The notes under the pieces: model-generated
The model's database searches: none
The model's input: only the letters and a program-made list of their open reading frames with translations
Told to the model about the DNA's origin: nothing
Part shown: piece by piece, positions 1 through 64,000 of the stretch
How positions within the stretch are numbered: the stretch's first letter is position 1
How the letters are laid out: the number at the start of each line of letters is the position of its first letter
From: Candidatus Peregrinibacteria bacterium CG10_big_fil_rev_8_21_14_0_10_36_19
Lineage (GTDB): Bacteria; Patescibacteriota; Gracilibacteria; UBA1369; LOWO2-01-FULL-3
Length of the DNA: 64,000 nt
Reading direction: 5' to 3'
NCBI GenBank assembly: GCA_002772535.1
Contig: PFDP01000003.1
Location: 3,962 to 67,961, forward strand
Program-made: the position numbers and the translations under genes

Positions 1-852
1 AAAGGTTGCAGACCTTAAGTGATCCGCAATTACTCTTTCGGCATGTTGTTGCTCTTCATTAGGTTCGCTGTATCCGGCAAGCAGCCTAACTTCTCCAATA
101 ATTTCAGTAAACAGTTCAGTTTCATAAGCAGATTTTTTCCCATTCAAAACGGCAGTTACTCTCTCAAGCCCCATTCCTGTGTCCACATTTGTTTGTGTTA
201 GTGGTTCAAAACGACCATCTTCAGTTTTGTTGTATTGCATAAACACATCATTCCAAATCTCAACCCATCTTTTATCTTCCGAATCAAATACGGCCGGCGC
301 AGGTTCTTCACCTGTCCAATAGAACATCTCCGTATCCGGACCACAAGGACCTGTAATTCCCGCCGGCCCCCACCAGTTATCTTTTTTAGGCAAAAATGAT
401 ATACGCCCTTCCGGCATTCCCAAAGATCTCCAAATTTCCGCAGATTCCTCATCACGCGGGGCGTCATCATCACCAGCAAAACATGTAACAGCTAACATCG
501 AAGTGCTAAGTCCAAGCTCACTCGTTAAAAATTCGAAACTCATTTTAATTGCTTGTTCTTTAAAGTAATCACCCAAAGACCAGTTACCCAACATTTCAAA
601 AAATGTTAAATGAGTTGCATCTCCAACCTCTTCAATGTCTCCAGTTCTAATACATTTTTGAACATCGACTAGTCTTTTTCCAGACGGATGTGGTTCTCCC
701 AACAAAAATGGTACAAGCGGATGCATTCCTGCTGTAGTAAAAAGTACAGTTGGATCGTTTTCAGGGATGAGTGATGCACCCTTGATTTCCTTATGTCCGT
801 GTTTTTCTGTGAAGAATTTTATGTATTTCTCACGTAGTTCATTAGCTGTCAT
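1..852 (-). CDS. alaS: Alanyl-tRNA synthetase, N-terminal catalytic part; gene continues beyond the left window edge
   Basis: Absent from the ORF track because it has no in-window stop. My reverse-strand translation from the ATG at 852-850 reads MTANELREKYIKFFTEKHGHKEIKGASLIPENDPTVLFTTAGMHPLVPFLLGEPHPSGKRLVDVQKCIRTGDIEEVGDATHLTFFEMLGNWSLGDYFK..., the canonical AlaRS N-terminus. The frame stays open to nt 1. Confidence 0.9.
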   Translation of the reverse strand, partial: MTANELREKYIKFFTEKHGHKEIKGASLIPENDPTVLFTTAGMHPLVPFLLGEPHPSGKRLVDVQKCIRTGDIEEVGDATHLTFFEMLGNWSLGDYFKEQAIKMSFEFLTSELGLSTSMLAVTCFAGDDDAPRDEESAEIWRSLGMPEGRISFLPKKDNWWGPAGITGPCGPDTEMFYWTGEEPAPAVFDSEDKRWVEIWNDVFMQYNKTEDGRFEPLTQTNVDTGMGLERVTAVLNGKKSAYETELFTEIIGEVRLLAGYSEPNEEQQHAERVIADHLRSATF

Positions 853-956
853 ATTGTTTGCTTTAATTTGGGCTTATTCTACGAAAAATAACTTTAACTT
901 ACAAGGGATCTATGAGATATTAAGAAAAGCAACCTTAAGAGCTAAAACAAAAAAAT

Positions 957-2696
957 ATGGGACGAAAATCTAGTCAAAAAAAAGTAGTAAAGAAAACAAA
1001 TAAAGAGAAAGTTGATTCAAATAAACCATCCGCAGCAACTTCAAAAAAGAAAAGTGAATTAGTAAAAATACCTCGTTTCGAACGAAAAGAAATTCTTGGT
1101 GCTGGACTAACCATAATTATGATGGCAATTTTGGTTACAGTTGGTTATTTGCTGTTCGAAAGAGCTTTTAGACCACAACCAATAGCAAAACTGCTTCCAG
1201 CCGATACCATTGCAGCCATTGAAATAAACAGTAATTTTAATCACAACCAATTTAATAAAGGATTTAAGCATCTTCAAAATTTTCCAAAGTACAGTAAAGA
1301 AAGTTTTGAAAAAGCCATAGAAGACAAATTTGCAGTTAAATTTAGTACAATTGAGCCATGGTTGGGTAGACAAGTTGGAGTTGCTTATCTGCACTCGAAA
1401 AATAATTTAGACTCTATTGATACGATATATTTTGCCGAAATATTTAGTTTAAAAAACGCGCAAGCATTTGTTACACAAGAGGCTCAGCCTACAGAATACA
1501 AAGGGGTAAAAATCTACAGTTTGCCGGAAAATAAAGGTTCCCTAATTATCAGACAGCAATATTTTTTATTTAGTAAAAACGAAGGAGCTCTAGAAGGGTT
1601 GGTTGATTTTTATAATAGCAATATGCCCTCACTGTCTAAATCTTCTAAATATCGCAAAATATATAACAACTTACCGGTTAGCAATCTTGCAAGTCTTTAC
1701 TTAAATTATAATCAAGTATCGGATTCATTTTTCGAACTTATTCCATTCTTAAAAAAGAATCCACTTACAGATGATTTAATAAAACCATTTCTTTCTCTTT
1801 TTGATTCAGAAGGATTTTCGCTTGTGGCACTTGATAAAAAATTTGCTATCCAAAGTTTTTTAAATTTAAAAACTGAAAAACTCAAAGATAAAACATACAT
1901 AACTTTCAAAGAAAAGTATCGTGCGAATCTTAGCAATTATATGCAAGATGATGTTTTAGCTTTTTGGGGAGGTAAAAACATGGAGTATCAATTTAAGAGA
2001 ATGGTGCAAGCACTTTCTGGCGGAGATGAAGATTTAGTGGATGTTACAGATAGTATTTTACAAAACTATACTCAAAAATATTTTGGATCAGGCATTAGTT
2101 TAAGTTTAGATATCTTACCACTTTTCCGTAATGAATTTGCATTTGGTATTGAGCCGCACAATGGTAAAAATGTTTACAAGTTAGTTTTAGAAACTGAAGA
2201 TCCACAAAATGCTTTTATGCAGCTTAATAAAATAGCCGAAAATTTTTCTAAAGTTGGTGCTATTTTTGAGCAGAAAGTTGTAGATTATACTCTTCCAGAT
2301 GGCACGCCAAGTAAGGAAATTATTGCGATTCCAAAAGAAGTTAAACGTTTTGAAAGGGATTATGAAGGTAGTCAAATTTCTGAGTTAAGAGTTAGTGAGG
2401 AAAAAGCGTTTTTCTTTTCAGTAGTTGGAAATGTCGCTGTTATTTCTAACAGCATAGATGGTGTTAAAAGTGTTGTTGATATTCAAAGCGGAAAAAAATC
2501 TGCCCTAAGTAACTCTCAAACTTTTAATGATTTGATCGCGCCAACACTTCAAAATTCTGATGAAGTTTCATATTTTAATTTTAAATCTCTACTACCAGAA
2601 AAGGTATTACAAAATATACCTTTCTCATCTATGAGCTCAGGAAAAAATTATTTCAATGACGGTGTTTCAACTATAAATTACCTAGATATAAAGTAA
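957..2696 (+). CDS. Hypothetical single-pass membrane protein with Lys-rich N-terminal tail and large extracytoplasmic domain
   Basis: 579-aa ORF. The N-terminus KKVVKKTNKEKVDSNKPSAATSKKK is followed by one TM helix (GLTIIMMAILVTVGYLLF). The stop overlaps the next start (TAATG at 2693-2698). No family recognised. Confidence 0.6.
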   Translation: MGRKSSQKKVVKKTNKEKVDSNKPSAATSKKKSELVKIPRFERKEILGAGLTIIMMAILVTVGYLLFERAFRPQPIAKLLPADTIAAIEINSNFNHNQFNKGFKHLQNFPKYSKESFEKAIEDKFAVKFSTIEPWLGRQVGVAYLHSKNNLDSIDTIYFAEIFSLKNAQAFVTQEAQPTEYKGVKIYSLPENKGSLIIRQQYFLFSKNEGALEGLVDFYNSNMPSLSKSSKYRKIYNNLPVSNLASLYLNYNQVSDSFFELIPFLKKNPLTDDLIKPFLSLFDSEGFSLVALDKKFAIQSFLNLKTEKLKDKTYITFKEKYRANLSNYMQDDVLAFWGGKNMEYQFKRMVQALSGGDEDLVDVTDSILQNYTQKYFGSGISLSLDILPLFRNEFAFGIEPHNGKNVYKLVLETEDPQNAFMQLNKIAENFSKVGAIFEQKVVDYTLPDGTPSKEIIAIPKEVKRFERDYEGSQISELRVSEEKAFFFSVVGNVAVISNSIDGVKSVVDIQSGKKSALSNSQTFNDLIAPTLQNSDEVSYFNFKSLLPEKVLQNIPFSSMSSGKNYFNDGVSTINYLDIK

Positions 2697-4843
2697 TGGG
2701 TAAAAAAATTACTGACGTCAAAACAGGTGAAATTTCAAAAATAGATTTAAAAAGAAAATCTAAAAGTAAAACAGGTGACTTAATTTTGGATAATAAAAAA
2801 AGGGCAAGTTTTAAAAAAGACTCACATTCTATTCACGAATTTACTGACCTTCAAGGTGCCAAAAAGGGTAATTATACTTATATAAAAGGTAAAAAATTTA
2901 CACCTCCAAAATTTTTAGACAGTTTGATAAAAATGGGATCTTTGGGTCTATTAATTTTGGTATTAATCAATGGAGCTAATGTTTATTTTAAAAGTAAATC
3001 ACTCGAAAGAGAACTTTCTAAAACCGCCTACGAAGGAGTAGGGTATTTAATTGATGCTGGAAAATCTGCTACCAAAATTCAATTTGACCAAGCTCTTACA
3101 GCCTTCGAAAAAGCCTCAACAAATTTTGAAAGTGTTCAAGATCAGTTGTGGTTTATTAGCCAAGACAAATCAATTTACAATGCAGACAATACCATAGGTC
3201 AAGCCGCTAATGGTTTACTTGAAGGAGGCAAACATTTTTCTGTTGCTGGAAAATATTTTTTAGAAGCTTTGGATGAGTTTAACAAAATACCACTCTACTT
3301 TTTTTCTAAAAACAATTCAGAAAATTCTGATAACACAAAATCTACACCCTCAATTACAGATACATTAAAAAACGGACTTCAAAAAACACAACTGGCTATT
3401 GATGAAATTGATCAGGCGTCAGAATTAATTAACAAAATTAAAGAAAAAGATCTTCCGGACGATCTAAAATCAAGAGTTATTTTTGCCAAACAAAAAGTTT
3501 CTGAAGTATCTAATATTCTTAATTCCACAGCAAAATATTTCCCAGCAATTTTAGATTTGCTAGGGGATCGTTATCCACATCGTTACTTAATTTTACTTCA
3601 AAATAATAATGAAATCAGACCAACAGGAGGCTTTATTGGTAGTTATGGAATTATGGACATAAATGATGGATATATTGAAAACCTAGAAATTCATGATGTA
3701 TATGATATAGATGGTTCTTATGGTGGAATTATTGAACCACCTGAAGAATTAAAAACTTTTACATCCAATTGGAGATTTAGAGATAGTAATTATTCACCTG
3801 ATTTTCCAACTTCCGCAAAAAAAGCGCGTTGGTTTTTAGAGAAGCAGGGTGGGCCAAGTGTAGACACAGTCATTGCTATTAATCAGGGGCTTTTGAGAGA
3901 TTTAATGGAAATTACAGGGCCAGTGCAGGTTGGTAATTTTGGCAAACTAACTTCAAGTAATTATAACCTTTTATTATCATATGTTATTGAGGGGAAAATA
4001 TGGGGACCGGAAAATCCTAAACATATTTTGAAAGTATTTATTCCAGCATTTAAGGAAGCTATTATGAAGGAGTCTAATGTTGGAAGAGTTACAAGTAAGC
4101 TATACAAGGCCGTACAGCAAAAGCATATTATGGTTTATTCCAGCCATGATGATATTGAAGATTTAATAACTTCAATGGGGCTTAGTGGCGAAGTAAAAAA
4201 AACAGCTGAAAATGAAGATTATTTAAGTGTAATTAATATTGCTTACGGTGGTACAAAATCTGAACAATTTATGAAAGAAGAAATTTACCATGATACTTAT
4301 ATTGATAAAGTTGGAAATGTTACAAATGAGGTTCGCATATCTCGTCAGCATCAATGGAGTCCACAAATTTATAGACAATGGAAGCAAATTTTAAAGACCT
4401 ATGGTTTTGAAGAAATGCCAGATCAATTGATTGATACTCTTGGTCGTGGGCCAAATAAAGTTGGTGTTAGAGTTTATGTTCCTGAGGGCAGCACCTTAAT
4501 TGAAAGTAATGTGAAAGATATAAAAATAAAATTTGATAAAGATACAAAGAAGACATATTTTTATTTCAAATCGGAAACATCAGCTGGTGAAAAAAAGGAA
4601 GCATGGATCAAATATAGACCAAACATAAGTCTCAAATTTAATCCTACCTCTGCCTATAGACTTACTATAGAAAAACAACCGGGAACCGCAGGCTCTATTT
4701 TTACCAAAACTTTGCATGTTGAAGATGGTTTAAAAACTTTAATGACATATCCATCAGACTCCCAAACCTACGAAGATTCCTCAGCGCTTTATGCTAAAGA
4801 TTTAGTTTACGATAGATATTTTTCCGCTCTTATTAGAAAATAA
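2696..4843 (+). CDS. DUF4012-like single-pass membrane protein
   Basis: 715-aa ORF with a basic tail and a TM helix (MGSLGLLILVLINGANVYF). It carries RYLILLQNNNEIRPTGGFIGSYGIMDINDGYI, which I recognise from memory as the core motif of DUF4012 proteins. Not searched. Confidence 0.55.
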   Translation: MGKKITDVKTGEISKIDLKRKSKSKTGDLILDNKKRASFKKDSHSIHEFTDLQGAKKGNYTYIKGKKFTPPKFLDSLIKMGSLGLLILVLINGANVYFKSKSLERELSKTAYEGVGYLIDAGKSATKIQFDQALTAFEKASTNFESVQDQLWFISQDKSIYNADNTIGQAANGLLEGGKHFSVAGKYFLEALDEFNKIPLYFFSKNNSENSDNTKSTPSITDTLKNGLQKTQLAIDEIDQASELINKIKEKDLPDDLKSRVIFAKQKVSEVSNILNSTAKYFPAILDLLGDRYPHRYLILLQNNNEIRPTGGFIGSYGIMDINDGYIENLEIHDVYDIDGSYGGIIEPPEELKTFTSNWRFRDSNYSPDFPTSAKKARWFLEKQGGPSVDTVIAINQGLLRDLMEITGPVQVGNFGKLTSSNYNLLLSYVIEGKIWGPENPKHILKVFIPAFKEAIMKESNVGRVTSKLYKAVQQKHIMVYSSHDDIEDLITSMGLSGEVKKTAENEDYLSVINIAYGGTKSEQFMKEEIYHDTYIDKVGNVTNEVRISRQHQWSPQIYRQWKQILKTYGFEEMPDQLIDTLGRGPNKVGVRVYVPEGSTLIESNVKDIKIKFDKDTKKTYFYFKSETSAGEKKEAWIKYRPNISLKFNPTSAYRLTIEKQPGTAGSIFTKTLHVEDGLKTLMTYPSDSQTYEDSSALYAKDLVYDRYFSALIRK

Positions 4844-6649
4844 TTATTTTCTGCCAAACATTTTTCCAAGCTCGTCCATTGTTAAAGCAACCATTGTTGG
4901 CCTTCCATGTGGGCAAGTGTATGGCCTTTCAAGGCCGTCCATTTGTTTTATTAAAGCTTCCATTTCCGGCAAGTTTAATTTCTGACCAAACTTAATTGCA
5001 CTTCTGCATGACATATAAGTTAAAATTTCTTCTATGTGGCCTTGCATATTTGACGGCTTTTTCTCATCAGCTAAATCATCAAGAACCCCTTTTATAACTT
5101 CATCTATTTCTTCTTTAACTAAACAAGATGGAACCGCTTGAATTAAAAAAGTGTTTCCACCAAAATTTTCAATTTCAAATCCTAAACCTGAAAAAATCTC
5201 CCCATGTTCTTTTAACATTTCAGCCTCATCAACACTCAATTCTAATTGAGCAGGAACAAGTAGCGGCTGTTTAGATTTTTCTTGAGCATCATATTCTGCC
5301 ATTAACTCTTCAAAACGTACTCTTTCATGTGCGGCATGTTGATCTATCAAAATCAAACCATCTTCTGCTTCTGCCACAATATATGAGTTTGAAACTTGCA
5401 GCACCGGCCTCATAGAAAATGACCTCACCTCACTAGCAATACCGGCCGGCGCCCTCTCCTCCAAAAGTGCAGCCGAAAAATCCATAGCATCTTGCGTGCT
5501 CACAGATCTTGCAGCAGGGGATGACATAGAGGATCCACCACCAAACCCTCCACCATAACCACCACCAAAACTCGCCACACTTCCAAAACTATTTCCAGCA
5601 GCTTCTTTAGTTGGCAATCCATCAGACATATACCTTCTCGACTCACTAAATCCTTTTGGAATTAAACTTGCACCTTCCAGAGCCTTTTTCACAGCTCCAT
5701 ACATTACACGCACCAATGTGTTTTGATCTTCAAAACGAATTTCAATTTTACGAGGATGCACATTCACATCGATTAAAGACGGATCAATCTTTATATTCAC
5801 AGCAAAAACTGGCTTCTTATGTTCCATTAGCATTGAGTGATACGCAGATTTAATAGTATTTGCTAAAAGGAAATGTTGAATTGGCCTTCCGTTTACAAAG
5901 AAATATTGGTGTTTTGCCGAGCTCCTACTTAGGAGAGGCTTTCCAATATAGCCCTCGATCTGAAATTCGCTCCCACCATAAAAAATTGGCAACATTGCAT
6001 CGGAAGTCGCTTTACCAAAAACATCTCCTATACGCGAAAGGAAATCTGTTACACGCGGTAATTCGGTTACAACCTTACCGTTGTGAATAAGTTTAAAAGA
6101 CATCTTAGGATGAGCAAGTGCCACCGCATTAAAAGTTTCGCTAATTTTAGAAAATTCCGTACTTTCATTTTTGAGATATTTTTGACGTGCGGGAGTGTTA
6201 AAAAAAAGATCCATCACCTCCACAGTTGTACCCTGACTCATCCCAATTTCATTCATCTGTTTTTTATCTCCACCTTCCACATGTATTTCATGCCCTCCAA
6301 CACTTTCAGCAGTACGACTCTTTATAGACATTTTAGAAACCGATGCAATACTCGCCAAAGCCTCACCTCTAAAACCCATAGTACCTATTTTCCACAGATC
6401 AGATTCATCAGAAATTTTGCTCGTTGCATGTCGCATCAAACTCATTTCCAAATCTTCGGGTGACATTCCAGAACCGTTATCACTAACTTTTATCAAAGTT
6501 CTACCGCCATCTTTTATCTCAACAGTAATAGTGTCAGCATAAGAATCCAAGCTATTATCCATAAGCTCTTTCACCACACTCGCCGGCCTTTCAACAACTT
6601 CACCCGCCGCGATCTGGTTAACCAAATTTTCAGATAGAATTTTTATCAT
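4844..6649 (-). CDS. mutL: DNA mismatch repair protein MutL, endonuclease type
   Basis: 601 aa. N-terminal GHKL ATPase signature MIKILSENLVNQIAAGEVVERPASVVKELMDNSLD, a Gly-rich linker, the C-terminal DQHAAHERVRFEE motif (DQHA-x2-E-x4-E endonuclease motif) and CPHGRPT. Confidence 0.95.
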   Translation of the reverse strand: MIKILSENLVNQIAAGEVVERPASVVKELMDNSLDSYADTITVEIKDGGRTLIKVSDNGSGMSPEDLEMSLMRHATSKISDESDLWKIGTMGFRGEALASIASVSKMSIKSRTAESVGGHEIHVEGGDKKQMNEIGMSQGTTVEVMDLFFNTPARQKYLKNESTEFSKISETFNAVALAHPKMSFKLIHNGKVVTELPRVTDFLSRIGDVFGKATSDAMLPIFYGGSEFQIEGYIGKPLLSRSSAKHQYFFVNGRPIQHFLLANTIKSAYHSMLMEHKKPVFAVNIKIDPSLIDVNVHPRKIEIRFEDQNTLVRVMYGAVKKALEGASLIPKGFSESRRYMSDGLPTKEAAGNSFGSVASFGGGYGGGFGGGSSMSSPAARSVSTQDAMDFSAALLEERAPAGIASEVRSFSMRPVLQVSNSYIVAEAEDGLILIDQHAAHERVRFEELMAEYDAQEKSKQPLLVPAQLELSVDEAEMLKEHGEIFSGLGFEIENFGGNTFLIQAVPSCLVKEEIDEVIKGVLDDLADEKKPSNMQGHIEEILTYMSCRSAIKFGQKLNLPEMEALIKQMDGLERPYTCPHGRPTMVALTMDELGKMFGRK

Positions 6650-6650
6650 A

Positions 6651-7619
6651 CTATAAGTCTACGCACTTAATATCAGAATTTTTCAATGTAATTTTATTGA
6701 GTAAAAAGTCATATTCGTAATTATAATTTCCAGAACATCCGGCATCACCAAACCCTCCACTAATCGGCACAATATTTCCTTCACGAGCCTTAAATTCAAA
6801 CATTGTTGCACATGTTTTTTCTGATGGATAACTCGCTTCAGCTAAATCCCCACTTGCTACAGAATAACGATAAACATGTCCAAGTGAGCAGTATTCCCCA
6901 GAGGACATTAATATCACAACTCCAGAATCCGCAGCATAACAAAGTTCTCTTACCCCATAACTATTAAAATTGTTATTCCAAACATCAAATAAAACTGGCT
7001 TATCATAAGCTTTTGTTGCTAATGCATTGAAGTCCGCTTTTAAATCGCTATACCATTTTTGATTTTTATATTTGGTTGGATCACCACAGCCATCAAATGC
7101 AATTACACCTTCTCCATCGAAAACATAGTTTAGGCTAATTTTTGCTTCAGCCTTTTTTCCATCTTCAAAATGAGCAATGAATTTATAATTATTTCTGCCT
7201 GCTTTTAGATTGTTGTAACCGGTATTAACTCTATAGGTGAATGTGCGATCTCCAGCTTTGAAATTTTTTAGAGTGTAGTCGTCTGTATATGGATAAACAT
7301 GTTCATTTTCTACGCCTTCAGATATTACTTGAATTTTTTGAACACCTTCAGCTACCTTTCCTTCAAAAAGTATTGGAGCTTTGTTGAAAGTCATTAAATC
7401 TTTTGATGGACTAGTAATTTCGATTAGATGTGATTCATCTTTTTCCACTACATTTTCATCTCCATTTGGCTCTACAATAGTTTCCTCTGATTTTACTGTT
7501 TCAGCCTCTTTTTTACTCAAACTCACATCAAAGTTCATAAAGAAAATGAGAGCAATAATAACCGCAACTAAGAAAATTATCACAGCATATAGTAACGCTT
7601 TTGACCTTGATTCTTCCAT
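6651..7619 (-). CDS. Hypothetical membrane-anchored protein with Cys-containing ectodomain
   Basis: 322-aa ORF with an N-terminal TM anchor (LLYAVIIFLVAVIIALIFFMNF) and a beta-rich C-terminal region with several Cys. It is wedged between the mutS stop (26 nt away) and the mutL start (1 nt away). Confidence 0.6.
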   Translation of the reverse strand: MEESRSKALLYAVIIFLVAVIIALIFFMNFDVSLSKKEAETVKSEETIVEPNGDENVVEKDESHLIEITSPSKDLMTFNKAPILFEGKVAEGVQKIQVISEGVENEHVYPYTDDYTLKNFKAGDRTFTYRVNTGYNNLKAGRNNYKFIAHFEDGKKAEAKISLNYVFDGEGVIAFDGCGDPTKYKNQKWYSDLKADFNALATKAYDKPVLFDVWNNNFNSYGVRELCYAADSGVVILMSSGEYCSLGHVYRYSVASGDLAEASYPSEKTCATMFEFKAREGNIVPISGGFGDAGCSGNYNYEYDFLLNKITLKNSDIKCVDL

Positions 7620-7645
7620 AAATAAATAGTTAATTTTCCTCTAAA

Positions 7646-10141
7646 TTATACACTTTTCTTTATCTCATGCAATTTTTGCAGGGCTTCAAGAGGTGTTAAG
7701 TTATCTACATCTACTTCACGCAATTTTTCTACCACCTTTCTGTGTGATCTAGTTTCCTCACTTTCAAACATTTCCACCTGTTCGGTTGTAGCTTTTTTAA
7801 TATGCTTTGATTCTAACTCTCTCATTACACCACGCGCCCTACCTACAACCTCCATTGGTAGTCCAGCAAGCTTTGCCACCTCAATTCCATAGCTTTTATC
7901 AACCCCACCAGCAACAATTTTATAAAGAAAAACCACTCCCTCTTTTTCATTTTCTCTCACAGCAACACTCAAATTAACACCTCTTTCCATTCCTTCCGTT
8001 AATTCCAAAAGTTCGTGGTAATGAGTGGCAAACAATGTGTTTGCTTTGATTTTGTCATGCAAAAATTCTGACATTGCCCAAGCAATACTAAGACCATCAT
8101 AAGTAGAAGTTCCCCGTCCAATTTCATCTAAAATAATTAAACTTTTTTCTGTGGCCTGATTTAAAATATAAGCAGCTTCCTGCATCTCCACCATAAAAGT
8201 ACTATCTCCTTTTGATAAATTGTCTGATGCTCCAACTCTTGTAAAAATTCTATCAACAAGTTTTAAATCCGCTTTTGAAGCGGGTACATAACTTCCAATT
8301 TGAGCCAAGAAAGAAATTAATGCAACTTGTCTCAGATAGGTAGATTTACCACCCATATTTGGACCCGTAATTAAAACAAAGTTTTTTTCATTATTAAAAA
8401 TACAATCATTCGGCACAAAATCATTAACCAACAATTCTGCTACAGCATGACGACCATCTTTTATTTCAGTAATTTCTCCAAAGTGTGGTCTGCAATAATT
8501 TTTCTTTTCTGCATTAAACGCAAAGCAACTTAGAACATCAACTTTCGCAACTGCTCGAGCCGTTTTTTGAATTTCCACAATTTTTTTAATTACCTCCATT
8601 CTCACTTCATAGAATAGTTGATATTCCAATTCGCTAATTTTATCTTCTGCACTTAAAACTTTTTCTTCATATTCTTTTAGCTCTGGCGTAATAAATCTTT
8701 CGGCATTAACTAAAGTTTGTTTGCGAATATAATCCGCAGGTACATTAGCTAAATTTGAATTACTGATTTCAATGTAATAACCAAATACTTTATTAAATTT
8801 TACCTTTAGCGAAGAAATACCACTTCTCTTAACTTCTCTTTCTTGTAGATCTTTAATATATGATTTCCCATCTCTGCTTAGAGCTCTTAGTTCATCTAAT
8901 TCTTTGTTATAACCATCTGCAATCATTCCACCATCTCGGAGTCCTACAGGAGGTTCTTCTGCTATAGCTCTTCCAATTAATGATGTAAGCCCCTCAAAAA
9001 CAATTAAATTTTCATCTTCAAAAAGTTCTTTTAATTTTGGCACTAGTTCCAGTGACATCTTCATCGCCAAAAGATCTCTAGCATTTCCACTTCCCAGACT
9101 CAGCCTACTAAGTAATCTTTCTATATCGTAAAAGGATGAAAGTATATCGCGCACATTCCTTAGAAGTGAAGAATTTTTTACAAACATTTCTACGCCATCA
9201 AGGCGTTTTTCAATTGCCGCCTGATCAATCAGTGGTGTTACCATCCAGTTTCTCAGCAGGCGGCCCCCCATAGATGTAACGGTATTATCAATTGCCCAAG
9301 CCAAACTCCCTTCTTTTTTGGAATCTTTTGCAGTATAAAAAATTTCCAAATTCCTAAGCATAGTTTCGCTAACAGGCATATACTTTGAATTGTTGAGGTA
9401 GGAGATTTTTTGAATATGTTTTAGCTCTGTTTTTTGAGTTTCTTTTAAATAGTTCAAAAGCATTGCAGCAGCTTTTGTTGCGCAAAGTTTACCTTCCAAC
9501 CCAAATGATTCTAAAGATTTAATATCAAAGTTTTTGCAAATATCTTGAGTAGCATCTCCATAATATTGATATTCAAAAACACAAAGATTAAGTCCATTTA
9601 AGATCGACATTTTCTCCTCGCATATACACTCTATTGCACCAATTTTTTTTATCTCATTGCGTAGTTCAGCTTCATTTTCAAATTCACTAACTTTAAATTC
9701 TCCTGTAGTTACATCACTGTACGCAAAGCCAAAAATATTTTTACCTGCAACAACACAAGCTACATAATTATTTGATTTATTATCGAGAATATTTTCGTTA
9801 AACGTTGTTCCTGGTGTAACTATTTTAATTACTTCTCTTTCAACAATTCCTTTGCCATCAGGCTGTGTGATCTGATCAGCTATTGCAACTTTTTTCCCAG
9901 CTTTAGTGAGTTTATATAGATATTGATCAAGAGCATGAAAGGGAATTCCACACATAGGAATTTTACTCACACCTTCGGCTTTTCCTCTCGCAGTTAAAGT
10001 TATTTGTAGTATTTTTGCAGCTTCAACAGCATCATCAAAAAACATCTCATAGAAATCTCCCAACCTAAACATTAAAATGCAATCTTCATGTTCGGCTTTA
10101 ATCTTTTTGTACTGAGCCATCATCGGCGTCAACTTTGTCAT
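7646..10141 (-). CDS. mutS: DNA mismatch repair protein MutS
   Basis: 831 aa. Mismatch-binding N-terminus TPMMAQYKKIKAEHEDCILMFRLGDFYEMFFDDA, Walker A GPNMGGKSTYLRQ, plus STFMVEM and DEIGRGTSTYDG motifs. Confidence 0.95.
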   Translation of the reverse strand: MTKLTPMMAQYKKIKAEHEDCILMFRLGDFYEMFFDDAVEAAKILQITLTARGKAEGVSKIPMCGIPFHALDQYLYKLTKAGKKVAIADQITQPDGKGIVEREVIKIVTPGTTFNENILDNKSNNYVACVVAGKNIFGFAYSDVTTGEFKVSEFENEAELRNEIKKIGAIECICEEKMSILNGLNLCVFEYQYYGDATQDICKNFDIKSLESFGLEGKLCATKAAAMLLNYLKETQKTELKHIQKISYLNNSKYMPVSETMLRNLEIFYTAKDSKKEGSLAWAIDNTVTSMGGRLLRNWMVTPLIDQAAIEKRLDGVEMFVKNSSLLRNVRDILSSFYDIERLLSRLSLGSGNARDLLAMKMSLELVPKLKELFEDENLIVFEGLTSLIGRAIAEEPPVGLRDGGMIADGYNKELDELRALSRDGKSYIKDLQEREVKRSGISSLKVKFNKVFGYYIEISNSNLANVPADYIRKQTLVNAERFITPELKEYEEKVLSAEDKISELEYQLFYEVRMEVIKKIVEIQKTARAVAKVDVLSCFAFNAEKKNYCRPHFGEITEIKDGRHAVAELLVNDFVPNDCIFNNEKNFVLITGPNMGGKSTYLRQVALISFLAQIGSYVPASKADLKLVDRIFTRVGASDNLSKGDSTFMVEMQEAAYILNQATEKSLIILDEIGRGTSTYDGLSIAWAMSEFLHDKIKANTLFATHYHELLELTEGMERGVNLSVAVRENEKEGVVFLYKIVAGGVDKSYGIEVAKLAGLPMEVVGRARGVMRELESKHIKKATTEQVEMFESEETRSHRKVVEKLREVDVDNLTPLEALQKLHEIKKSV

Positions 10142-10160
10142 ACATAAGGTTTAAGGATCC

Positions 10161-10484
10161 TTATTGTATATTCAAAATAGGGTATACATCAATAGCCGGC
10201 TTCTCATAGGGATGAGCTGACTTAATTAACTCTAATGCATTCGCCAATTTTGACTCTTCACAAATAGTTTCTATTCTTTCTTCTCCAACTTCTTCAATTT
10301 TGCCAATTTCTCCAATGAAGGGATTTGCGCCCTCCAAAGCTCTAAATCTCCCAACTCCTCTCACACTAAAACTACAACTATCATAGTTACCAATTTTCCC
10401 ACACTCTGCTTTAGCCATGGCAGATCTAATATCATCGGCATGGGCAACATCTACATACACTACTATTTTAACTAGTTTATTCAT
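10161..10484 (-). CDS. Stand-alone YqfO/NIF3 insert-domain-like (PII-like fold) protein
   Basis: 107 aa. VVYVDVAHADDIRSAMAKAECGKIGNYDSCSFSVRGVGRFRALEGANPFIGEIGKIEEVGEERIETI...AHPYEKPAIDVYPI matches, by memory, the inserted domain of Bacillus YqfO (NIF3 family). Confidence 0.6.
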   Translation of the reverse strand: MNKLVKIVVYVDVAHADDIRSAMAKAECGKIGNYDSCSFSVRGVGRFRALEGANPFIGEIGKIEEVGEERIETICEESKLANALELIKSAHPYEKPAIDVYPILNIQ

Positions 10485-10726
10485 ATATTTTTATACAAAT
10501 TTTCATTTCTTTTACCAATTTTTACAAATTCAACTTCTTTTTTTGAGTTGATTATAAATATTATTCTATATTTTCCTATTCTTAATCTATAACTACTATT
10601 TTTTCCATGTAGTTTTTTAATTCCTGGCAAGTCTAAAACACCACTTTGTAACTTTTCCATTATAATAATAAAAATTTGCCTTTCTTTCTTATTTAAACTT
10701 CTCAAAAATTTTTCAATTTCATTCAT
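10481..10726 (-). CDS. RelE/ParE-family type II toxin
   Basis: 81 aa. The C-terminal SSYRLRIGKYRIIFIINSKKEVEFVKIGKRNENLY is typical of RelE/StbE-like toxins. Its start overlaps the upstream antitoxin stop by 8 nt. Confidence 0.6.
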   Translation of the reverse strand: MNEIEKFLRSLNKKERQIFIIIMEKLQSGVLDLPGIKKLHGKNSSYRLRIGKYRIIFIINSKKEVEFVKIGKRNENLYKNI

Positions 10727-10994
10727 TATCTATTTGCTTTAGCATTTCTAACATCTCATTCAGTCCAATCCCTTTTCCTTTATTATCTCTATCAGCATCA
10801 AAAATGATCTCTTCATTTTCTAAATCATTTATTGTTACAGGTGTGATAATAATTTTATTAGATACAATTTTTAGCAGAAAATTATCAGTGTTAAATTGAC
10901 TTCTCCATTGCTTAGGAAGTGTTATTTGCCCTCTTTCTGTTGATTTTATTATTTTTGAAGTCATATTGTTAAAATAAGAAATACTTATTTTCAT
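10719..10994 (-). CDS. AbrB/SpoVT-type antitoxin
   Basis: 91 aa. ERGQITLPKQWRSQF is the swapped-hairpin AbrB/MazE-type DNA-binding motif. It sits immediately upstream of the RelE-like gene. An alternative start at ATG 10964 (MTSKII...) is possible. Confidence 0.5.
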   Translation of the reverse strand: MKISISYFNNMTSKIIKSTERGQITLPKQWRSQFNTDNFLLKIVSNKIIITPVTINDLENEEIIFDADRDNKGKGIGLNEMLEMLKQIDNE

Positions 10995-11003
10995 ATTATC
11001 ATA

Positions 11004-12182
11004 TCAAGCGCCATAATTCAAAGTAGCCTTACCATGTACGGACTTTATACTATCTACAGCCATAAATAGTCTATCAGCCCGACTACTATCCTCAAACAAA
11101 CTTAAATTATAGTTTTGCACCAATCCAGAAACTCCCATTCCAATTAACCTCACCACTTCACCCTTCTGATGATTTGCTAAAAAAAGATCGCATATTAGTG
11201 GAAAAAGTTCTTTATCAGAAGATGCTAAAATTCCAAGGTTTTTTTGAATACTAATATCTCTATAGCCCTGTTTTTGGCCAAAGCTATTTTTATATCGTAC
11301 TTTAATAAAAATAGTACTAGCTTTCATTTCATATAATCTCAATTTTGAAAAAACTTGAACAGACAATTCTTTCAAAGCTTCTATACACATTTTTTCAGAA
11401 TTTACAGCTTCATAAAAAGTGTGTTCTTTGGATATAGATTTAGGCAAACTTTTATCAGGGTTTACTTCTCCATCGTCCATTCCTTTGCATTTTTTCCATA
11501 GAGTAATACCTTTAATACCAAATATTTCTATAACTTCTGAAAAGTGCAATTTTGCAATGTCACCAATTTTTTTAAATCCATAACGATCTAAAACTTCAAA
11601 TGTTTTTGGGCCAACTCCGGGCAAACTTCTTAAACTTAGTGGTGCTAAAAATCCTTTCTCGCTACCAGCAGGGACTACTGTTAATTTATGTGGCTTGTTC
11701 ATACTAGAGGCCACTTTTGCAACAGTTTTAGTAGTAGAGAGTCCACATGAGGCAGAGAGACCAAGTTTCTTATATATTTCAACTAAAATAGATTTAGCTA
11801 TTTCAGCAGGATCCCCTTTAATTCCTGTGATGTCTAAATATGCTTCGTCAATAGATACCATTTCAACATCAGGAGTAAATTTGCAAAATATTTCATACAT
11901 TCTCTTAGAAAAACTCCTATAAGCTTCGAAATTACCATTCACCACTATTGCATGAGGACATTGTTTTTTAGCTAAATACATAGCCATACCAGCTTTGATT
12001 CCAAATTTTCTTGCCTCATAACTAGCTGCCGAAACAATACCTTTTTTTTCACTAGGTCCTCCAACCAACACAGCTTTACCTTTTAAAGTTGGATTAAGTA
12101 CTTGTTCCACAGAGGCAAAAAAAGCGTCTGCATCTATGTGTAGAATATGACGCTTTCTTTGTTGTAATTTAAGTTCAAACAT
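11004..12182 (-). CDS. dinB: DNA polymerase IV (Y-family translesion polymerase)
   Basis: 392 aa. ILHIDADAFFASVEQ, the SIDEAYLDIT catalytic motif, and HhH/little-finger regions (LPGVGPKT). Confidence 0.9.
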   Translation of the reverse strand: MFELKLQQRKRHILHIDADAFFASVEQVLNPTLKGKAVLVGGPSEKKGIVSAASYEARKFGIKAGMAMYLAKKQCPHAIVVNGNFEAYRSFSKRMYEIFCKFTPDVEMVSIDEAYLDITGIKGDPAEIAKSILVEIYKKLGLSASCGLSTTKTVAKVASSMNKPHKLTVVPAGSEKGFLAPLSLRSLPGVGPKTFEVLDRYGFKKIGDIAKLHFSEVIEIFGIKGITLWKKCKGMDDGEVNPDKSLPKSISKEHTFYEAVNSEKMCIEALKELSVQVFSKLRLYEMKASTIFIKVRYKNSFGQKQGYRDISIQKNLGILASSDKELFPLICDLFLANHQKGEVVRLIGMGVSGLVQNYNLSLFEDSSRADRLFMAVDSIKSVHGKATLNYGA

Positions 12183-12184
12183 AA

Positions 12185-12385
12185 TTAGTACATTGCCATT
12201 TGACCATCAAGGTAGTAGTGCTTTGGCGTAATAGATTTCTTAATTACTTTTACTTTTTGCCACAAACTAGCTCTTTTAATTTCGGTATTTCTTTTCCATC
12301 CGCGAGCTGGATCCATCTTTTTTTTGTGGATACGAACCTTAGATTTATTTTTAAGTGATGTGTTGATTGTTAATGTAATGAACAT
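12185..12385 (-). CDS. Small highly basic hypothetical protein
   Basis: 66-aa ORF rich in K/R. Its stop lies 2 nt before the dinB ATG, an arrangement that looks translationally coupled. No family recognised, so coding status is uncertain. Confidence 0.35.
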   Translation of the reverse strand: MFITLTINTSLKNKSKVRIHKKKMDPARGWKRNTEIKRASLWQKVKVIKKSITPKHYYLDGQMAMY

Positions 12386-12454
12386 AGTAAATAAGGGTTA
12401 GGTGAATAAGGTCAGCTAAAGCTGGTTTTTAAGTTTTCTATTTTGAATTAATTT

Positions 12455-13069
12455 TTAGTAGTACTGTCTTATTAAAGTTTTGACGACTCCTTGTATGTAT
12501 AAATCATTATCAGGGTATATATCTTTGTAATCTTTATTTTCCGCTTTTAGGTAAGTTTTACCTTCTTTAATAATCAATCTCTTTAAAGTATTTGACCCAT
12601 CAACTAATGCTACAACAATATCGCCGTTTTTTGCTTGTTTTTTTGTATCTACAAGCACTAAATCTCCTTCATATATTCCAGCATCTATCATGCTATTACC
12701 AGTTACTGTTAGTAAGAAATAATCTTCAGAGTTTGAAACCATTTCTTCGCCTATGTTCATATAACCTTCTATGTATTCTTCCGAAAGCACAGGGCCACCA
12801 GCAGGTATCATTCCAAGGATTGGAAGTCTGAATGAACCTCCACTTAATTTTTCTTTTACAGTATCTAGTAGTCCAATTCCGCGAGGTGTATCGTCTTTTT
12901 GGATAAAGCCTTTTTCTTCTAAAGCTTTCAAGTGTTTTAAAATACTATTATCAGATGCTACTCCGAAATGTTCTTTCATTTCGCGGATAGTAGGAGATTT
13001 TCCATACTCCATTTGGTACTCTCTTATGAAGGTTAGTACCGCCTCCTGTTTGTCTGTTAATATTTCCAT
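12455..13069 (-). CDS. lexA: LexA repressor (S24 peptidase)
   Basis: Winged-helix N-terminus (KSPTIREMKEHFGVASDNSILKHLKALEEKGFI), Ala-Gly cleavage region (MIPAGGP), and an S24 Ser/Lys dyad context (VTGNSMIDAG ... TLKRL). I place the start at ATG 13069 (MEILTDKQ...). The track ORF start at 13129 would run through a promoter/operator-like sequence. Confidence 0.85.
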   Translation of the reverse strand: MEILTDKQEAVLTFIREYQMEYGKSPTIREMKEHFGVASDNSILKHLKALEEKGFIQKDDTPRGIGLLDTVKEKLSGGSFRLPILGMIPAGGPVLSEEYIEGYMNIGEEMVSNSEDYFLLTVTGNSMIDAGIYEGDLVLVDTKKQAKNGDIVVALVDGSNTLKRLIIKEGKTYLKAENKDYKDIYPDNDLYIQGVVKTLIRQYY

Positions 13070-13091
13070 ATTTTTCTTGGGTAAGTGTATG

Positions 13092-13129
13092 CTCACCATT
13101 AATATAGGTGAGGACGCACTCACCGTCAA
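13092..13129 (-). promoter_or_regulatory. Putative lexA promoter with overlapping inverted-repeat operator
   Basis: The minus strand reads TTGACG-gtgagtgcgtcctcacc-TATATT: a -35, a 17-nt spacer and a -10. GGTGAG-N6-CTCACC fills the spacer, and CTCACC-N9-GGTGAG spans the -10. Confidence 0.45.
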
Positions 13130-13168
13130 TAGTAAAATTCAAAAAAAGTTTAAAAAGGCTTTTTGATG

Positions 13169-13681
13169 CTAAAAATTTATCTTAGAAATGGCTTTATATT
13201 TAGCTAAAAAGCACACTGACCGCATCCATAACGCACTCCTTCTAATATTGAAGTGGTCAATTTTAAAATTAAATTCATCCAGACAATTGCTTATTTTTTC
13301 ATTCAGTTCCATTATTTCTTTTTTGTACTCTAAAAAATCCATGTCCGTTGATCCAGCACTAAAACTTAATATTTCCATTAATTTATCCGCATAAAGTTTT
13401 TCAGCTTTTGCCTTCACCTCATCTGGAAAATATATTTTGCGAGCACTGTCGCGCGCATCAATTGCTTTATTAACTAATCCCTCTTCTATCCCGTACCTTC
13501 TCAAAATTTCTACCACCCCAGGAAGTAAATCATGCCTTTTTCTTAAATATTCATCAATTTCAGACCAAATTTTTTCGATTTCTTTTCGCATACCCATTGC
13601 ATATCTCAGAGCTACTATAAGCCACATTAATATAATAAATAATGTAGAACCAAAAACTAAATAAAAACTATTAATGGTCAT
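13169..13681 (-). CDS. lemA: LemA family membrane protein
   Basis: 170 aa. N-terminal TM helix, then IEKIWSEIDEYLRKRHDLLPGVVE and C-terminal FNFKIDHFN, resembling LemA conserved blocks. Confidence 0.55.
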   Translation of the reverse strand: MTINSFYLVFGSTLFIILMWLIVALRYAMGMRKEIEKIWSEIDEYLRKRHDLLPGVVEILRRYGIEEGLVNKAIDARDSARKIYFPDEVKAKAEKLYADKLMEILSFSAGSTDMDFLEYKKEIMELNEKISNCLDEFNFKIDHFNIRRSALWMRSVCFLAKYKAISKINF

Positions 13682-13683
13682 TT

Positions 13684-14766
13684 TTAAGAGTTTAAAAGAT
13701 TTTTAATAATCTCTACACTTGTAATCCAATTATATTTTTCCTTATTTTTCAAAGCTTCCGTAATAAGTTTATTACGCACCCTTATTCCTTTCATTTTTTT
13801 CAGAGCCTCAGCAAGTTTTCCAGGTTTAAGATTTATTAACAATGCAGCATCTTTATAAAGTTCTTTATGAACTTCTATATCAGAAATTATTGCTGGAATA
13901 CCTCTATTCTCTGCCTCTAAAATTGGAACATTAAAGCCTTCGGATTCGGATAAATTTACAAAACAAAAACAATGAGTGTACAAAGCTGCTAAAGTTTCCT
14001 GATCAAGCACCCCAGTACTAACAATATTTTCTCCTTCAAAAGAAGTTTGTTTTCCTCCAACCAAACATAGTGGCATATCAAAACCTGATGCCTTATATTC
14101 CGAAACCAAAAATTTTACATTTTTTCTAACATCAAAACCTCCAACATAAAGAACATATTTTCCTATCGATAGTTTTAATTTTTTCAAAATTTTGTCTGAT
14201 TTTTCAGTAACTAAATTTTTCTTATAAGTATCCGCAACATCATTATAAGCAACAAATATTTTCTTTTTACTAACTCCGCATACTTTAGCAATCATCTTTT
14301 TTGAAGTCTCAGAAACCGTAAGTATTTTATCTGCTGATTTGACAGCTTTTTTAGTCTGCCAGTGGTATAAACCAGACATCACACCATGTAAATAGCGCCT
14401 GTCTGTCCAAGGAATTACATCATGAACAACCACTAAAGTTTTAATACCTTTTTCAAGCCAGCTAAAAGACCACGGATTACAAGGGTAGGGAAAGATTGCT
14501 GCATCAACTTCCATTTTTTCAAAAAATGCAGGAACTTTAATTTGCTCCCAATGAGTTTTTTTCATTCCAGCACTGCCAAACGCCATTTCTGGTACAACTT
14601 CAATTTTTACATTTTTAGGGAAATCAAATTTAACCTTTTGTGGAACACAAACAGTATATTCAGATTCACTATCAATTTTCGGCAAAATTTTAAGAAGATT
14701 TAAAGTGTACTGACCAATGCCAGTATTTGGGTGTAACAAAAATCTTCCATTTATACCTATTCTCAT
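13684..14766 (-). CDS. Glycosyltransferase, GT-B fold (family 1/4)
   Basis: 360 aa. The C-terminal E-x7-E-type motif SESEGFNVPILEAENRGIPAIISD is typical of GT4 enzymes. Confidence 0.7.
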   Translation of the reverse strand: MRIGINGRFLLHPNTGIGQYTLNLLKILPKIDSESEYTVCVPQKVKFDFPKNVKIEVVPEMAFGSAGMKKTHWEQIKVPAFFEKMEVDAAIFPYPCNPWSFSWLEKGIKTLVVVHDVIPWTDRRYLHGVMSGLYHWQTKKAVKSADKILTVSETSKKMIAKVCGVSKKKIFVAYNDVADTYKKNLVTEKSDKILKKLKLSIGKYVLYVGGFDVRKNVKFLVSEYKASGFDMPLCLVGGKQTSFEGENIVSTGVLDQETLAALYTHCFCFVNLSESEGFNVPILEAENRGIPAIISDIEVHKELYKDAALLINLKPGKLAEALKKMKGIRVRNKLITEALKNKEKYNWITSVEIIKNLLNS

Positions 14767-15803
14767 CTTTTTTGTTTAAGGATTAAGTCTACAATTTGAG
14801 TTGTGCCATTTTCAATGTCGGCAGTTTTATTCATATTATTTTTTTCAGCCATCATTACCGCGTTAATAAAATCTCCTTTCAACATATTACCACTTAAAAC
14901 AGACCAACCCAACTTTCCTGCAAAAACTTCGGCATTTAAATTTTGCTCACCTCGTCCTGTATTAAGAGGTATAATAAGAGCCTTTTTCTTCATATAAGCC
15001 AATTCGAAAAGACTATTAGCCCCCCCTCTCGTAACAACCAAGTCTGCAGCAGCATAGACATCAAAAAGTTCTTTATCTATATATTCAAATTGAGCATAGC
15101 CTCTTGATTTTATTCCAATATTTAAATTTCCTCTTCCTCGAATATGTACAATTTGGAATTTTTTCAACAGCTCATCTAAGCTTTCATCCACAATTTTATT
15201 TATTTGCATAGCCCCTTGGCTTCCACCCATAACAAGCAATACTGGCCTATAATTATCAAACCCACAAAACTTCAGTCCAGCATCTTTATTGCCATGAATT
15301 TTTCTTATAGGCGATCCAGTTACAACAACTTTTTTTTGCAACTTCAAACTCAAATATTTTTTTGTTTCTGAAAAACTTAAACAAATTAAATCAGCAAATT
15401 TGAAACACAGGCTATTTGCAAGACCAACACTTACATCAGATTCATGTACTATTATTGGGATTTTGAGAGCTCTAGCAGCGAGTGCAACTGGTACGCTCAC
15501 ATAACCACCTTTACTAAAAACAACTTCAGCACGAAATTTTTTTAATACATTAATTGCTTCCAAAAAACCCATTGGAACTTTTACGATGTCTAAAAAATTT
15601 TGCCAAGAAAAGTATCTTCTTAATTTTCCAACATGAACACCAGCGTATTGAACGCCTTCTTTTTCCATCATTTTTTTTTCCACGCCATCTACCGAACCAA
15701 TATATAAGATATCATGCCCCCCACGCCTTCTAATATCTTCTATAATGGCTACGTTCGGTACTACGTGTCCGCCTGTCCCTCCCCCTGTTAAGACTACTCG
15801 CAT
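14763..15803 (-). CDS. murG: UDP-GlcNAc:lipid I N-acetylglucosaminyltransferase MurG
   Basis: 346 aa. N-terminal MRVVLTGGGTGGHVVPNVAI, GGSQGA, and a C-terminal TRGGANSLFE-like motif. Adjacent to ftsW. Confidence 0.9.
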   Translation of the reverse strand: MRVVLTGGGTGGHVVPNVAIIEDIRRRGGHDILYIGSVDGVEKKMMEKEGVQYAGVHVGKLRRYFSWQNFLDIVKVPMGFLEAINVLKKFRAEVVFSKGGYVSVPVALAARALKIPIIVHESDVSVGLANSLCFKFADLICLSFSETKKYLSLKLQKKVVVTGSPIRKIHGNKDAGLKFCGFDNYRPVLLVMGGSQGAMQINKIVDESLDELLKKFQIVHIRGRGNLNIGIKSRGYAQFEYIDKELFDVYAAADLVVTRGGANSLFELAYMKKKALIIPLNTGRGEQNLNAEVFAGKLGWSVLSGNMLKGDFINAVMMAEKNNMNKTADIENGTTQIVDLILKQKR

Positions 15804-16941
15804 AATAATTTGTATGTTGAGAAATATTTAAAAGTATACCAATTCCCACCAAAGAAGCCACCAAAGATGACCCTCCATAGCTTACGAAAGGTAAAGTGAT
15901 TCCGGTAACCGGTGCTAATGCAGTGTTTACAGCAATATTTACAAAAGCTTGCACACAAATCCAAGTTGTAATGCCTATTGCCATGTACATTTCAAAATTA
16001 CTACCAGCATGTTTAGCAATGGTAAATCCTCTTAGTGAAATTACAAAATAAGCTAGTACCACAAAAATAATTCTAATAAATCCAAGTTCTTCTGAAGATG
16101 CTGCAAAGATAAAATCGTCAGATGCTTGAGGAAGCCAGTAAGATTTTTGCACTCCCTGTGTTAATCCCTTCCCCCAAAATCCACCTGTTGCAACCGCTAT
16201 ATTAGCCTGCTGCGATTGCCAACAATAATCTTCCAAACACTCGGAATCTACGCTCATAAATCCTTGGAATCTTTCCCTAACATGAGAAACGGTTGAAATA
16301 ACAACAATCGCACAAAGTACAGCAACCAGAAATGCCATTCCTAAATGCCTTAATCTGGCACCAGCAACGAAATACATTGTTCCACAAATAATTGCAATTA
16401 CCATGGTTGCACCGTAATCATTTTGTAAAACCATTGGTAAAAGCATAATCCCAGAAAGAATTGAAAAAGGTATAAAACCATCTCTAAAATCTTCCAATTG
16501 CTCGGTTTTTTTCTGACTCAACCAATAAGCCAAATATACAATGATCGCCAACTTTGCAAATTCAGATGGTTGCAAAGAGGTGTTAAAAAGTACAATCCAG
16601 TTTGTTGCAATTGTTCCAAAACTGCTTCCAAAAACAACCACCGCAAATGAAAGTAGAGCCACTCCTCCATATAAAACTGGAGAGATTTTTTTCCAAAACT
16701 TCAAAGGAAATTTAAAGGCAATAAAAAAAGCCACGAACGCTATACCTAATCTAACTATATGTTTTTTAAATAAAAGATAACAGTCCACATTTTCATCTCC
16801 GCAATTTGGATAAAGCACATCAGGGGCAGATAAAGATATTGATTTTGGAACTCCAATACTTGTAATCATTACAAGTCCAAATATTAACAAAAACAGAACG
16901 GAAAGCGCCAAAACTGTATCAAATTTGAGGGGATATTTCAT
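15730..16941 (-). CDS. ftsW: SEDS-family peptidoglycan polymerase FtsW/RodA
   Basis: 403 aa, polytopic. QPSEFAKLAIIVYLA, the LPQASDDFIFAASSEELGF block and LPFVSYGGSSL are SEDS signatures. The basic C-terminal tail overlaps murG by 74 nt. Confidence 0.8.
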   Translation of the reverse strand: MKYPLKFDTVLALSVLFLLIFGLVMITSIGVPKSISLSAPDVLYPNCGDENVDCYLLFKKHIVRLGIAFVAFFIAFKFPLKFWKKISPVLYGGVALLSFAVVVFGSSFGTIATNWIVLFNTSLQPSEFAKLAIIVYLAYWLSQKKTEQLEDFRDGFIPFSILSGIMLLPMVLQNDYGATMVIAIICGTMYFVAGARLRHLGMAFLVAVLCAIVVISTVSHVRERFQGFMSVDSECLEDYCWQSQQANIAVATGGFWGKGLTQGVQKSYWLPQASDDFIFAASSEELGFIRIIFVVLAYFVISLRGFTIAKHAGSNFEMYMAIGITTWICVQAFVNIAVNTALAPVTGITLPFVSYGGSSLVASLVGIGILLNISQHTNYYASSLNRGRDRRTRSTERSHYRRY

Positions 16942-16989
16942 GAAAGCATATTACTGGTTTTATCTTCTCAGAGCAATTATAATAGGACC

Positions 16990-17394
16990 ATGAAAAAATA
17001 TATTATAAAGATCTCAGTAGCTACAATTATCCTTATCTTCTTAGATCAAATAAGTAAGTATTGGGCAGTAAAAAACATTGCCTTCGTTTATAACCCTGGA
17101 GTTGCTTTTGGTATACACGTTCCAAAAACACTACTCATTGCTTCAACTTTTGTGTTGCTTATTACTCTTTTTGTTGTGGCTATAAAAGAATTTAATCTTC
17201 AAAAAAAACTGTCTCAAGCAACAATTTCTCTTGTTGCCGCAGGAGGAGCATCTAATTTATTAGATCGTTTCACCTATGGTGCTGTGGTAGATTTTATAGA
17301 TCCAAAAATATGGCCTGTGTTTAATTTTGCCGATGTTTTTATTATTGTTGGTGTGCTATCAATAATTTTCTTCTACGAAAAACTAAAGAGATAA
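16990..17394 (+). CDS. lspA: Lipoprotein signal peptidase (signal peptidase II)
   Basis: 134 aa, 4 TM. YNPGVAFG and VFNFADVFIIVG motifs. Confidence 0.8.
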   Translation: MKKYIIKISVATIILIFLDQISKYWAVKNIAFVYNPGVAFGIHVPKTLLIASTFVLLITLFVVAIKEFNLQKKLSQATISLVAAGGASNLLDRFTYGAVVDFIDPKIWPVFNFADVFIIVGVLSIIFFYEKLKR

Positions 17395-18168
17395 ACCTTT
17401 TTCTAAAGCTTGTTTCATAACTTCATATGGTGCCTCCATACCAGTCCAAATTTTAAATTGCTCCATTGCTTGATAAAGAAGCATTTTCTCTCCAGTTACT
17501 ATTTTTTTCCCCATTTCAGAAGCCTTTTTTAACAGGGGGGTAATTAAAGGTTTATAAATAATATCCATCACTGTATCCACTTGCTCTAAAACTTCCTCAG
17601 AAATTAAATCTTCCAAAACTGCAGATGGGTTTATTGTCCATATTGAAGTGCTTTGTATTAAAACATCAAAGGGGCCACTAATTTTTTCCAATCCAAAACC
17701 ATTTCCTCCAGCCAAAAGAGTGGCTTTAGACTTATCTCTATTAAAAACAAACACATTTGCGCCAGCTTTTGAAAGTCCATAAAAGATTGCTTTTGCACTT
17801 CCGCCTGCCCCAAGCAATGCAATTTTTTTATCTGACACATCTCCAAGAGCTTTTAATGCACCGATGTAGTCAGTGTTGTAACCAAAAAGTTTTCCATTTC
17901 TATTCACAACTGTATTGAGGGCCCCAATTTTTAAGCATGCTTCATCAAGCACATCAACTTTATTCATTAATATTTCTTTATATGGCAGAGAAACCGAAAA
18001 GCCAGCCAAATTTTTTCTCGCATCCTCTAAAAAAGCATCTAAGTTATCTTCGGCTACATCAAAAATTTCGTAACTAGCATCAATTTCCAATGCCTTAAAG
18101 GAGGCATTATGCATTATTGGTGAAAGAGAATGATTAGCCGGATGTGCCAAAATACCATATTTTTTCAT
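17383..18168 (-). CDS. aroE: Shikimate 5-dehydrogenase
   Basis: 261 aa. GILAHPANHSLSPIMHNASF, SVSLPYK, and the NADP-binding LLGAGGSAKA motif. Confidence 0.8.
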   Translation of the reverse strand: MKKYGILAHPANHSLSPIMHNASFKALEIDASYEIFDVAEDNLDAFLEDARKNLAGFSVSLPYKEILMNKVDVLDEACLKIGALNTVVNRNGKLFGYNTDYIGALKALGDVSDKKIALLGAGGSAKAIFYGLSKAGANVFVFNRDKSKATLLAGGNGFGLEKISGPFDVLIQSTSIWTINPSAVLEDLISEEVLEQVDTVMDIIYKPLITPLLKKASEMGKKIVTGEKMLLYQAMEQFKIWTGMEAPYEVMKQALEKGLSL

Positions 18169-18289
18169 GCCAAAAGGTTAGCACATTACTAGTAAAAAGC
18201 CAGTTCTTAAGCTTTTAAGCTTGATTAGTTTTGTAATAGACATTATTATCGCCACCTAGTAAACTGGACTAAATTACCAATTTATAAAA

Positions 18290-18979
18290 ATGTCTGAAGA
18301 TCTTTCAATTTTTGATATAGCAGGGCCAGTAATGGTAGGGCCATCTAGTTCTCATACGGCAGGAGCCTGCAAAATTGGTCAATTTGCTAGAGCCCTTTTT
18401 CATGCCACCCCAACAGAGGTGGTGTTTTATTTACATGGTTCTTTTGGTGAAGTTTATAAAGGACATGCCACAGATAGGGCATTGCTTGGAGGAGTAATGA
18501 AGTTTCAAACAAGCGATCCTCGTATTCGTGATGCCTTTGAAATAGCCAAAGAAAAAAATCTCAAATATGAATTTATAGTTAAAGACCTTGGTGAGAATGC
18601 TCATCCAAATACAGTAAAAATTGTTCTTAAGAATGAAAATTCAAAAATGTCTGTAACAGGTTCTTCAATTGGTGGAGGCATGATTGAAATTACTAAAGTG
18701 GATAATTTTGATGTTTTGTTACATGGGCGTGCAGGTAAATATTTATCACTTGTTGCGCAATTAGATCACAATGATGAATGTCTCTTAAATTTCCAAAAGC
18801 ATATAAATAAACTTGAAGATATTAGTGTTGCAGCTATTGATAAGAGTGATTTTAAGAAAAAAACTCTAGCCGTTATTTCTCTTGAGGGACGACGCATTAA
18901 ACTTTCAGAAGTTATTGAATTAGAAAAATTAGAAGGCGTAGACTTTGTACGCTCATTATCAAAACTTGAAACCCAATAA
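18290..18979 (+). CDS. sdaAB: L-serine dehydratase (Fe-S dependent), beta subunit
   Basis: 229 aa. FDIAGPVMVGPSSSHTAGACKIG N-terminus and an ACT-like C-terminal region. Followed directly by the alpha subunit. Confidence 0.85.
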   Translation: MSEDLSIFDIAGPVMVGPSSSHTAGACKIGQFARALFHATPTEVVFYLHGSFGEVYKGHATDRALLGGVMKFQTSDPRIRDAFEIAKEKNLKYEFIVKDLGENAHPNTVKIVLKNENSKMSVTGSSIGGGMIEITKVDNFDVLLHGRAGKYLSLVAQLDHNDECLLNFQKHINKLEDISVAAIDKSDFKKKTLAVISLEGRRIKLSEVIELEKLEGVDFVRSLSKLETQ

Positions 18980-18981
18980 AT

Positions 18982-19881
18982 ATGGAGTATCAATTTAAAA
19001 CAGCAGAAGAGGTTATTAATCTCTGCAAAAAACATAAAATTTCAATTTCGGAATTGGCAAAACGCTATGAATCTGAGCGTAGCGGTAAAAGCACTGCTAA
19101 TGTTCGTGAAAGAATGAAGCGTACGAGAGATGTGATGTATGAAGCAATTCAGAAGGGGATTAAATCAAACGAGAGATCTAAAATGGGAATGGTAGGTGGT
19201 GATGCTAAGAAAATTTATAAACATATAAATAGCACTTCCAAGATCATGGGAAATAAAGTTACCTTGCGTGCTATGGCATATGCGACAGCAGTAGGGGAGC
19301 AAAATGCTTGTATGAGAAGAATAGTAGCTTTTCCAACAGCAGGAGGTTCAGGAGTAGTACCAGGTGTTTTATTTAGCTGTTCTGAGCACTTCAAAGCTGG
19401 AAAACGAAAACTACTCAAAGGCATGTTTTGTGCTTCTGCAGTAGGACTCATAATTGCAGAGGGTGCCACATTATCAGCCGCCAAAGGCGGCTGCCAAGCG
19501 GAGGTGGGTGCCGCCGTAGCAATGTCTGCCGCAGGCCTCACAGAAATGCGCGGCGGCACCCCAGAACAATGCTTCCATGCGGCCGCCATAGCACTCAAAA
19601 GCTATTTAGGCCTAGCATGTGATCCACTCGGAGGACTCGTAGAAGTTCCTTGCATTAAAAGAAATGCCATCGGGTGCATGGCGGCCATCGGCGCTTCCGA
19701 CATGGTAATCTGTGGAGTTACAAGTTTTATTCCTTTTGATGAGGTTGTACAGGCCATGAACAATATTGCCGAAATAATGTCACCAAAACTCAGAGAAACA
19801 GCATTAGGTGGATTAGCAGTTACAAAAACTGGTAACATGATAAAAAGAAAACTTGGTCTTAAAGTAACCACAGAATTATAA
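18982..19881 (+). CDS. sdaAA: L-serine dehydratase (Fe-S dependent), alpha subunit
   Basis: 299 aa. AFPTAGGSGVVPG, GGCQAEVGAAVAMSAAG and LGLACDPLGGLVEVPCIKRNA blocks. Confidence 0.85.
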   Translation: MEYQFKTAEEVINLCKKHKISISELAKRYESERSGKSTANVRERMKRTRDVMYEAIQKGIKSNERSKMGMVGGDAKKIYKHINSTSKIMGNKVTLRAMAYATAVGEQNACMRRIVAFPTAGGSGVVPGVLFSCSEHFKAGKRKLLKGMFCASAVGLIIAEGATLSAAKGGCQAEVGAAVAMSAAGLTEMRGGTPEQCFHAAAIALKSYLGLACDPLGGLVEVPCIKRNAIGCMAAIGASDMVICGVTSFIPFDEVVQAMNNIAEIMSPKLRETALGGLAVTKTGNMIKRKLGLKVTTEL

Positions 19882-20468
19882 TGAATATTGCAGTATTAGC
19901 ATCTACAAATGGTACAGATCTTCAAGCAATAATAGACGAAATTGAAGCTGGAAAAATGCCAAATGTAAATCTTAAACTCGTTGCCTCAAATAAAAAATGT
20001 CCAGCACTTGAGCGCGCTCAAAAGCACGACATCCCCACTCTATACATTGATCCAACAAACAAAACTCGCCAAGAATTTGACGAAGAGTTAATAAAAGAGC
20101 TTAAGTCTCAAAGTATAGATCTTGTTGTACTAGTAGGGTACATGCGCATACTCACACCACAGTTTATAAAAGCCTTTCCCAAGCAAATAATCAATGTGCA
20201 TCCTTCACTTATTCCAAAATATTCTGGCCACGATTTCTACGGCAAATCAGTGCACGAAGCGGTAATTAAAAATCAGGAAACTGAGTCAGGAATGACAATT
20301 CACTATGTAGATGAAGGCGTTGATACTGGTGAAATAATTCTTCAAAAAACTTGCCCAGTTACCAAAGAAGACACGCCAGAAACTCTCAAACAAAAAGTCC
20401 AAGAACTAGAGAAAAAATGGTATCCAGAAGTTATTCGCAACCTTACCTCCACTTCAAAAAATATTTAA
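19881..20468 (+). CDS. purN: Phosphoribosylglycinamide formyltransferase
   Basis: 195 aa. IAVLASTNGTDLQAIID, INVHPSLIPKYSG, and SGMTIHYVDEGVDTGEIILQ. The start overlaps the sdaAA stop (TAATG). Confidence 0.85.
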   Translation: MNIAVLASTNGTDLQAIIDEIEAGKMPNVNLKLVASNKKCPALERAQKHDIPTLYIDPTNKTRQEFDEELIKELKSQSIDLVVLVGYMRILTPQFIKAFPKQIINVHPSLIPKYSGHDFYGKSVHEAVIKNQETESGMTIHYVDEGVDTGEIILQKTCPVTKEDTPETLKQKVQELEKKWYPEVIRNLTSTSKNI

Positions 20469-21243
20469 TTGCGCTGCTAACGTGTATCCAAAATACTTTC
20501 TTTTTCAGTAATCCAAACAAATTTCCACCACTCAATCTTTTATGATTATGAGTTACTTCTGTATGAGGGAAGTAAACAACTTTTTTCCCAAGTTTTGCAA
20601 TCTCTCTACATAAATCAAAATCTTCCATAAATAAGAAATATCTCTCATCAAAGCCCCCAACTTTTTCATAAACATCTCGCGGAATGATAAAACATGCTCC
20701 AACCAAAAGATCCACCTCTTTCACCTTGTTATGTTTAAAATCCTCCATAGTATATCTATCAACCCTCTTTTTAAACCACGGTAATTTACTCAAAAAAGTT
20801 CGCTTAATAATCAGATCTATAAAAGACATATTTCTTCTACAAGAATCTTGCACCACTCCATCTGGATAAACCAACTTAGGACCCAAAATCCCAACATCCT
20901 TATGCCCGTCCATGTAATCAACCATTTTTTGAATACTATCTTCATTCACAAAAATATCTGGATTAAGTATCAGTACATATTTTGCTTTTGCCTCTTTTGC
21001 ACCAAGGTTATTTCCACCACCAAATCCAATATTTTTAGGTGAGCGAATAAGTTTTATAAGCCCCTCTTTTTCAGCCTTATCTAAATATCCCAAACTTATT
21101 GGATCGTTAGAATTATTATCAACAGCAATAAATTCAAAATCAAAATTCATTTTTCCACGGTAAAATGCTTCAACACACATTTTTGGAAAATACTTACTAT
21201 TATAATTGAGCATTATTGCCGAAACTTTGAGTTTATCATTCAT
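20443..21243 (-). CDS. Family 2 glycosyltransferase
   Basis: GT-A N-terminus KVSAIMLNYN ... VDNNSND ... ILNPD. I prefer ATG 21243 (MNDKLKVSAIM...), which lies 1 nt after the upstream TAG stop, over the track start at 21273. Confidence 0.7.
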   Translation of the reverse strand: MNDKLKVSAIMLNYNSKYFPKMCVEAFYRGKMNFDFEFIAVDNNSNDPISLGYLDKAEKEGLIKLIRSPKNIGFGGGNNLGAKEAKAKYVLILNPDIFVNEDSIQKMVDYMDGHKDVGILGPKLVYPDGVVQDSCRRNMSFIDLIIKRTFLSKLPWFKKRVDRYTMEDFKHNKVKEVDLLVGACFIIPRDVYEKVGGFDERYFLFMEDFDLCREIAKLGKKVVYFPHTEVTHNHKRLSGGNLFGLLKKKVFWIHVSSAIKYFLKWR

Positions 21244-21244
21244 A

Positions 21245-22546
21245 CTATTTAAAGTTATCTCTTCTAGGTGCACTTTGATTGTTCTCAGAAATTTTCAATT
21301 CCACCTTTGCTCTTACAAAACTTTTATCTGGAACATTTTCTGCAACAACTATACCAGCACCAATAAAACAGTCATCACCAATTTTTACTCCAGGCATAAA
21401 ACTTGTGTTGACTCCAACCCTAATATTACTGCCAGTAATAAGCCCAAATTTATTAGACTGACTACTCAACTTTTTTCCATCAAAATCCACCATAACTTCT
21501 CCTTCATCTAATCTCAAATTTCCGGTTACGCATCCAGCTCCAAAAGATACATTATTACCAATCACGCTATCTCCTATGTAATTACTGTGAGTCCAAACGT
21601 CATCTCCTAAATAGCTTCTCGCAACTTCCGTGCCAAAACCTACAACACATCTTTCACCTACGTTACTATCACGCACCAAGGCATTATTTGCCACCACACT
21701 TCCTTTTCCTAAATAACACGGACCACTCACGATCGCTCCATCCATAATTTTCACATCTTCATCAATAATAACCTTTCCATGTATAACTGCCGTCGCAGCA
21801 ATTTGAGCACTACTCGCAATAAATTTTTCAGATTCATTAATTAAAAACCTTGCCACCTTTTGTATATGCCAAGGAAACTTGATAGGCTGCCAAAATCCTT
21901 CATATGCTACAGCTTTCATTTTCGAACCACCAGCAATCATATTCGAAAGAGCCACTTCGTATTTATCATCATTATCACTTTCAACATTTTCAAGAGCTTC
22001 AATTAGATCACCAGTATGTTTATGTAAATGAACCACTAAATTAACCAAATCACTTGGCTCATTACCTTCACCAGGTTTCTCAACAATTCTCGAAATCACA
22101 CCATCTTCATTGGTTTCTAAATATCCTCCAGGAAAGTAGCTTTCCACTTTTTTACCCAAAATATAGCTATCCATATCTCCAGGCTCAAAAGCTCTTTTCA
22201 GAGTTTCAAATGCCGAAGCTTCAACTACATCATTACTGCTAAAAACCAAAACAGATTGCTCTAAAATGTACTCTTTAGCAGCTAAAACTGCTCCACACAT
22301 ACCTTCATCAAGATTCTCTTGTTCTACATACTCAATATTCATTTCCAAATGATCAGTAGCATCTTTAAGTCTTTCTAAATTATGATCACCACCAACAACC
22401 ACAACATCCAAAAGCCCCACCTCTTTAAGCATCTCAAGTTGCCATACAATAAGTGGCTTCCCAAGAAATTTTAAGAAGTTTTTATCTTCCACCGGTTTCA
22501 TTCTTTTACTTCTCCCAGCTGCTAATAATAATACTTTCATTTGCAT
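21245..22546 (-). CDS. Bifunctional-type sugar-1-phosphate nucleotidyltransferase with C-terminal left-handed beta-helix (acetyltransferase-like) domain
   Basis: 433 aa. KVLLLAAGRSKRMKP (NTP-transferase G-x-G-x-R loop) plus a C-terminal third of hexapeptide repeats (IGDSVIGNNVSFGAGCV..., VGVNTSFMPGVKIGDDCFIGAG). The architecture resembles archaeal GlmU-like enzymes. Confidence 0.6.
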   Translation of the reverse strand: MQMKVLLLAAGRSKRMKPVEDKNFLKFLGKPLIVWQLEMLKEVGLLDVVVVGGDHNLERLKDATDHLEMNIEYVEQENLDEGMCGAVLAAKEYILEQSVLVFSSNDVVEASAFETLKRAFEPGDMDSYILGKKVESYFPGGYLETNEDGVISRIVEKPGEGNEPSDLVNLVVHLHKHTGDLIEALENVESDNDDKYEVALSNMIAGGSKMKAVAYEGFWQPIKFPWHIQKVARFLINESEKFIASSAQIAATAVIHGKVIIDEDVKIMDGAIVSGPCYLGKGSVVANNALVRDSNVGERCVVGFGTEVARSYLGDDVWTHSNYIGDSVIGNNVSFGAGCVTGNLRLDEGEVMVDFDGKKLSSQSNKFGLITGSNIRVGVNTSFMPGVKIGDDCFIGAGIVVAENVPDKSFVRAKVELKISENNQSAPRRDNFK

Positions 22547-22599
22547 TAACTTTACAATGTGTATAATTTATAGTGAAAATGTAAATATATAAAGTCAAA

Positions 22600-23148
22600 A
22601 TGTTTAATTTATACGATTTAAAAACTAATACTAAGTCCTTTAAAAACCAAAAGTTAGAGAAAGTGGCCTACTTTTTAAAGGAAAAACTACACTTAACAGC
22701 AAATAAAATAACCGCTTTAAGTTTTGTTTCTGGCCTTTTTGCTTTTGCTTATCTTTTTAGCAATCATTTTTTATTTATTGTTTTTATTATACTTTCTTTA
22801 GTCTTTGATATTTTTGACGGCGCAGTAGCCAGACTAGAACACAAAGGGGATGAAGGATGGATTATAGATAGAACTTCAGATCGTTTAGTTACTCTTTTGA
22901 TTCTATTAAAAATTACAGTTTATTCATTTAGCTTTATTCCAGCCGTTTTGTTGATAATTTTTATGGTAGTTACTGCTTTTATTTTCTACCAAAAAATCTT
23001 TAATAATCGTCACTTCAATATAGTTTATGGCGATCCCTTTTTTCACATCCTCCTAATTTTAACACTCACAAACATCGCTGTTTACTATTTACTAGCACAG
23101 CTTTTATTTAACATTTGGTATCTTGCAACTAAGTCAAAAGCTCACTAA
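22600..23148 (+). CDS. CDP-alcohol phosphatidyltransferase family protein
   Basis: 182 aa, polytopic. DIFDGAVARLEHKGDEGWIIDRTSDRL matches D-x2-DG-x2-AR...D-x3-D. Confidence 0.6.
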   Translation: MFNLYDLKTNTKSFKNQKLEKVAYFLKEKLHLTANKITALSFVSGLFAFAYLFSNHFLFIVFIILSLVFDIFDGAVARLEHKGDEGWIIDRTSDRLVTLLILLKITVYSFSFIPAVLLIIFMVVTAFIFYQKIFNNRHFNIVYGDPFFHILLILTLTNIAVYYLLAQLLFNIWYLATKSKAH

Positions 23149-24247
23149 GCCTTCCTGCATAAGCTGCAGCGTTGATTTCCATTGCTATTCTTTCTCCATA
23201 GCTCAAACTTTCACCAAATAAATACCCACTATACGGTGTAAATTTAGTTCCAGGAGATCCAGGAATTCTCATACTTACATCAAATATAACAAAATCTTCT
23301 TTACCACTTCCAGCATCTACAGCCCCTTGTAATGCAAAAGGTCCTATCATACCAGGTGCAACTTCTTTCGCCATTACCTCCACAAATTTCTCTCCAATTT
23401 CATATGCTTTTTCCACCAAAGATTCTTTCATTGTTACAGCATAGTGGCCAGTTTCAATAATTTTCGGTTCCATATATTCTCTTACCATCTCTTGTTCTTT
23501 AACAGGCAATCTCAAAAATCCATCTAGGTTTGTTTGCCTTCTTGTGTCAGTTCCCATTAGTTCTAGTTCTCCAGTAAGAGGGGAGTAAAAGAAGTTTAAA
23601 TTGATATGAGCTCCAACAATATATTCTTCAATCACAGCCTTATCTAAAGCGGCTTTTGTTATTAATCCAGAATCAATTCTCTTTTGAGATTCTTCTTCAA
23701 AACTATCTTTACTATCAGCAAAAAAGAAAGCTCTTTCATAACCTCTTTCAGCCTCATTAACTTTAATAATAGCCAATCTATCGATTTCTTCGGCACTCTT
23801 AAACATTTTAGGAATTCTAATTCCCGCCTTTTCCAAAAGATAATACTGGTTTTTTTCCACATCTCTTTCCTCAAGTTTTACACCTTCTCTGAGCCCATAA
23901 ATTGGGACATGAAACTCTTTCTCAACTTTATTAAAATCATCAAAATAAACCCAGAAATAACGATTATGAACGAAAATAGTATTCATTTCTCTCAATTGTT
24001 CTTGGATATCTTCTCTTAAAACATCAGAAAATTTATCAACCACAATTACTTCATCCACACACCCTCTTACACCTCTAGATTTATAGTATTTGGTAAAAGT
24101 TTTTTCGCGCCCTTTTTGGGCAATTACAACAGTTCTAAGTCCATGTTTTTTAGCTCCAGCACATACATCTAAAGCACTATGACCTCCCAACACACCTATA
24201 GTGATATTTCCAAGATCATATCCTTCTAAAATTTTTGCTATATCCAT
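23129..24247 (-). CDS. PurP-family ATP-grasp protein (paralogue of FAICAR synthetase)
   Basis: 372 aa. IGVLGGHSALDVCAGAKKHGLRTVVIAQKGRE..., FYSPLTGELELMGTDTRRQTN, and GPFALQGAV ... VIFDVSMRIPG parallel the PurP blocks of the adjacent gene. Confidence 0.65.
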   Translation of the reverse strand: MDIAKILEGYDLGNITIGVLGGHSALDVCAGAKKHGLRTVVIAQKGREKTFTKYYKSRGVRGCVDEVIVVDKFSDVLREDIQEQLREMNTIFVHNRYFWVYFDDFNKVEKEFHVPIYGLREGVKLEERDVEKNQYYLLEKAGIRIPKMFKSAEEIDRLAIIKVNEAERGYERAFFFADSKDSFEEESQKRIDSGLITKAALDKAVIEEYIVGAHINLNFFYSPLTGELELMGTDTRRQTNLDGFLRLPVKEQEMVREYMEPKIIETGHYAVTMKESLVEKAYEIGEKFVEVMAKEVAPGMIGPFALQGAVDAGSGKEDFVIFDVSMRIPGSPGTKFTPYSGYLFGESLSYGERIAMEINAAAYAGRLSELLT

Positions 24248-24249
24248 AA

Positions 24250-25281
24250 TTATCCAAGTATTTTATCTAATTTATCTGCAGTGATTGCCTCTTTTATATC
24301 ACGAGCCAATCTGCGTCCAGTACTCATCGGTTCGTTATATCTCAACCAAGTATATGGTGAGCCATTAACATAAGGATTCGTACCAGCCACGATTCTAGCA
24401 GATATTTCAAAAACATAGTAGTTCAGCTCTGGATCAATAATACCTTCCAGACAGAAAGGCCCAAACAGTCCTCCATCTACAATAGTTTTCGATGAATCTA
24501 CAACTCTTTGCCCCATTTCAAAAATTTCTGGCAGTAATGATTCTCTTAAAACTATTGGTACATTTCCAGTGATTGTATATGTGGTATCAATACCCACATC
24601 CACTTGATCTTTTGCTGCTACACGCCCGATAGAGTCCGCATTGGACTCATACCTCTTATCAAAGCCCATCACCTCTAATTCGTCGTTTAAACGGCTGTAG
24701 AAGTAGTGTGTATAAACAGGTACTCCAACAACATATTCTTGAATTGCAAATTCTTCATGTCCCTTCTTACCTTCGTATTTTTTATATTTTGCATAAAACT
24801 CTTCAGGAGTGTTGGCAATAAAATAGCCTTTTCCTCCATGAGCTCCATGGAATTTAATAATAACTGGTCTATCAATATCTTCTGGTTTACTAAAAACTCT
24901 TGGTAATTTTATTCCGGCTTTAAGCAACCATTCTCTTTCCATATTTCTATCTGATTCCCATTCTAAAATACCCTTTGTTCCGTAGTACATCATTTTTAAA
25001 TCCATCATTTTTTCAGGACCAATGTATGCCACAAACGAACCATGTGGGATCATAATTGCATTTTGATCAATTAGCTGTTGTTCAATTTCGAAGAAATTTC
25101 TAAATGAGTCAACTTCTATGATTTGATCAGCAACTCCATAACTGCGGTAGGGTCTGTCTTTGCCTTTTTCACAAATGCAGATGGTTTCAAAACCTTCATC
25201 TTTAGCCCCCTTCAGAATCTGAAGCGCAGTATGGCTACCAATAGTTGCGATTTTGTAATCTTTGTAATTAGCCATATTCAA
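24250..25281 (-). CDS. purP: 5-formaminoimidazole-4-carboxamide ribonucleotide (FAICAR) synthetase, archaeal type
   Basis: 343 aa. IATIGSHTALQILKGAKDEGF, PHGSFVAY, WESDR, FYSRLNDELEVMGFDKRYESN, ITGNVPIVLRESLLPEIFEMG and GPFCLEG...VFEISARIVAGTN align along the whole length with my memory of Methanocaldococcus PurP. Confidence 0.8.
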   Translation of the reverse strand: MNMANYKDYKIATIGSHTALQILKGAKDEGFETICICEKGKDRPYRSYGVADQIIEVDSFRNFFEIEQQLIDQNAIMIPHGSFVAYIGPEKMMDLKMMYYGTKGILEWESDRNMEREWLLKAGIKLPRVFSKPEDIDRPVIIKFHGAHGGKGYFIANTPEEFYAKYKKYEGKKGHEEFAIQEYVVGVPVYTHYFYSRLNDELEVMGFDKRYESNADSIGRVAAKDQVDVGIDTTYTITGNVPIVLRESLLPEIFEMGQRVVDSSKTIVDGGLFGPFCLEGIIDPELNYYVFEISARIVAGTNPYVNGSPYTWLRYNEPMSTGRRLARDIKEAITADKLDKILG

Positions 25282-25336
25282 ATTTTAGATCTTTTAACGA
25301 TCTTACAAATATTTATATAATTTGTCTACAAGAACT

Positions 25337-26125
25337 TTATAAAAAAAGCACAAAACTTCCAATTGCAGCTAAATAAGCCGCAAAAACTATTAGGCTATGG
25401 TTCTTTAAGAACTTCATTAATCCCCAAACGCTAACCATTCCAAAAATAAAAGCACTAATAAATCCAACCGCCATAGGTGCAAAATCTATATGAACGCCAC
25501 TTTTAAAAACTTCAAGTCCCTTTAGTAATCCCGCTCCAAAAATTGCAGGACTTCCCAATAAAAAGGAAAATCTTGCAGCTTCTTCTCTTTTCATACCAAC
25601 AAAAAGTCCAGCTACTATTGTAGATCCAGACCTAGAAACTCCAGGCACAAGCGCCACCATTTGTGCTAAACCAATAATTAAAGCCTTTGGCCAAGTAAAT
25701 TTGGAAGAGCCATGAATCCTAAAAAATCTTTCTCCTAAGACAAAAAATATAGCTACAATCATCATCCAAGTAGCCACAGCAGTTATATTTCTAAAAAGAC
25801 CATCTATAAAATCTTCTAAAAAAAGCCCTGCAAAAACAGCAGGTATCGTACCGATAATTATATAGTTCAGCATCATCACATCCTTATCTTTTTTTCCGCA
25901 GCATAATTTACCTAACGCTTTAATTAAGTTCAGAATTTCCACCCTAAAATAAACAAAAATTGCCAATAGGGTTCCCACATGAACAGCCACATCAAATGTT
26001 TTTAAACTTTCAACATTTAGTCCTAAAAAATGCTCTCCTAGAACTAAATGACCGCTAGAAGAAATAGGTAAAAATTCGGTCACTCCTTGTAGAGCGCCCA
26101 GTAAAAATGCTTGAAATAAATCCAT
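25337..26125 (-). CDS. uppP: Undecaprenyl-diphosphatase
   Basis: 262 aa, polytopic. LLGALQGVTEFLPISSSGHL and PGVSRSGSTI motifs. Confidence 0.85.
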   Translation of the reverse strand: MDLFQAFLLGALQGVTEFLPISSSGHLVLGEHFLGLNVESLKTFDVAVHVGTLLAIFVYFRVEILNLIKALGKLCCGKKDKDVMMLNYIIIGTIPAVFAGLFLEDFIDGLFRNITAVATWMMIVAIFFVLGERFFRIHGSSKFTWPKALIIGLAQMVALVPGVSRSGSTIVAGLFVGMKREEAARFSFLLGSPAIFGAGLLKGLEVFKSGVHIDFAPMAVGFISAFIFGMVSVWGLMKFLKNHSLIVFAAYLAAIGSFVLFL

Positions 26126-26129
26126 AGTA

Positions 26130-27659
26130 TTAGTGTCTAAAGTATCTTCTTCCAGAGAATACCATGCTCACACCAAGTTCGTCAGCTCTTTTTATTACTT
26201 CTTCATCACTTACAGATCCACCTGGTTGTATAAATGCCGTAACCCCCAGCTTTGCGGCTTCTTCAAGGGCATCTGGGAATGGGAAGAATGCATCAGAAGC
26301 CATAACAGAGCCTTTAATTTTTTCACCACCCTTAAAGCCTGCAATTTTCACGCTATCAACCCTAGACATTTGGCCAGCACCAATAGCTACAATCTTATTG
26401 CCCTTAGCCATTACTACAGCGTTAGATTTAACATGTTTACAAACTGTATTTGCAAATAACATTGAATCAATTTCTTCACTTGTAGGTACTTTTTTTGTAA
26501 CTACTTTGAGGTCTTTAAGCGTGAGTTTATATTTATCTTTTGTTTGAATAAGAATTCCTCCAGCTACTTTTTTTATATCCGTACTCATAAAATCTATCTT
26601 CAATTCCCCAGTTTTAAGAATTCTCAAATTTTTTCGTGTCATTAATCTTTCTAATGCCTTTTTCTCATAAGAAGGGGCAATGATAACCTCCACAAACATT
26701 TTTTTCTCTTTCATATAGTCCAATATCTTTTCATTAACCTCTCTATTAACAGCAATAATACAACCAAAAGCCGATAATTCATCAGTTTGATGACCAGCCA
26801 TAAATGCTTCTTCAATTGTGTCTGCAACAGCCACTCCACAAGGATTGTTATGTTTTACAAAAACCGCGGCAGGTTTATCAAATTCTTTTACTAGTTCTAG
26901 GGCACTGTCCCCATCTACAATATTATTAAATGAGAGCTGTTTACCATGAAGCACTTCTGAATTGGTAATATTTGAATCAGTGTTGCCAGGGTTTCTAAAA
27001 AACGCTGCTTTTTGTTGAGGGTTTTCACCATATCTCAAACTACAAATTTTTTCATAATGCAGGTTTAAAAGTTCAGGTTCTCCCAATGCTTCTCTAAAAT
27101 ATGCATTTATATTTTCATCATAATCTGCCGTCATGCTAAAAGCCTTTCTTGCTAAATATTTTCGGTATTCTTCATTGTCTTCATTCATTTTTGCTAACAC
27201 TGTTTCGTAGTCGCTAGGATCGCAAACAACAAAAACATGTTTAAAGTTTTTTGCCGCACTTCTAAGCATGCTTGGCCCCCCAATATCTATATTTTCTATA
27301 ACTTCTTCTTCAGTTACTCCCTCTTTTGCTACAGTTTCTTTAAAAGGGTAAAGATTAACAACAACCATATCTATCATTTTAATGCCGTTAACTTCCGCTT
27401 CTTCCATGTGCTTTTTATTGTCTCTCAAGGCCAAAATTCCACCATGAACTTTAGGGTTTAAAGTTTTCACTCTCCCATCCATCATTTCCGGAAAACCTGT
27501 GTAGTCAGAAACGTCTATTACATCTATTGAAGCCTCTTTTAGTATCTTTGATGTGCCACCAGTGGATAGAATTTCTACTCCACTTTGAGCTAATTTTTTT
27601 GCAAATTCAACAATGCCAGATTTATCTGACACACTTATTAAAGCTCTCTTTATTGGCAT
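26130..27659 (-). CDS. purH: Bifunctional AICAR transformylase / IMP cyclohydrolase
   Basis: MPIKRALISVSDKSGIVEFAKKL (MGS-like domain) plus an AICARFT domain (KHNNPCGVA, ...IQPGGS..D). I prefer ATG 27659, preceded by AAGGA, over the TTG start of the track ORF at 27683. Confidence 0.9.
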   Translation of the reverse strand: MPIKRALISVSDKSGIVEFAKKLAQSGVEILSTGGTSKILKEASIDVIDVSDYTGFPEMMDGRVKTLNPKVHGGILALRDNKKHMEEAEVNGIKMIDMVVVNLYPFKETVAKEGVTEEEVIENIDIGGPSMLRSAAKNFKHVFVVCDPSDYETVLAKMNEDNEEYRKYLARKAFSMTADYDENINAYFREALGEPELLNLHYEKICSLRYGENPQQKAAFFRNPGNTDSNITNSEVLHGKQLSFNNIVDGDSALELVKEFDKPAAVFVKHNNPCGVAVADTIEEAFMAGHQTDELSAFGCIIAVNREVNEKILDYMKEKKMFVEVIIAPSYEKKALERLMTRKNLRILKTGELKIDFMSTDIKKVAGGILIQTKDKYKLTLKDLKVVTKKVPTSEEIDSMLFANTVCKHVKSNAVVMAKGNKIVAIGAGQMSRVDSVKIAGFKGGEKIKGSVMASDAFFPFPDALEEAAKLGVTAFIQPGGSVSDEEVIKRADELGVSMVFSGRRYFRH

Positions 27660-27788
27660 GATTTTCCTTGTTAAAAACCGCAAGGAGTTTACTCAAGAAA
27701 CTCACGGTGGTCAAGGTTATCATTCAAATTTTGACGATACTTAAAAATAGGTTTACCATTATTCTCCTTACTTATTAATACAAAAATT

Positions 27789-28232
27789 ATGAGTATAGAA
27801 AAAAATGAAGGTAAAAATAAAGTTCCTGTAACATTGGTATCTGTAGCAAAATCATTTGCTTTAAGAGCTTTTCATCAAGCTGGTATATCACTCAATGGTA
27901 GAGCTGTTATGAATGTTGTAATAGGTAATACAGCCATTCTTACTGTGCATAGCATCAATCCTTTAAATGATCAGGAGCTTGCAGAAATGCAGTATAGAAA
28001 CTCAGATCTTGAAATTAATCAAAGTGGTGATTTAATAACTATTTCAGTTTCAATGGCTGATGTTGCGACAAGATTTTCAGGTTTAAATGGTATGGCAGTT
28101 GACGATTCTGATACAGTTGAAGATGCTGGTTTGCCAGCGCTCATGGAAGAAGCTAGAAGGGAAGTTGCAAGTAGAACTTCAAATCAGCTAACAGATATTG
28201 ATATTTGGTTTAAAGAAGGAGATCAGGATTAA
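27789..28232 (+). CDS. Hypothetical acidic protein
   Basis: 147-aa ORF with no recognisable motif. Its stop overlaps the convergent yidD end by 4 nt. Confidence 0.45.
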
Positions 28233-28486
28233 GCTTCATCAATACCGCCTTTACTCCAAGGGTTACATCTTAATATACGCCATATTGATTTCATGGTGCC
28301 AAAAATAACACCATATTTTATAATTGACTGACGCGAATATTCGCTACAACTAGGGTAATATTTGCAAAAGCCTTTTTTTCCAAAGGCCTTTCCCATAAAT
28401 CCATGATCCAAAGAAAGATACTTTTGATATCCTTCAATAACAAAAACTAAAAGCCTGCGTGGAGCCAGCCAAACATCCTTAAGCAT
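28229..28486 (-). CDS. yidD: Membrane protein insertion efficiency factor YidD
   Basis: 85 aa. [25 protein letters not shown], and [14 protein letters not shown]. Confidence 0.85.
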
Positions 28487-28487
28487 C

Positions 28488-29459
28488 CTAGTAATAATTA
28501 CCAGGGTATTGTTTCACACCATTTTGGCTAACTTCCCAGTGAAGATGTATTCCAGTAACACCATATACACGACCAGTGTTACCCATCATACCAATCACAT
28601 CACCCTGAGATACTTGTTGACCATTGTAAGCATATACATCGCTCATATGTGCGTATAGTGTTTTAAGTCCATTTCCATGATCGATAATCACATGGTTACC
28701 ATATCCACCACCCCAAGTTCCTGTAGATACTTTTACAACTGTACCACCACCAGCCGCCCAAATAGGAGGTTTACTTCTATCTGCAATGTCAAAAGCGTAG
28801 TGACCAGCTTGGAATCCTTGTGTGATTTTACCACTTGTAGGGAATATAAACACTTTCCCTGGTGATGGAGCTGTTGAGCTTCCAGCAAGGCTTCTAGCGG
28901 TAGATCTTGTTGTTGAAGGTGCTCTTGCTGCCACAGTAGGTGCTACAACTATAGGTTCTGCCCCAGGTAGGAATAATGTTTGACCTTTAGCAATAACCTC
29001 AGATTCAAGACTGTTTTGAGCCAAGATGCTGTCAGTATCAATTTTATATTTTTTCGCAATTTTTGTGATTGAATCTCCGCTCTGAACTTCGTAACTAATT
29101 CCATCAATAGGTGGTATCAAAAGTTTTTGACCAACCCTTACGCTATGAGCATTGCTCAGCTTATTTTCCCACATAATAGTAGAAACATTAACGCCATATT
29201 GTTCTGCAATTACAGAAAGAGATTCTCCTTTATCTACTGTGTGAACGGCAAAATCTGTTAATTCTGCACGATTTGAGGCATCTGTTTGAGGGTTCATCTT
29301 TACCAAATAACCATCTATATCTGCCACCAATACATCTCCAACTCCATATGAATCTATATAGTCACTATTATAACCAAAAGAAGACGCAGTATATGTTCCT
29401 CCTGGTGTTAAAGACATTGAAATAAGAGCTACCATAGATAAGGTGGCAGCTTGGAACAT
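28488..29459 (-). CDS. LysM-domain M23 family metallopeptidase
   Basis: 323 aa. Two LysM repeats ([29 protein letters not shown]...GQKLLIP; [27 protein letters not shown]...GQTLFLP). The M23 core is [20 protein letters not shown]...[21 protein letters not shown]. Confidence 0.85.
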
Positions 29460-29982
29460 TAACTTCTTTTGAGGGGATGATGGTGCTATATCTTCAGATA
29501 CAGTTTTTGCGCTATTTAAAATGCGCCCAATTTGTCCAAATACAGGCGCATCAGCTATGAAAGCAAAAGGTTTAGCTAAAAACTTAACAAAGTCAGTCGT
29601 ATGAGCCTTGACCAGATAAGACTTAGAAAACGTCTTAAGTTGACGATTTCTTCTCGCTAATTTATTTACCTGTATTGTTGTATCTATAGCTTCTATATAT
29701 AGGTGGTTAATATTTCCTTTAAGGCTACTTAAGCCATGAATCTACCAGAATATCTTTATTAAGTCAATTAAGTACAAGGACATTATCCTACTTTTGAGAT
29801 GACCTCACAAGCCCCGATGGTTGACTTTTTTAAAGAAATGTTGTGATTAAAGGTTGTGTGGTATTTTTGAGGGCGCTTATTTTGCTTGTTAAAGCCAAAA
29901 TGACAGCCTTGACATATTAGAGTTTAAAAACAGTGATATTAATAAATAATTGACTTTTATTTCAAAATATTATCTTTTACTA

Positions 29983-30011
29983 TTGCAAAAATACTCAGGC
30001 TTTGGTAAATT
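29983..30011 (+). promoter_or_regulatory. Putative sigma-70-type promoter of rpsF-rpsR
   Basis: TTGCAA (29983-29988), a 17-nt spacer ending in TGg, and TAAATT (30006-30011, an extended -10 context). This predicts a leader of about 110 nt. Confidence 0.4.
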
Positions 30012-30127
30012 CCCCCTGCTCTAAGCAATTCTGCTCTATGCTCAAAAGTGGTATAGGGCTTAAGATTCACATTATATCTTAATCCACAGAAAATATGACT
30101 GAATCTGTATCAACAGAAAAAGTAGCC

Positions 30128-30640
30128 ATGCAAAGCTACGAAATTATGGTCATCGTAAGGCCTGGCCTAGGTGAACAAAAGACTCTAGAAGTTCTTGGTG
30201 AAATCAAAGGACTTATTTCTAGTAACGGCGGGAAAGTTACTGCTGAAGATCTATGGGGTACTCGTGATCTTGCTTACACTATTAAAAAGCACGATCAAGG
30301 ATACTATGCAGTTTTCAATTTTAAACTTGAGCCAACAAAACTACAGGCATTAAATAAGCCTTTAAACCTTAATCAAGAGGTTCTTAGATATTTGATTACT
30401 AAAACTCCTGAAGGTTATACTCTTGTAACTCTTGAGCAATACGCTGAAGAAGCTGCGAAAGAAGAAGAGGAAGCAAAGAAGAAAAAAGAAGATTCTGCAA
30501 AGAAAAAAGTAGTAAAACAATCTGTAGAAAAAGCTCAAGTGGTTGAGAAAAAAGTAGAGAAAAAGGAATCAAAACCAAAAAGTTCTGAATCTGAAGATAA
30601 ACTAAAGGATATTATCAACGATCCAGATATTTCTCTATAA
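30128..30640 (+). CDS. rpsF: 30S ribosomal protein S6 with long Lys/Glu-rich C-terminal extension
   Basis: MQSYEIMVIVRPGLGEQ...LWGTRDLAYTIKKHDQGYYAVFNF is canonical bS6. The start is moved from the track position (30095) to ATG 30128 to match the usual M-x-x-YE N-terminus. The C-terminal roughly 70 aa are KE-rich. Confidence 0.85.
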   Translation: MQSYEIMVIVRPGLGEQKTLEVLGEIKGLISSNGGKVTAEDLWGTRDLAYTIKKHDQGYYAVFNFKLEPTKLQALNKPLNLNQEVLRYLITKTPEGYTLVTLEQYAEEAAKEEEEAKKKKEDSAKKKVVKQSVEKAQVVEKKVEKKESKPKSSESEDKLKDIINDPDISL

Positions 30641-30665
30641 TTCACCTAAATTAACCTAAAATACT

Positions 30666-30878
30666 ATGCCAGCATACAAAGGACGTAAATGTTTCTTTAC
30701 AGAAAACAACATTACATACATTGATTACAAAAATATTCGTCTACTTAAAAAATTCCTTACAAAGTACAACAAAATCGTACCTAAATATTACACAGGAACG
30801 ACTTTAAAAAGACAAAAACAACTTTCAGCGGCTATCAAAAATGCTAGAACAATGGCATTGATTCCGTTCACTAAGTAA
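30666..30878 (+). CDS. rpsR: 30S ribosomal protein S18
   Basis: 70 aa. IDYKNIRLLKKFLTKYNKIVPKYYTGTTLKRQKQLSAAIKNARTMALIPF. Confidence 0.9.
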   Translation: MPAYKGRKCFFTENNITYIDYKNIRLLKKFLTKYNKIVPKYYTGTTLKRQKQLSAAIKNARTMALIPFTK

Positions 30879-30900
30879 AGTTTAGCTCAAAATCGATTAA

Positions 30901-30926
30901 AGCCCTTTTCAAAAGGGGCTTTTTTT
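30901..30926 (+). terminator. Rho-independent terminator after rpsR
   Basis: AGCCCTTTT-ca-AAAGGGGCT hairpin followed by TTTTTT. Confidence 0.7.
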
Positions 30927-30934
30927 GGTATAAT
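30926..30934 (+). promoter_or_regulatory. Extended -10 element (TGgTATAAT) upstream of the 30959 operon
   Basis: TGGTATAAT lies 25 nt upstream of ATG 30959, directly after the rpsR terminator. Confidence 0.45.
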
Positions 30935-30958
30935 GTTCTGATAAAAACAAATATAAAC

Positions 30959-31444
30959 ATGACACAAAAATCGTATTACGATCATGAAAAGATTGCATGG
31001 AGAGCTCCAGAGTACATGAAGTACAGAAGAGGGCTGCTTTGGAAAGTAATTGCTGTGCTTTTATTAACCGTATCATCGGTACTAGGATATTTATATATTT
31101 CGTGGACTTTTTCTTTGGCACTAGTGGTTTTTGCGCTTGTATATAGTTTGTTGGATAGGAGAGATCCAGAAATTATTGATGTAATTATTTCTGATTTAGG
31201 CGTGAAAGTAGGCAACAAAAAATATCCGTTTGCAAAAATTCAAGGATTTTGGGTGATCTATAATCCACCCTATGTTTCAACACTAAATCTGAGGATTAAG
31301 GGGCACGCTATTACAGATGTAGAAATCCAACTTTTAGGACAAGATCCATCAAAAGTTCGCGATCTTTTAATTGCTAAAATTCCTGAATATGAAGGCAAAG
31401 ATGAGAGCTTCATAGATGTATTATTAAATGTTTTGAAAATATAA
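30959..31444 (+). CDS. Hypothetical two-TM membrane protein
   Basis: 161-aa ORF. A TM hairpin (LLWKVIAVLLLTVSSVLGYLYI / WTFSLALVVFALVYSLL) is followed by a small soluble domain. It is the first gene of a coupled operon. Confidence 0.6.
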   Translation: MTQKSYYDHEKIAWRAPEYMKYRRGLLWKVIAVLLLTVSSVLGYLYISWTFSLALVVFALVYSLLDRRDPEIIDVIISDLGVKVGNKKYPFAKIQGFWVIYNPPYVSTLNLRIKGHAITDVEIQLLGQDPSKVRDLLIAKIPEYEGKDESFIDVLLNVLKI

Positions 31445-31445
31445 A

Positions 31446-32924
31446 ATGGCAGATTTACCAAATCAAAATCCGAATAATTCTGAAGCGATTGTAAATCGCG
31501 AAATAGCTGAACAAGAGAAGTTGAGACAGGTTGATTTTCTGAAAGAGCAAATGAGAAAAATTCGTTATGCGCTTAGTGATACTGTTTCTCAAAAAACAGA
31601 GCGTGAAAAATTTGCTGCTGCCCAAGCATTGAAAAAGTTTGATGACATTATTCTTAAAAAGGGAGATCAATGGCTTGAAGCTATTAATCGTAATTTGAAC
31701 AATGGTTCTGCTTTAACAACATTAAGAGCAGAAACAGATATTATTGAAAGAGAAATAGCTGATGATGTAGCCACAATTGAATCATATATGGGTAAAATGA
31801 ATGTTATCCATGAGAATGATTTATCGGCTATGCTTAATAGTTCAGTGCATAGTTCACAGAAAATTGCCGAACTAATTCTTGAAAAAAATAATTATCCAGA
31901 AATCATAGATGCTTTGAAATATGTTTTGAACCGTGGAGGAGACAAAAATCAAGCATTCCAAACCTTTGAAATGCACTTATCATCAGAGAATTCAGAGGTT
32001 AAGTCTTATATTTGGACAGTAATGTCATTCCTAAATGGGGAAGAGAAAATTGAATTTGCAAAAGAACATACGAAAAAGAACAATTTAGACTCTCAAAATT
32101 TATTAAGCTTTTTAGAGGAAGGAAATAAATATGGTGTTTATTCACACACAGAAATGCAAGAAGTTTTAGAAGAAACTCAAAAATATGATTCTATTAAAAA
32201 GGATTTTGATAAGAAAAAGGAACAATATGCCGCTGCATACAAGATCACAAACGACTTTAAAGATGATGCATTGAGGCTATCTGGCTCAAGTTATGGGTCT
32301 AAAAATGCAGCACTGGAAGCTCTTAATATAAAAAATGGTATTTTGTTTGTTGCACAATTGGCAGCAGGGTTAACGATTGTTGGTAATATAGCCGCAAATG
32401 TTTTTGAAGCTGGTAAGTTTCACCCAAGAAATATTAAATATGCCTTTAATGATCCTACTAAAGTTGCTTTAGCAGCCTTAGTGGGTATTAGCAAAAGAAA
32501 TGAACTGGGTGAATTTTTTAAGGGTAGTGCCGATAGAAAAGCGGATGCAAATCAAAAAAATCGTCAAAATTTTAAAAACGTAATCAGTTCAAACGCGGAA
32601 GTTGTGCCTTTTTTGAAAGGAAGCGAAACTTATTCAGGTACAAAAGCACTATATGAATACTCTAACTATGTTTACCAAACCTATGCCGATGGTGGAGATT
32701 TTCCGGAAAGTATGGCTACAAAACAAGGCTTTGAAACATGGCTAAAGGTAAAAGGTAGAAGTTCAGATAATCCAGAACTATATAGAGAAGTGATTACAAA
32801 ACTTAAAAACTCAAAAATCAATGATGAGGAGCTAGGCACTTTAGCAAAAACGATGAGGGCATTAAATATTAAAGATGCTGCCAGTTATAACAAAGAAATT
32901 GAGGTAATTAAAAAAACAATATGA
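31446..32924 (+). CDS. Hypothetical coiled-coil protein with central hydrophobic segment
   Basis: 492-aa ORF starting 1 nt after the previous stop. It has a helical/charged N-terminal half and one clear TM-like segment (GILFVAQLAAGLTIVGNIAANVF). No family recognised. Confidence 0.6.
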   Translation: MADLPNQNPNNSEAIVNREIAEQEKLRQVDFLKEQMRKIRYALSDTVSQKTEREKFAAAQALKKFDDIILKKGDQWLEAINRNLNNGSALTTLRAETDIIEREIADDVATIESYMGKMNVIHENDLSAMLNSSVHSSQKIAELILEKNNYPEIIDALKYVLNRGGDKNQAFQTFEMHLSSENSEVKSYIWTVMSFLNGEEKIEFAKEHTKKNNLDSQNLLSFLEEGNKYGVYSHTEMQEVLEETQKYDSIKKDFDKKKEQYAAAYKITNDFKDDALRLSGSSYGSKNAALEALNIKNGILFVAQLAAGLTIVGNIAANVFEAGKFHPRNIKYAFNDPTKVALAALVGISKRNELGEFFKGSADRKADANQKNRQNFKNVISSNAEVVPFLKGSETYSGTKALYEYSNYVYQTYADGGDFPESMATKQGFETWLKVKGRSSDNPELYREVITKLKNSKINDEELGTLAKTMRALNIKDAASYNKEIEVIKKTI

Positions 32925-33163
32925 TAGATCAAACAGCAAAATCAGAACCGCGTGTAGTAAACACAGATTATGGACAAAGAAAATTTGTACAATCGGCGGT
33001 TATACAAGAGCAAAAACCCCGTCCAGCTTCTGGAGGGTGGAAATATGTTCGTAGAACGGTTGCAGGTATGTCGGCAACACTTTTGCCAATCATGCTTGCA
33101 CATAATTCTGATGCTGCGGAATATCATACTTTCGTTGAAAAAATTATAAAACTAGCCTTATAA
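32921..33163 (+). CDS. Small hypothetical protein
   Basis: 80-aa ORF. It has an ATGA overlap with the upstream gene, and its stop abuts the next ATG. It contains a weak hydrophobic segment (VAGMSATLLPIMLA). Confidence 0.45.
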   Translation: MIDQTAKSEPRVVNTDYGQRKFVQSAVIQEQKPRPASGGWKYVRRTVAGMSATLLPIMLAHNSDAAEYHTFVEKIIKLAL

Positions 33164-35560
33164 ATGATTAAAACAAACATCAAAACTTGGTTTAAGAAAA
33201 GTTTAATAGCAATATTTGTAGCTTCAACGATTTTAAGTGTTTCTACACCTGTTTTGAGCGCTGAACTTGGTATTAACAATGTAAAAGTTGCTTATGCGGC
33301 TGATCCAGCCCCAGCTGCAACCCCAGCTGCAAAACCAGCTGCCGCCGAAACCGCCGCCGCTCCAGCACAAACAGCAGATGCGAGCAAACAAATCGATGAT
33401 ACTCTTAAGAATTCTGTTGCCTTTATGATCTCTCTTGAAAAAGTGTTAAACAAGCTCCTTTGGCCTGTTTTGGTACTTATTGGAGGGCTTTTGGATAATA
33501 GTATTTTGTTTGGTAGTGGTATGGAGGAGAGATTGAGAGAAATTTGGGTTCCTGTAAGGAATCTAGTAAATATTCTTTTTGTTATCGCATTACTCGGTAT
33601 CGCTCTCTACAACGTGCTTGGACTCGGAGATGAAAGTGGAAACTACTCTATTAAGAGTATTTTGCCGAAAATTATTGTGGGTATTATAGTTGTAAACTTT
33701 TCTTTCGTTGGAATTAAAGTGTTTTTAGATTCAATTAATGTGCTTACAACCTCAATTTTTGCATTACCAGACCAAGTTGATGAGGGACTTTCTTCAATAT
33801 TAGACCCTAAAACTCCCGAGGATTATGACAAAGTTGCAAGATTCTGTAAATCCTATCAAGGAAAATCACCAGGTGAAAAAATCAGTGATGAAACTCTTAG
33901 AGGTGAAGCTGAAACTGTTATTTATAGAGAATTAAGTAAAAAATATGCCAGCGATTCTTTGAAGGGAAGTAATGTTGCTTTGAGTCCAAACGATTCAAAG
34001 GCGGTTATGAAAACCAAGGTTTACGATAAATTATCAGCTTCTGCTAAGGTAAGATTCGACGGTGAATTTACCGAGAGAAAAAACAGTTTAATTTGTGACG
34101 GTACAGTACTTGGCACTCAAGGAAAACTATTCCTACAAAAATACAATAGCCGTAATGCTTCTTTAGCAATGGCTTTAAACATGACAAATATTTTATTCTA
34201 TGATGACATTTCTCTAGGAGTAGATACCGTAGAAAAATTTGCAATTAACACTATTTTCTCACTTGCACTGTACTTAATATATGTAGCCTCTTTTATTGCA
34301 CTTTTCGTTGTTTTATTAGCGAGGCTTGTGGTGATGTGGGTATCTATTGCCCTTTCCCCAGTGCTTTTATTGGGGTTAGCTGTACCAGTAATTAAAGAAA
34401 AAATCTCCAGTTTTGGAGAAGTTACTGACCAATTTATGCAAAACGCCATCGCACCTTTAGGAATTGCAGTATCTATGACAATAGGATGGATTATGCTTTC
34501 AGCCCTAAAATCTATTAATACTTTTGATACAGTAAATGCTATCTACTTTAATTCCGCTTCAGGAATTCCTGTGGTTGGTGTTAGCACTCTACAAGAATTA
34601 ATTGTAGCGCTTGGAACCGTTGCAGTAATTTGGATGGCCGTCTTTACTGCAGCCAGTAAGAGTATTGCAGCTCCTGTAACAGAGGCAATTAAAGGCGGAC
34701 TACAAAGCGCCGGTAAATGGGTTGGAACAACCCCATTAAGAAACATGCCTATGTTCCCAATTACTATTGCTGGAAAGAGTCAAGACTATACTGCTAACCA
34801 AGTACTTGATGCACTTGGACATTTGAGCCAAGATCAACATAGACAAGACCTTACAAATAGAATTTTAAATAGATCAGAAGATTTTGGTACTGCGGGATTA
34901 TTCAGAAATCCACCTGCAACTGCAGATGATTTTATGAAGAAAGTATTAGAGGCTAATAGAGATAGGAAAGTGGTTGGGCTTGATCCAGAGACAATGAAAG
35001 CGCTCAAGGACTTTAGAAATAATGATAATTATAGAGGCCTAAAAATGAATTCTACAGCTGAAGGTGCAAGAATAGAAAAGGCTATTGATACTGCTTTAGC
35101 AGGTTTTGATAGTTCAGATGAGTCAGTAAGAAAGGATGCTGCGAAAGCTGCACAAGAGGCTGTAAATCTAATGCGTAATCACCTACTAGGAAAAGGTATT
35201 AATCCAGACGCACCAAACACACCAGCAAGCAATCCATCTAATGCTTCAGCGGTAAATGCAGGTACTTCGTGGGGAGGGCAAAGGTTAAACCAAAGATTTA
35301 ATGGAAGAACAAATCAAATGAACGCCGCAATCCAAGCTATCAATAATGCCATGACAAAACTTGATAAGGCTACAACTGTTCCAGAAGCTGAGGCTGCCAT
35401 TAGAGAAATTGCAAATACTCCAGGTGGAGCAACAGTAACAGCCGACGAAATTAAGAACGCAAATGCAGCAGCCTTTAACAAAGCAGAAAGTTTACTTGGC
35501 AAAGGAGGAGTTGATGCTACACTAAATACAGCTAGAACAACACCTACAACAACACCATAA
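33164..35560 (+). CDS. Hypothetical polytopic membrane protein with Sec signal peptide, Ala/Pro-rich linker and long C-terminal tail
   Basis: 798 aa. Signal peptide (KKSLIAIFVASTILSVSTPVLSA), an AADPAPAATPAAKPAAAETAAAPAQ linker, at least 7 hydrophobic helices between about 33420 and 34680, then a polar tail of about 280 aa. No catalytic motif seen. Confidence 0.65.
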   Translation: MIKTNIKTWFKKSLIAIFVASTILSVSTPVLSAELGINNVKVAYAADPAPAATPAAKPAAAETAAAPAQTADASKQIDDTLKNSVAFMISLEKVLNKLLWPVLVLIGGLLDNSILFGSGMEERLREIWVPVRNLVNILFVIALLGIALYNVLGLGDESGNYSIKSILPKIIVGIIVVNFSFVGIKVFLDSINVLTTSIFALPDQVDEGLSSILDPKTPEDYDKVARFCKSYQGKSPGEKISDETLRGEAETVIYRELSKKYASDSLKGSNVALSPNDSKAVMKTKVYDKLSASAKVRFDGEFTERKNSLICDGTVLGTQGKLFLQKYNSRNASLAMALNMTNILFYDDISLGVDTVEKFAINTIFSLALYLIYVASFIALFVVLLARLVVMWVSIALSPVLLLGLAVPVIKEKISSFGEVTDQFMQNAIAPLGIAVSMTIGWIMLSALKSINTFDTVNAIYFNSASGIPVVGVSTLQELIVALGTVAVIWMAVFTAASKSIAAPVTEAIKGGLQSAGKWVGTTPLRNMPMFPITIAGKSQDYTANQVLDALGHLSQDQHRQDLTNRILNRSEDFGTAGLFRNPPATADDFMKKVLEANRDRKVVGLDPETMKALKDFRNNDNYRGLKMNSTAEGARIEKAIDTALAGFDSSDESVRKDAAKAAQEAVNLMRNHLLGKGINPDAPNTPASNPSNASAVNAGTSWGGQRLNQRFNGRTNQMNAAIQAINNAMTKLDKATTVPEAEAAIREIANTPGGATVTADEIKNANAAAFNKAESLLGKGGVDATLNTARTTPTTTP
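33305..33365 (+). repeat. Imperfect 12-nt tandem repeat (CCCCAGCTGCAA-like) encoding the Ala/Pro linker
   Basis: ccagccccagctgcaaccccagctgcaaaaccagctgccgcc... is a locally GC-rich, low-complexity coding repeat. Confidence 0.6.
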
Positions 35561-38500
35561 TGACTAATCAAGAATTACAAAAAGATCCGGCAAAGTTAAG
35601 TGTAATTCCAGAGCTTCAAACTCTGGCAAATAATGGAGGTCAAAATTCCGAAGCATACGCGATTACCCAATTGGCAGCTGAGGGAAAGATTGATCAAAAA
35701 GCCCAAATGAAGATTGCTAAAACACTAGGCAATCCGAATAAAATGAAAAGCAAAGGGTACCAGTATTTAATGAAAAGCATTGCCAAAAATAAATTTGGCA
35801 AAATTTCTAGCACTGTAACATCTCTTTTAGACGCCCTAAGTATGGGTGGAAAGGCGGAAGAATTTGCAACAGAAGAACTACGAAAAATTAGTGCTTCCGA
35901 ATATGGGCCAATGTCTTCTCTTAATGAAAAGAAGCTCCTTAAAAATGTAAGTGAAGCTATTGAGGAGCAAATTAAACTTGAGGCAATTCAAAGTACTGGT
36001 GCTAAGGCAAATGCTGTTTTAGATAAGAACGAAAATAGTAGTCGACTTGATTCAATTTTGAAGTTGGAAATAGACAATTTGAAAGTTCCAAACATGCCGG
36101 CAGATTTAGTAAAAAAACTAGATGAATATGGTATTAAAGAATATGAATTAGTAAAGAAGGCATTACCAAAGTATAAACAACTCAAGGATTTATATGCTCA
36201 ATTGGAGTCCGACCCAACAGTAAAATCAAAAATAGATACTCTAAATTCTGAGTTAGAAAAAATAGAAGAACAAGTTTCAAATTTAAGAAATGAAGCACAA
36301 GAATTTAGAGATGAACAGATTGGTTATTTTAATATGGTTCTTAAACTTTTAAGAGACTGTGAATTAACTAAAAGTGAAGTCGGAATCAATCCAGCCAATA
36401 CAGAGAATATCTTTATGAGAGAAGAGATTTCTAAGCTTAAAATCAAGAAAGTATCTGTGGTTAAGGATGAAGATAAAAGTGTTGGCGATCCAACAGAAAC
36501 CGGCGTTGAAATTCTGATAACTTATGTGGATAAAAATGGAAAAGAGCAAACTGCAGATTCACTTGTTTTTAGAAAAATGCTTATGGCAGCTGATGCTGAA
36601 AGTGAAGATGTTAGGATCGAGGATATTCCTGGTTTAAAAGAAGGAGCTGTGTATCAAACGAGTCAACTTGTTGATCCAAATTCCACACATAAAGAGTTGA
36701 AAAAATTTACTGTAAAAAGAATTTATCAAGATGCTAACGGACAAACTCTAATAGAGCTAGATAAGCCTGTTTTAAAAACCTCAAAAAACAAGCTACCAAA
36801 TTCCATGGATGATAGTGTTCGACACGATAGGGTGGAGCAAACATACACACCAGGAGGGTTTTTCAAGCTCATTAACACAAATGATTATCGTCCAGAAAAG
36901 TCACCAAAAAATCCTCAAATAAAACCAACGATCCTTAAAAATGACAATGCTAATAATAAGCGTAAATTCCTAGCTGGTGGGGCAAATACCCCGTCGATTA
37001 ATGGTAACGATGAAGGACAAAATGATGATAAATTACCAGAATTAGATGGACCAACTGGAGTGAGAGGAAGGCCTGAAGCTTTACAATTTGATGAAGTTTT
37101 TAAAGCTGGTGATATGACATTTGGTGAAAGAAATGTGATTGAAAACATTTGGATGAATACAAGATTTCTTTCTGTAGGTGATTTATGGGAAATGGGTAAA
37201 TCCATGTATGAATATTATATTCGCCGTTTTGAGCGTAGACAAAAGGAAAAATACTCTACTATTGGTCAAGAATTGCCATTTTTTGCTCCGGAGATGCGTC
37301 GTGTAAATCAATCAGCAGAAACTGAACAAGTACAGCAATTTATAGATTCATTTGATCAAAAAGGTGTATATGAAATTCAAGATCGTCTTAGACTTACAAC
37401 CAATAGAGATGAAATGAAAGCCGCATTTACTACCCTTACAAACAAAGGGCAAATGAGGTGGGATGATATATCGATGTGGAACAATTTAAACAAATTTCTT
37501 GATGATAGTAAAAAAATACCTATACCAAAAAATGGTGATCCTTATACAGTAGTCTCTAAAACAGACAAAAGAAATGGTATGGAATTTATGAAAGATGCCA
37601 TTGATTCAATATGGGGAGAAGGTTCATATAATGATTGGTATAGTAAAAACAAATCTACATTCCGTTCTAACTCTCAAGGGTATGCGGAAGAAGGTAAAGA
37701 GTTGGAAAATCTTGATGGTGGACACCGCAGAAAGTTATCTTTCCTACTCAAAGAACACAAAGAGGGAAGATATGTTGATCCTCATGAGTATGAAGGTTTG
37801 ATCATTCATGCCATTGATAATGGTAAAGCTGGCATGGAAGATAAATTATATTACATGATCGCAGGGGTTGCTTATGAGAATGATTCGGGTAGAACTATAT
37901 TAAGTATGGATCGTATGGCGCATATTAACTCTGAAATGCTTGGTAAATTCCCAATACTTGATTACATATGTGCCAGTGTTAAACGTAAAGATGGTGGAAG
38001 TCATAAATTCACCAAAGATGATTATAAGCAATGGCTTAAATATTTTGATCAGGGCGATCCTACAAATTGCGTACCTACACAGGGCGTACATGATTATCTT
38101 TGGAGATACATTTTACCTAGTGATGAAACCCAAAACCGTATCAATAAAGCTCTAAGGGATGCTGAGCGTATTGATCATGAGGATTTATATGTATATGTAC
38201 CACCGGCAACTGAAAGTGTGGTTAAAAATATGTGTCAAGCCTCTGCTGGTAATAAAAAATATGCTACGGTTAAAGGTTATGCAAATGTATTCCCAGGTTT
38301 TAGTAAGTATTTAAAAGAGCTATCTGAAGCTGGAAATAAGAAAAAATTAGTTGAAGGTATTAAATCATATGTTGTTTATGCCGGAATATTAACAAACAGA
38401 TTTGAAAAAGCTAAAGGTGATAGTTATCAAAGACTTGATGTAAACACATTAAATTCACGCACGATTATGACACCAGAAACACCAAAACAGCTTATGGAAG

Positions 38501-38748
38501 AAATGGATAATGCAATTAAGAAAATTGTTTATGCGTATGGTGATAGGGAGTTAATAGAAATGGTTGAAAAAATGTATACCAAAACAGGGAATATTGAATT
38601 AGATCCGGATGAAAGAAAGAAACAACAAGATATAGATTATGCTTTCCAGGCATTTGGTGAAAAATTTCACCAAGTAGTTGGATCTGATGGAGGGGAAAAG
38701 ATGATCAATATAATGGCAAGTGCTAATCTTACAGGTATGAGTTTCTAG
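35560..38748 (+). CDS. Large hypothetical soluble protein (1062 aa)
   Basis: The start overlaps the upstream stop (TAATG). The N-terminal third looks coiled-coil. I could see no TM segment, P-loop or HExxH motif. Confidence 0.65.
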   Translation: MTNQELQKDPAKLSVIPELQTLANNGGQNSEAYAITQLAAEGKIDQKAQMKIAKTLGNPNKMKSKGYQYLMKSIAKNKFGKISSTVTSLLDALSMGGKAEEFATEELRKISASEYGPMSSLNEKKLLKNVSEAIEEQIKLEAIQSTGAKANAVLDKNENSSRLDSILKLEIDNLKVPNMPADLVKKLDEYGIKEYELVKKALPKYKQLKDLYAQLESDPTVKSKIDTLNSELEKIEEQVSNLRNEAQEFRDEQIGYFNMVLKLLRDCELTKSEVGINPANTENIFMREEISKLKIKKVSVVKDEDKSVGDPTETGVEILITYVDKNGKEQTADSLVFRKMLMAADAESEDVRIEDIPGLKEGAVYQTSQLVDPNSTHKELKKFTVKRIYQDANGQTLIELDKPVLKTSKNKLPNSMDDSVRHDRVEQTYTPGGFFKLINTNDYRPEKSPKNPQIKPTILKNDNANNKRKFLAGGANTPSINGNDEGQNDDKLPELDGPTGVRGRPEALQFDEVFKAGDMTFGERNVIENIWMNTRFLSVGDLWEMGKSMYEYYIRRFERRQKEKYSTIGQELPFFAPEMRRVNQSAETEQVQQFIDSFDQKGVYEIQDRLRLTTNRDEMKAAFTTLTNKGQMRWDDISMWNNLNKFLDDSKKIPIPKNGDPYTVVSKTDKRNGMEFMKDAIDSIWGEGSYNDWYSKNKSTFRSNSQGYAEEGKELENLDGGHRRKLSFLLKEHKEGRYVDPHEYEGLIIHAIDNGKAGMEDKLYYMIAGVAYENDSGRTILSMDRMAHINSEMLGKFPILDYICASVKRKDGGSHKFTKDDYKQWLKYFDQGDPTNCVPTQGVHDYLWRYILPSDETQNRINKALRDAERIDHEDLYVYVPPATESVVKNMCQASAGNKKYATVKGYANVFPGFSKYLKELSEAGNKKKLVEGIKSYVVYAGILTNRFEKAKGDSYQRLDVNTLNSRTIMTPETPKQLMEEMDNAIKKIVYAYGDRELIEMVEKMYTKTGNIELDPDERKKQQDIDYAFQAFGEKFHQVVGSDGGEKMINIMASANLTGMSF

Positions 38749-38761
38749 ATTTGCCTAGGTG

Positions 38762-38790
38762 TTGACACTTTGCGTTAAAAGTGCTTTAAT
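38762..38790 (+). promoter_or_regulatory. Putative internal promoter upstream of the 744-aa gene
   Basis: TTGACA (38762-38767), a 17-nt spacer ending in TGc, and TTTAAT (38785-38790). The spacer contains the small hairpin CACTTT-gcgtta-AAAGTG. Confidence 0.4.
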
Positions 38791-38811
38791 TAAGCATTAA
38801 AACTATGAAAT

Positions 38812-41046
38812 ATGAGAGGATTAGATAACCCAATAGATGGTTTGCCACAAGATATACTTAGTAGCAATCATCCTGAAGGAGTTAAACCACAGGCTGTTGC
38901 TTTACATCTTGTAGATGATGATTTGGAAGGAATAAAAAGTCCTAATCCAAAATCAGTAATACGCTATTCAAAAAGTTTAATTTTTGCACAATTACAGAGG
39001 GATCGTTCAATAATTAAGGCACTACCTATTCTTCATAAAGATCCACATGAAGACCAAACATTTAAGCGTGGGATACTTGAAAAATTGAGTTCAACTTTAG
39101 ATATGATCAGACCAGCGTCAGAGCAATTGAGAGGTATTTCTCAGAGTGCATTAGAGTATAATATAAAACCTAGTAGTTTATCTAAAGCTCTTGGTACAGA
39201 AGAAATACTTGGATTATTGATTGACCAAGTAATAGATTACAAGGATTCCAAACCAAAAAAACATAGACAGCCAACAAATATCAATGCTCCTGAGAAAAAG
39301 AATGTTGATGGTGAAGTTGCCACAAAATGTGAGGAATTTTTAAATTTCTTTATTCAAAATTATGATCCAAAATCGAGTGAAAGAAGTTTATTTAAATTCA
39401 TTCGAGCCCTTGAAAAAAAATATAGTGAATATGATATCAAGGCATGGCTTAAGGTCAACAAAGCACAGTTAATCAAATTAATTGGTGGGGAAAACAATGC
39501 CAACATTAAAAAAATTGTTAATGATAGCTTTCTTGATTTTGCAAAATCCCAGGGAAGAGAAGATGATTACATAAGATTAATTTGTGAAGATTTGCCAACA
39601 CTAAATATTGATGATGAGCAAGAAATGTACAAATTTATCAATTCACTCAAGGATATTTTTAGCCAATGGGTTAGTGGTGAGCATAGCAAATTATTGGTTT
39701 CAAAAAAATGTGATCCAACAAAAATTAGAGCTGTAATTACTAGCTATCTAATAGATTTATATCCTGAAATGGATGAGTTAAGAATTAAGAATATTGTACA
39801 CAAAGCAACTAGTCATGTAGTTACTGCAAGTCATATTAACGACTTTATTAGTGATCCAAGAAACATTCCAGAAGATTTAGATAGAGATTACAAAGCAATT
39901 TATAGCAGTGGTGAGCTCGATGACAAAGCCTATGCAAAATTACTTAAAGGTACTTTTGCTATTATGGAAGAATATCAATTAGAAGGTGGTAAAACTGTAG
40001 TTACAAAAACGGAAAATTTGGCAACTCTTAAAAAGAGGCTTGGTGAGTTTTTTGCAATGGCTAATGATCAGGTTCATAAAGAGTTTAATGATGCTGGGTT
40101 AGGCGAATTGAAATTACACCCTACAGTAGAAGGTGCCAATGACTATGCCGAGCTGATAAGAATATCTATGGAAAGTAATGATCCTAAAATTGCTTGGGAT
40201 GCTAGAGTAAAAATTGGTACTGCCTTTTCAATTTATCAAACTGCCTATAGTAGAACATTTCAATTTAGGGAATATGATGCCAAACAAATTGAAATAAGAA
40301 TGACAACTCCAAACGATGGAATTAAATTTAAAAAAGGCGATTTGCAAGAAGTTTTATTTATCGAAAATGGTGGAAATCCACAGCAGGTAGGTGAAAGTTA
40401 TGTGGGAGATGAAAGAGTTAAGAAAATGAATTTATTAAATACTACAATAAATGGTGTTCAATGTTATCTAATGCCTACAACTGAAGGATCTAAAACAGAC
40501 TTTATTGGTGTTAAATCTATGAGTAGTTGTGTAGGTAAACAGGTGAGAAATGGTGTTACTCCAGAAACAACTACAGATATGCAGCGTGCTACAATAGCTT
40601 ATGAAAATGAGGATCAAAAAGAGGCCATAGTAGATTACTTGCGAACTCATTATTTTGGAATGTTTAGAAAAATTGAGTTTAAAGTTTATGGAAAAGGTAA
40701 GCACTCAGAAAATACTGCTGCAGAATATGAAGCAGAAAAATACTCTCTTAAAGTTTTGATATCATATGGAAACCCATTAGATCATTTACATTCTGCGTAT
40801 TTCGTAACTGTTGAAATAAGATTTTTAGATATAAAAAATGCTATTAGGGAGCGTAGCGATACTCACAAGGCGAGCCATAAAGTATTCGAAAAGAAAAGAT
40901 CACGTGCCGTTGTTGAAAAATATAGACCTCGAAGTTTATTCCCAGAGTTATACGAAAAAAATGAACCAAATGAAAACGACATTGTGGGACAACAACTAAA
41001 TGCTGAAGGTCATCCAACATATTCTCTTAGGAAAAAATTATCCTAA
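38812..41046 (+). CDS. Large hypothetical soluble protein (744 aa)
   Basis: Long uninterrupted ORF and the last gene of the operon. No recognisable motif. Its 3' end overlaps the convergent thrS by 9 nt. Confidence 0.6.
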   Translation: MRGLDNPIDGLPQDILSSNHPEGVKPQAVALHLVDDDLEGIKSPNPKSVIRYSKSLIFAQLQRDRSIIKALPILHKDPHEDQTFKRGILEKLSSTLDMIRPASEQLRGISQSALEYNIKPSSLSKALGTEEILGLLIDQVIDYKDSKPKKHRQPTNINAPEKKNVDGEVATKCEEFLNFFIQNYDPKSSERSLFKFIRALEKKYSEYDIKAWLKVNKAQLIKLIGGENNANIKKIVNDSFLDFAKSQGREDDYIRLICEDLPTLNIDDEQEMYKFINSLKDIFSQWVSGEHSKLLVSKKCDPTKIRAVITSYLIDLYPEMDELRIKNIVHKATSHVVTASHINDFISDPRNIPEDLDRDYKAIYSSGELDDKAYAKLLKGTFAIMEEYQLEGGKTVVTKTENLATLKKRLGEFFAMANDQVHKEFNDAGLGELKLHPTVEGANDYAELIRISMESNDPKIAWDARVKIGTAFSIYQTAYSRTFQFREYDAKQIEIRMTTPNDGIKFKKGDLQEVLFIENGGNPQQVGESYVGDERVKKMNLLNTTINGVQCYLMPTTEGSKTDFIGVKSMSSCVGKQVRNGVTPETTTDMQRATIAYENEDQKEAIVDYLRTHYFGMFRKIEFKVYGKGKHSENTAAEYEAEKYSLKVLISYGNPLDHLHSAYFVTVEIRFLDIKNAIRERSDTHKASHKVFEKKRSRAVVEKYRPRSLFPELYEKNEPNENDIVGQQLNAEGHPTYSLRKKLS

Positions 41047-42819
41047 AACTTCTACAACAAGTTTTTTAGCCATGCTAACAAACTCATCTAGCTTCATCAC
41101 TTCCTGTGTTTTAGTTGCATAATTTCTCACAGCAACAGTTTCATCGGCAACTTCTTTTTCGCCAACAACAAGCATGTAAGGTATTTTCATCATTTCTGCA
41201 TTTCTAATTTTCTTTCCTAGTGTTTCATTTGCTTCATCAATTTCACATCTGAATCCAGCAGCCTTCATTTCATCATAAACCTTCCAAGCATAATCTTTAA
41301 ATGCATCAGAAACTGGTAGTACAACAACCTGTGTAGGAGCTATCCAGAATGGGAAAGCACCGGCATAATGTTCAATTAAAAAGCCGATAAACCTTTCATG
41401 AGTACTCAAAGGAGCTCTATGAATACATATCGGAGTTTTTTCAGAACCATCAGCATCTGTGTATTTAAGATTAAATCTTTCTGGCACGGCAAAATCTAAT
41501 TGATTTGTTGCCAAAGTAAATTCGCGCCCAATCACAGACCAAATTTGCACATCAATTTTTGGACCATAAAACGCTGCCTCATCTTCCACTTCAACAAAAG
41601 GAACACCACTTTTTACTAAAACATCTCTCACCATTTTTTCTGTCTTAACCCACAATTCTTCGTGATCAACATACTTTTTTCCAAGGCCTTCTTTTGAATG
41701 TTTAGAAAGTCTCATTTGGTATTTTTCAATTCCAAAAAGTTCAAAATAATAAAGATAAAGTTCTATTACTTTCCCAAATTCAGATTCAAACTGCTCCTCT
41801 GTACAGTAAATATGAGCATCATTCATACAAAGAGATCTTACTCTCATCAGGCCAAACAAAGCTCCAGAATCCTCAAATCTATAACAGTGACCATACTCCG
41901 CCATTCTCAAAGGTAGCTCTCTATAACTTCTCTGCTTTGCGGCATAAATTTTATGATGATGAGGGCAGTTCATCGCTTTAAGATAATATTTTTCATTATC
42001 CATTTCCATTGCCGGATACATGCTGTCCTCATAGTAAGGCAAATGTCCTGATCTTAAGTACAATTGTTCTTTAGCAATATGTGGGCTTCTTACTCTTACA
42101 TATCCTTGTTCACCTTCTTTTTTCTTAGCTAATTCTTCTAATTTATCCACAATAACAGCGCCTTTTGGAAGCCACAAAGGTAATCCTGCTCCAACTTCTT
42201 CATCAAAAGTAAAAAGTTCCAAATCTTTTCCAAGCTTTCTGTGATCTCTTTTTTTAGCTTCTTCAAGCTGCTTTAGGTGTTCTTGTAGTTGCTCCTGAGT
42301 TTCCCACGCTGTTCCATAAATTCTTTGTAACACAGGTTTTTTTTCATCTCCCCTCCAGTATGCACCAGCAATTTTTGTTAATTTAAAAGCTCCAATTTCT
42401 CCAGTATGCTTTGTATGACCACCTCTACATAGATCCACGAACATTACTTTTTGATCATTTGGGCGAATATTTTCATAAAATGTTAAGGTTTTTCCTTCAC
42501 TTGCAAATTCTTGTGCCAATTCAACTTTAAATGGCTGATTTGCTGCTTCCAAAAACTCAACAGCTTCTTCTCCTGTTACTTCTCTTCCTACAAAAGTTTG
42601 TCTTTGATTAATAATTTGTTTCATTTTCTTCTCCAATAGGGGAAGATCTTCTGGAATTAAAGTTCTTGGTAATTCAAAATCATAATAAAAACCATTATCT
42701 ATTGTTGGACCAATACCTAATTTAGCTTCAGGAAACATTTCCAAAACAGCCTGTGCAAGTACATGAGCACATGAATGTCTTAAAGCGTCCATCTCTGGAT
42801 TTTCTCCGACTTTTGACAT
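41038..42819 (-). CDS. thrS: Threonyl-tRNA synthetase lacking the N-terminal TGS domain
   Basis: 593 aa. It starts at the editing-domain motif LRHSCAHVLAQAV. The class II core (RVRSLCMNDAHIY, GPKIDV, ...HRAPLSTHERFIGFLIEHYAGAFPFWIAP) and the anticodon-binding domain are present. Confidence 0.93.
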   Translation of the reverse strand: MSKVGENPEMDALRHSCAHVLAQAVLEMFPEAKLGIGPTIDNGFYYDFELPRTLIPEDLPLLEKKMKQIINQRQTFVGREVTGEEAVEFLEAANQPFKVELAQEFASEGKTLTFYENIRPNDQKVMFVDLCRGGHTKHTGEIGAFKLTKIAGAYWRGDEKKPVLQRIYGTAWETQEQLQEHLKQLEEAKKRDHRKLGKDLELFTFDEEVGAGLPLWLPKGAVIVDKLEELAKKKEGEQGYVRVRSPHIAKEQLYLRSGHLPYYEDSMYPAMEMDNEKYYLKAMNCPHHHKIYAAKQRSYRELPLRMAEYGHCYRFEDSGALFGLMRVRSLCMNDAHIYCTEEQFESEFGKVIELYLYYFELFGIEKYQMRLSKHSKEGLGKKYVDHEELWVKTEKMVRDVLVKSGVPFVEVEDEAAFYGPKIDVQIWSVIGREFTLATNQLDFAVPERFNLKYTDADGSEKTPICIHRAPLSTHERFIGFLIEHYAGAFPFWIAPTQVVVLPVSDAFKDYAWKVYDEMKAAGFRCEIDEANETLGKKIRNAEMMKIPYMLVVGEKEVADETVAVRNYATKTQEVMKLDEFVSMAKKLVVEVLG

Positions 42820-42866
42820 AATGATTTTTTGTTTATAATTTAAGAAAAGATTACACCCAAAATAGA

Positions 42867-43964
42867 ATGAAACTCAAAAAACTTCAACTCGAAAACTTTC
42901 GCAATTACAAAGCCTTGAGCTTCGAATTTCCGCAAGAAAAAAACATACTTATCTTGGTTGGTCTTAACGGCAAAGGTAAAACAAACTTTCTAGAAGCTAT
43001 TTATGCTCTTTCTATAGGTCGTTCTTTTAGAACTCTTATAAATGAACACCTTGTAAATTGGGATGCAGATTATCTAAGAATTAAGGGAGAAATAGTCCAA
43101 GATGGCGAAGAGGAGGTTTTAGAGGTATTTTTTTCAAAGCGTCCACGCAGGCAAAAAAACTTCCGTAAAAATGGAGTAAATCAAAAAAATAGTGAATACA
43201 TAGGAAATTTAATTACCGTACTTTTTCACCCAGAAGATTTGAATATGCTTTATTTAAGTCCTTCATATCGCCGCCAGTACCTCGACACTCTACTCTCTCA
43301 GACCGACAAACAATATCTTTTTGCCCTAACCCAATATCGCAAAATTCTTAAGCAAAGAAATGCTCTTTTGAGTGAAATTCTCAAAAACAAACTAAGAGGG
43401 GGAAAAGATACAAAAACATTGGAAGAGGATTTAGACACTTGGGATCTGCAAATGGCTGATTACGGCACTCAAATTATCAAAAAAAGACAAGCCCTTGTAG
43501 AATTTATATCTCAAAAAATAGAAGAAATTTATCGTCAAATTTCTGGTTTAAATGAAGAAATTCAAATTAAATACAGCACTAAGTTTAGAGAAGATTTCCT
43601 ATACGAGCTAAAGGAAAGGCGTGACAAAGATGTATACCGCGCAAAAACAGGAATGGGGCCACATTTAGACGATTTGAGCTTTTACATAAACAGCCTAGAA
43701 ATTGATTCTATGGCATCAAGAGGCGAATTTAGAACCTTACTTTTATCACTAAAACTTGTAGAAATTGAATTTATCAAAGAAAAAACTAGTCAAATACCAC
43801 TGTTGCTATTGGATGATGTTTTTTCCGAACTCGACGAGGAGAGGCAAAAACATCTAACCTCAATTATCCGCATACATCAAACAATAATAACCACAACACA
43901 TCTTGAAAATGTGATGGATATTTCAGACATAAGTGAGGTTATAGGTATTGAAAAACTGGGTTAA
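42867..43964 (+). CDS. recF: DNA replication and repair protein RecF
   Basis: 365 aa. MKLKKLQLENFRNYKALSFEF, Walker A GLNGKGKTNFLEAI, signature SRGEFRTLLLSLKL, and Walker B LLLLDDVFSELD. Confidence 0.88.
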   Translation: MKLKKLQLENFRNYKALSFEFPQEKNILILVGLNGKGKTNFLEAIYALSIGRSFRTLINEHLVNWDADYLRIKGEIVQDGEEEVLEVFFSKRPRRQKNFRKNGVNQKNSEYIGNLITVLFHPEDLNMLYLSPSYRRQYLDTLLSQTDKQYLFALTQYRKILKQRNALLSEILKNKLRGGKDTKTLEEDLDTWDLQMADYGTQIIKKRQALVEFISQKIEEIYRQISGLNEEIQIKYSTKFREDFLYELKERRDKDVYRAKTGMGPHLDDLSFYINSLEIDSMASRGEFRTLLLSLKLVEIEFIKEKTSQIPLLLLDDVFSELDEERQKHLTSIIRIHQTIITTTHLENVMDISDISEVIGIEKLG

Positions 43965-43999
43965 TTGTGTTATAATATACTATTAAGTATAAATAACTT

Positions 44000-44848
44000 A
44001 TGCCTCAGTTAATGCAAATCCTTGGTTCAATTTTTTTAGCAATGGTACCTGCTATAATTTGGGGTTACATATTTTTCAGCCGCAAGAACGAAGATAGAGA
44101 TCTCACAGTAATAACTTTTTTAGTTGGTGCATTAGCCGTATTTCCAATTTTATTTTACAAATTTCTCTGGCAATTTTTTCCTTGGATTAATGCCTTTAAA
44201 ATAGCGGACTTCTATAAAAACGATCTAATAGGGCTTACAAATGTCACAATAGTACCATTAAGCGTGCTCATTACATTTATGATAGTTGGAATTATTGAAG
44301 AGCTTATGAAGATGTTTTCAGTAAAATTTGTTGATAATGATGAATTTCGTAGCGTTGATGATGCAATCCAATTTTTCATTATAGCTGCCCTAGGGTTCTC
44401 ATTCACAGAAAATATTCTATATTTCTATAACATTTGGATTACTCAGGGGCCGTCAAATTTATTTTTACCATTCCTATTCCGTTCTTCATTCTCAACTTTA
44501 GCTCATTTAATCTTTTCAGGGGTTTTGGGGTACTACTACGGAGTTGCACATTTTGCCAAACCTCTTCTTCAAGAAGAAATTAAGGCAAATCGTCGTCATT
44601 GGACAGTTATTCTTCACAAAATTTTTAATCTAAGAAAAGAAAAAATGTTCTACGAGGAGCAAATGATGGAAGGTCTTTTGGTTTCAGTTGGGCTGCACGC
44701 TATTTTTAACATTTTATTGGAAATTAATCTTACATTTCTTATAGTTCCCTTTCTAGTAGGGGGGTATATCGCTTTAAATTACCTTTTTGATAAAAAGGAA
44801 AACCAAAAAACTTTCAATCGTTTCCTTGCCAAGGAAAGGAATCATTAA
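44000..44848 (+). CDS. PrsW-family intramembrane protease-like protein
   Basis: 282 aa, polytopic. GIIEELMK (EExxK) and a late HAIFN motif as in PrsW-type membrane proteases. Confidence 0.55.
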
Positions 44849-44912
44849 ATCCTTGAATCCATAGGAAAAGCATGCTAATATCTTCACTTGCGTGGTATTC
44901 CAAATTAAAAAA

Positions 44913-47789
44913 ATGGCAAAGGACAAAATTATAGTAAAGGGAGCGAAAATCCATAATCTAAAAAATATAGATGTGGAAATTCCTCGAGATAAATTTACAG
45001 TAATTACTGGACTTTCTGGTTCCGGTAAATCTTCTTTAGCATTTGATACTATTTATGCAGAGGGGCAAAGACGCTATGTGGAAAGTCTTTCTACATATGC
45101 CAGAAATTTCTTGCAACTAATGGATAAGCCAGAGGTAGAATCAATTGATGGTCTTTCTCCTGCTATTTCTATTGATCAAAAAACAGCACCTAGAAATCCA
45201 AGATCTACAGTAGGTACTGTAACTGAAATATACGATTTTTTACGTTTATTATTTGCAAAAATCGGAACCCCTCACGACCCTATAACAGGCGAAAAACTAG
45301 AAAGACAAACAGCAGAACAAATAGTTACCCATATCGCAAACATGAAGGAGGGGACAAGGATTTTAATTCTTTCTCCGGTTATTCGTGATCAAAAAGGCGT
45401 GCACAGAAAGGTTTTAGAAAAGATCCAAAAAGAGGGATTTATAAGGGTTAGAGTGAATGGTGAAGTTTATCCTATTACAGATATTCCTGTACTTGATGAA
45501 AACAAAAAAAACAGCATCGAGATAGTGGTAGATCGTATTGTGGTTAATGATTTAGCTCCAAAAACACAAAAATTCTCTACGGGAGAAGAAATTGATATGC
45601 CAAATCCTAATCGTACACGTTTGTATGATTCAATTGAAACTTCTCTTAAATATAGTGAAGGAATAGTGATGATTATGGATAATGATACTGGCAAGATAGA
45701 TACATATTCTGAGCACTATTCTTCTTCTACAGGGAAAGTTAATTTACCGGAAATAAGCCCTCGTACTTTTTCGTTTAATAGTCCACACGGCGCTTGTGAG
45801 GATTGTCATGGACTTGGTACTAAGCTCGAAATTGATCCCGACTTAATCATTCCAAACAAAAAACTCACTCTTAGTGAGGGGGCTATTATGCCTTGGTCTA
45901 CAACAACTTCACACCTTGGATGGTATAATAAAATTCTGGAAAAAGTAGCAAAAAATCAAGGTTTTTCTATGAGTACTCCAATAGAGAAACTTAGTGAAAA
46001 GGCTCTAAATACGGTTTTATATGGAGATGGAGAAAATAAATACAAAGTTTCAATGAGCGGGGGATCGATGAACGGTGAGTATGAAACTACATTTGAGGGA
46101 GTGATTCCTAATTTAGAAAGAAGGTATTTAGAAACAGATTCCGATTACGTACGCAAAAAATTAGAAGGTTTTATGAGGATTTTAAGATGTCCGGCTTGTA
46201 AGGGGCAAAGGCTTAAGCCTGAAATTTTAGCAATCCGTATTGGAGAGTATTCTATTATGGATATATCTTCATTTTCAGTTAAAAGATGTGCAGAATTTTT
46301 CAGTGCCATTGAGCTTAGTAAAATGCACTCTGAGATCGCAGATCCTATTCTAAAAGAAATTCAAAATAGATTATCCTTTTTGGAAAATGTTGGTCTTTCA
46401 TATTTAACATTAGACCGTTCGGCAAATACTCTTTCAGGTGGAGAAGCTCAGCGTATTCGTTTAGCTACCCAAATTGGTTCAAAACTTTCAGGAGTGATTT
46501 ATGTTTTAGATGAGCCAAGTATAGGTTTACACCAAAACGATAACGATAAATTAATTAAAACCCTTGTTTCTCTAAGGGACATTGGTAATACGGTTATAGT
46601 TGTAGAGCACGATGTGGATACTATGTTAGCTGCGGACTATATTATTGATATTGGTCCTGGAGCTGGTAAACATGGTGGAACAGTGGTTTCATCTGGTACT
46701 CCAGAAGAAGTAATGAAAGATAAAAACTCTGTAACAGGTAAGTATCTTACTGGAAAAGATGGTATTAAGGCTCCTGCAAAACGTCGCAAGGGGAATGGAA
46801 AAAAGCTGACAATAGTCGACGCAACTGAACACAACCTAAAGCATGTGACTGTAGATTTCCCACTAGGAACCTTTATTGGTGTAACTGGAGTGTCCGGATC
46901 GGGTAAATCTACATTAATTAATGATATTCTAGTTAGATCAGTTTCTAAGAAGATATATAATTCGAAGAAAGTGCCGGGAGCTCATAAAGAAGTAACTGGA
47001 CTAGATAATTTAGATAAAATAATCAGTATTGATCAGTCTCCTATAGGAAGAACTCCAAGATCAAATCCAGCTACATACACTGGTGTTTTTACAGATATAA
47101 GAGATATATTTGCTCAAACTCCAGAGGCTAAAATGCGTGGTTACAAATCTGGAAGATTTAGTTTTAATGTTAAAGGTGGGCGTTGTGAGGCTTGTAGCGG
47201 TGATGGAATCAAAAAAATTGAGATGCACTTTTTGCCAGATATATATGTTCCTTGTGAGGTATGTAAAGGTAAAAGATATAACCAAAGTGCTTTAGAAATT
47301 AAATATAGAGGTAAAAACATTTTTGATGTTTTGGAAATGACAGTTGAAGAGGCTCTAGAATTCTTTAGTGCAATACCAAATATAAGTACTAAGCTTAAAA
47401 CTCTTAATGAGGTTGGGTTGGGATACATACATATTGGACAATCAGCCACAACTTTATCTGGTGGAGAAGCACAGCGTATTAAACTTGCAACGGAGCTATC
47501 TAAACGCTCTACTGGTAAGACTATCTATATTTTAGATGAACCAACTACGGGTCTTCATTTTGAAGATGTTAAAAAGCTTTTAACAGTGCTACAAAGACTT
47601 GTTGATAAAGGTAATACTGTTCTAGTTATTGAACACAACCTCGATGTAATAAAATCTGTAGACCATATTGTTGATATGGGGCCAGAAGGAGGAGATTTGG
47701 GTGGTACTGTTGTTGCTACAGGAACTCCAGAAGATGTTATTAAAGTTAAAGAATCCCTAACAGGTAAGTGGCTTAAAAAAATAATGTAG
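44913..47789 (+). CDS. uvrA: Excinuclease ABC subunit A
   Basis: [61 protein letters not shown] second ABC module ([13 protein letters not shown]), CxxC zinc modules and LSGGEAQRI twice. The track ORF begins at GTG 44892; ATG 44913 gives the canonical N-terminus. Confidence 0.95.
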
Positions 47790-47828
47790 TAAAAAAATTT
47801 ATTAAACTTTAAGCAATTCTTTTTAATA

Positions 47829-47858
47829 GGAATGAGTTTTAGAATTCATTCCATTTTT
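47829..47858 (+). terminator. Rho-independent terminator after uvrA
   Basis: GGAATGA...TCATTCC stem (extendable through GTT/AAT) followed by ATTTTT. Confidence 0.65.
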
Positions 47859-47865
47859 ATTGTGT

Positions 47866-47910
47866 AAAGTTTAATAAAGTTTAATAAAGTTTAGTTAAAT
47901 TTAGTTAAAC
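47866..47910. repeat. About four tandem copies of a 10-nt AT-rich unit (AAAGTTTAAT / AAAGTTTAGT / TAAATTTAGT)
   Basis: Direct reading gives aaagtttaat aaagtttaat aaagtttagt taaatttagt taaac. Related GTTTAA/AGTTAAA words recur at about 47955, 48083, 48114 and 48131, up to the HTH gene start. Confidence 0.7.
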
Positions 47911-48144
47911 TCCTAAAGTAAAAAACAAAAAAATACTAGTCAAGGGTGCTGTAGAGTTTAACTTAATTAAATAAAATATAAAAAACTATTGAAAACTAAA
48001 ATTTAATATGATAAATTCTTCTCAGGTTAGTTATGACATTTGAAAACAAGGAGAGTATTGAAAGCTATTGCAAAGAATGATAAAGTTAAATAAACTCAGT
48101 TTCCATTAGTTCAAAGTTTATTTAATAATAAAGAGTTTAACTTC

Positions 48145-48408
48145 ATGCAAGAAAAATTTTTTACAACTGAGCAAGTAGCTACAATTCTCCAAGTTCATCC
48201 TTTTACCATCCTTAAGTTTATCAAAGCTGGGAAATTAAAAGGTCTGAAGCTTGGTAGGGTATATCGTATCAAAGAAAGTGATGTAAATCAGTTCATTGAA
48301 GATAGAATGACCCAACCTGCTAAAAAAATAGTCAAAAAGGAGATCACGGAACCTCATTCCAACGATAATCCACCACCTACTGAAGAAGATCATTACTTTA
48401 TTATTTAA
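48145..48408 (+). CDS. Excisionase/MerR-superfamily helix-turn-helix DNA-binding protein
   Basis: 87 aa. FTTEQVATILQVHPFTILKFIKAGKLKGLKLGRVYRIKESDVNQFIE is the excisionase-family HTH pattern. It has a polar C-terminal tail. Confidence 0.7.
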   Translation: MQEKFFTTEQVATILQVHPFTILKFIKAGKLKGLKLGRVYRIKESDVNQFIEDRMTQPAKKIVKKEITEPHSNDNPPPTEEDHYFII

Positions 48409-48420
48409 ACATCTCTAACA

Positions 48421-48591
48421 ATGATTATTAGTTGCTTATCCTGCGGAAAATCAGTATCAAACAACGGCCATTGTTGTCCATATTGCAGATGTGAAATAAG
48501 TTCAGCAACACTTCAGTTGAATGGTATAGAAACCAAAGATAACCTAACCGAACGTGTTCTAGATTTAGTATTAAATTTCGTTCACAGATAA
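48421..48591 (+). CDS. Small zinc-ribbon protein (56 aa), not in ORF track
   Basis: Manual translation: MIISCLSCGKSVSNNGHCCPYCRCEISSATLQLNGIETKDNLTERVLDLVLNFVHR. It has a CxxC-x9-CCPYC zinc-ribbon pattern, starts 12 nt after the HTH gene and is followed by a terminator. It competes with a motif-less antisense 80-aa ORF. Confidence 0.45.
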   Translation: MIISCLSCGKSVSNNGHCCPYCRCEISSATLQLNGIETKDNLTERVLDLVLNFVHR

Positions 48592-48669
48592 AAAATTTAC
48601 AATTAAAAATCTCCAATTGCCCTAAGTTCGTTTGCCCACGAACAAAACAAAGCCCTAGAAAAGCTAACA

Positions 48670-48700
48670 AAACCCTTCAATACGAAGGGTTTTGTCTTTT
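48670..48700. terminator. Bidirectional hairpin terminator between convergent units
   Basis: AAACCCTTC-aatac-GAAGGGTTT followed by a T-rich tract. It sits between the plus-strand small genes and the stop of the minus-strand operon (48699). Confidence 0.65.
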
Positions 48701-49817
48701 ATTTTGAAATAGGGCACTGCTTGCTATTTATTGTTGCAGCACAACCTTTCAGATCTGAAAGAGGTTTTAAATTATCACTAAGTGCCTTATTTACCCTTTC
48801 TAGCTCCTCAGTAAAGCTAATATTTGCTCCATCTGATCCTACCTTATACAAAACCTCAAATGTGCTTTTTAAATTTGCTCTCATTACATTTAGGTCATAG
48901 TTACTCTCTGAGGAACTCAAAGCATTTAATAGATCGCTTTGAGTTACCACCTGTGAGCTAGGAGTATATTTTGTTTTTAAATCACTAAGTATTTGGGCAA
49001 CACCACTTTTAGAGCCTAAATTGTTCACATTTACACTTACCAAGCCTTTAAAATAAGATTCTAATCCTATATCTGTTATGGCTTCTACTAATTTTTCTTT
49101 CCTTCCACCAATTGCTTTTTCCGCATTTTTGAGTGCTGGTTTAGCACCTGCAGCATTATCCAAAAATTGTTTCCATCTCTTTTCTACAGTTGCCCAAGAT
49201 GAATTTTCACATTTTATATAGGTTTTTTTTCTATCAGAATATTTGTTTTCCAACTTGTTAAAAAAATTATCTAATTCACTAGATTTAATATAACCAGGAT
49301 CAAAATAGCGAGATTGTATCTCAGACTTAATTGTTTTTGATGGAGTGTATAAACTATCTTCATCTTCCAGTGACCTTGTGGTTAAAACTTCTGCTGGTAA
49401 GTTCACAACCACTTTTCCATCAACAACATTCCTTACATAATATATTTCAGCGCTTAGCTTGTATAAGGCGCTTTTTAGCTGTGGCAGTTTTTCTGTATTA
49501 CATGTTAAAAAAGCGTCTCTTATGTAATTTTTTACTTTATCTCTCTGGTTTATAAGGTTACTTACATCGTTACCCTGACACTGATTCCTAAAAAGGAAAT
49601 CATTAAATGGTTCTATGGTGCTATTAATAACACCGTCTGCAAATGTCATCGACTGTAGGAATGCAATAAATTCTAAATTCCCCTTTGCAGCGCATTGCGC
49701 CACCACTAATTTGTCGCCACTAAACGGTACTAATTCCTTATCAGCTGCATGCGCAACATTTGTACTAAGTACTAGAATTGTAACCAAAATAAAGTTGTAT
49801 ATTAATTTCTTCATCAT
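48699..49817 (-). CDS. Secreted hypothetical protein (372 aa), Cys-containing helical protein
   Basis: Signal peptide MMKKLIYNFILVTILVLSTNVAHA, a helical/charged body, and the C-terminal LKGCAATINSKQCPISK. 4-nt overlap with the upstream gene. Confidence 0.65.
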   Translation of the reverse strand: MMKKLIYNFILVTILVLSTNVAHAADKELVPFSGDKLVVAQCAAKGNLEFIAFLQSMTFADGVINSTIEPFNDFLFRNQCQGNDVSNLINQRDKVKNYIRDAFLTCNTEKLPQLKSALYKLSAEIYYVRNVVDGKVVVNLPAEVLTTRSLEDEDSLYTPSKTIKSEIQSRYFDPGYIKSSELDNFFNKLENKYSDRKKTYIKCENSSWATVEKRWKQFLDNAAGAKPALKNAEKAIGGRKEKLVEAITDIGLESYFKGLVSVNVNNLGSKSGVAQILSDLKTKYTPSSQVVTQSDLLNALSSSESNYDLNVMRANLKSTFEVLYKVGSDGANISFTEELERVNKALSDNLKPLSDLKGCAATINSKQCPISK

Positions 49818-51574
49818 TGAATATTAGGTTTTTTACCGATTTCCTTACATACTTTAGCAGTATCATTGAAAAGCTTATTATAGCTCTCAAAAAATGTTGC
49901 CAGTCCTTCTAGCTCTTTCAACACCACTTGTGCATAAAGTTTTGTATTCATAGCATCGCTACTGGCTTGAATCGCCTCAATATCTTTTAAAGCAGCAGCA
50001 CTTTCAGCATTAATACTAGATTCCAACTGATTCAAAATATCTAACTGAGTTGTATCCTTAGTTGATGATGAAGTCGCAGATTTAATGTATGTTTCACCCT
50101 TTGGTAATAATAAAGGCTGATATCTAGTTACAAACTTGTTCCATTCATCAAAAATATTTCTTCCAAAAATTAAGTCATCATTTGGAGGAGTTGGGACAGG
50201 CGCTTTAATAGTTACAAATTTCATATCTAAAAGTGGTTCATATGCTTGCTTGCATTTAGTGCTTTCAAGCAAATTACCAGTTACTTTATTCGGCACCAAA
50301 CTATGTGAAAGCGTTTTATCAAGTACTAGGTTTATTTTTTCAATTTCACATAAAATACAAGTATCCGAAGGTAGATAGCTTGATACAGTTTGTTTAATAT
50401 ATTCAACTTCTAAACACACAGAAAAGTGTTTTTTTAATATAGGTTCTTTATTTATTGCCTTTGCTGACTGTTCCAAAATAGCCGTTGATGTACCACCTAA
50501 GCTTTTAAAATTACCACTACCGGTAAAACCAATATTTGGATCAGCAACATTTCCCTCAAGAATTGGACACCAATTTTGTAACCAGTTTCCAGGATTTGCA
50601 GGCTCAAGATTTTGCGCTGTTAATTTATTGTTAGCATTTTTAGTATCACTATTTGCATTAGCAGCTGGATCCACTTGAGAGTTACCAGAACTGCTACTAA
50701 TTTCATTTGCTATAGTCTTATCTACATACACATCTATTGCTTTGCTCAATGGCACTTTTAGAGGAGATGGACACACATCATTTATTAACACATTCACATC
50801 CACACTAGATTCGCCAACCTTAATTTTTACATTACCAGCTTTAATTGAACCATTTATTACATCTTTTTTAGCAACTTTACTTTCTGCAATACTATTCGTA
50901 CTTGAAGCAAAATTATTTATAGTTGCAGCAGGATTTTCATTTGCAATGTAATCGTTAATTGTTTGTTCACGCTCAGTAGGTAAATAGGGTGTTGGTAATT
51001 GTACTTGGTAAGGCTGACCCAAAGTATTTTTCACAACTTTCACAAATAGAATTTCTTCCATAACTTCTATGTCATGAACTAAGTCAAAACCACTATCACT
51101 CAAATCACCATTGCTAAACATTTCACTTGGCCTAGTAGCAAGATCCAATTCTTGCTGTAATTCATACAAATCTTTTAGTCTTTCATAATCTTCAACCACA
51201 TTTTCCATTATTTGAAATGCTTTTTCTTGAGTCATATTGCCACCATTGAAGTTGGGGTTACTAAAAATAGGCGTTTTCGTACCATTCTTAACTTGATTAA
51301 CTTCTGCAACAGTAAGTCCATAAGACTTTGCAACTTCCTTGATTGCATCTCTTTCAGGTTTTTCAAGCGCTTTTTCATGAACCAGAGCATAAATATTTTT
51401 TCCATTTGATCCACTATTAAAGACATCATTCCAATCAAATAAATCACCATTAGCAACTATTGTATCCCATAAACCAAGTTCTGCATGAGAAACTTCAACA
51501 GGTTTCACATAGATCAAAACAGTGAGTGCAATCACACAAATCATTAAACCAAAAATGTTATTTTTCATTGTCAT
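49814..51574 (-). CDS. Secreted hypothetical protein (586 aa)
   Basis: Signal/anchor MTMKNNIFGLMICVIALTVLIYV...SHA, several Cys pairs, and the C-terminal helical region ...LEGLATFFESYNKLFNDTAKVCKEIG. 4-nt overlaps on both sides. Confidence 0.65.
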   Translation of the reverse strand: MTMKNNIFGLMICVIALTVLIYVKPVEVSHAELGLWDTIVANGDLFDWNDVFNSGSNGKNIYALVHEKALEKPERDAIKEVAKSYGLTVAEVNQVKNGTKTPIFSNPNFNGGNMTQEKAFQIMENVVEDYERLKDLYELQQELDLATRPSEMFSNGDLSDSGFDLVHDIEVMEEILFVKVVKNTLGQPYQVQLPTPYLPTEREQTINDYIANENPAATINNFASSTNSIAESKVAKKDVINGSIKAGNVKIKVGESSVDVNVLINDVCPSPLKVPLSKAIDVYVDKTIANEISSSSGNSQVDPAANANSDTKNANNKLTAQNLEPANPGNWLQNWCPILEGNVADPNIGFTGSGNFKSLGGTSTAILEQSAKAINKEPILKKHFSVCLEVEYIKQTVSSYLPSDTCILCEIEKINLVLDKTLSHSLVPNKVTGNLLESTKCKQAYEPLLDMKFVTIKAPVPTPPNDDLIFGRNIFDEWNKFVTRYQPLLLPKGETYIKSATSSSTKDTTQLDILNQLESSINAESAAALKDIEAIQASSDAMNTKLYAQVVLKELEGLATFFESYNKLFNDTAKVCKEIGKKPNIQ

Positions 51575-52209
51575 TTGCAGGTTGGTGAAGTGGCATCAAT
51601 AAATTTTCCAGGGAAGCGGTCTACTTCTTCTCTTACATTCTTTATTGCTACTTTAAATTTATTCAAAGATTTAATAATTTTCTCATACTCCAAATGCATT
51701 GGATAAGCTGTTTTATATTCATCATAAACCTTTAATGCTTCCTCCATTACAACTTTTGCATCTTCAATTTCCTTTTCTATTTTGGCATCCCTTAAACTTA
51801 CATCACTAAATATTGATTCAAGTTTTGAACTATTATCAAGTTTTGGCAATTTTGATTTTACTTCTAACAATGTTTTTACATAGCTCATATATAAATCTAA
51901 AGCCCCCATTGATACACAATAACTGCTAACATTTGTTTCACTACATTCTCCGTCTGATTTAAAGTCAGGACTATTCACATAATTCTTTGTTTTAATTAAT
52001 TTCAAAAACAAATCTACTTTTTCATTAAAGTAATCATTCATTGTATTGTGATAATTACGCCTCACCGTTTCAAAAGAATCTCCATTATCTGCAAATCCAT
52101 CAATGTATTCATTAATGGTATCAGCATAAATTACATATCCACTATACCCAGTTACAACAACGATTGCTGCTATCATCAAACTCCAAATTGTATTTTTAAA
52201 ATTTTTCAT
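51571..52209 (-). CDS. Secreted/anchored hypothetical helical protein (about 212 aa)
   Basis: I prefer ATG 52209 (MKNFKNTIWSLMIAAIVVVTG...), which forms a TAATG overlap with the upstream stop. The track start is 52224. The C-terminus is ...VDRFPGKFIDATSPTCK. Confidence 0.6.
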   Translation of the reverse strand: MKNFKNTIWSLMIAAIVVVTGYSGYVIYADTINEYIDGFADNGDSFETVRRNYHNTMNDYFNEKVDLFLKLIKTKNYVNSPDFKSDGECSETNVSSYCVSMGALDLYMSYVKTLLEVKSKLPKLDNSSKLESIFSDVSLRDAKIEKEIEDAKVVMEEALKVYDEYKTAYPMHLEYEKIIKSLNKFKVAIKNVREEVDRFPGKFIDATSPTCK

Positions 52210-52793
52210 TAGTTTTGGACACATTGGTTTAAAAATCCGGGCAATTTATTATCAAAAGTTTTAAAATATCCGTACATTTGAGCCATTGCTAAGTTCATCT
52301 TTCTAAGACGATCAGAAAGAGCTTTATATTTTTCCACCATCACCGTGCTTTGTTTTTGTACGCTATTTGTTTTTATTGATCTTAGCATTTGGTCTTTAGC
52401 TAATTTCAAATAAGTATCTTTTATTTTTCCACATTTGATATAACTAGCATAAGTACTAGCTATACCCTCATTTTGTGGCTGTATTTTATCAAATGCTATT
52501 TCTAAATCTTTACGGTAAAGATCGTATTTTGCGACTGCGACATTAATTAAAGCACTATTGTCGCTTTTACTTTGAAAATGTGTTTCCAAAAATTTAAAGA
52601 ATTCTATTGTTTTAATATCATATATTTGTCCAAGCCTTTCCATACATTGAGCAACATCAGCATTTTTTAAACTTGCTTCAAGTGCCGTTGCATGATTACT
52701 CAGCTCAGATGGAAATTGATACGCAAAAGCGCTTACCATAGTGGTAGAAATAAAAATCAAAGATAAACAAATTGTGATAATTTTATTTAACAT
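52209..52793 (-). CDS. Secreted hypothetical helical protein (194 aa)
   Basis: Signal peptide MLNKIITICLSLIFISTTMVSAFA. The C-terminus is ...FKTFDNKLPGFLNQCVQN. The start overlaps the giant gene end by 11 nt. Confidence 0.6.
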   Translation of the reverse strand: MLNKIITICLSLIFISTTMVSAFAYQFPSELSNHATALEASLKNADVAQCMERLGQIYDIKTIEFFKFLETHFQSKSDNSALINVAVAKYDLYRKDLEIAFDKIQPQNEGIASTYASYIKCGKIKDTYLKLAKDQMLRSIKTNSVQKQSTVMVEKYKALSDRLRKMNLAMAQMYGYFKTFDNKLPGFLNQCVQN

Positions 52794-55700
52794 TTCCGAT
52801 TAAAATATCATTACTTTTAGAAAATATACTAGATTCATCAGGAGTTGATATAACGCTAAAGAAAATATCTCCAGCAGTTACTTCAGCTTTATTTGATAAT
52901 GTAGATACACAAGGACAAGTATTACATTCGCCAGGTACAACATAGATACCTTTATCACCAACCACATCAGAAACGTTTCCGTTTAAATCTATTGTATCAT
53001 CAGAAACCTTTTCATCAGTAGTATTTTCATTATTATTTTCAGAACAATCATAGAAATCTAAAACTCTTAATGCCATCATCATCATATCTCCACGAGTTAT
53101 TAATGCATCTGGGTTTAAAGCTTCTTCTGGTGTGAGTATAAAGTTATTTTTTACCCCGCTATTTGCTTTTAAATATTTTGTTAGGTCTTGAGATATTTTA
53201 ATATATGGTTTGTACCAAGGTGCCTCTAATTGAATTTCTCCCAAATCTAAAACTCCTTGCATCTCTAAAGCCTCTAAAATTATTTTAGCCGCTTCAGCTC
53301 TTGTTATTGTATTGGAAGGTTTATATGGAGTTAATCCTTTTTCATCTACCTCACCTTTATATCCGTTAACAAGACCTCTCAAAGCGGCTTCTTTAATATA
53401 AGAGTAGTACCAAAGGTTTTTATCGTTTATGTCATTAAACAAGCTAGGATTTTCATAGGCATCTTTTCTAGGTACGATACAAAGCATATCCAAAAGAACT
53501 TTTACAAATTGAGCTCTATCAACAGTATCATTTACTTGTAGAGCTATACCATTTGCGGTAGGAACACCCTCGATAATTCCTTTTTCAGATAGTATTTTCG
53601 CAGCATTTTGAAGTTCACTATTTACATTTTTAATATCAATAAAAGGTGATGAATAACTAATGTTTTTTTCTTCTACTATTTTGCTTGGTAAACTTACAGG
53701 CACATCATTAGGGCCAACAATCTCGGCTCTTTTGTTCACAACAATATTTACTTCCGCTAAAATTTCTTTTCCTTGAATTACCTCAACAACAAAAGGGGCT
53801 ATATTGTGGTTGTTAGATTTCTTCCTGAAATTAATAGTTGAGTCTAATTTGATTAAATTTCCCGATCCATCAACTATAACTAGATTTTTCTTCCCATCTG
53901 CAAGTAATGCGCCACCTGGATAAAGCTTGTTATCTGATCCAAATTTTTGCCACTTCAACTTACCAATACTTTTTACACTCACAGAATTTTTATTTTCTAC
54001 TAAGCTTACCCCTGCATTAATATCCGCCATTAAATAAATCTTCACTAGCTCTAAACCTGAACTATCAACAATTGAGCTATAGCTTGCTGCTTTAAGTGGT
54101 TGTGCAGGTCGAATATTCGATGTGTAGCCATCTTTTGTTATTTTAAAATTCCCAGTTAAAGGATTTATTTCTGCAATCACAGTTCCTAAACTATTTTCCA
54201 CCAAAATCATATCATTAGTATCCAAATCACTAATTCTGTATTCACCAATGTTATTAGTTTTATCAGTTCTAACTTTTTCAATTCGTGGCACTAAACTTAG
54301 TTTTCCATTTTGAACTCTATAAATGTATCTATTTCGAATTAATTTCAAAGGAATGTCTGCAATTTTTTCATTTATGCTTCCACTGGCAATACCGCTTCTA
54401 CTAAAACTTTCATCTAGTGTTATTTTAGGTACAAATATTTCTATGCTAATCTCTTGAGATGAACTATTTCCAGACTGATCTATAACATGCACTGTAGCTT
54501 TATTTTTACCTATATATTCCTGCTTATCAAAAGGACCAATCTTAAACTTAGGGTTTGTTTTGTCATTCCAACTAATACCATCACCATTTTCATCATAAGC
54601 AAGATTTAAATCACTCCAGTACTGTTTTCCGCCAAAATCCAAGTAGTATTCCTTAACTTCACCAGTCGGATCAATTGCTTTACTGGCATCAATTTCTAAA
54701 TTCCCAAAAAGAGGAACTTTATACTCTGTAGTTGATAAAGTTGGCAATGGAGCATCTTTGTCACCACAGATTTGAGGTGCCACCATCACCGTACTTGAAA
54801 CTAAAGATTTCTCTCCATCTTTAGAAATCTCAAAAACATTTGCATAATAGTTTCCATTTTCTAAATCTAAATCGACACTATCTTCAGTTGATGCTATCAC
54901 TTTAAACGCCTTATCAAAATCTTCCAGAAGTGAATTTCTTAAAACCACTTCATATTTTTTATCTTTCTCACTCAACCAACTAATTTGTGCTTTTTTATAA
55001 TTATCATATGGAACCGACACACCTTGCACGGCAATTCCTCCAGCAGCTACAAAATCACTTACAGTATTTTTCTTAACTTCAATTAGTAAGTCACCTTTTT
55101 TAGCTTTTTTGTTTTCCTTATAATTTTCTTTTAAGTAAACATTACCACCCATTGAATATACGATGTCCGTATCGCCATCTTTATCTACATCACTAAATAC
55201 GCTATTAACTTTCTCAGAAAGTTCATCAACATAATTTAAAATACTCTCGTTCTCATTTCCTACTACGACGAAGAATCCTCTTGGGGTTTCTACATCATTT
55301 GATGCAGCATCAGCAAAATCTTTACTATCAAAATTAGCTGCAATAAGTTTGCTTTCGGAACTTGCCTTAATAGTATTTTCTATACCCTCACCTAAGAAGC
55401 TCAATTTTCTTTCAGTTATTTCACCGGTAACAGGGGATGAGTTACTAGCAAATTTTCTTGGACTTTCATCTGTTTCTACCAGTAATTTTCCAAACTCCAA
55501 TGGATCGCTAATATTTTTCAACACACCATTAGTAGTATTTAAGTTATCAACATAGGCAATCAATGAATCTCTAAGTTTACTGTTAGCATTTTTTTCTGTT
55601 TCGTTTCTTAAGGCGATATCTTTTTTTATGCTACTTAGAGGTCTATTTAAAATTGGATCATTTTTATCTAGGAATGATTGAGTTGCACTTAAGTAATATT

Positions 55701-58700
55701 TATCAGGCACAACTTCCTTATCCATATTATCTATATAGCTTTGAAGATCATTTTTCTCTTTTTTAATTCCATCAAAAGCACTATCCAAAATTTGTTGGAA
55801 AGGGAAGTCTGTGTACTCTTCTAATCCATCTACAAAGTTATCAACTTTTTTATTTACTGTGTCTGCACCATTTTTTACAGCATTGTAAATAAAATCAGTT
55901 TCTACACTCATGTTTGTTTTCGCATTTATTCTTATCTGTTTTAGATAGTCATATTGTATTGCTGGCATTTGTACTCCAAGATCTTTCATGAAAGGTAGTG
56001 TGGCTTGCACAGTTGGTTGTGTAAGAGTTTCAATCTCTGTACCAAGAGAACTTTCTGGTACCGGCACAAGTCCTTTCTTAAGCAAACATAGTGCTTGCAT
56101 TGCAGGCTTAAGATTTTTGGCTACCTTGGCAGTTGTACTACCAATATTTGGAATTTTTGGTGGTCTTGGTAAATCTGGCAGATCCGGTAGTGGTAGAGCG
56201 GGTAGATCAGGGAAGTTTGGTAAGCTAATCTCTGGGAATTCCATGATCCATTTTGGAATTTCTGGGAGCCCATCTAATTTTGCATTTAAAATTTCTAAAT
56301 CACCGGCATTTATATCAACACTTTCAGGTAAATTAGGTGAAATATTTATGGTAGGTAAATCAAATAATGCAACGGGCTCTGGTCTAAATACTAAATCCGG
56401 CCACACAACTCTTACTCCAGTTTTTATTTGTGAAATATCAAACACAATGTCTGGCCATTTTGGTAATGGTATTACAGGAAGGTCAGTAGGTAGTGATGCA
56501 AAAACGCTAAGAAGTAATCCAAGTTTACTAAATCTATCATTTTTACATTCATCACATGATGCTTGATAATCTGCAGAAATATCCAATAAAACTTTCCAAT
56601 TTTTAAAGGTCCTTACAGCATCTTCCGCAGCTTTCATCCAGGACTGTACGGTTTTTTGTTGTTTGTTTATATAACCACCAGTGTATTGAGTGGCCGCATC
56701 CATATAGCAAATTAGCTGTGTGGCATATTTAGCTTCCATCTGGCGCCATTTCAAGATTTCACCAGGAAGTCTACCAATCGCATCAAGTTTTCCAGAAGTT
56801 ATTTTTACATTTGCCACCAAATTGCCAAGTTTTACTTTTATCAAATCACACATGCTTTCTCGGTATTGGCTTTCCTTACATTTCAAAATTTCATCTAGTC
56901 TCTTAATTTGGTCTTCTTGATATGTAATCCATAAATCAGCTTGTCTTTGCCATTTTTGAATTTCGCCTTGAGATATAGCAGGTATTTTTAGCAGTACTTC
57001 TTTTCCTTCAATTTGAATTAGGGGAGAACTGTTTAGAGATTTTAAGAAATCATTTATACTCTTAATTTCCTGATTACTATTTTTATCTTTTGTACTTTTG
57101 GATACTAAAGTATTTAAATCCGGATATATGAAATAGAAATCAGGTAGATCTAAAAGTTTATTATAAATTTCCTCAGTTTGAGCATCTAGCCAATTTGTTA
57201 TTACACTTGGAAATCCAGGTATTCTTACATTAACTTTTGCATTGGCAGAAACAGCAGAGTTGGCTGATGTAAATGCACTATCGCCTTTTATTGCCTTAGA
57301 ATCAGCAGATGTATTGCCATCAGAAACGATAGTGGAAAGTCCCACATCCAAATTAGAAGTAACATTTTTAGCCTTAGTTAAAGCAGTGCCAATTGAGTTT
57401 AAAAATTTAGGACATCCTCCAACCAGTTTTGGAGGAATAGCAAAAGCATAACAAATACCAGCGGTACTGTTTGGGCCAGTACAAATTGCTGTACCAAGTC
57501 CAAGAGTAAGTGTAGGGCTGATATATAATCTTGATGTAGATGGCGCTAGTGATGAGTAAAATGGGGCAAAATATGGTGGATTTGGAGTACCAAAAGCCAA
57601 GGTTGCAATACCATTAGGGTTATCAACATCTGGAGCAAATAGAGCGTCGTTAAATGGAATTGGCAAACATCCTCCACCGGAACATCTAAAGGTTGATGTT
57701 AAGTTCTGAATCCCGCTTGAAATAGATTCCGCAACATTGCTGAGGGAATTATCTGTTTTATCTATGCTATCAACACATCCATCAAAATCACTATCTTCAT
57801 TGCCGGAATTTTGCCACTTGGATATTGCAGATTGAGGGTCTTTAGTTGGATCAGGCACCCCCTGCTTTTTTGCTTCTGCAGAATAAAGATCACTTAAGCT
57901 TTTACCATCGCTTGTAACTTCCTCCATCTTAAATATTACTTGTCCTTTTTTATTTAAACCGGTTGAGTAGAGATAGGTAAGTATGCCGTCAGGGTTAATA
58001 CCAGGGCGCACTCTTATATCGTAGTAATCATCTTTATCTGTGCTCTTAAAATTCTTAGCTAAATCAAAACTCACTTGAGGGATTTCTGTGACCTTCATCT
58101 TATATTTAATCGTTCTTTTACCGTTAGCCGGCACACTAGCACCTTTAATTATTACAGATCTCAAGCTGTAATCAGTTTGTGAAAACTGAAGTTTATCACT
58201 ACAACCAGCATCTAAACATTGCAAACTACCAGGCACTATTTGCATAGTTGTTGGAGTTAAATCAGAGATCATTAAATTATCCAATTTGCTCTTAGAGTTA
58301 ATGGTAATTATATAATCTATTTCATCACCAAGAGAAACACTACCACCATTGACATCTAAAGCAGTTTTATTGAGTCCGCTATAAAATGGAACTTCAGAAG
58401 CATAAATAAATCTTACAGGGTCATCTACAGCATTCAGTGCAATATCTAAGTAGTTTTTAGGTTTGTTATCTTGTCCCGCATAACTCAAATACAAATTATC
58501 CCTTAAGTTAATTTTTGTATTTAAGAGATATCCAAAATTCCAGTTATTGTTATCTCCAAAACTTGTATTTAAACCACTACATTTTTTACCATCTTCTTTG
58601 TTATAAAAAACCCTCAAATTTCCTGCCGAATCGCTCACCACCAAATCTTGGCATCCATTGTTATTCATATCTGCCGCCTTCATTTCAAAAACCTTTCCTT

Positions 58701-61700
58701 CTATTAAAAGATTTAAACTCTTTCTTTCAAAATGACCCTTATTATTTTCGAATAATGAAACACAAGCTTCCTTAACTTTACAGCTTTCCTTAGTTCCAAT
58801 AACTAAATCATCATATCCATCATTATTTGTATCTATACTTGTAGCGCTCAAAATACCATTTGTAACTTTGAGAACATATCCCATATCCTTGAATTTTTTT
58901 GGCCCAACAACATTCATCAAAAGACGCACATAACCATCTTCATAAAGAAGCAGAACATCATCACGACCATCACCGTTATAGTCGGTAGTGAGCATTTCAC
59001 GAATTTCGTTTTCACCTATAAACAGGGGTTTACCAATATCTTTTGAAAAACCGGAAAGTTTACTCACTAGCCCCACAATACCTTCAACCTTCAAATGAAC
59101 ATTAGGATCACCATAAATAATTGATGCATCAGATGCATATGCCATTACAGACTCTCCTACAGTATTACCAGCGGCAAAATTTAGCATATGTTTATCTTGT
59201 CCTTTAAAGCCAGCCCCCATGTTTTCATCTATTCCAAATGGCTCCATTTCAGTTTGTAGCTCACTTTCTTTATCTATCATTAAAATTCCAAAAGGAGCTT
59301 GATCAGAAATTCCGCTATAACTTTTTTGAGTAACAAAATTCTTTTTGTTCGTTAAAATTTTCACATATACGCCAGGTGCGTATTTGGACTGACTAACATT
59401 CGAGGAAAGCACTTTTACACTTAAAGGCTTGCCATTTTGGTCAACAAATTTCTTCTCACCATTATTTAAAACTACGAATGTTTCAGCCAGCTTTTCTCCA
59501 CTAAAGTTATCTATAAAAATACTTCTATCGTCTTCGGTTTCAACGCTAATGTTATCTCCCAATGTTTCAAACTCTCCATCCGCATCAACCCTAAATAATT
59601 GTTTATGAGACTTATATGCTGTAAAAGCACTCACTGTATTTACAGTGCCGCTATACAAAATACTTTTTGCCATATTTACATTATCAGCACCAAAATTACC
59701 TCCAAGTATAGAGGTATATAGCGCTCTAATATTATAAGATTTCAAATCACTTGCCTGAACAGCCTTAGCAACTTTTAAGCTCAAAACGCCATCTTCCAAA
59801 CCATTTGCTGATGCTATTAAATTAACAATTCCAGACTTATCACCAGCCTTAGCAATTACTGAAGCCACACCATTCAAACTAACCGCCGATTTTGCACCTG
59901 TAAATGAAACTAAGCTCTCAGTTGCATTTGTAGCTGAAAAATTTATCAATACATCATCTCTATCAACTAGGTTTCCATATTGGTCTTCTGTGCTTGCATT
60001 TAAAATTACATTTTTATCTGGACTGATTACTTCATCGGAAGCACTTAGTTTAATCCTCTCAGGCTTCGAAGCAACAATTTTTAGTTTAGTTATTTTTGAG
60101 ACAAACCCAGGAACATTTACTAATACTTCAGCCTCACCTGATGTTGTTGCAACTTGTAGTGACGCAATATTATTTTTACTACCAATAATTTCTGCAAGGT
60201 TTGGGGTTAAAATTTTAAATTCAAAATTCTCTTTGTATTCTTGGTTAATTTTTCCATCAAGAAGCATAGTTGCTGTTAACTTTGGTTTAAAGTTACTGCC
60301 AGCTTCAATTTGCTGTTGATCAAAACTCAAAATTAAATCTGCTTCCTTTGCAATTTTTATTTTTTTGGAAGCTCCCACATATTTTCCAAAGTCTATTTTA
60401 TCTAATTTGTTTTTATTTATTAGGAACTCTTCTTTAAGATCGTAATCCATCAACACAGCTATAATATTTGCTTCACCACTTTCCTTTTTTGAATATAGAT
60501 CAACATTTGCTCTTCCCTCTAGAACATCAATTTGTGTTCCAATAATTTCACCATCCACATCAAAAGTTTCTGGTATTGTTACTTTTTCATTCGCGAATAT
60601 GCCAATTTGGTAATATGAACCTTCTGCTAAATTTCCATATTTATCTTTCAAGTTTATCGTAAGAGTAGTTTTAGATTCACCGTTTGCTAAAAGACCTCCA
60701 GTATTATTTTCAATCTCAATTGCGACAGGTGCACCGGCCAAGAGGTTTATATATTTTTCAGCTAGCGTATAGCCATCTACTTCAGCTCTTAATTTAAAAC
60801 TTCCAGATTTCTTTCCTGCCTTAATTTTCTTTTTAGCAACTCCTTCAATGCTACTGGCCTCATTACCTCCAACTAGTGAAACAAGTCCAGGAGTACTCAT
60901 ATCAACAATGCTAAACTTCACAGTTTTTCCACTTCTATCCAAAGAGCCATTATTTAAAATGTTTGCTTCCACTTCTAAAATAGATTCACCATTTGCAACA
61001 AACTTGCTCACTTCACTCGCAAAATTAATCTCTACTTTTTGTTTTGAATTAGAAGAAGATATTACATTGTTGTAGTTTATTTTTTCTGGAGTTTCATATT
61101 CCTTTCCAGTGATTTCAGCAGCTGCACTACACGCCTCTGCTAAATTTGGCTTTGAAGTAAAATAAGAAATAAAAGCCTGAGTTTCTTTAAAAAAGTCTTT
61201 CAAATTTACAAATTCATACTCCTGAGAATTGGGAGCATAAGCATCTGAATCTTCTACAGAAGGTTGAGAATTTAATTTACTTTCATTTTTTATTGCTTGA
61301 TCAAATGGATCAAAACTTATATCAGTTTCTTCTTTTATGTCTTTGTTAAAATTTAAATTAAATCCATCTTTATCGCCATCAAGATATAAATAGGCAGCTT
61401 CATATCCATATTTAACATTTTCTCCAGCCTGTGCAGGCAACACACTTGCATCACCTACAAAAGCATTTTTGTTAGGGTTTAAGTAGTGACTAAAAACGTA
61501 TTCATGTTTATCGTCTATACTTAAATTTTTCCATTCTAAAGAGTCAGCAATTTTTAATGTTGAAGCTCTATCTAAGTTGAAACCACTTGGTGGGGAATCA
61601 ATGTCATTTATTACTACAGGTTTTAGATAGTCATTTAGTATTTTGTCATGAATTTTTGTACAAGTTACCAGGCTAAAACCGGGAGCTTTTGCATTACTAC

Positions 61701-64000
61701 AGTCCACAGGATCTTTTCCAATTAATTTATAACTCCCATATGCAGCTGCAATTTTCCAAGCAGTCTGATCCAGGTTCGCAATTAACTGTTTATCATTAGA
61801 AACATCAAAAAGATTTGGATAGTTAATTTTAAATAGCTTACCAGGCACTTGATATTTATCTGTATTTATATTTTTCAAAATTGCTTCTACATCTACTTTA
61901 TCTGAAACAGGATTTGCTTCTGGATAATCTGGCATTGGTTTTGATTCCACCTGAAACGCAACATAACGCACACCGTCTACAGGTAAAGCACTAGTGTTAA
62001 TAGATTTAATTTGTTCTGTAATTGTATGCTCTGTTGGCTCATCATGTTTAATAACGCTCGAAAGATTTTTATATATATCTGGCTCAACAATTAAAACTGC
62101 ATCTTTATCAAATTTACTATTTGGCAAAGATGCCGGAAGTATATAAGTTCCAGCTTTAGATAGCATTTTTCTATTTATCTCTTCAGGGTTTGTTAGGGTA
62201 TTTGAATTTGCTTCATCAAAGTCATACCACCTTGTTTCAAAAACCCCATCTTTTCCAAGCTTTCCATCTGCATCATAAAGATCTCGCCATTCAAAATCTG
62301 TAATTCCATCGTTATCATTATCTATTCCATCAAAAAGCCCATAATTATCAGAAAAGTCTTTAAGAGTTAAAAGTTTTTCACCAGATCTACTAATGACAAT
62401 GTTTGCTGGATCGGATTTAGCATTTGAAAGAAGAAACTCATCTTGCATATCAGACTCTGGATATTTACCACTTCCCGAAATAAAAGCAGTAATTCTATCC
62501 AAAAATCTTCCATAAAAATCAACATCTATTGATTGTTTTTGTTCTAAATTATTTCCATCTAAAGTTCCATCTAAAACAGAGAGTGAATAATTACTATCTT
62601 TGCTTAAATCTGAAACCCCCATCAAACCTTCAAAGCAGGAATTTAAATAATATTCATCTACATCACCATTTATTTTTGAAACTACCGAACCAGCCGGATC
62701 CAATACGGGCATTCTTGCAACTTCCTCAAAACATCTCGCAGGATATTTTTCACTAGAATTTTGATTACAACCAGCAGATTGGTCATAGCCCTTATATCCA
62801 TATCCACCAAGCCTACTATTATAAAGCTCAAAAACAACACCGTTTGAGCTGCCAATCATTTTACTATTTTCACCTCCTGTATAGTAATCCTTCAAAAGGT
62901 ATCCACCAGAGGCAACCATAAAACTCAATGTGGTATTTTTTTTCGATGTCCCTCTATAATATTCAAAACTCAAATTGGAAGTTTTAAATTGTATTTTATT
63001 AGAAACCAAAGAACTGTCTGATCTCACATCGCTAACCTCAGAATTGATAATGTTTTCTACAGAGTTAGATGAGTTTACCTGTTTGCCATTAATACTAACA
63101 ATCACATCACCCTTTTTCATAAAATCTACTAAAGGATTTTTATATTTATCGTATAGGTAGTAAGGGTTATCAATAAAAGCAGAGATTCCATACTTAGGAT
63201 TATCTTCTATTACAGCACCAAAACTACTTTGACTCTTTGTTAGCTTCAAAGCTTCCTCAGGAGACAAAATCCTAGTATTTACACCAATACTATATTTTGG
63301 AAAAGCAGTACTATTATCAGAAACTCTTGAAGACTTAGTGAGTTTAGTTGTACCCAAATAAAGCCCACATTGTTTCACATTTTCCAGAGTATCTGCCTGA
63401 ATTCCCTTTACATAAAACCTATTATTTTCTTCATCCAGATAATTAAATCTCATAACTAAATCAACCACACTTCCTTGGTACTCCACTTTAAAGCTCTCCT
63501 TTTGGCCGCTTTTATCAGCAAAATACCCTCCGAGCTTAGCACTCCTCAAAAGCGGCACAGGCTCAGAAATAATTTCCGCAATTTGATTGATCTGATTCTC
63601 CAAAGCAGAATTAACATTTTTTAAATACTGCTTAGTAAACTCATCTTTCATACTAATCAGCGAAACAGGAGTATCAACTTCACTTAAATCATATCTCCCA
63701 GTGTTATAAGTTAAATCGTTTACTTGTGAGAGGTAATAGCTAAATAATTGAAAATAAGGAATTAGGTATTGGTCTATAATCTGTTTTGTTTGAATGTCAG
63801 GCAAAGTTCCAAAATCACCTTTCTTCAAGTTTTCCAAATATTTAACAGCCTCAGGATTCTCTTTATTTATTGGTAAATTATCCAAAATTTTTCCACTTAC
63901 TTTTTGAGCCCACTCTTTTCCATAACGCATATACGCTAGATCCTCCATGTACTTAATAGAATCTACATAATACTTATAAGCATCTTCATTTAGGTTCGAT
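52783..64000 (-). CDS. Giant multidomain cell-surface protein (at least 3721 aa; frame still open at the right window edge)
   Basis: Single uninterrupted ORF. The first in-window ATG is at 63948, but the 17 codons upstream to nt 64000 contain no stop, so the N-terminus probably lies outside the window. It contains PDZ-like, Ca-binding DxDxDG, Ig-like, FG-GAP, DUF11-like and SLH-like segments (see the domain features). Confidence 0.85.
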   Translation of the reverse strand, partial: SNLNEDAYKYYVDSIKYMEDLAYMRYGKEWAQKVSGKILDNLPINKENPEAVKYLENLKKGDFGTLPDIQTKQIIDQYLIPYFQLFSYYLSQVNDLTYNTGRYDLSEVDTPVSLISMKDEFTKQYLKNVNSALENQINQIAEIISEPVPLLRSAKLGGYFADKSGQKESFKVEYQGSVVDLVMRFNYLDEENNRFYVKGIQADTLENVKQCGLYLGTTKLTKSSRVSDNSTAFPKYSIGVNTRILSPEEALKLTKSQSSFGAVIEDNPKYGISAFIDNPYYLYDKYKNPLVDFMKKGDVIVSINGKQVNSSNSVENIINSEVSDVRSDSSLVSNKIQFKTSNLSFEYYRGTSKKNTTLSFMVASGGYLLKDYYTGGENSKMIGSSNGVVFELYNSRLGGYGYKGYDQSAGCNQNSSEKYPARCFEEVARMPVLDPAGSVVSKINGDVDEYYLNSCFEGLMGVSDLSKDSNYSLSVLDGTLDGNNLEQKQSIDVDFYGRFLDRITAFISGSGKYPESDMQDEFLLSNAKSDPANIVISRSGEKLLTLKDFSDNYGLFDGIDNDNDGITDFEWRDLYDADGKLGKDGVFETRWYDFDEANSNTLTNPEEINRKMLSKAGTYILPASLPNSKFDKDAVLIVEPDIYKNLSSVIKHDEPTEHTITEQIKSINTSALPVDGVRYVAFQVESKPMPDYPEANPVSDKVDVEAILKNINTDKYQVPGKLFKINYPNLFDVSNDKQLIANLDQTAWKIAAAYGSYKLIGKDPVDCSNAKAPGFSLVTCTKIHDKILNDYLKPVVINDIDSPPSGFNLDRASTLKIADSLEWKNLSIDDKHEYVFSHYLNPNKNAFVGDASVLPAQAGENVKYGYEAAYLYLDGDKDGFNLNFNKDIKEETDISFDPFDQAIKNESKLNSQPSVEDSDAYAPNSQEYEFVNLKDFFKETQAFISYFTSKPNLAEACSAAAEITGKEYETPEKINYNNVISSSNSKQKVEINFASEVSKFVANGESILEVEANILNNGSLDRSGKTVKFSIVDMSTPGLVSLVGGNEASSIEGVAKKKIKAGKKSGSFKLRAEVDGYTLAEKYINLLAGAPVAIEIENNTGGLLANGESKTTLTINLKDKYGNLAEGSYYQIGIFANEKVTIPETFDVDGEIIGTQIDVLEGRANVDLYSKKESGEANIIAVLMDYDLKEEFLINKNKLDKIDFGKYVGASKKIKIAKEADLILSFDQQQIEAGSNFKPKLTATMLLDGKINQEYKENFEFKILTPNLAEIIGSKNNIASLQVATTSGEAEVLVNVPGFVSKITKLKIVASKPERIKLSASDEVISPDKNVILNASTEDQYGNLVDRDDVLINFSATNATESLVSFTGAKSAVSLNGVASVIAKAGDKSGIVNLIASANGLEDGVLSLKVAKAVQASDLKSYNIRALYTSILGGNFGADNVNMAKSILYSGTVNTVSAFTAYKSHKQLFRVDADGEFETLGDNISVETEDDRSIFIDNFSGEKLAETFVVLNNGEKKFVDQNGKPLSVKVLSSNVSQSKYAPGVYVKILTNKKNFVTQKSYSGISDQAPFGILMIDKESELQTEMEPFGIDENMGAGFKGQDKHMLNFAAGNTVGESVMAYASDASIIYGDPNVHLKVEGIVGLVSKLSGFSKDIGKPLFIGENEIREMLTTDYNGDGRDDVLLLYEDGYVRLLMNVVGPKKFKDMGYVLKVTNGILSATSIDTNNDGYDDLVIGTKESCKVKEACVSLFENNKGHFERKSLNLLIEGKVFEMKAADMNNNGCQDLVVSDSAGNLRVFYNKEDGKKCSGLNTSFGDNNNWNFGYLLNTKINLRDNLYLSYAGQDNKPKNYLDIALNAVDDPVRFIYASEVPFYSGLNKTALDVNGGSVSLGDEIDYIITINSKSKLDNLMISDLTPTTMQIVPGSLQCLDAGCSDKLQFSQTDYSLRSVIIKGASVPANGKRTIKYKMKVTEIPQVSFDLAKNFKSTDKDDYYDIRVRPGINPDGILTYLYSTGLNKKGQVIFKMEEVTSDGKSLSDLYSAEAKKQGVPDPTKDPQSAISKWQNSGNEDSDFDGCVDSIDKTDNSLSNVAESISSGIQNLTSTFRCSGGGCLPIPFNDALFAPDVDNPNGIATLAFGTPNPPYFAPFYSSLAPSTSRLYISPTLTLGLGTAICTGPNSTAGICYAFAIPPKLVGGCPKFLNSIGTALTKAKNVTSNLDVGLSTIVSDGNTSADSKAIKGDSAFTSANSAVSANAKVNVRIPGFPSVITNWLDAQTEEIYNKLLDLPDFYFIYPDLNTLVSKSTKDKNSNQEIKSINDFLKSLNSSPLIQIEGKEVLLKIPAISQGEIQKWQRQADLWITYQEDQIKRLDEILKCKESQYRESMCDLIKVKLGNLVANVKITSGKLDAIGRLPGEILKWRQMEAKYATQLICYMDAATQYTGGYINKQQKTVQSWMKAAEDAVRTFKNWKVLLDISADYQASCDECKNDRFSKLGLLLSVFASLPTDLPVIPLPKWPDIVFDISQIKTGVRVVWPDLVFRPEPVALFDLPTINISPNLPESVDINAGDLEILNAKLDGLPEIPKWIMEFPEISLPNFPDLPALPLPDLPDLPRPPKIPNIGSTTAKVAKNLKPAMQALCLLKKGLVPVPESSLGTEIETLTQPTVQATLPFMKDLGVQMPAIQYDYLKQIRINAKTNMSVETDFIYNAVKNGADTVNKKVDNFVDGLEEYTDFPFQQILDSAFDGIKKEKNDLQSYIDNMDKEVVPDKYYLSATQSFLDKNDPILNRPLSSIKKDIALRNETEKNANSKLRDSLIAYVDNLNTTNGVLKNISDPLEFGKLLVETDESPRKFASNSSPVTGEITERKLSFLGEGIENTIKASSESKLIAANFDSKDFADAASNDVETPRGFFVVVGNENESILNYVDELSEKVNSVFSDVDKDGDTDIVYSMGGNVYLKENYKENKKAKKGDLLIEVKKNTVSDFVAAGGIAVQGVSVPYDNYKKAQISWLSEKDKKYEVVLRNSLLEDFDKAFKVIASTEDSVDLDLENGNYYANVFEISKDGEKSLVSSTVMVAPQICGDKDAPLPTLSTTEYKVPLFGNLEIDASKAIDPTGEVKEYYLDFGGKQYWSDLNLAYDENGDGISWNDKTNPKFKIGPFDKQEYIGKNKATVHVIDQSGNSSSQEISIEIFVPKITLDESFSRSGIASGSINEKIADIPLKLIRNRYIYRVQNGKLSLVPRIEKVRTDKTNNIGEYRISDLDTNDMILVENSLGTVIAEINPLTGNFKITKDGYTSNIRPAQPLKAASYSSIVDSSGLELVKIYLMADINAGVSLVENKNSVSVKSIGKLKWQKFGSDNKLYPGGALLADGKKNLVIVDGSGNLIKLDSTINFRKKSNNHNIAPFVVEVIQGKEILAEVNIVVNKRAEIVGPNDVPVSLPSKIVEEKNISYSSPFIDIKNVNSELQNAAKILSEKGIIEGVPTANGIALQVNDTVDRAQFVKVLLDMLCIVPRKDAYENPSLFNDINDKNLWYYSYIKEAALRGLVNGYKGEVDEKGLTPYKPSNTITRAEAAKIILEALEMQGVLDLGEIQLEAPWYKPYIKISQDLTKYLKANSGVKNNFILTPEEALNPDALITRGDMMMMALRVLDFYDCSENNNENTTDEKVSDDTIDLNGNVSDVVGDKGIYVVPGECNTCPCVSTLSNKAEVTAGDIFFSVISTPDESSIFSKSNDILIGNVK
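53060..53655 (-). other. Three SLH-like (S-layer homology) repeats near the C-terminus of the giant ORF
   Basis: FIDIKNVNSELQNAAKILSEKGIIEGV...VDRAQFVKVLLDML; FNDINDKNLWYYSYIKEAALRGLVNGYKG...ITRAEAAKIILEAL; APWYKPYIKISQDL...ITRGDMMMMALRVL. Confidence 0.55.
58590..59000 (-). other. FG-GAP/VCBS-type repeats within the giant ORF
   Basis: TDYNGDGRDDVLLLYEDGYVRLL, IDTNNDGYDDLVIGT and ADMNNNGCQDLVVSDSAGNLRVFYN are spaced about 50-60 aa apart. A further DVDKDGDTDIVYSMGGNVYL lies at about 55140-55200. Confidence 0.65.
59765..61035 (-). other. Array of bacterial Ig-like (invasin/Big-type) domains within the giant ORF
   Basis: Repeated modules of about 90-100 aa, such as FVANGESILEVEANILNNGSLDRSGKTVKFSIV, LLANGESKTTLTINLKDKYGNLAEG, and VISPDKNVILNASTEDQYGNLVDRDDVLINFSAT...GIVNLIASANG. 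Confidence 0.6.

What the first reader, a model, noticed from the sequence alone, without database searches (positions are those of the whole stretch)
30959..41046. About 10-kb six-gene operon of entirely unrecognisable proteins with membrane components in a core-genome context (candidate novel envelope system A)
The genes are stitched together: a 1-nt gap at 31445, an ATGA overlap at 32921, abutting TAA-ATG at 33163/33164, and a TAATG overlap at 35557-35561. Only one 63-nt gap exists, and it carries a promoter-like TTGACA-17-TTTAAT. The products are:
- a 2-TM protein of 161 aa;
- a 492-aa coiled-coil protein with a central hydrophobic hairpin;
- an 80-aa protein;
- a 798-aa Sec-signal polytopic membrane protein;
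- soluble proteins of 1062 and 744 aa.
I found no P-loop, HExxH, catalytic triad context or other known signature in about 3300 residues. The block lies between rpsF-rpsR and thrS, and I see no integrase, repeats or compositional break, so it looks like a lineage-specific core machine. My guess is an envelope-spanning secretion, attachment or cell-cell contact apparatus.
Basis: partly seen in the sequence, partly recalled or inferred. Interest (0 to 1): 0.75.

Follow-up and report, generated by a model that had tools for sequence, protein, structure and literature searches.

The report
VirB6-centred membrane gene block in Peregrinibacteria
This is a real, vertically inherited gene block of an uncultivated ultra-small bacterial lineage (Peregrinibacteria). 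It is built around a very divergent relative of the type IV secretion channel protein VirB6, with unknown partner proteins and, in about half the genomes, an alarmone-synthetase-like enzyme.

Summary
The six ORFs and their junctions are exactly as described. The block is not "entirely unrecognisable".

- **g4 (798 aa)** is a divergent member of the polytopic VirB6/TrbL-like family. In other CPR classes this family sits about 1.8 kb upstream of virB4 (hhalign 99.4%, E 5e-22).
- **g6 (744 aa)** ends in a RelA/SpoT-type nucleotidyltransferase domain (hhalign 96.3%, E 2e-9; Pfam RelA_SpoT in 4 of 13 relatives).
- **g1** is a 2-TM protein with faint PH-like/DUF matches. VirB3 is not supported.
- **g3** is a short form of a variable "slot-3" protein. 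This protein is fused in frame to g4 in three other sequences.
- **g5** carries a 560-aa all-helical domain, 50-58% identical across the lineage. It has no sequence or fold relative.

The order M23 - rpsF - rpsR - g1 - g2 - slot3 - g4 - g5 - (g6) - thrS - recF is kept in more than 40 Peregrinibacteria/Peribacteria genomes. The core is g1-g5. An RSH-like gene follows g5 in 15 of 33 informative loci.

No VirB4 lies nearby. No other family of the canonical CPR T4SS neighbourhood matches g1, g2, slot3, g5 or g6.

Best reading: a lineage-specific membrane complex with a VirB6-type hub, an offshoot of the CPR type IV machinery. Whether it secretes anything is inferred, not shown.

The parts
30899..30922 (+). 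Intrinsic-terminator-like hairpin (10-bp stem, 4 GC pairs) followed by a T-run. It closes the rpsF-rpsR unit just upstream of g1.
30906..30934 (+). Promoter-like TTTTCA-17-TATAAT with a TG extended -10, 25 nt upstream of the g1 ATG. A consensus match only.
   Evidence: the promoter-like count in the region equals chance
30959..31444 (+). g1, 161 aa. N-terminal W-x-A-P-E motif, two adjacent TM helices (about 30-65), then a C-terminal domain of about 90 aa. Conserved at 28-48% identity and always next to g2.
   Evidence: Pfam on 39 relatives: DUF6232 6, DUF5673 3, VirB3 2, bPH_7 1, all below cut-off
31446..32924 (+). g2, 492 aa. Coiled-coil-rich N-terminal half, a central hydrophobic hairpin (about 299-350), then a C-terminal domain of about 130 aa. 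That domain recurs as the N-terminal domain of the long slot-3 proteins.
   Evidence: hhalign g2 against slot3big 96.2%, E 2e-9
32921..33163 (+). g3, 80 aa. A short form of the variable slot-3 protein. It keeps only the basic stretch, the hydrophobic hairpin and the C-terminal tail.
   Evidence: The slot3big HMM matches the small slot-3 proteins at E 1e-10 to 4e-6, and window g3 only at E 1.2e-3. Slot-3 is fused in frame to g4 in P0045, P0078 and L023. The same 80-aa ORF is called on public contigs
33164..35560 (+). g4, 798 aa. Signal-like N-terminus (AYA|A), Ala/Pro linker, about 7 TM helices, a 160-aa insert with two invariant Cys (C228, C311), and a helical C-terminal region. A divergent VirB6/TrbL-like polytopic membrane protein.
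33416..34798 (+). g4 conserved membrane core (residues 85-545). This is the part that aligns with the virB4-adjacent VirB6-like proteins of other CPR classes. Shared motifs: W..iRN.VN..FV..L..iA.YN.L....Y.I...LP..i.gIIaVNFSF and aRlvv.W..iAlSP.
   Evidence: hhalign A2 against A10 99.0%, E 2.6e-18, 229 columns; against family T7 99.4%, E 5e-22, 263 columns; 5708 representative clusters at E<=1e-3
35560..38748 (+). g5, 1062 aa (1200-1500 aa in most relatives). No TM segment and no signal peptide. Variable coiled-coil N-terminal half, a conserved mid domain, and a conserved C-terminal domain.
37057..38745 (+). g5 C-terminal domain (563 aa as folded). 50-58% identical across the lineage, all-helical, with many invariant charged or His residues (GGH, HK.G..VDPHEYEGL..H, DHDD, PPA, EGYANV.PGF). 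No sequence or fold relative found.
   Evidence: AF2 pLDDT 78.5, pTM 0.75; Foldseek against PDB and BFVD found no hit at E<=1e-3, TM<=0.21; PDB and Pfam profiles found nothing
38763..38791 (+). TTGACA-17-TTTAAT in the 63-nt g5-g6 gap. A possible internal promoter for g6, with a weak -10.
   Evidence: not listed by the scan, which requires A at position 2 of the -10
38812..41046 (+). g6, 744 aa. Soluble, with a lineage-specific N-terminal region of about 550 aa and an RSH-like C-terminal domain. Its 3' end overlaps the 3' end of thrS by 9 nt. Accessory: an RSH-like gene follows g5 in 15 of 33 informative loci.
40489..40911 (+). g6 RelA/SpoT-like (RSH) nucleotidyltransferase domain (residues about 560-700). 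Invariant K568, S569, D589, R592, T594, E668, and nearly invariant (>=90%) R670 and H689, fall on the RSH motifs.
   Evidence: Pfam PF04607 in 4 of 13 family members, best E 8.7e-5. hhalign against a 9-sequence RSH profile 93.9%, E 1.6e-7. Combined profile 96.3%, E 2e-9, with controls <=0.4%

Best explanation
**What is shown**

The block encodes a vertically inherited membrane-associated protein set specific to the Peregrinibacteria/Peribacteria lineage of the CPR. Its hub, g4, is a very divergent homologue of the polytopic VirB6/TrbL-like proteins that sit next to virB4 in the type IV secretion clusters of other CPR classes.

g1 to g5 travel together at one chromosomal site. The slot-3 protein (g3 here) is sometimes fused to g4. 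Part of g2 is duplicated in the long slot-3 proteins.

g5 carries a highly conserved 560-aa all-helical domain without known relatives. g6, present in about half of the genomes, carries a RelA/SpoT-type nucleotidyltransferase domain.

**What is inferred**

1. g4 oligomerises into a channel or platform in the single cell membrane, as VirB6 does in type IV systems.
2. g1, g2 and g3, all anchored by hydrophobic hairpins, form its membrane collar.
3. g5 docks on the cytoplasmic side. It sits downstream of the VirB6-like gene, where virB4 lies about 1.8 kb downstream in canonical clusters, but it is not an ATPase.
4. The assembly moves or presents macromolecules at the envelope, in the service of the host-dependent life style.
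5. The RSH-like g6 is either a cargo toxin, by analogy with Tas1 and toxSAS enzymes, or a local nucleotide-signalling enzyme.

The energy source is unknown. It could be a VirB4 encoded elsewhere in the genome.
For: - **g4 to VirB6-like.**
  - The g4 HMM hits ORFs next to VirB4 in Saccharibacteria loci at E 5e-17.
  - It also hits an ORF about 1.8 kb upstream of virB4 in 42 of 80 virB4-centred CPR loci.
  - hhalign gives 99.0% and 99.4%.
  - Weak Pfam TrbL hits occur in relatives.
- **Literature.** VirB6 homologues are reported as 'absent, suggesting extreme sequence divergence' in class Gracilibacteria (PMC12102498).
- **Co-inheritance.** The same gene order is seen in more than 40 loci.
- **Physical link of slot-3 and g4.** Three in-frame fusions.
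- **g2 and slot-3 share a domain**.
- **g5.** Purifying selection at 50-58% identity, above rpsF. It has a confident model with no fold match.
- **g6 RSH domain**.
- **Own terminator and promoter upstream of g1**.
Against: - No VirB4, VirD4 or other P-loop protein lies in the block, in the 64-kb window, or within 10 kb in 59 related loci.
- None of the 13 other conserved families of the canonical CPR T4SS neighbourhood matches g1, g2, slot-3, g5 or g6 (all below 5%).
- g4 itself gets no Pfam TrbL hit.
- The g4 model has no PDB fold match (pTM is only 0.43).
- g5 and g6 have no secretion signal, and no immunity-like gene follows g6.
- The fixed position among housekeeping genes fits an essential housekeeping role as well as it fits a host-interaction role.
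- No expression, localisation or interaction data were available.
Confidence: 0.5

Rival explanations
1. Split type IV secretion system. g1-g5 are the membrane sub-assembly of the lineage's ordinary CPR-type T4SS, and they work with VirB4 (and VirD4) genes encoded elsewhere on the chromosome. g1, g2 and g3 would be unrecognisably diverged VirB3-, VirB8- and pilin-type parts.
For: - g4 is VirB6-like.
- PMC12102498 reports VirB4 in 18 of 20 Patescibacteria classes.
- The same paper reports that in class Gracilibacteria the VirB3 and TrsD homologues are mostly not near virB4, and that VirB6 is undetected.
- g1 gives weak VirB3 matches in 2 of 39 relatives.
- An M23/LysM hydrolase is syntenic.
Against: - Profile-profile comparison of g1, g2, slot-3, g5 and g6 with all 13 other families around virB4 gives nothing.
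- The VirB3 signal is no better than several unrelated TM families.
- The presence of VirB4 in these particular genomes was not checked here.
Confidence: 0.25
2. Housekeeping membrane complex. A VirB6-like fold has been recruited for an essential cell-autonomous task, such as envelope or S-layer biogenesis, lipid or wall-precursor handling, or division. It has nothing to do with secretion into or contact with other cells.
For: - Near-universal presence at a fixed site between rpsF-rpsR and thrS-recF, next to an M23/LysM hydrolase and yidD.
- g5 is more conserved than ribosomal protein S6.
- No ATPase, adhesin or effector-trafficking domain.
Against: - The only recognisable hub belongs to a family otherwise tied to virB4 clusters.
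- Slots 3 and 6 vary in length and presence, which is more typical of interaction or effector modules than of core biosynthesis.
Confidence: 0.2
3. Membrane-tethered nucleotide-signalling module. g6 (RSH-like) makes an alarmone-type nucleotide. g5 is its partner, as hydrolase, sensor or scaffold. g1-g4 only anchor or gate this signalling at the membrane.
For: - g6 and the shorter slot-6 proteins carry RSH motifs.
- No canonical long RSH was seen in the window or in about 0.8 Mb of related loci.
- g5 has invariant His/Asp clusters.
Against: - 11 of 33 loci have g1-g5 but no gene between g5 and thrS, so the core works without g6.
- g5 shows no HD-domain or other hydrolase fold match.
- The g6 type has substitutions at three canonical RSH positions.
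Confidence: 0.04
4. Mobile element, prophage remnant or defence island inserted between housekeeping genes.
For: The block consists of large unknown proteins with one variable end. One RSH-like domain is of a kind also used by toxin-antitoxin and defence systems.
Against: - The same site and order occur in more than 40 divergent genomes.
- No integrase, tRNA gene or flanking repeats, and no GC break.
- No PHROG hit.
Confidence: 0.01

Closest known systems
Patescibacteria (CPR) type IV secretion system of the MPF-FATA kind (Quinonero-Coronel et al. 2025, PMC12102498; essential for epibiotic growth of Ca. Southlakia epibionticum according to that paper)
   Same: - A polytopic VirB6-like membrane protein homologous to g4 (99.4% hhalign).
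- Chromosomal and vertically inherited within classes.
- No relaxase.
- The host organisms are monoderm and host-dependent.
   Different: - The block has no virB4 within 10 kb.
- It has no TrsD-, PrgI/VirB3- or VirB2-like gene.
- None of the 13 other neighbourhood families is present.
- It carries four or five lineage-specific proteins instead.
- g4 has a 160-aa insert and a long C-terminal extension.
VirB6/TrbL family (Pfam PF04610; A. tumefaciens VirB6, R388 TrwI, monoderm PrgH/TraL/TcpH)
   Same: - A multi-spanning inner-membrane protein with a large loop and a cytoplasmic tail.
- Weak TrbL matches in close and distant relatives of g4 (E 0.038 to 0.0017).
   Different: - Window g4 gets no Pfam hit at all.
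- No fold match to any solved structure.
- The relation is seen only through the chain g4 to CPR virB4-adjacent family to TrbL.
RelA/SpoT homologue (RSH) synthetase domain: long Rel/RelA, small alarmone synthetases, toxSAS toxins, the T6SS effector Tas1 (the last two from my own knowledge of the literature)
   Same: - The same nucleotidyltransferase domain, with the K..S...K, D, E.R and H..Y positions conserved.
- The short slot-6 proteins have fully canonical RxK, DxxGxRI and EIQI motifs.
- The domain sits at the C-terminus of a larger protein, at the variable end of a membrane-system operon. This resembles toxin-effector arrangements.
   Different: - No HD hydrolase, TGS or ACT domain.
- No adjacent antitoxin or immunity gene.
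- No known trafficking domain.
- The g6 type replaces the Arg of RxK, the Gly of DxxGxR and the Gln of EIQ.
- Below the Pfam cut-off (20.5 against 27 bits), and no PDB sequence hit.
Membrane-anchored bacterial PH-like / DUF6232 / DUF5673 small proteins
   Same: g1 has two TM helices followed by a small domain. Weak matches recur in 6, 3 and 1 of 39 relatives.
   Different: All matches are below the curated cut-offs. The fold was not modelled.

Membership tests
Type IV secretion system (CPR / MPF-FATA type) | VirB4 ATPase encoded in or near the cluster | tested here: not met
   tblastn with two CPR VirB4 proteins found no hit in the 64-kb window or in 59 related loci with up to 10 kb of flank. 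There is no Walker A motif in g1-g6. The rest of the genome could not be searched.
Type IV secretion system (CPR / MPF-FATA type) | VirB6-like polytopic membrane subunit | tested here: met
   g4 against the virB4-adjacent family: hhalign 99.0% (E 2.6e-18) and 99.4% (E 5e-22). The syntenic position of relatives is about 1.8 kb upstream of virB4 in 42 of 80 loci.
Type IV secretion system (CPR / MPF-FATA type) | VirB3/PrgI-like small 2-TM protein | tested here: inconclusive
   g1 scores Pfam VirB3 E 0.019. Only 2 of 39 relatives match (best E 4.8e-3), fewer than match DUF6232. hhalign of g1 against all small families next to virB4 is below 5%.
Type IV secretion system (CPR / MPF-FATA type) | Other conserved neighbourhood families (TrsD-like, pilin-like, hydrolase and others) | tested here: not met
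   13 families built from 80 virB4 loci were compared with g1, g2, slot-3, g5, g6 and s6A. All were below 5% probability. An M23/LysM hydrolase is syntenic but lies across rpsF-rpsR.
Type IV secretion system (CPR / MPF-FATA type) | Coupling protein VirD4 / relaxase | not tested
   None of the six proteins has a P-loop. No genome-wide search was possible.
TrbL/VirB6 (Pfam PF04610) | Match to the curated model above the gathering score | tested here: not met
   Window g4 has no hit. P0007 scores E 0.038. CPR relatives next to virB4 score E 0.0019 and 0.0017, below the 25.9-bit cut-off.
TrbL/VirB6 (Pfam PF04610) | Fold similarity to a solved VirB6 | tested here: inconclusive
   Foldseek of the g4 model against the PDB found no hit at E<=1e-3. 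The model is only moderate, however (pLDDT 68.8, pTM 0.43).
RelA/SpoT homologue (RSH) synthetase domain (Pfam PF04607) | Sequence homology to the synthetase domain | tested here: met
   - Pfam hits in 4 of 13 g6-family proteins (E 8.7e-5 to 2.8e-3). The two listed individually (L013, L019) match the same region.
- hhalign 93.9% and 96.3%, with reversed-profile and other-family controls <=0.4%.
- Window g6 alone gets no Pfam hit.
RelA/SpoT homologue (RSH) synthetase domain (Pfam PF04607) | Canonical catalytic motifs (RxKxxxSxxxK, DxxGxR, EhQIRT, H..YK) | tested here: inconclusive
   - g6 type: the K, S, K, D, E and H positions are kept. The first R, the G and the Q are replaced.
- Short slot-6 type (L015, L020, L024): all motifs are canonical.
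- Activity was not testable.
toxSAS toxin-antitoxin / secreted RSH effector (Tas1-like) | Adjacent antitoxin or immunity gene, or a known trafficking domain | tested here: not met
   g6 is followed directly by convergent thrS, with a 9-nt overlap. There are no Pfam domains in its N-terminal 550 aa.
Mobile genetic element / prophage | Integrase, att repeats, tRNA target, compositional break, variable location | tested here: not met

The most novel reading that the evidence does not exclude
The block is a previously unrecognised kind of envelope translocation machine in CPR bacteria. A VirB6-type channel has lost its dependence on VirB4. It is instead served by a new cytoplasmic component, the g5 all-helical domain, together with lineage-specific membrane partners. 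Among its cargo is an RSH-family nucleotide pyrophosphokinase (g6) delivered into host or competitor cells.
Probability: 0.1. Interest if true: 0.9.

Novelty: new variant of a known kind. Interest (0 to 1): 0.62.

Why it matters
- **The missing VirB6.** CPR bacteria are thought to live off other cells, and their type IV-like machinery is reported as essential for epibiotic growth in the one CPR species where it was tested. The published survey could not find VirB6 in the class that holds Peregrinibacteria. This block supplies a candidate, and shows that it sits in a different genetic company: no ATPase, four lineage-specific partners, and an optional alarmone-synthetase-like protein.
- **A target for structure determination.** The g5 C-terminal domain is a large, strongly conserved protein domain with a confident predicted fold and no known relative.
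- **Testable questions.**
  - Can a VirB6-type hub work without a neighbouring VirB4?
  - Do CPR cells use an RSH-type enzyme as a weapon or as a signal?

Tried and rejected
- **Direct family scans** of the six proteins (Pfam, NCBIfam, PHROGs) gave nothing above cut-off.
- **PDB profile searches** for g4, the g5 C-terminal domain, g5 full length, g6, the short slot-6 proteins and g1 gave only coiled-coil or TM noise.
- **Foldseek** of the g5 C-terminal model against PDB and BFVD, and of the g4 model against PDB, gave no match at E<=1e-3.
- **Full-length g5 protein search** returned only itself. The C-terminal query returned 9 fragments. The index seems to lack long proteins.
- **g1 as VirB3** was rejected as unsupported.
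- **g5 as a degenerate VirB4** was rejected. It has no P-loop, an all-helical model, and no profile match to the VirB4 family T0.
- **g5 as the HD hydrolase partner of g6** was considered because of its His/Asp motifs. It was not supported, as there is no HD-fold hit.
- **Mobile element or prophage** was rejected.
- **The precomputed tag PF19590** on some g4 relatives could not be reproduced with the Pfam copy at hand. I recall it as a TrbL-like family, but did not verify this.
- **A virB4-seeded genome scan** returned only Paceibacteria- or Saccharibacteria-type loci. VirB4 in Peregrinibacteria genomes therefore stays unchecked.
- **Literature searches** found no description of this block.

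Full report
**Observation.** All six ORFs exist on the + strand with the stated lengths and junctions. Gene callers on nine public ENA contigs produce the same 492/80/798/1062-aa products, with no Pfam entry.
- Hydrophobicity confirms a 2-TM g1, a central hydrophobic segment in g2, a signal-like N-terminus plus about seven TM segments in g4, and none in g5 or g6.
- There is no Walker A or HExxH motif.
- GC is flat. There are no tRNA genes and no flanking repeats beyond chance.
- The neighbours are housekeeping genes: yidD-like, an M23/LysM hydrolase, rpsF, rpsR, thrS, recF, a PrsW-family protease, uvrA, mutS and mutL.
- The TTGACA-17-TTTAAT in the 63-nt gap is there. Promoter-like matches are no more frequent than in shuffles, however.
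- A strong terminator hairpin with a T-run (30899-30922), followed by TTTTCA-17-TGgTATAAT, lies between rpsR and g1. This suggests the block is its own transcription unit.

**Lineage and synteny.** g4 has 179 database relatives, all from Peregrinibacteria, Peribacteria or 'Gracilibacteria'-labelled MAGs. A genome scan returned 62 loci.
- tblastn of the window proteins shows the order M23(-) - rpsF - rpsR - g1 - g2 - g4 - g5 - (g6) - thrS(-) - recF in nearly every locus with enough flank.
- ORF maps give:
  - g1 about 180 aa;
  - g2 about 500-560 aa;
  - a 'slot 3' protein of either about 95-130 or about 400-540 aa;
  - g4 about 800-900 aa;
  - g5 about 1200-1500 aa;
  - then either a g6-like gene (about 800-860 aa), a shorter 450-aa gene, or nothing before thrS.
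- Best-segment identities: g5 C-terminal part 50-58% in most loci, rpsF 30-57%, g1 28-48%, g2 and g6 22-31%.
- The block is therefore co-inherited at one site, which excludes a mobile element.

**g4 is VirB6-like.**
- Direct scans are silent.
- Weak g4 matches turned up in three non-Peregrinibacteria loci, two of them labelled Saccharibacteria. In both labelled loci the matched ORFs (749-933 aa, polytopic) lie 2-4 kb from VirB4/TraC-type ATPases. One of them has a Pfam TrbL match at E 0.0019.
- A g4-family HMM hits these ORFs at E 5e-17 to 4e-8.
- A virB4-seeded scan gave 80 further CPR loci. The g4 HMM hits an ORF that ends about 1.8 kb upstream of virB4 in 42 of them.
- Profile-profile comparison of the g4 core with these ORFs gives 99.0% (E 2.6e-18, 229 columns). 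Against the clustered family T7 it gives 99.4% (E 5e-22, 263 columns).
- The alignment covers the N-terminal three helices and the next helix pair. It leaves out a g4-specific insert of about 160 aa that holds two invariant Cys.
- A search of 1.84 billion representatives with the g4 core profile finds 5708 clusters at E<=1e-3 and 536 at E<=1e-30, so g4 belongs to a large superfamily.
- The AF2 model is moderate (pLDDT 68.8, pTM 0.43) and has no PDB match.
- The published survey of Patescibacteria T4SS states that VirB6 homologues are absent in class Gracilibacteria, 'suggesting extreme sequence divergence'. It adds that VirB3 and TrsD homologues there are mostly not near virB4 (PMC12102498). 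That this class includes Peregrinibacteria is my own knowledge of GTDB.
- g4 is a good candidate for that missing protein.

**The rest is not a recognisable T4SS.**
- I clustered the ORFs around virB4 in the 80 loci into 14 conserved families. I then compared each with the g1, g2, slot-3, g4, g5, g6 and short slot-6 profiles.
- Only g4 against T7 scores. Every other pair is below 5%, apart from a 20% g4-T4 match over 42 columns.
- No VirB4 homologue lies in the window or in the related loci.

**g1, g2 and g3.**
- Thirty-nine g1 relatives give scattered sub-threshold Pfam matches: DUF6232 6, DUF5673 3, VirB3 2, bPH_7 1. g1 is a 2-TM protein with a small C-terminal domain, and VirB3 is not supported.
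- g2 keeps a coiled-coil half, a hydrophobic hairpin and a C-terminal domain.
- That C-terminal domain is homologous to the N-terminal domain of the long slot-3 proteins (96.2%, E 2e-9).
- The short slot-3 proteins match the C-terminal tail of the long ones at E 1e-10 to 4e-6. The tail is a basic stretch, a Gly-rich hydrophobic segment, an Ala-rich turn and an amphipathic end.
- Window g3 shows the same pattern only weakly (E 1.2e-3 in a six-sequence set).
- In P0045, P0078 and L023 the long slot-3 protein is fused in frame to g4. This is Rosetta-stone-type evidence that slot-3 proteins act on g4.

**g5.**
- The full-length search found only itself. The C-terminal 563 aa found nine fragments.
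- With these fragments AF2 gives an all-helical model of about 30 helices (pLDDT 78.5, pTM 0.75).
- Foldseek finds nothing at E<=1e-3 in the PDB or BFVD. The best TM-scores are about 0.2, against generic alpha-solenoids.
- PDB profile searches give nothing for the C-terminal domain and only coiled-coil noise for the full-length protein. Pfam scans give nothing.
- Many invariant charged and His residues suggest a binding or catalytic site. I could not name it.

**g6.**
- Scanning relatives revealed Pfam RelA_SpoT in 4 of 13 g6-family proteins, best E 8.7e-5. The two listed individually (L013, L019) match the same C-terminal region.
- I built an RSH synthetase profile from E. coli RelA and eight plasmid-borne Rel/SAS proteins.
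- The g6 C-terminal profile aligns to it at 93.9% (E 1.6e-7, 168 columns).
- Adding the short slot-6 proteins raises this to 96.3% (E 2e-9). Reversed-profile and other-family controls stay at or below 0.4%.
- Invariant K568, S569, D589, R592, T594, E668, with nearly invariant (>=90%) R670 and H689, fall on the RSH motifs.
- The 450-aa slot-6 proteins of L015, L020 and L024 have fully canonical motifs and match the g6 domain at 94.5%.
- Census: an RSH-like gene follows g5 in 15 loci, thrS abuts g5 in 11, 7 are otherwise arranged and 3 are cut by contig ends. g6 is therefore accessory.
- No canonical long RSH was seen in the window or the related loci.

**Interpretation.**
- Shown: a co-inherited five-gene core with a VirB6-type hub, three hairpin-anchored partners of which one is fused to the hub in some genomes, a strongly conserved cytoplasmic protein of unknown fold, and an optional RSH-like enzyme.
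- Inferred: the hub forms a membrane channel or platform as VirB6 does, g5 is its cytoplasmic partner, and the assembly acts at the envelope in host interaction.
- Open: whether it works with a distant VirB4, works without one, or is a housekeeping membrane complex. Also open is whether g6 is cargo, regulator or ordinary alarmone synthetase.
- I file it as a new variant of a known kind. It is related to the CPR type IV machinery through one component only.

Noticed in passing
window 48699-63948 (- strand): A 3721-aa ORF (52783-63948) is followed on the same strand by four ORFs of 194-586 aa with hydrophobic signal-like N-termini (48699-52793). The one that was scanned has no Pfam hit. This is another block of unknowns, possibly a giant surface protein with helpers.
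   Followed up: no
window 28488-29459 (- strand) and the matching position in L002-L058: An M23/LysM peptidoglycan hydrolase is syntenic with the block in almost every related genome (46-68% identity). The published CPR T4SS survey notes VirB1-like proteins with M23 and LysM domains. Whether this hydrolase serves the block is untested.
   Followed up: partly
L023:8525-12334; proteins P0045 and P0078: The long slot-3 protein is fused in frame to the N-terminus of the g4 homologue, giving 1257-1328 aa products in three independent sequences.
   Followed up: yes
g2 residues about 360-490 (window about 32520-32920) and the N-termini of long slot-3 proteins (e.g. L004:4097-5362): The C-terminal domain of g2 and the N-terminal domain of the long slot-3 proteins are homologous (hhalign 96.2%). 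This is a domain duplication within the block. The window's 80-aa g3 has lost this domain.
   Followed up: yes
L001 and L014 (both JACRIB01); L051 and L053 (both JBAZZM01): Two copies of the block, or of g4, occur on different contigs of the same MAG. This is either paralogy or a bin that mixes two related populations.
   Followed up: no
window 957-4843: Adjacent DUF3352 (579 aa) and DUF4012 (715 aa) proteins sit upstream of mutL and mutS. This is a pair of large unknowns.
   Followed up: no
g5 database searches: The word-indexed protein search returned no g5 relative longer than 944 aa, although 36 full-length relatives (about 880-1500 aa) exist in the genome loci. Long proteins seem under-represented in that index, so its negative results for large proteins are weak.
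   Followed up: partly
L072-L151 (virB4-centred CPR loci): The canonical CPR T4SS neighbourhood resolves into 14 conserved families in a fixed order: 257, 296, 537, 759 (VirB6-like), 217, 144, 213, VirB4 606, 148, 338, 296, 418, 448 and 366 aa. Most of them have no annotation here.
   Followed up: partly

Follow-up and report, generated by a model that had tools for sequence, protein, structure and literature searches.

Organization of the locus

On the minus strand of the 64,000-nt stretch analyzed here (the window), one giant open reading frame is followed by four same-strand genes, termed d1 to d4, whose starts and stops overlap by 4-16 nt. The first-pass annotation had described this ORF as heading a >15-kb operon. 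A tight operon of at least 15.3 kb does lie within the window; the heading position is doubtful, since relatives carry a prepilin gene upstream (see below). The features are listed with amino acids (aa) numbered along the translated frame.

52783..64000, minus: giant ORF, open frame with the 5' end beyond the window edge
61060..63999, minus: conserved N-terminal region, aa 1-980; ortholog identity 0.10-0.48 per 50-residue block
63043-63120, minus: weak PDZ-like segment, PDZ_2 below cut-off
62296-62331, minus: DxDxDG-type loop, DGIDNDNDGITD, aa 557-568
59770..61059, minus: Ig-like array, aa 981-1410; Invasin_D3, Big_1 and Glyco_hydro2_C5-type beta-sandwiches (Pfam)
58600..59199, minus: FG-GAP/VCBS-type repeats, aa 1601-1800; FG-GAP_3 and FG-GAP above cut-offs
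58087..58353, minus: DUF11-like/MG10-like beta-sandwich, aa 1883-1971, weakly assigned
55900..57717, minus: family-defining core, aa 2095-2700 (~600 aa), with invariant columns in core alignments A2 and A4
57412-57684, minus: Cys/Gly/Pro-rich hydrophobic beta module, first in the core
second in the core, minus: IPGFPS...LDLPDF segment
56548-56970, minus: long helical hairpin, third in the core
after the hairpin, minus: core motifs SCDxCxNDR, PKWPD and WPDxxFxPE
~56140-56559, minus: proline tract LPDLPPLPLPxLPDLPRPPKIP
last in the core, minus: ILCLLKxG...PVPE...ETLTQ segment
53620..55299, minus: beta-rich region, aa 2901-3460, conserved in orthologs
53050..53625, minus: three SLH-like repeats, aa 3459-3650, presumed cell-wall anchor
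52786..53049, minus: C-terminal tail, CxxCPC motif (52909-52926) conserved in it
52209..52793, minus: d1, 194 aa, exported, helical, three conserved Cys; 11-nt overlap of its start with the giant stop
51571..52224, minus: d2, 217 aa, N-terminal hydrophobic anchor or signal, three conserved Cys
49814..51574, minus: d3, 586-aa exported protein, six or seven conserved Cys, helical C-terminus
48699..49817, minus: d4, the operon's last gene, 372-aa exported protein, five or six conserved Cys
48666..48696, no strand assigned: GC-rich hairpin of 12-14 bp, 3 nt past the d4 stop, with a T-run on the plus-strand reading

The minus-strand translation of 52783-63999 runs through 3,738 codons, the only stop being at 52783-52785, and the frame passes the window edge without closing; counted from the first ATG, at 63948, it encodes 3,721 aa. 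On average, 250 ortholog residues align before the first residue in the window, and on this basis we estimate that ~250-270 residues, including a Sec signal peptide, lie past the edge. The earlier description of the ORF as giant and 5'-incomplete thus stands, and the motifs it quoted lie in the translated frame at the positions given. That the frame is an assembly artefact, chimeric or fused across reading frames, is exceedingly improbable. A few other assemblies (L001/L022, L027, L031, L032) show the gene as two ORFs; however, the window frame runs for 11.2 kb without a stop codon, has no internal DNA repeat exceeding 38 nt, and encodes a protein that is colinear over its entire length with more than 25 independently assembled full-length orthologs. 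This comparison with the giant genes of related genomes, which the first-pass annotation had proposed, and the repeat check revealed no sign of chimerism or frameshift and confirm that the gene is real.

All four downstream proteins carry signal peptides or membrane anchors and conserved cysteines near their C-termini; one conserved Cys of d2 is its penultimate residue, and d4 ends in QC(P), also with a conserved Cys. The ATG of d3 overlaps the d2 stop (ATGA). The hairpin behind d4 is likely a bidirectional terminator that closes the operon and is shared with the convergent HTH_17 gene. Profile-profile alignment identified d1 as a paralog of d2 (hhalign 91.7%, E 7.7e-7), no Pfam or NCBIfam match was found for d1, and a PDB profile search with d3 returned designed helical proteins only. 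Two candidate identities were rejected. None of d1 to d4 has the G-F-T-L-x-E prepilin motif of minor pilins, ordinary signal peptides or anchors being present instead; and d1 and d2 have no Pfam or NCBIfam support as PilN and PilO, the weak PilN/PilO matches belonging to genes upstream of PilB at the related locus L004.

Domain architecture of the giant protein

The N-terminal region (aa 1-980) gave no significant Pfam match, and its PDB-sequence profile search was also empty. Its PDZ-like motif, KKGDVIVSINGKQV (aa 295-308, 63076-63117), lies where the first-pass annotation placed it, and weak PDZ-family matches (best E 3e-4) occur in 12 of 25 orthologs; in the window protein PDZ_2 scores 21.5 bits against a cut-off of 27 and covers 26 residues. 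The DUF11-like segment is a similar case: the motif VSLGDEIDY...PGSL is at aa 1888-1926 (58222-58338), and the profile scores fall below cut-off both in the window protein (TIGR01451, 14.7 bits vs 24; bMG10, E=0.021) and in two orthologs (DUF11, 22.4 and 22.9 bits vs 24.6). The positions of both motifs are therefore sound, and both domain assignments are weak. Beyond the window edge, the ortholog N-terminus reads YDLVAIVVD...GVVLVGDIPLP...EIWHG...FFDKNHLYY. The gingipain/C25 fold was considered for this region and dropped because none of 25 orthologs gave a Peptidase_C25 match.

The reported Ig-like and FG-GAP modules were borne out by matches above the Pfam curated cut-offs: Invasin_D3 scored 33.8 bits vs 33 (aa 991-1081), and FG-GAP_3 and FG-GAP scored 31.7 vs 26.9 and 29.4 vs 22.1 bits around aa 1673-1736, with FG-GAP matches also in orthologs. 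The Ig-like array is the main length-variable site of the protein and accounts for most of the length differences between species; orthologs have on average ~285 extra residues near aa 951-1000. The FG-GAP region is among the best-conserved parts (identity 0.48-0.53, occupancy 0.95-1.0). Clear Ca-loop repeats occur three times within aa 1673-1797, and a further one is found past the core, at aa 2937-2960. A PDB sequence/profile search with aa 981-2000 gave no meaningful match, and the whole set of such searches (N-terminal region, core, aa 981-2000, C-terminal region, d3 and d4) returned generic helical bundles and one weak SLH match.

The core (aa 2095-2700) defines the family. The first-pass annotation had singled out a unique Cys/Gly/Pro hydrophobic core and a Pro-rich segment, and both are present without a database match: we found nothing similar in Pfam, NCBIfam, PDB sequences or, by Foldseek, in PDB and BFVD. 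An AlphaFold2 model of the core built from 38 sequences reached moderate confidence (pLDDT 67.9, pTM 0.46), and a model of aa 2060-2900 from 12 sequences (pLDDT 46.8) was left unused. The best Foldseek matches of the core model (E 0.89 in PDB, 0.12 in BFVD) were not significant, and viral fusion proteins, secretins, PilY1 and Tc toxins were not among the matches.

Behind the core, the beta-rich region has no above-cut-off Pfam match; it contains a further FG-GAP-like loop, DVDKDGDTDIVYSMGG, and segments that by eye look PKD-like and Ig-like. Of the three SLH-like repeats described earlier, Pfam recognizes only the middle one (PF00395, 38.5 bits vs 20.8, aa 3521-3571), which is also the source of the weak SLH match, the one non-generic result among the PDB searches. 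The flanking two are linked to it as neighbors by profile-profile alignment (hhalign, repeat 1 vs 2, 80%, E 1.6e-6; 2 vs 3, 57%, E 1.5e-5), repeats 1 and 3 not aligning significantly with each other. The repeats are followed by the CNTCPC cluster (aa 3692-3697), whose Cys 3692, 3695 and 3697 are kept in 25-26 of 26 orthologs; an insertion of TSP3-type Ca-binding repeats precedes CxxCPC in many orthologs, with a TSP3_bac match in L009. Sec-type signal peptides with an AxA-like site were read by eye in nearly all full-length orthologs. We found neither LPXTG nor a hydrophobic tail as a sortase anchor (the C-terminus reads ...SKSNDILIGNVK), no RTX repeat match by Pfam in the giant protein, its orthologs carrying Sec signals, and no PS_pyruv_trans match (CsaB pathway) among the 37 window ORFs scanned.

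A lineage-wide family with a fixed architecture

Homologs were searched with the core alone as query. An exhaustive core profile search gave 508 family clusters at 50% identity, almost all of 3,500-6,000 aa, and the family is present in 47 GTDB species genomes, nearly all of Peregrinibacteria, Peribacteria or Gracilibacteria. In each of these 47 genomes the core matched one locus, with housekeeping neighbors. Full-length orthologs measure 3,850-5,500 aa. By these comparisons, the ORF is the local ortholog of a giant predicted envelope protein found throughout this lineage of CPR bacteria. The taxonomy of the relatives also marks the organism as a CPR-type bacterium, in line with the epibiotic, reduced-genome bacterium that had been proposed from the sequence.

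All 12 protein segments that we tested are colinear in nearly all of ~50 orthologous loci, and ~45 loci of different species keep the order of the 12 segments together with d1 to d4. Over the entire giant protein, the alignment has an occupancy of 0.63-1.0. Of the 31 cysteines, 28 are conserved, at a Cys content of 0.8%; conserved lone residues include C2431, C2638 and C3078. The family is thus, as judged from its alignments, vertically conserved with a fixed domain order and not mosaic; the term mosaic used in the first-pass annotation is contradicted by this colinearity and by the occupation of the whole length. Nor did the Pfam, NCBIfam, PDB-sequence and Foldseek searches point to a routine, already characterized adhesin family, since the core and the four partners matched nothing described. 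The literature searched on CPR surface proteins gave general mentions of giant or large proteins, and we did not find the family, its core or its partners described there.

Type IV pilus genes upstream in relatives

The window ends inside the giant gene, and what precedes the gene is seen in relatives. In 17 of 22 testable loci, a canonical prepilin gene (KKGFTLIELL) lies upstream, and in 15 of these 17 it is on the same strand with a gap of 100-235 nt to the giant gene. Before the prepilin gene, where visible, come genes for PilC, PilB, and PilO-like and PilMN-like proteins. At L004, the upstream same-strand genes encode T2SSE (1e-127), T2SSF, two N_methyl pilins and proteins with weak PilN-like and PilO-like matches. 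Among profile models, GspG and ComGC give the pilins their highest scores, and GspE and PilB do so for the ATPase; T2SSE or T2SSF was detected in every locus with enough flank. The giant gene of the relatives therefore sits in the middle of a cluster of ~25 kb, and it is doubtful that it heads the operon.

In the other five of the 22 loci, no prepilin gene was found within the short upstream flank, and the two of them that were inspected, L010 and L017, carry a different gene there; upstream pilus genes were also not found at two distant members, L054 and L055. Another distant member, L052, has the same 11-gene block from the pilus genes through the giant gene to d4, with flanking genes that all differ from those of the window, and this retained order amid different flanks suggests that the block is kept as a unit. 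Promoter and terminator scans of the pilin-giant gap at L052 and L005 gave nothing informative. Most loci also keep UvrA, HTH_17 and PrsW in synteny, although their functions are clearly unrelated; synteny alone is therefore weak evidence in this lineage.

Comparison with known systems

The closest parallels include the non-pilin partners of type IV pili. One of them, PilX2 of the saccharibacterium TM7x, has a beta-propeller and no prepilin signal; its gene lies in a pilin locus, and host binding requires the protein (PMC12206443). The giant protein resembles PilX2 and PilY1/PilC (Pseudomonas, Neisseria, Myxococcus) in its non-prepilin export signal and, in relatives, its place beside pilin genes, and it resembles PilY1 and PilX2 in a Ca-loop repeat module of beta-propeller type and a proposed contact with partner cells. 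Unlike PilY1, it is 4-5x larger and has a C-terminal SLH anchor and the unique ~600-aa core, and its gene is followed by four non-pilin exported partners, not by minor pilins as in PilY1 loci. The C-terminal beta-propeller of PilY1/PilC (Neisseria_PilC) gave no Pfam/NCBIfam match at E<=1.

A Sec signal, SLH repeats and a presumed non-covalent attachment to a wall polymer are shared with Bacillus anthracis Sap/EA1 and clostridial cellulosome anchors. The giant protein differs from such SLH and S-layer proteins in that only one of its three repeats passes Pfam, a CxxCPC tail follows the repeats, and it is several-fold larger and multi-modular. Type II secretion (T2SS) operons may lie beside the gene of a large cargo, as for yghJ/sslE with gsp-beta in E. 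coli and pulA with pul in Klebsiella. In relatives, the giant gene likewise places a large Sec-exported protein beside GspE/GspF/GspG-like genes; the setting differs from that of T2SS cargo in that no outer membrane or secretin is known, the giant protein is predicted to be wall-anchored and not released, and no enzymatic domain was detected. With intimin and invasin it has only the Ig fold in common, their N-terminal outer-membrane beta-barrel or LysM part being absent from it.

The giant membrane proteins of Vampirococcus (PMC8080830) and the large Cys-rich extracellular proteins of Peribacteria (PMC4736985) are similar in size, extracellular prediction and modules, and Ig-like, weakly DUF11-like and integrin-type modules and a host-associated CPR lifestyle are shared with these giant adhesins. 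However, those proteins are described as variable, some being strain-variable or having ~7% Cys (PMC8080830, PMC4736985), whereas the present family has 0.8% Cys, nearly every Cys conserved, a fixed architecture and lineage-wide synteny.

Possible functions of the giant protein and its partners

Because the gene usually lies just after a type IV pilus set in relatives, the giant protein is probably part of a cell-contact apparatus. Our favored reading, held tentatively at somewhat short of an even chance, is that the giant protein and d1 to d4 form an SLH-anchored, pilus-associated adhesion complex. The giant protein would be exported by Sec, as the signal peptides of its orthologs suggest, and fixed to the cell wall by the three C-terminal SLH-like repeats, with the conserved N-terminal head, the Ig-like stalk of variable length and the FG-GAP repeat module projecting outward. 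The invariant Cys/Pro-rich core would serve as a platform for the four exported partners, whose synthesis would be translationally coupled to that of the giant protein and whose conserved cysteines may form intermolecular disulfides. Since the five genes directly follow a type IV filament set with one or two prepilin genes in relatives, the complex most likely works together with the pilus, much as the non-pilin proteins PilY1 and PilX2 do. Long-range contact would be made and then shortened by the pilus, and close-range attachment to host or prey would fall to the wall-anchored complex. The concentration of length variation in the Ig-like array, as in stalked adhesins, favors this reading. 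Several observations speak against it. Pilus genes were not found upstream at two distant members, nor a prepilin gene within the short flank of five of the 22 loci. The gap of 100-235 nt behind the pilin gene permits separate transcription, no sequence or fold similarity to PilY1 or any pilus protein was found by Pfam or by Foldseek of the core model, and an SLH wall anchor is ill-suited to riding a pilus tip. Host-range adhesins usually diversify; a core and nearly all cysteines under such strong purifying conservation are atypical for them. Of the host- or prey-contact adhesin proposed in the first-pass annotation, the surface and adhesion role remains plausible, whereas its mosaic nature does not hold and its place at the head of an operon is doubtful.

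The same gene order could instead mean that the giant protein belongs to the type IV filament system itself, either as a part that spans the envelope or as a dedicated cargo, and is no adhesin, which we consider unlikely. With d1 to d4 it might form a conduit or collar for the pilus through the wall and S-layer, replacing PilP/PilQ, or, like the cargo encoded next to T2SS operons, it might be exported by Sec and then driven across the wall by a GspG-like pseudopilus. These bacteria are not known to have an outer membrane or a secretin. In relatives, the block following PilMN-like, PilO-like, PilB, PilC and pilin genes occupies the place of pilP/pilQ in diderms. The pilin and ATPase models that score best (GspG/ComGC and GspE/PilB) fit this reading, and a Sec signal beside gspE/F/G-like neighbors fits the logic of a T2SS cargo. 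A machine part would also agree with the placement of the protein in the wall by its SLH anchor, with the invariant core and cysteines, and with the ~200-aa paralogs d1 and d2 with their N-terminal anchors. However, we found no similarity to secretins, PilP or conduit proteins in Pfam, PDB sequences or Foldseek and recognized no ring- or pore-forming fold; the Ig-like, FG-GAP and DUF11-type modules and the variable stalk are more typical of outward adhesins, and two distant members have no nearby pilus genes. These same two members, the gap ahead of the gene and the synteny of the functionally unrelated UvrA, HTH_17 and PrsW would suit a stand-alone host or prey adhesin with its own five-gene operon, for which the pilus genes would be inherited, uncoupled neighbors. 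Adhesin-type modules joined to a wall anchor point the same way, and giant surface proteins have been proposed as adhesins in Vampirococcus and Peribacteria (PMC8080830, PMC4736985). We give this reading, too, a low probability: L052 keeps the order from the pilus genes to d4 although all its flanks differ, and the mosaic part of such a proposal conflicts with the colinearity and occupancy.

A further alternative dispenses with a specific role in host contact and takes the giant protein and its four partners as a structural envelope or S-layer scaffold, a constitutive lattice or spacer. S-layer proteins are usually 40-200 kDa, encoded by a single gene and highly expressed. At 430-600 kDa, with several domains that include Ig-like and FG-GAP modules, and with four dedicated partners, the giant protein is atypical among them; moreover, the SLH name reflects a single domain only. 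Although SLH repeats are the classical S-layer anchor, conservation is strong, each of the 47 species genomes has one locus among housekeeping neighbors, and the Peribacteria genome paper reports S-layer genes and a heavy investment in the envelope (PMC4736985), we regard a scaffold as rather improbable. Slightly less remote, yet distinctly unlikely, is that the five proteins make up an undescribed outer module, SLH-anchored and disulfide-stabilized, for the type IV filament machine of a monoderm cell. Such a module could let the pilus pass through the wall and S-layer as a secretin-free equivalent of PilP/PilQ, or its beta module and helical hairpin could breach or insert into the host envelope after the pilus has pulled the cells together. 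In either case, the core would represent a protein fold family that is new and particular to this CPR lineage.

Significance

A central question about CPR/Patescibacteria is how they recognize other cells and attach to them; to our knowledge, type IV pili are so far their sole attachment factor with experimental support. The newly defined giant family, with a core of unknown fold, four dedicated partners and a recurrent place in a type IV filament locus, is a concrete candidate that can be tested, either as the non-pilin half of the contact apparatus or as the means by which the pilus crosses the wall and S-layer. At least one CPR giant gene is thus a conserved core component and not a fast-evolving mosaic adhesin, which changes how CPR giant genes are read in genome surveys.

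The giant gene and four overlapping downstream genes

The giant gene is a single minus-strand frame of 3,738 codons that is open at the window edge, contains no internal stop and ends with its stop codon at 52783-52785; counted from the first ATG, it encodes 3,721 aa. This agrees with the first-pass annotation, which had described a single ORF still open at the window edge, and the motifs quoted there were found where it placed them. Four genes for predicted exported proteins (d1-d4) follow on the same strand, each start overlapping the preceding stop by 4-16 nt. The five genes span at least 15.3 kb within the window, as expected from the claimed operon of more than 15 kb.

Features of the giant gene cluster in the window
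52783-64000, minus: giant gene, 5'-incomplete
52209-52793, minus: d1, 194 aa
51571-52224, minus: d2, 217 aa
49814-51574, minus: d3, 586 aa
48699-49817, minus: d4, 372 aa
48666-48696: GC-rich hairpin of 12-14 bp, starting 3 nt past the d4 stop
48145-48408, plus: HTH_17 gene

The small HTH_17 gene faces d4 in convergent orientation, and the hairpin is common to both. The HTH_17 gene lies directly after the operon in most orthologous loci (~30; 45-75% identity) and is not present at the distant locus L052; its role may be that of a dedicated regulator, or its place there may be mere synteny. The neighbours in the window are ordinary chromosomal genes (UvrA, PrsW, RecF-like, ThrRS, MutS, MutL, LexA, MurG, FtsW and purine synthesis). 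PurH is adjoined by two PurP-like genes (DUF1246/DUF1297) in tandem, at 23129-25281 (-) and 26130-27683 (-), in agreement with reports that Peribacteria can synthesise nucleotides. Large unassigned proteins form a second block at 31446-41046 (+), where four successive ORFs of 492, 798, 1062 and 744 aa gave no Pfam match at E<=1e-3.

The giant protein belongs to a conserved family

A word-index search with the central region returned only partial proteins labelled 'hypothetical' or 'SLH domain-containing' from Patescibacteria, Peregrinibacteria and Gracilibacteria MAGs. A scan for two motifs of the core (aa ~2095-2700, counted from window residue 1) in a genome set with a single representative for each GTDB species yielded 47 loci, nearly all from Peregrinibacteria, Peribacteria or Gracilibacteria. 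An exhaustive HMM search with the core profile (595 positions) gave 508 clusters at E<=1e-3 and 309 at E<=1e-30 (clusters defined at 50% identity), the matches being nearly all 3,500-6,000 aa long with the core in mid-protein. We then used the giant protein, cut into 12 segments, together with d1-d4, HTH_17 and UvrA as tblastn queries; in essentially every sufficiently long locus the 12 segments were colinear and followed by d1, d2, d3 and d4. Since the segments keep their order across loci, and a 26-sequence full-length alignment shows occupancies of 0.63-1.0 along the whole window protein, the protein is a conserved ortholog and not the 'mosaic' first described.

Full-length orthologs range from 3,850 to 5,500 aa, with a Sec-type signal peptide at the N-terminus of nearly all of them. 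In the same alignment, 250 residues on average precede window residue 1; the window protein therefore lacks ~250-270 residues including the signal peptide, and judged from its orthologs it is indeed 5'-incomplete. Length differences among orthologs cluster at four points, the largest being the Ig-like array, where orthologs carry ~285 extra residues on average.

The first ~250 residues after the signal peptide, read in orthologs past the window edge (e.g. L010, 1373 onward), are strongly conserved (YDLV..VVD...GVVLVGDIPLPVVNKNGN...PEIWHG...FFDKNHLYY). They had no Pfam or PDB match, and by eye they might resemble a Rossmann-like or gingipain-like fold. In assemblies L001/L022, L027, L031 and L032 the giant gene is present as two ORFs (e.g. 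1915-6714 and 6683-9871 in L001), which could mean that the frame was shifted, that the assembly is wrong or that the gene is truly split. A full-length member with shared synteny and an upstream prepilin gene, as in Peregrinibacteria loci, was found on a contig labelled Nitrospirota (L014, JAUVQE010000014.1), which is probably mis-binned. Read with the standard code, the gene of a distant gracilibacterial member (L055, JAQUEK010000004.1) gave no translation matching the query; this lineage probably uses code 25, and its giant module may be organised differently.

Domains and core of the giant protein

Four Pfam models exceeded their curated cut-offs: SLH (one domain, aa 3521-3571), Invasin_D3 (Ig-like, aa 991-1081), and FG-GAP_3 and FG-GAP (~aa 1673-1736), leaving ~85% of the protein without Pfam assignment. 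Further Ig-like matches, Big_1 and Glyco_hydro2_C5, fell under the cut-offs in the window protein and over them in an ortholog (L009). The SLH, Ig-like and FG-GAP modules of the first-pass annotation thus stand, whereas its PDZ and DUF11 modules are sub-threshold: the PDZ-like segment scored 21.5 bits against a cut-off of 27, with weak PDZ-family matches at the corresponding position in 12 of 25 orthologs, and DUF11 stayed sub-threshold in the orthologs too. Only the middle one of the three proposed SLH-like repeats was detected directly; profile-profile comparison with 23 orthologs linked repeats 1 and 2 (80%, E 1.6e-6) and, with weaker support, repeats 2 and 3 (57%).

The core is the family signature.

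Segments of the core, in order
Hydrophobic Cys/Gly/Pro-rich module, RCSGGGCLPIP...LSPTLTLGLG.A.C.GP...C...C, with five invariant Cys
IPGFPS...LDLPDFY segment
Beta hairpin and long helical hairpin
SCDxCxNDR, PKWPD and WPDxxFxPE motifs
LPDLPPLPLPxLPDLPRPPKIP tract
ILCLLKxG..PVPE...ETLTQ segment

It had no match in Pfam, NCBIfam or PDB sequences. An AlphaFold2 model from 38 sequences was moderately confident (mean pLDDT 67.9; 80-93 in the beta module and helical hairpin). Foldseek found nothing significant for this imperfect model (best E 0.89 in PDB and 0.12 in BFVD), and the fold is accordingly left unassigned.

Conserved cysteines and the four partner proteins

The giant protein has 31 Cys (0.8%). 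Across 26 orthologs, 28 of them are conserved in 60% or more of the sequences, and 15 of these 28 in every one. At the N-terminus, all of d1-d4 carry either a signal peptide or a hydrophobic anchor; prepilin motifs are absent from the four. The d1 and d2 proteins each have three conserved Cys, d3 has six or seven and d4 five or six; in each protein, one of them lies at most a few residues from the C-terminus. The d1 and d2 proteins are paralogs (hhalign 91.7%, E 7.7e-7); against Pfam, NCBIfam and PDB, d1-d4 matched nothing beyond generic helical bundles. The translational coupling, together with the odd number of conserved Cys in d1 and d2, suggests that the giant protein and d1-d4 may assemble outside the cell into a complex of fixed stoichiometry, possibly held by disulfides.

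In relatives, the giant gene usually follows type IV filament genes

As the window ends inside the giant gene, the upstream genes were read in relatives. On a 300-kb Peregrinibacteria contig (L004), six genes precede it on the same strand.

Genes preceding the giant gene in L004, in order
Gene 1: 511-aa protein, weak PilN match
Gene 2: 207-aa protein, weak PilO match
Gene 3: PilB/GspE-type ATPase (T2SSE, 1e-127)
Gene 4: PilC/GspF platform protein
Genes 5 and 6: two prepilins, next to the giant gene

Of 22 loci whose upstream sequence was long enough, 17 gave a canonical prepilin gene (KKG|FTLIELL) upstream of the giant start in a motif scan; in 15 of the 17 this gene ends 100-235 nt short of that start. 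PilC or PilB was present wherever the flank reached far enough. The other five loci had no prepilin gene within their 1.0-1.6 kb upstream flank. Genes for a 314-aa protein (L010, 213-1157) and an 87-aa protein, Bro-N-like by eye (L017, 424-687), lie just upstream of the giant gene at the two of these five loci that were inspected, which suggests small insertions into the cluster. The prepilins at L004 (7937-9095) and L052 (8690-9823) scored best against GspG and ComGC models and also weakly matched 'Verru_Chthon cassette protein C/D' models, a hint that they may resemble those of other pilin-plus-large-protein cassettes.

The distant member P0112 (locus L052) matches the core profile only from its position 164 on. 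It lies in an 11-gene block (459 aa, 202 aa, T2SSE, T2SSF, pilin, pilin, giant, 185, 214, 484 and 356 aa) of the L004-type order, with flanking genes that differ from the window arrangement and neither UvrA nor HTH_17 adjacent. Retention of this order amid rearranged flanks argues that the pilus, giant and d1-d4 genes are kept together for a reason. Two further distant members had no upstream pilus genes, which weakens a strict pilus link; downstream of one (L054) a d1-like gene is nevertheless present, and d1-d4 were not found near the other (L055).

Possible function of the giant protein

Large extracellular, often Cys-rich proteins occur in Peribacteria (PMC4736985), giant membrane proteins in Vampirococcus (PMC8080830), and proteins of more than 5,000 aa without assigned function are enriched in Peregrinibacteria (PMC11573180); type IV pili have been described in Gracilibacteria and Saccharibacteria. 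In the literature searched, neither the family nor its core is described, and the same holds for the four partners and for the position at a pilus locus. The nearest known kinds are giant wall-anchored surface proteins and non-pilin pilus partners.

We favour, tentatively and at slightly less than an even chance, an adhesion complex that is anchored to the wall and associated with the pilus. Purifying conservation is strong in the core and at nearly every Cys; this points rather to a machine-like part and keeps alive a conduit or insertion reading. That the protein is an envelope conduit for the filament system, or its cargo, we consider unlikely. Similarly doubtful is an adhesin that acts on its own and has pilus genes beside it only through inherited synteny, and a structural S-layer-type scaffold seems more improbable still. 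An assembly artefact deserves hardly any credence, since the longest direct repeat inside the giant region is 38 nt and tandem repeats of note are absent, so that repeat collapse is no concern.

The closest functional precedents for the proposed adhesion complex are PilY1 and PilX2 of the saccharibacterium TM7x, the latter a beta-propeller protein without a prepilin signal, encoded in a pilin locus and required for host binding (PMC12206443). Membership of the PilY1 family itself is unsupported, as no PilY1 domain was detected. In the adhesion complex that we favour, Sec would export the giant protein and the SLH repeats would fix its C-terminus on the wall, with the N-terminal head, Ig-like stalk and FG-GAP module pointing outward; the core would serve as the docking site for d1-d4, and the adjacent type IV filament would supply reach and retraction.
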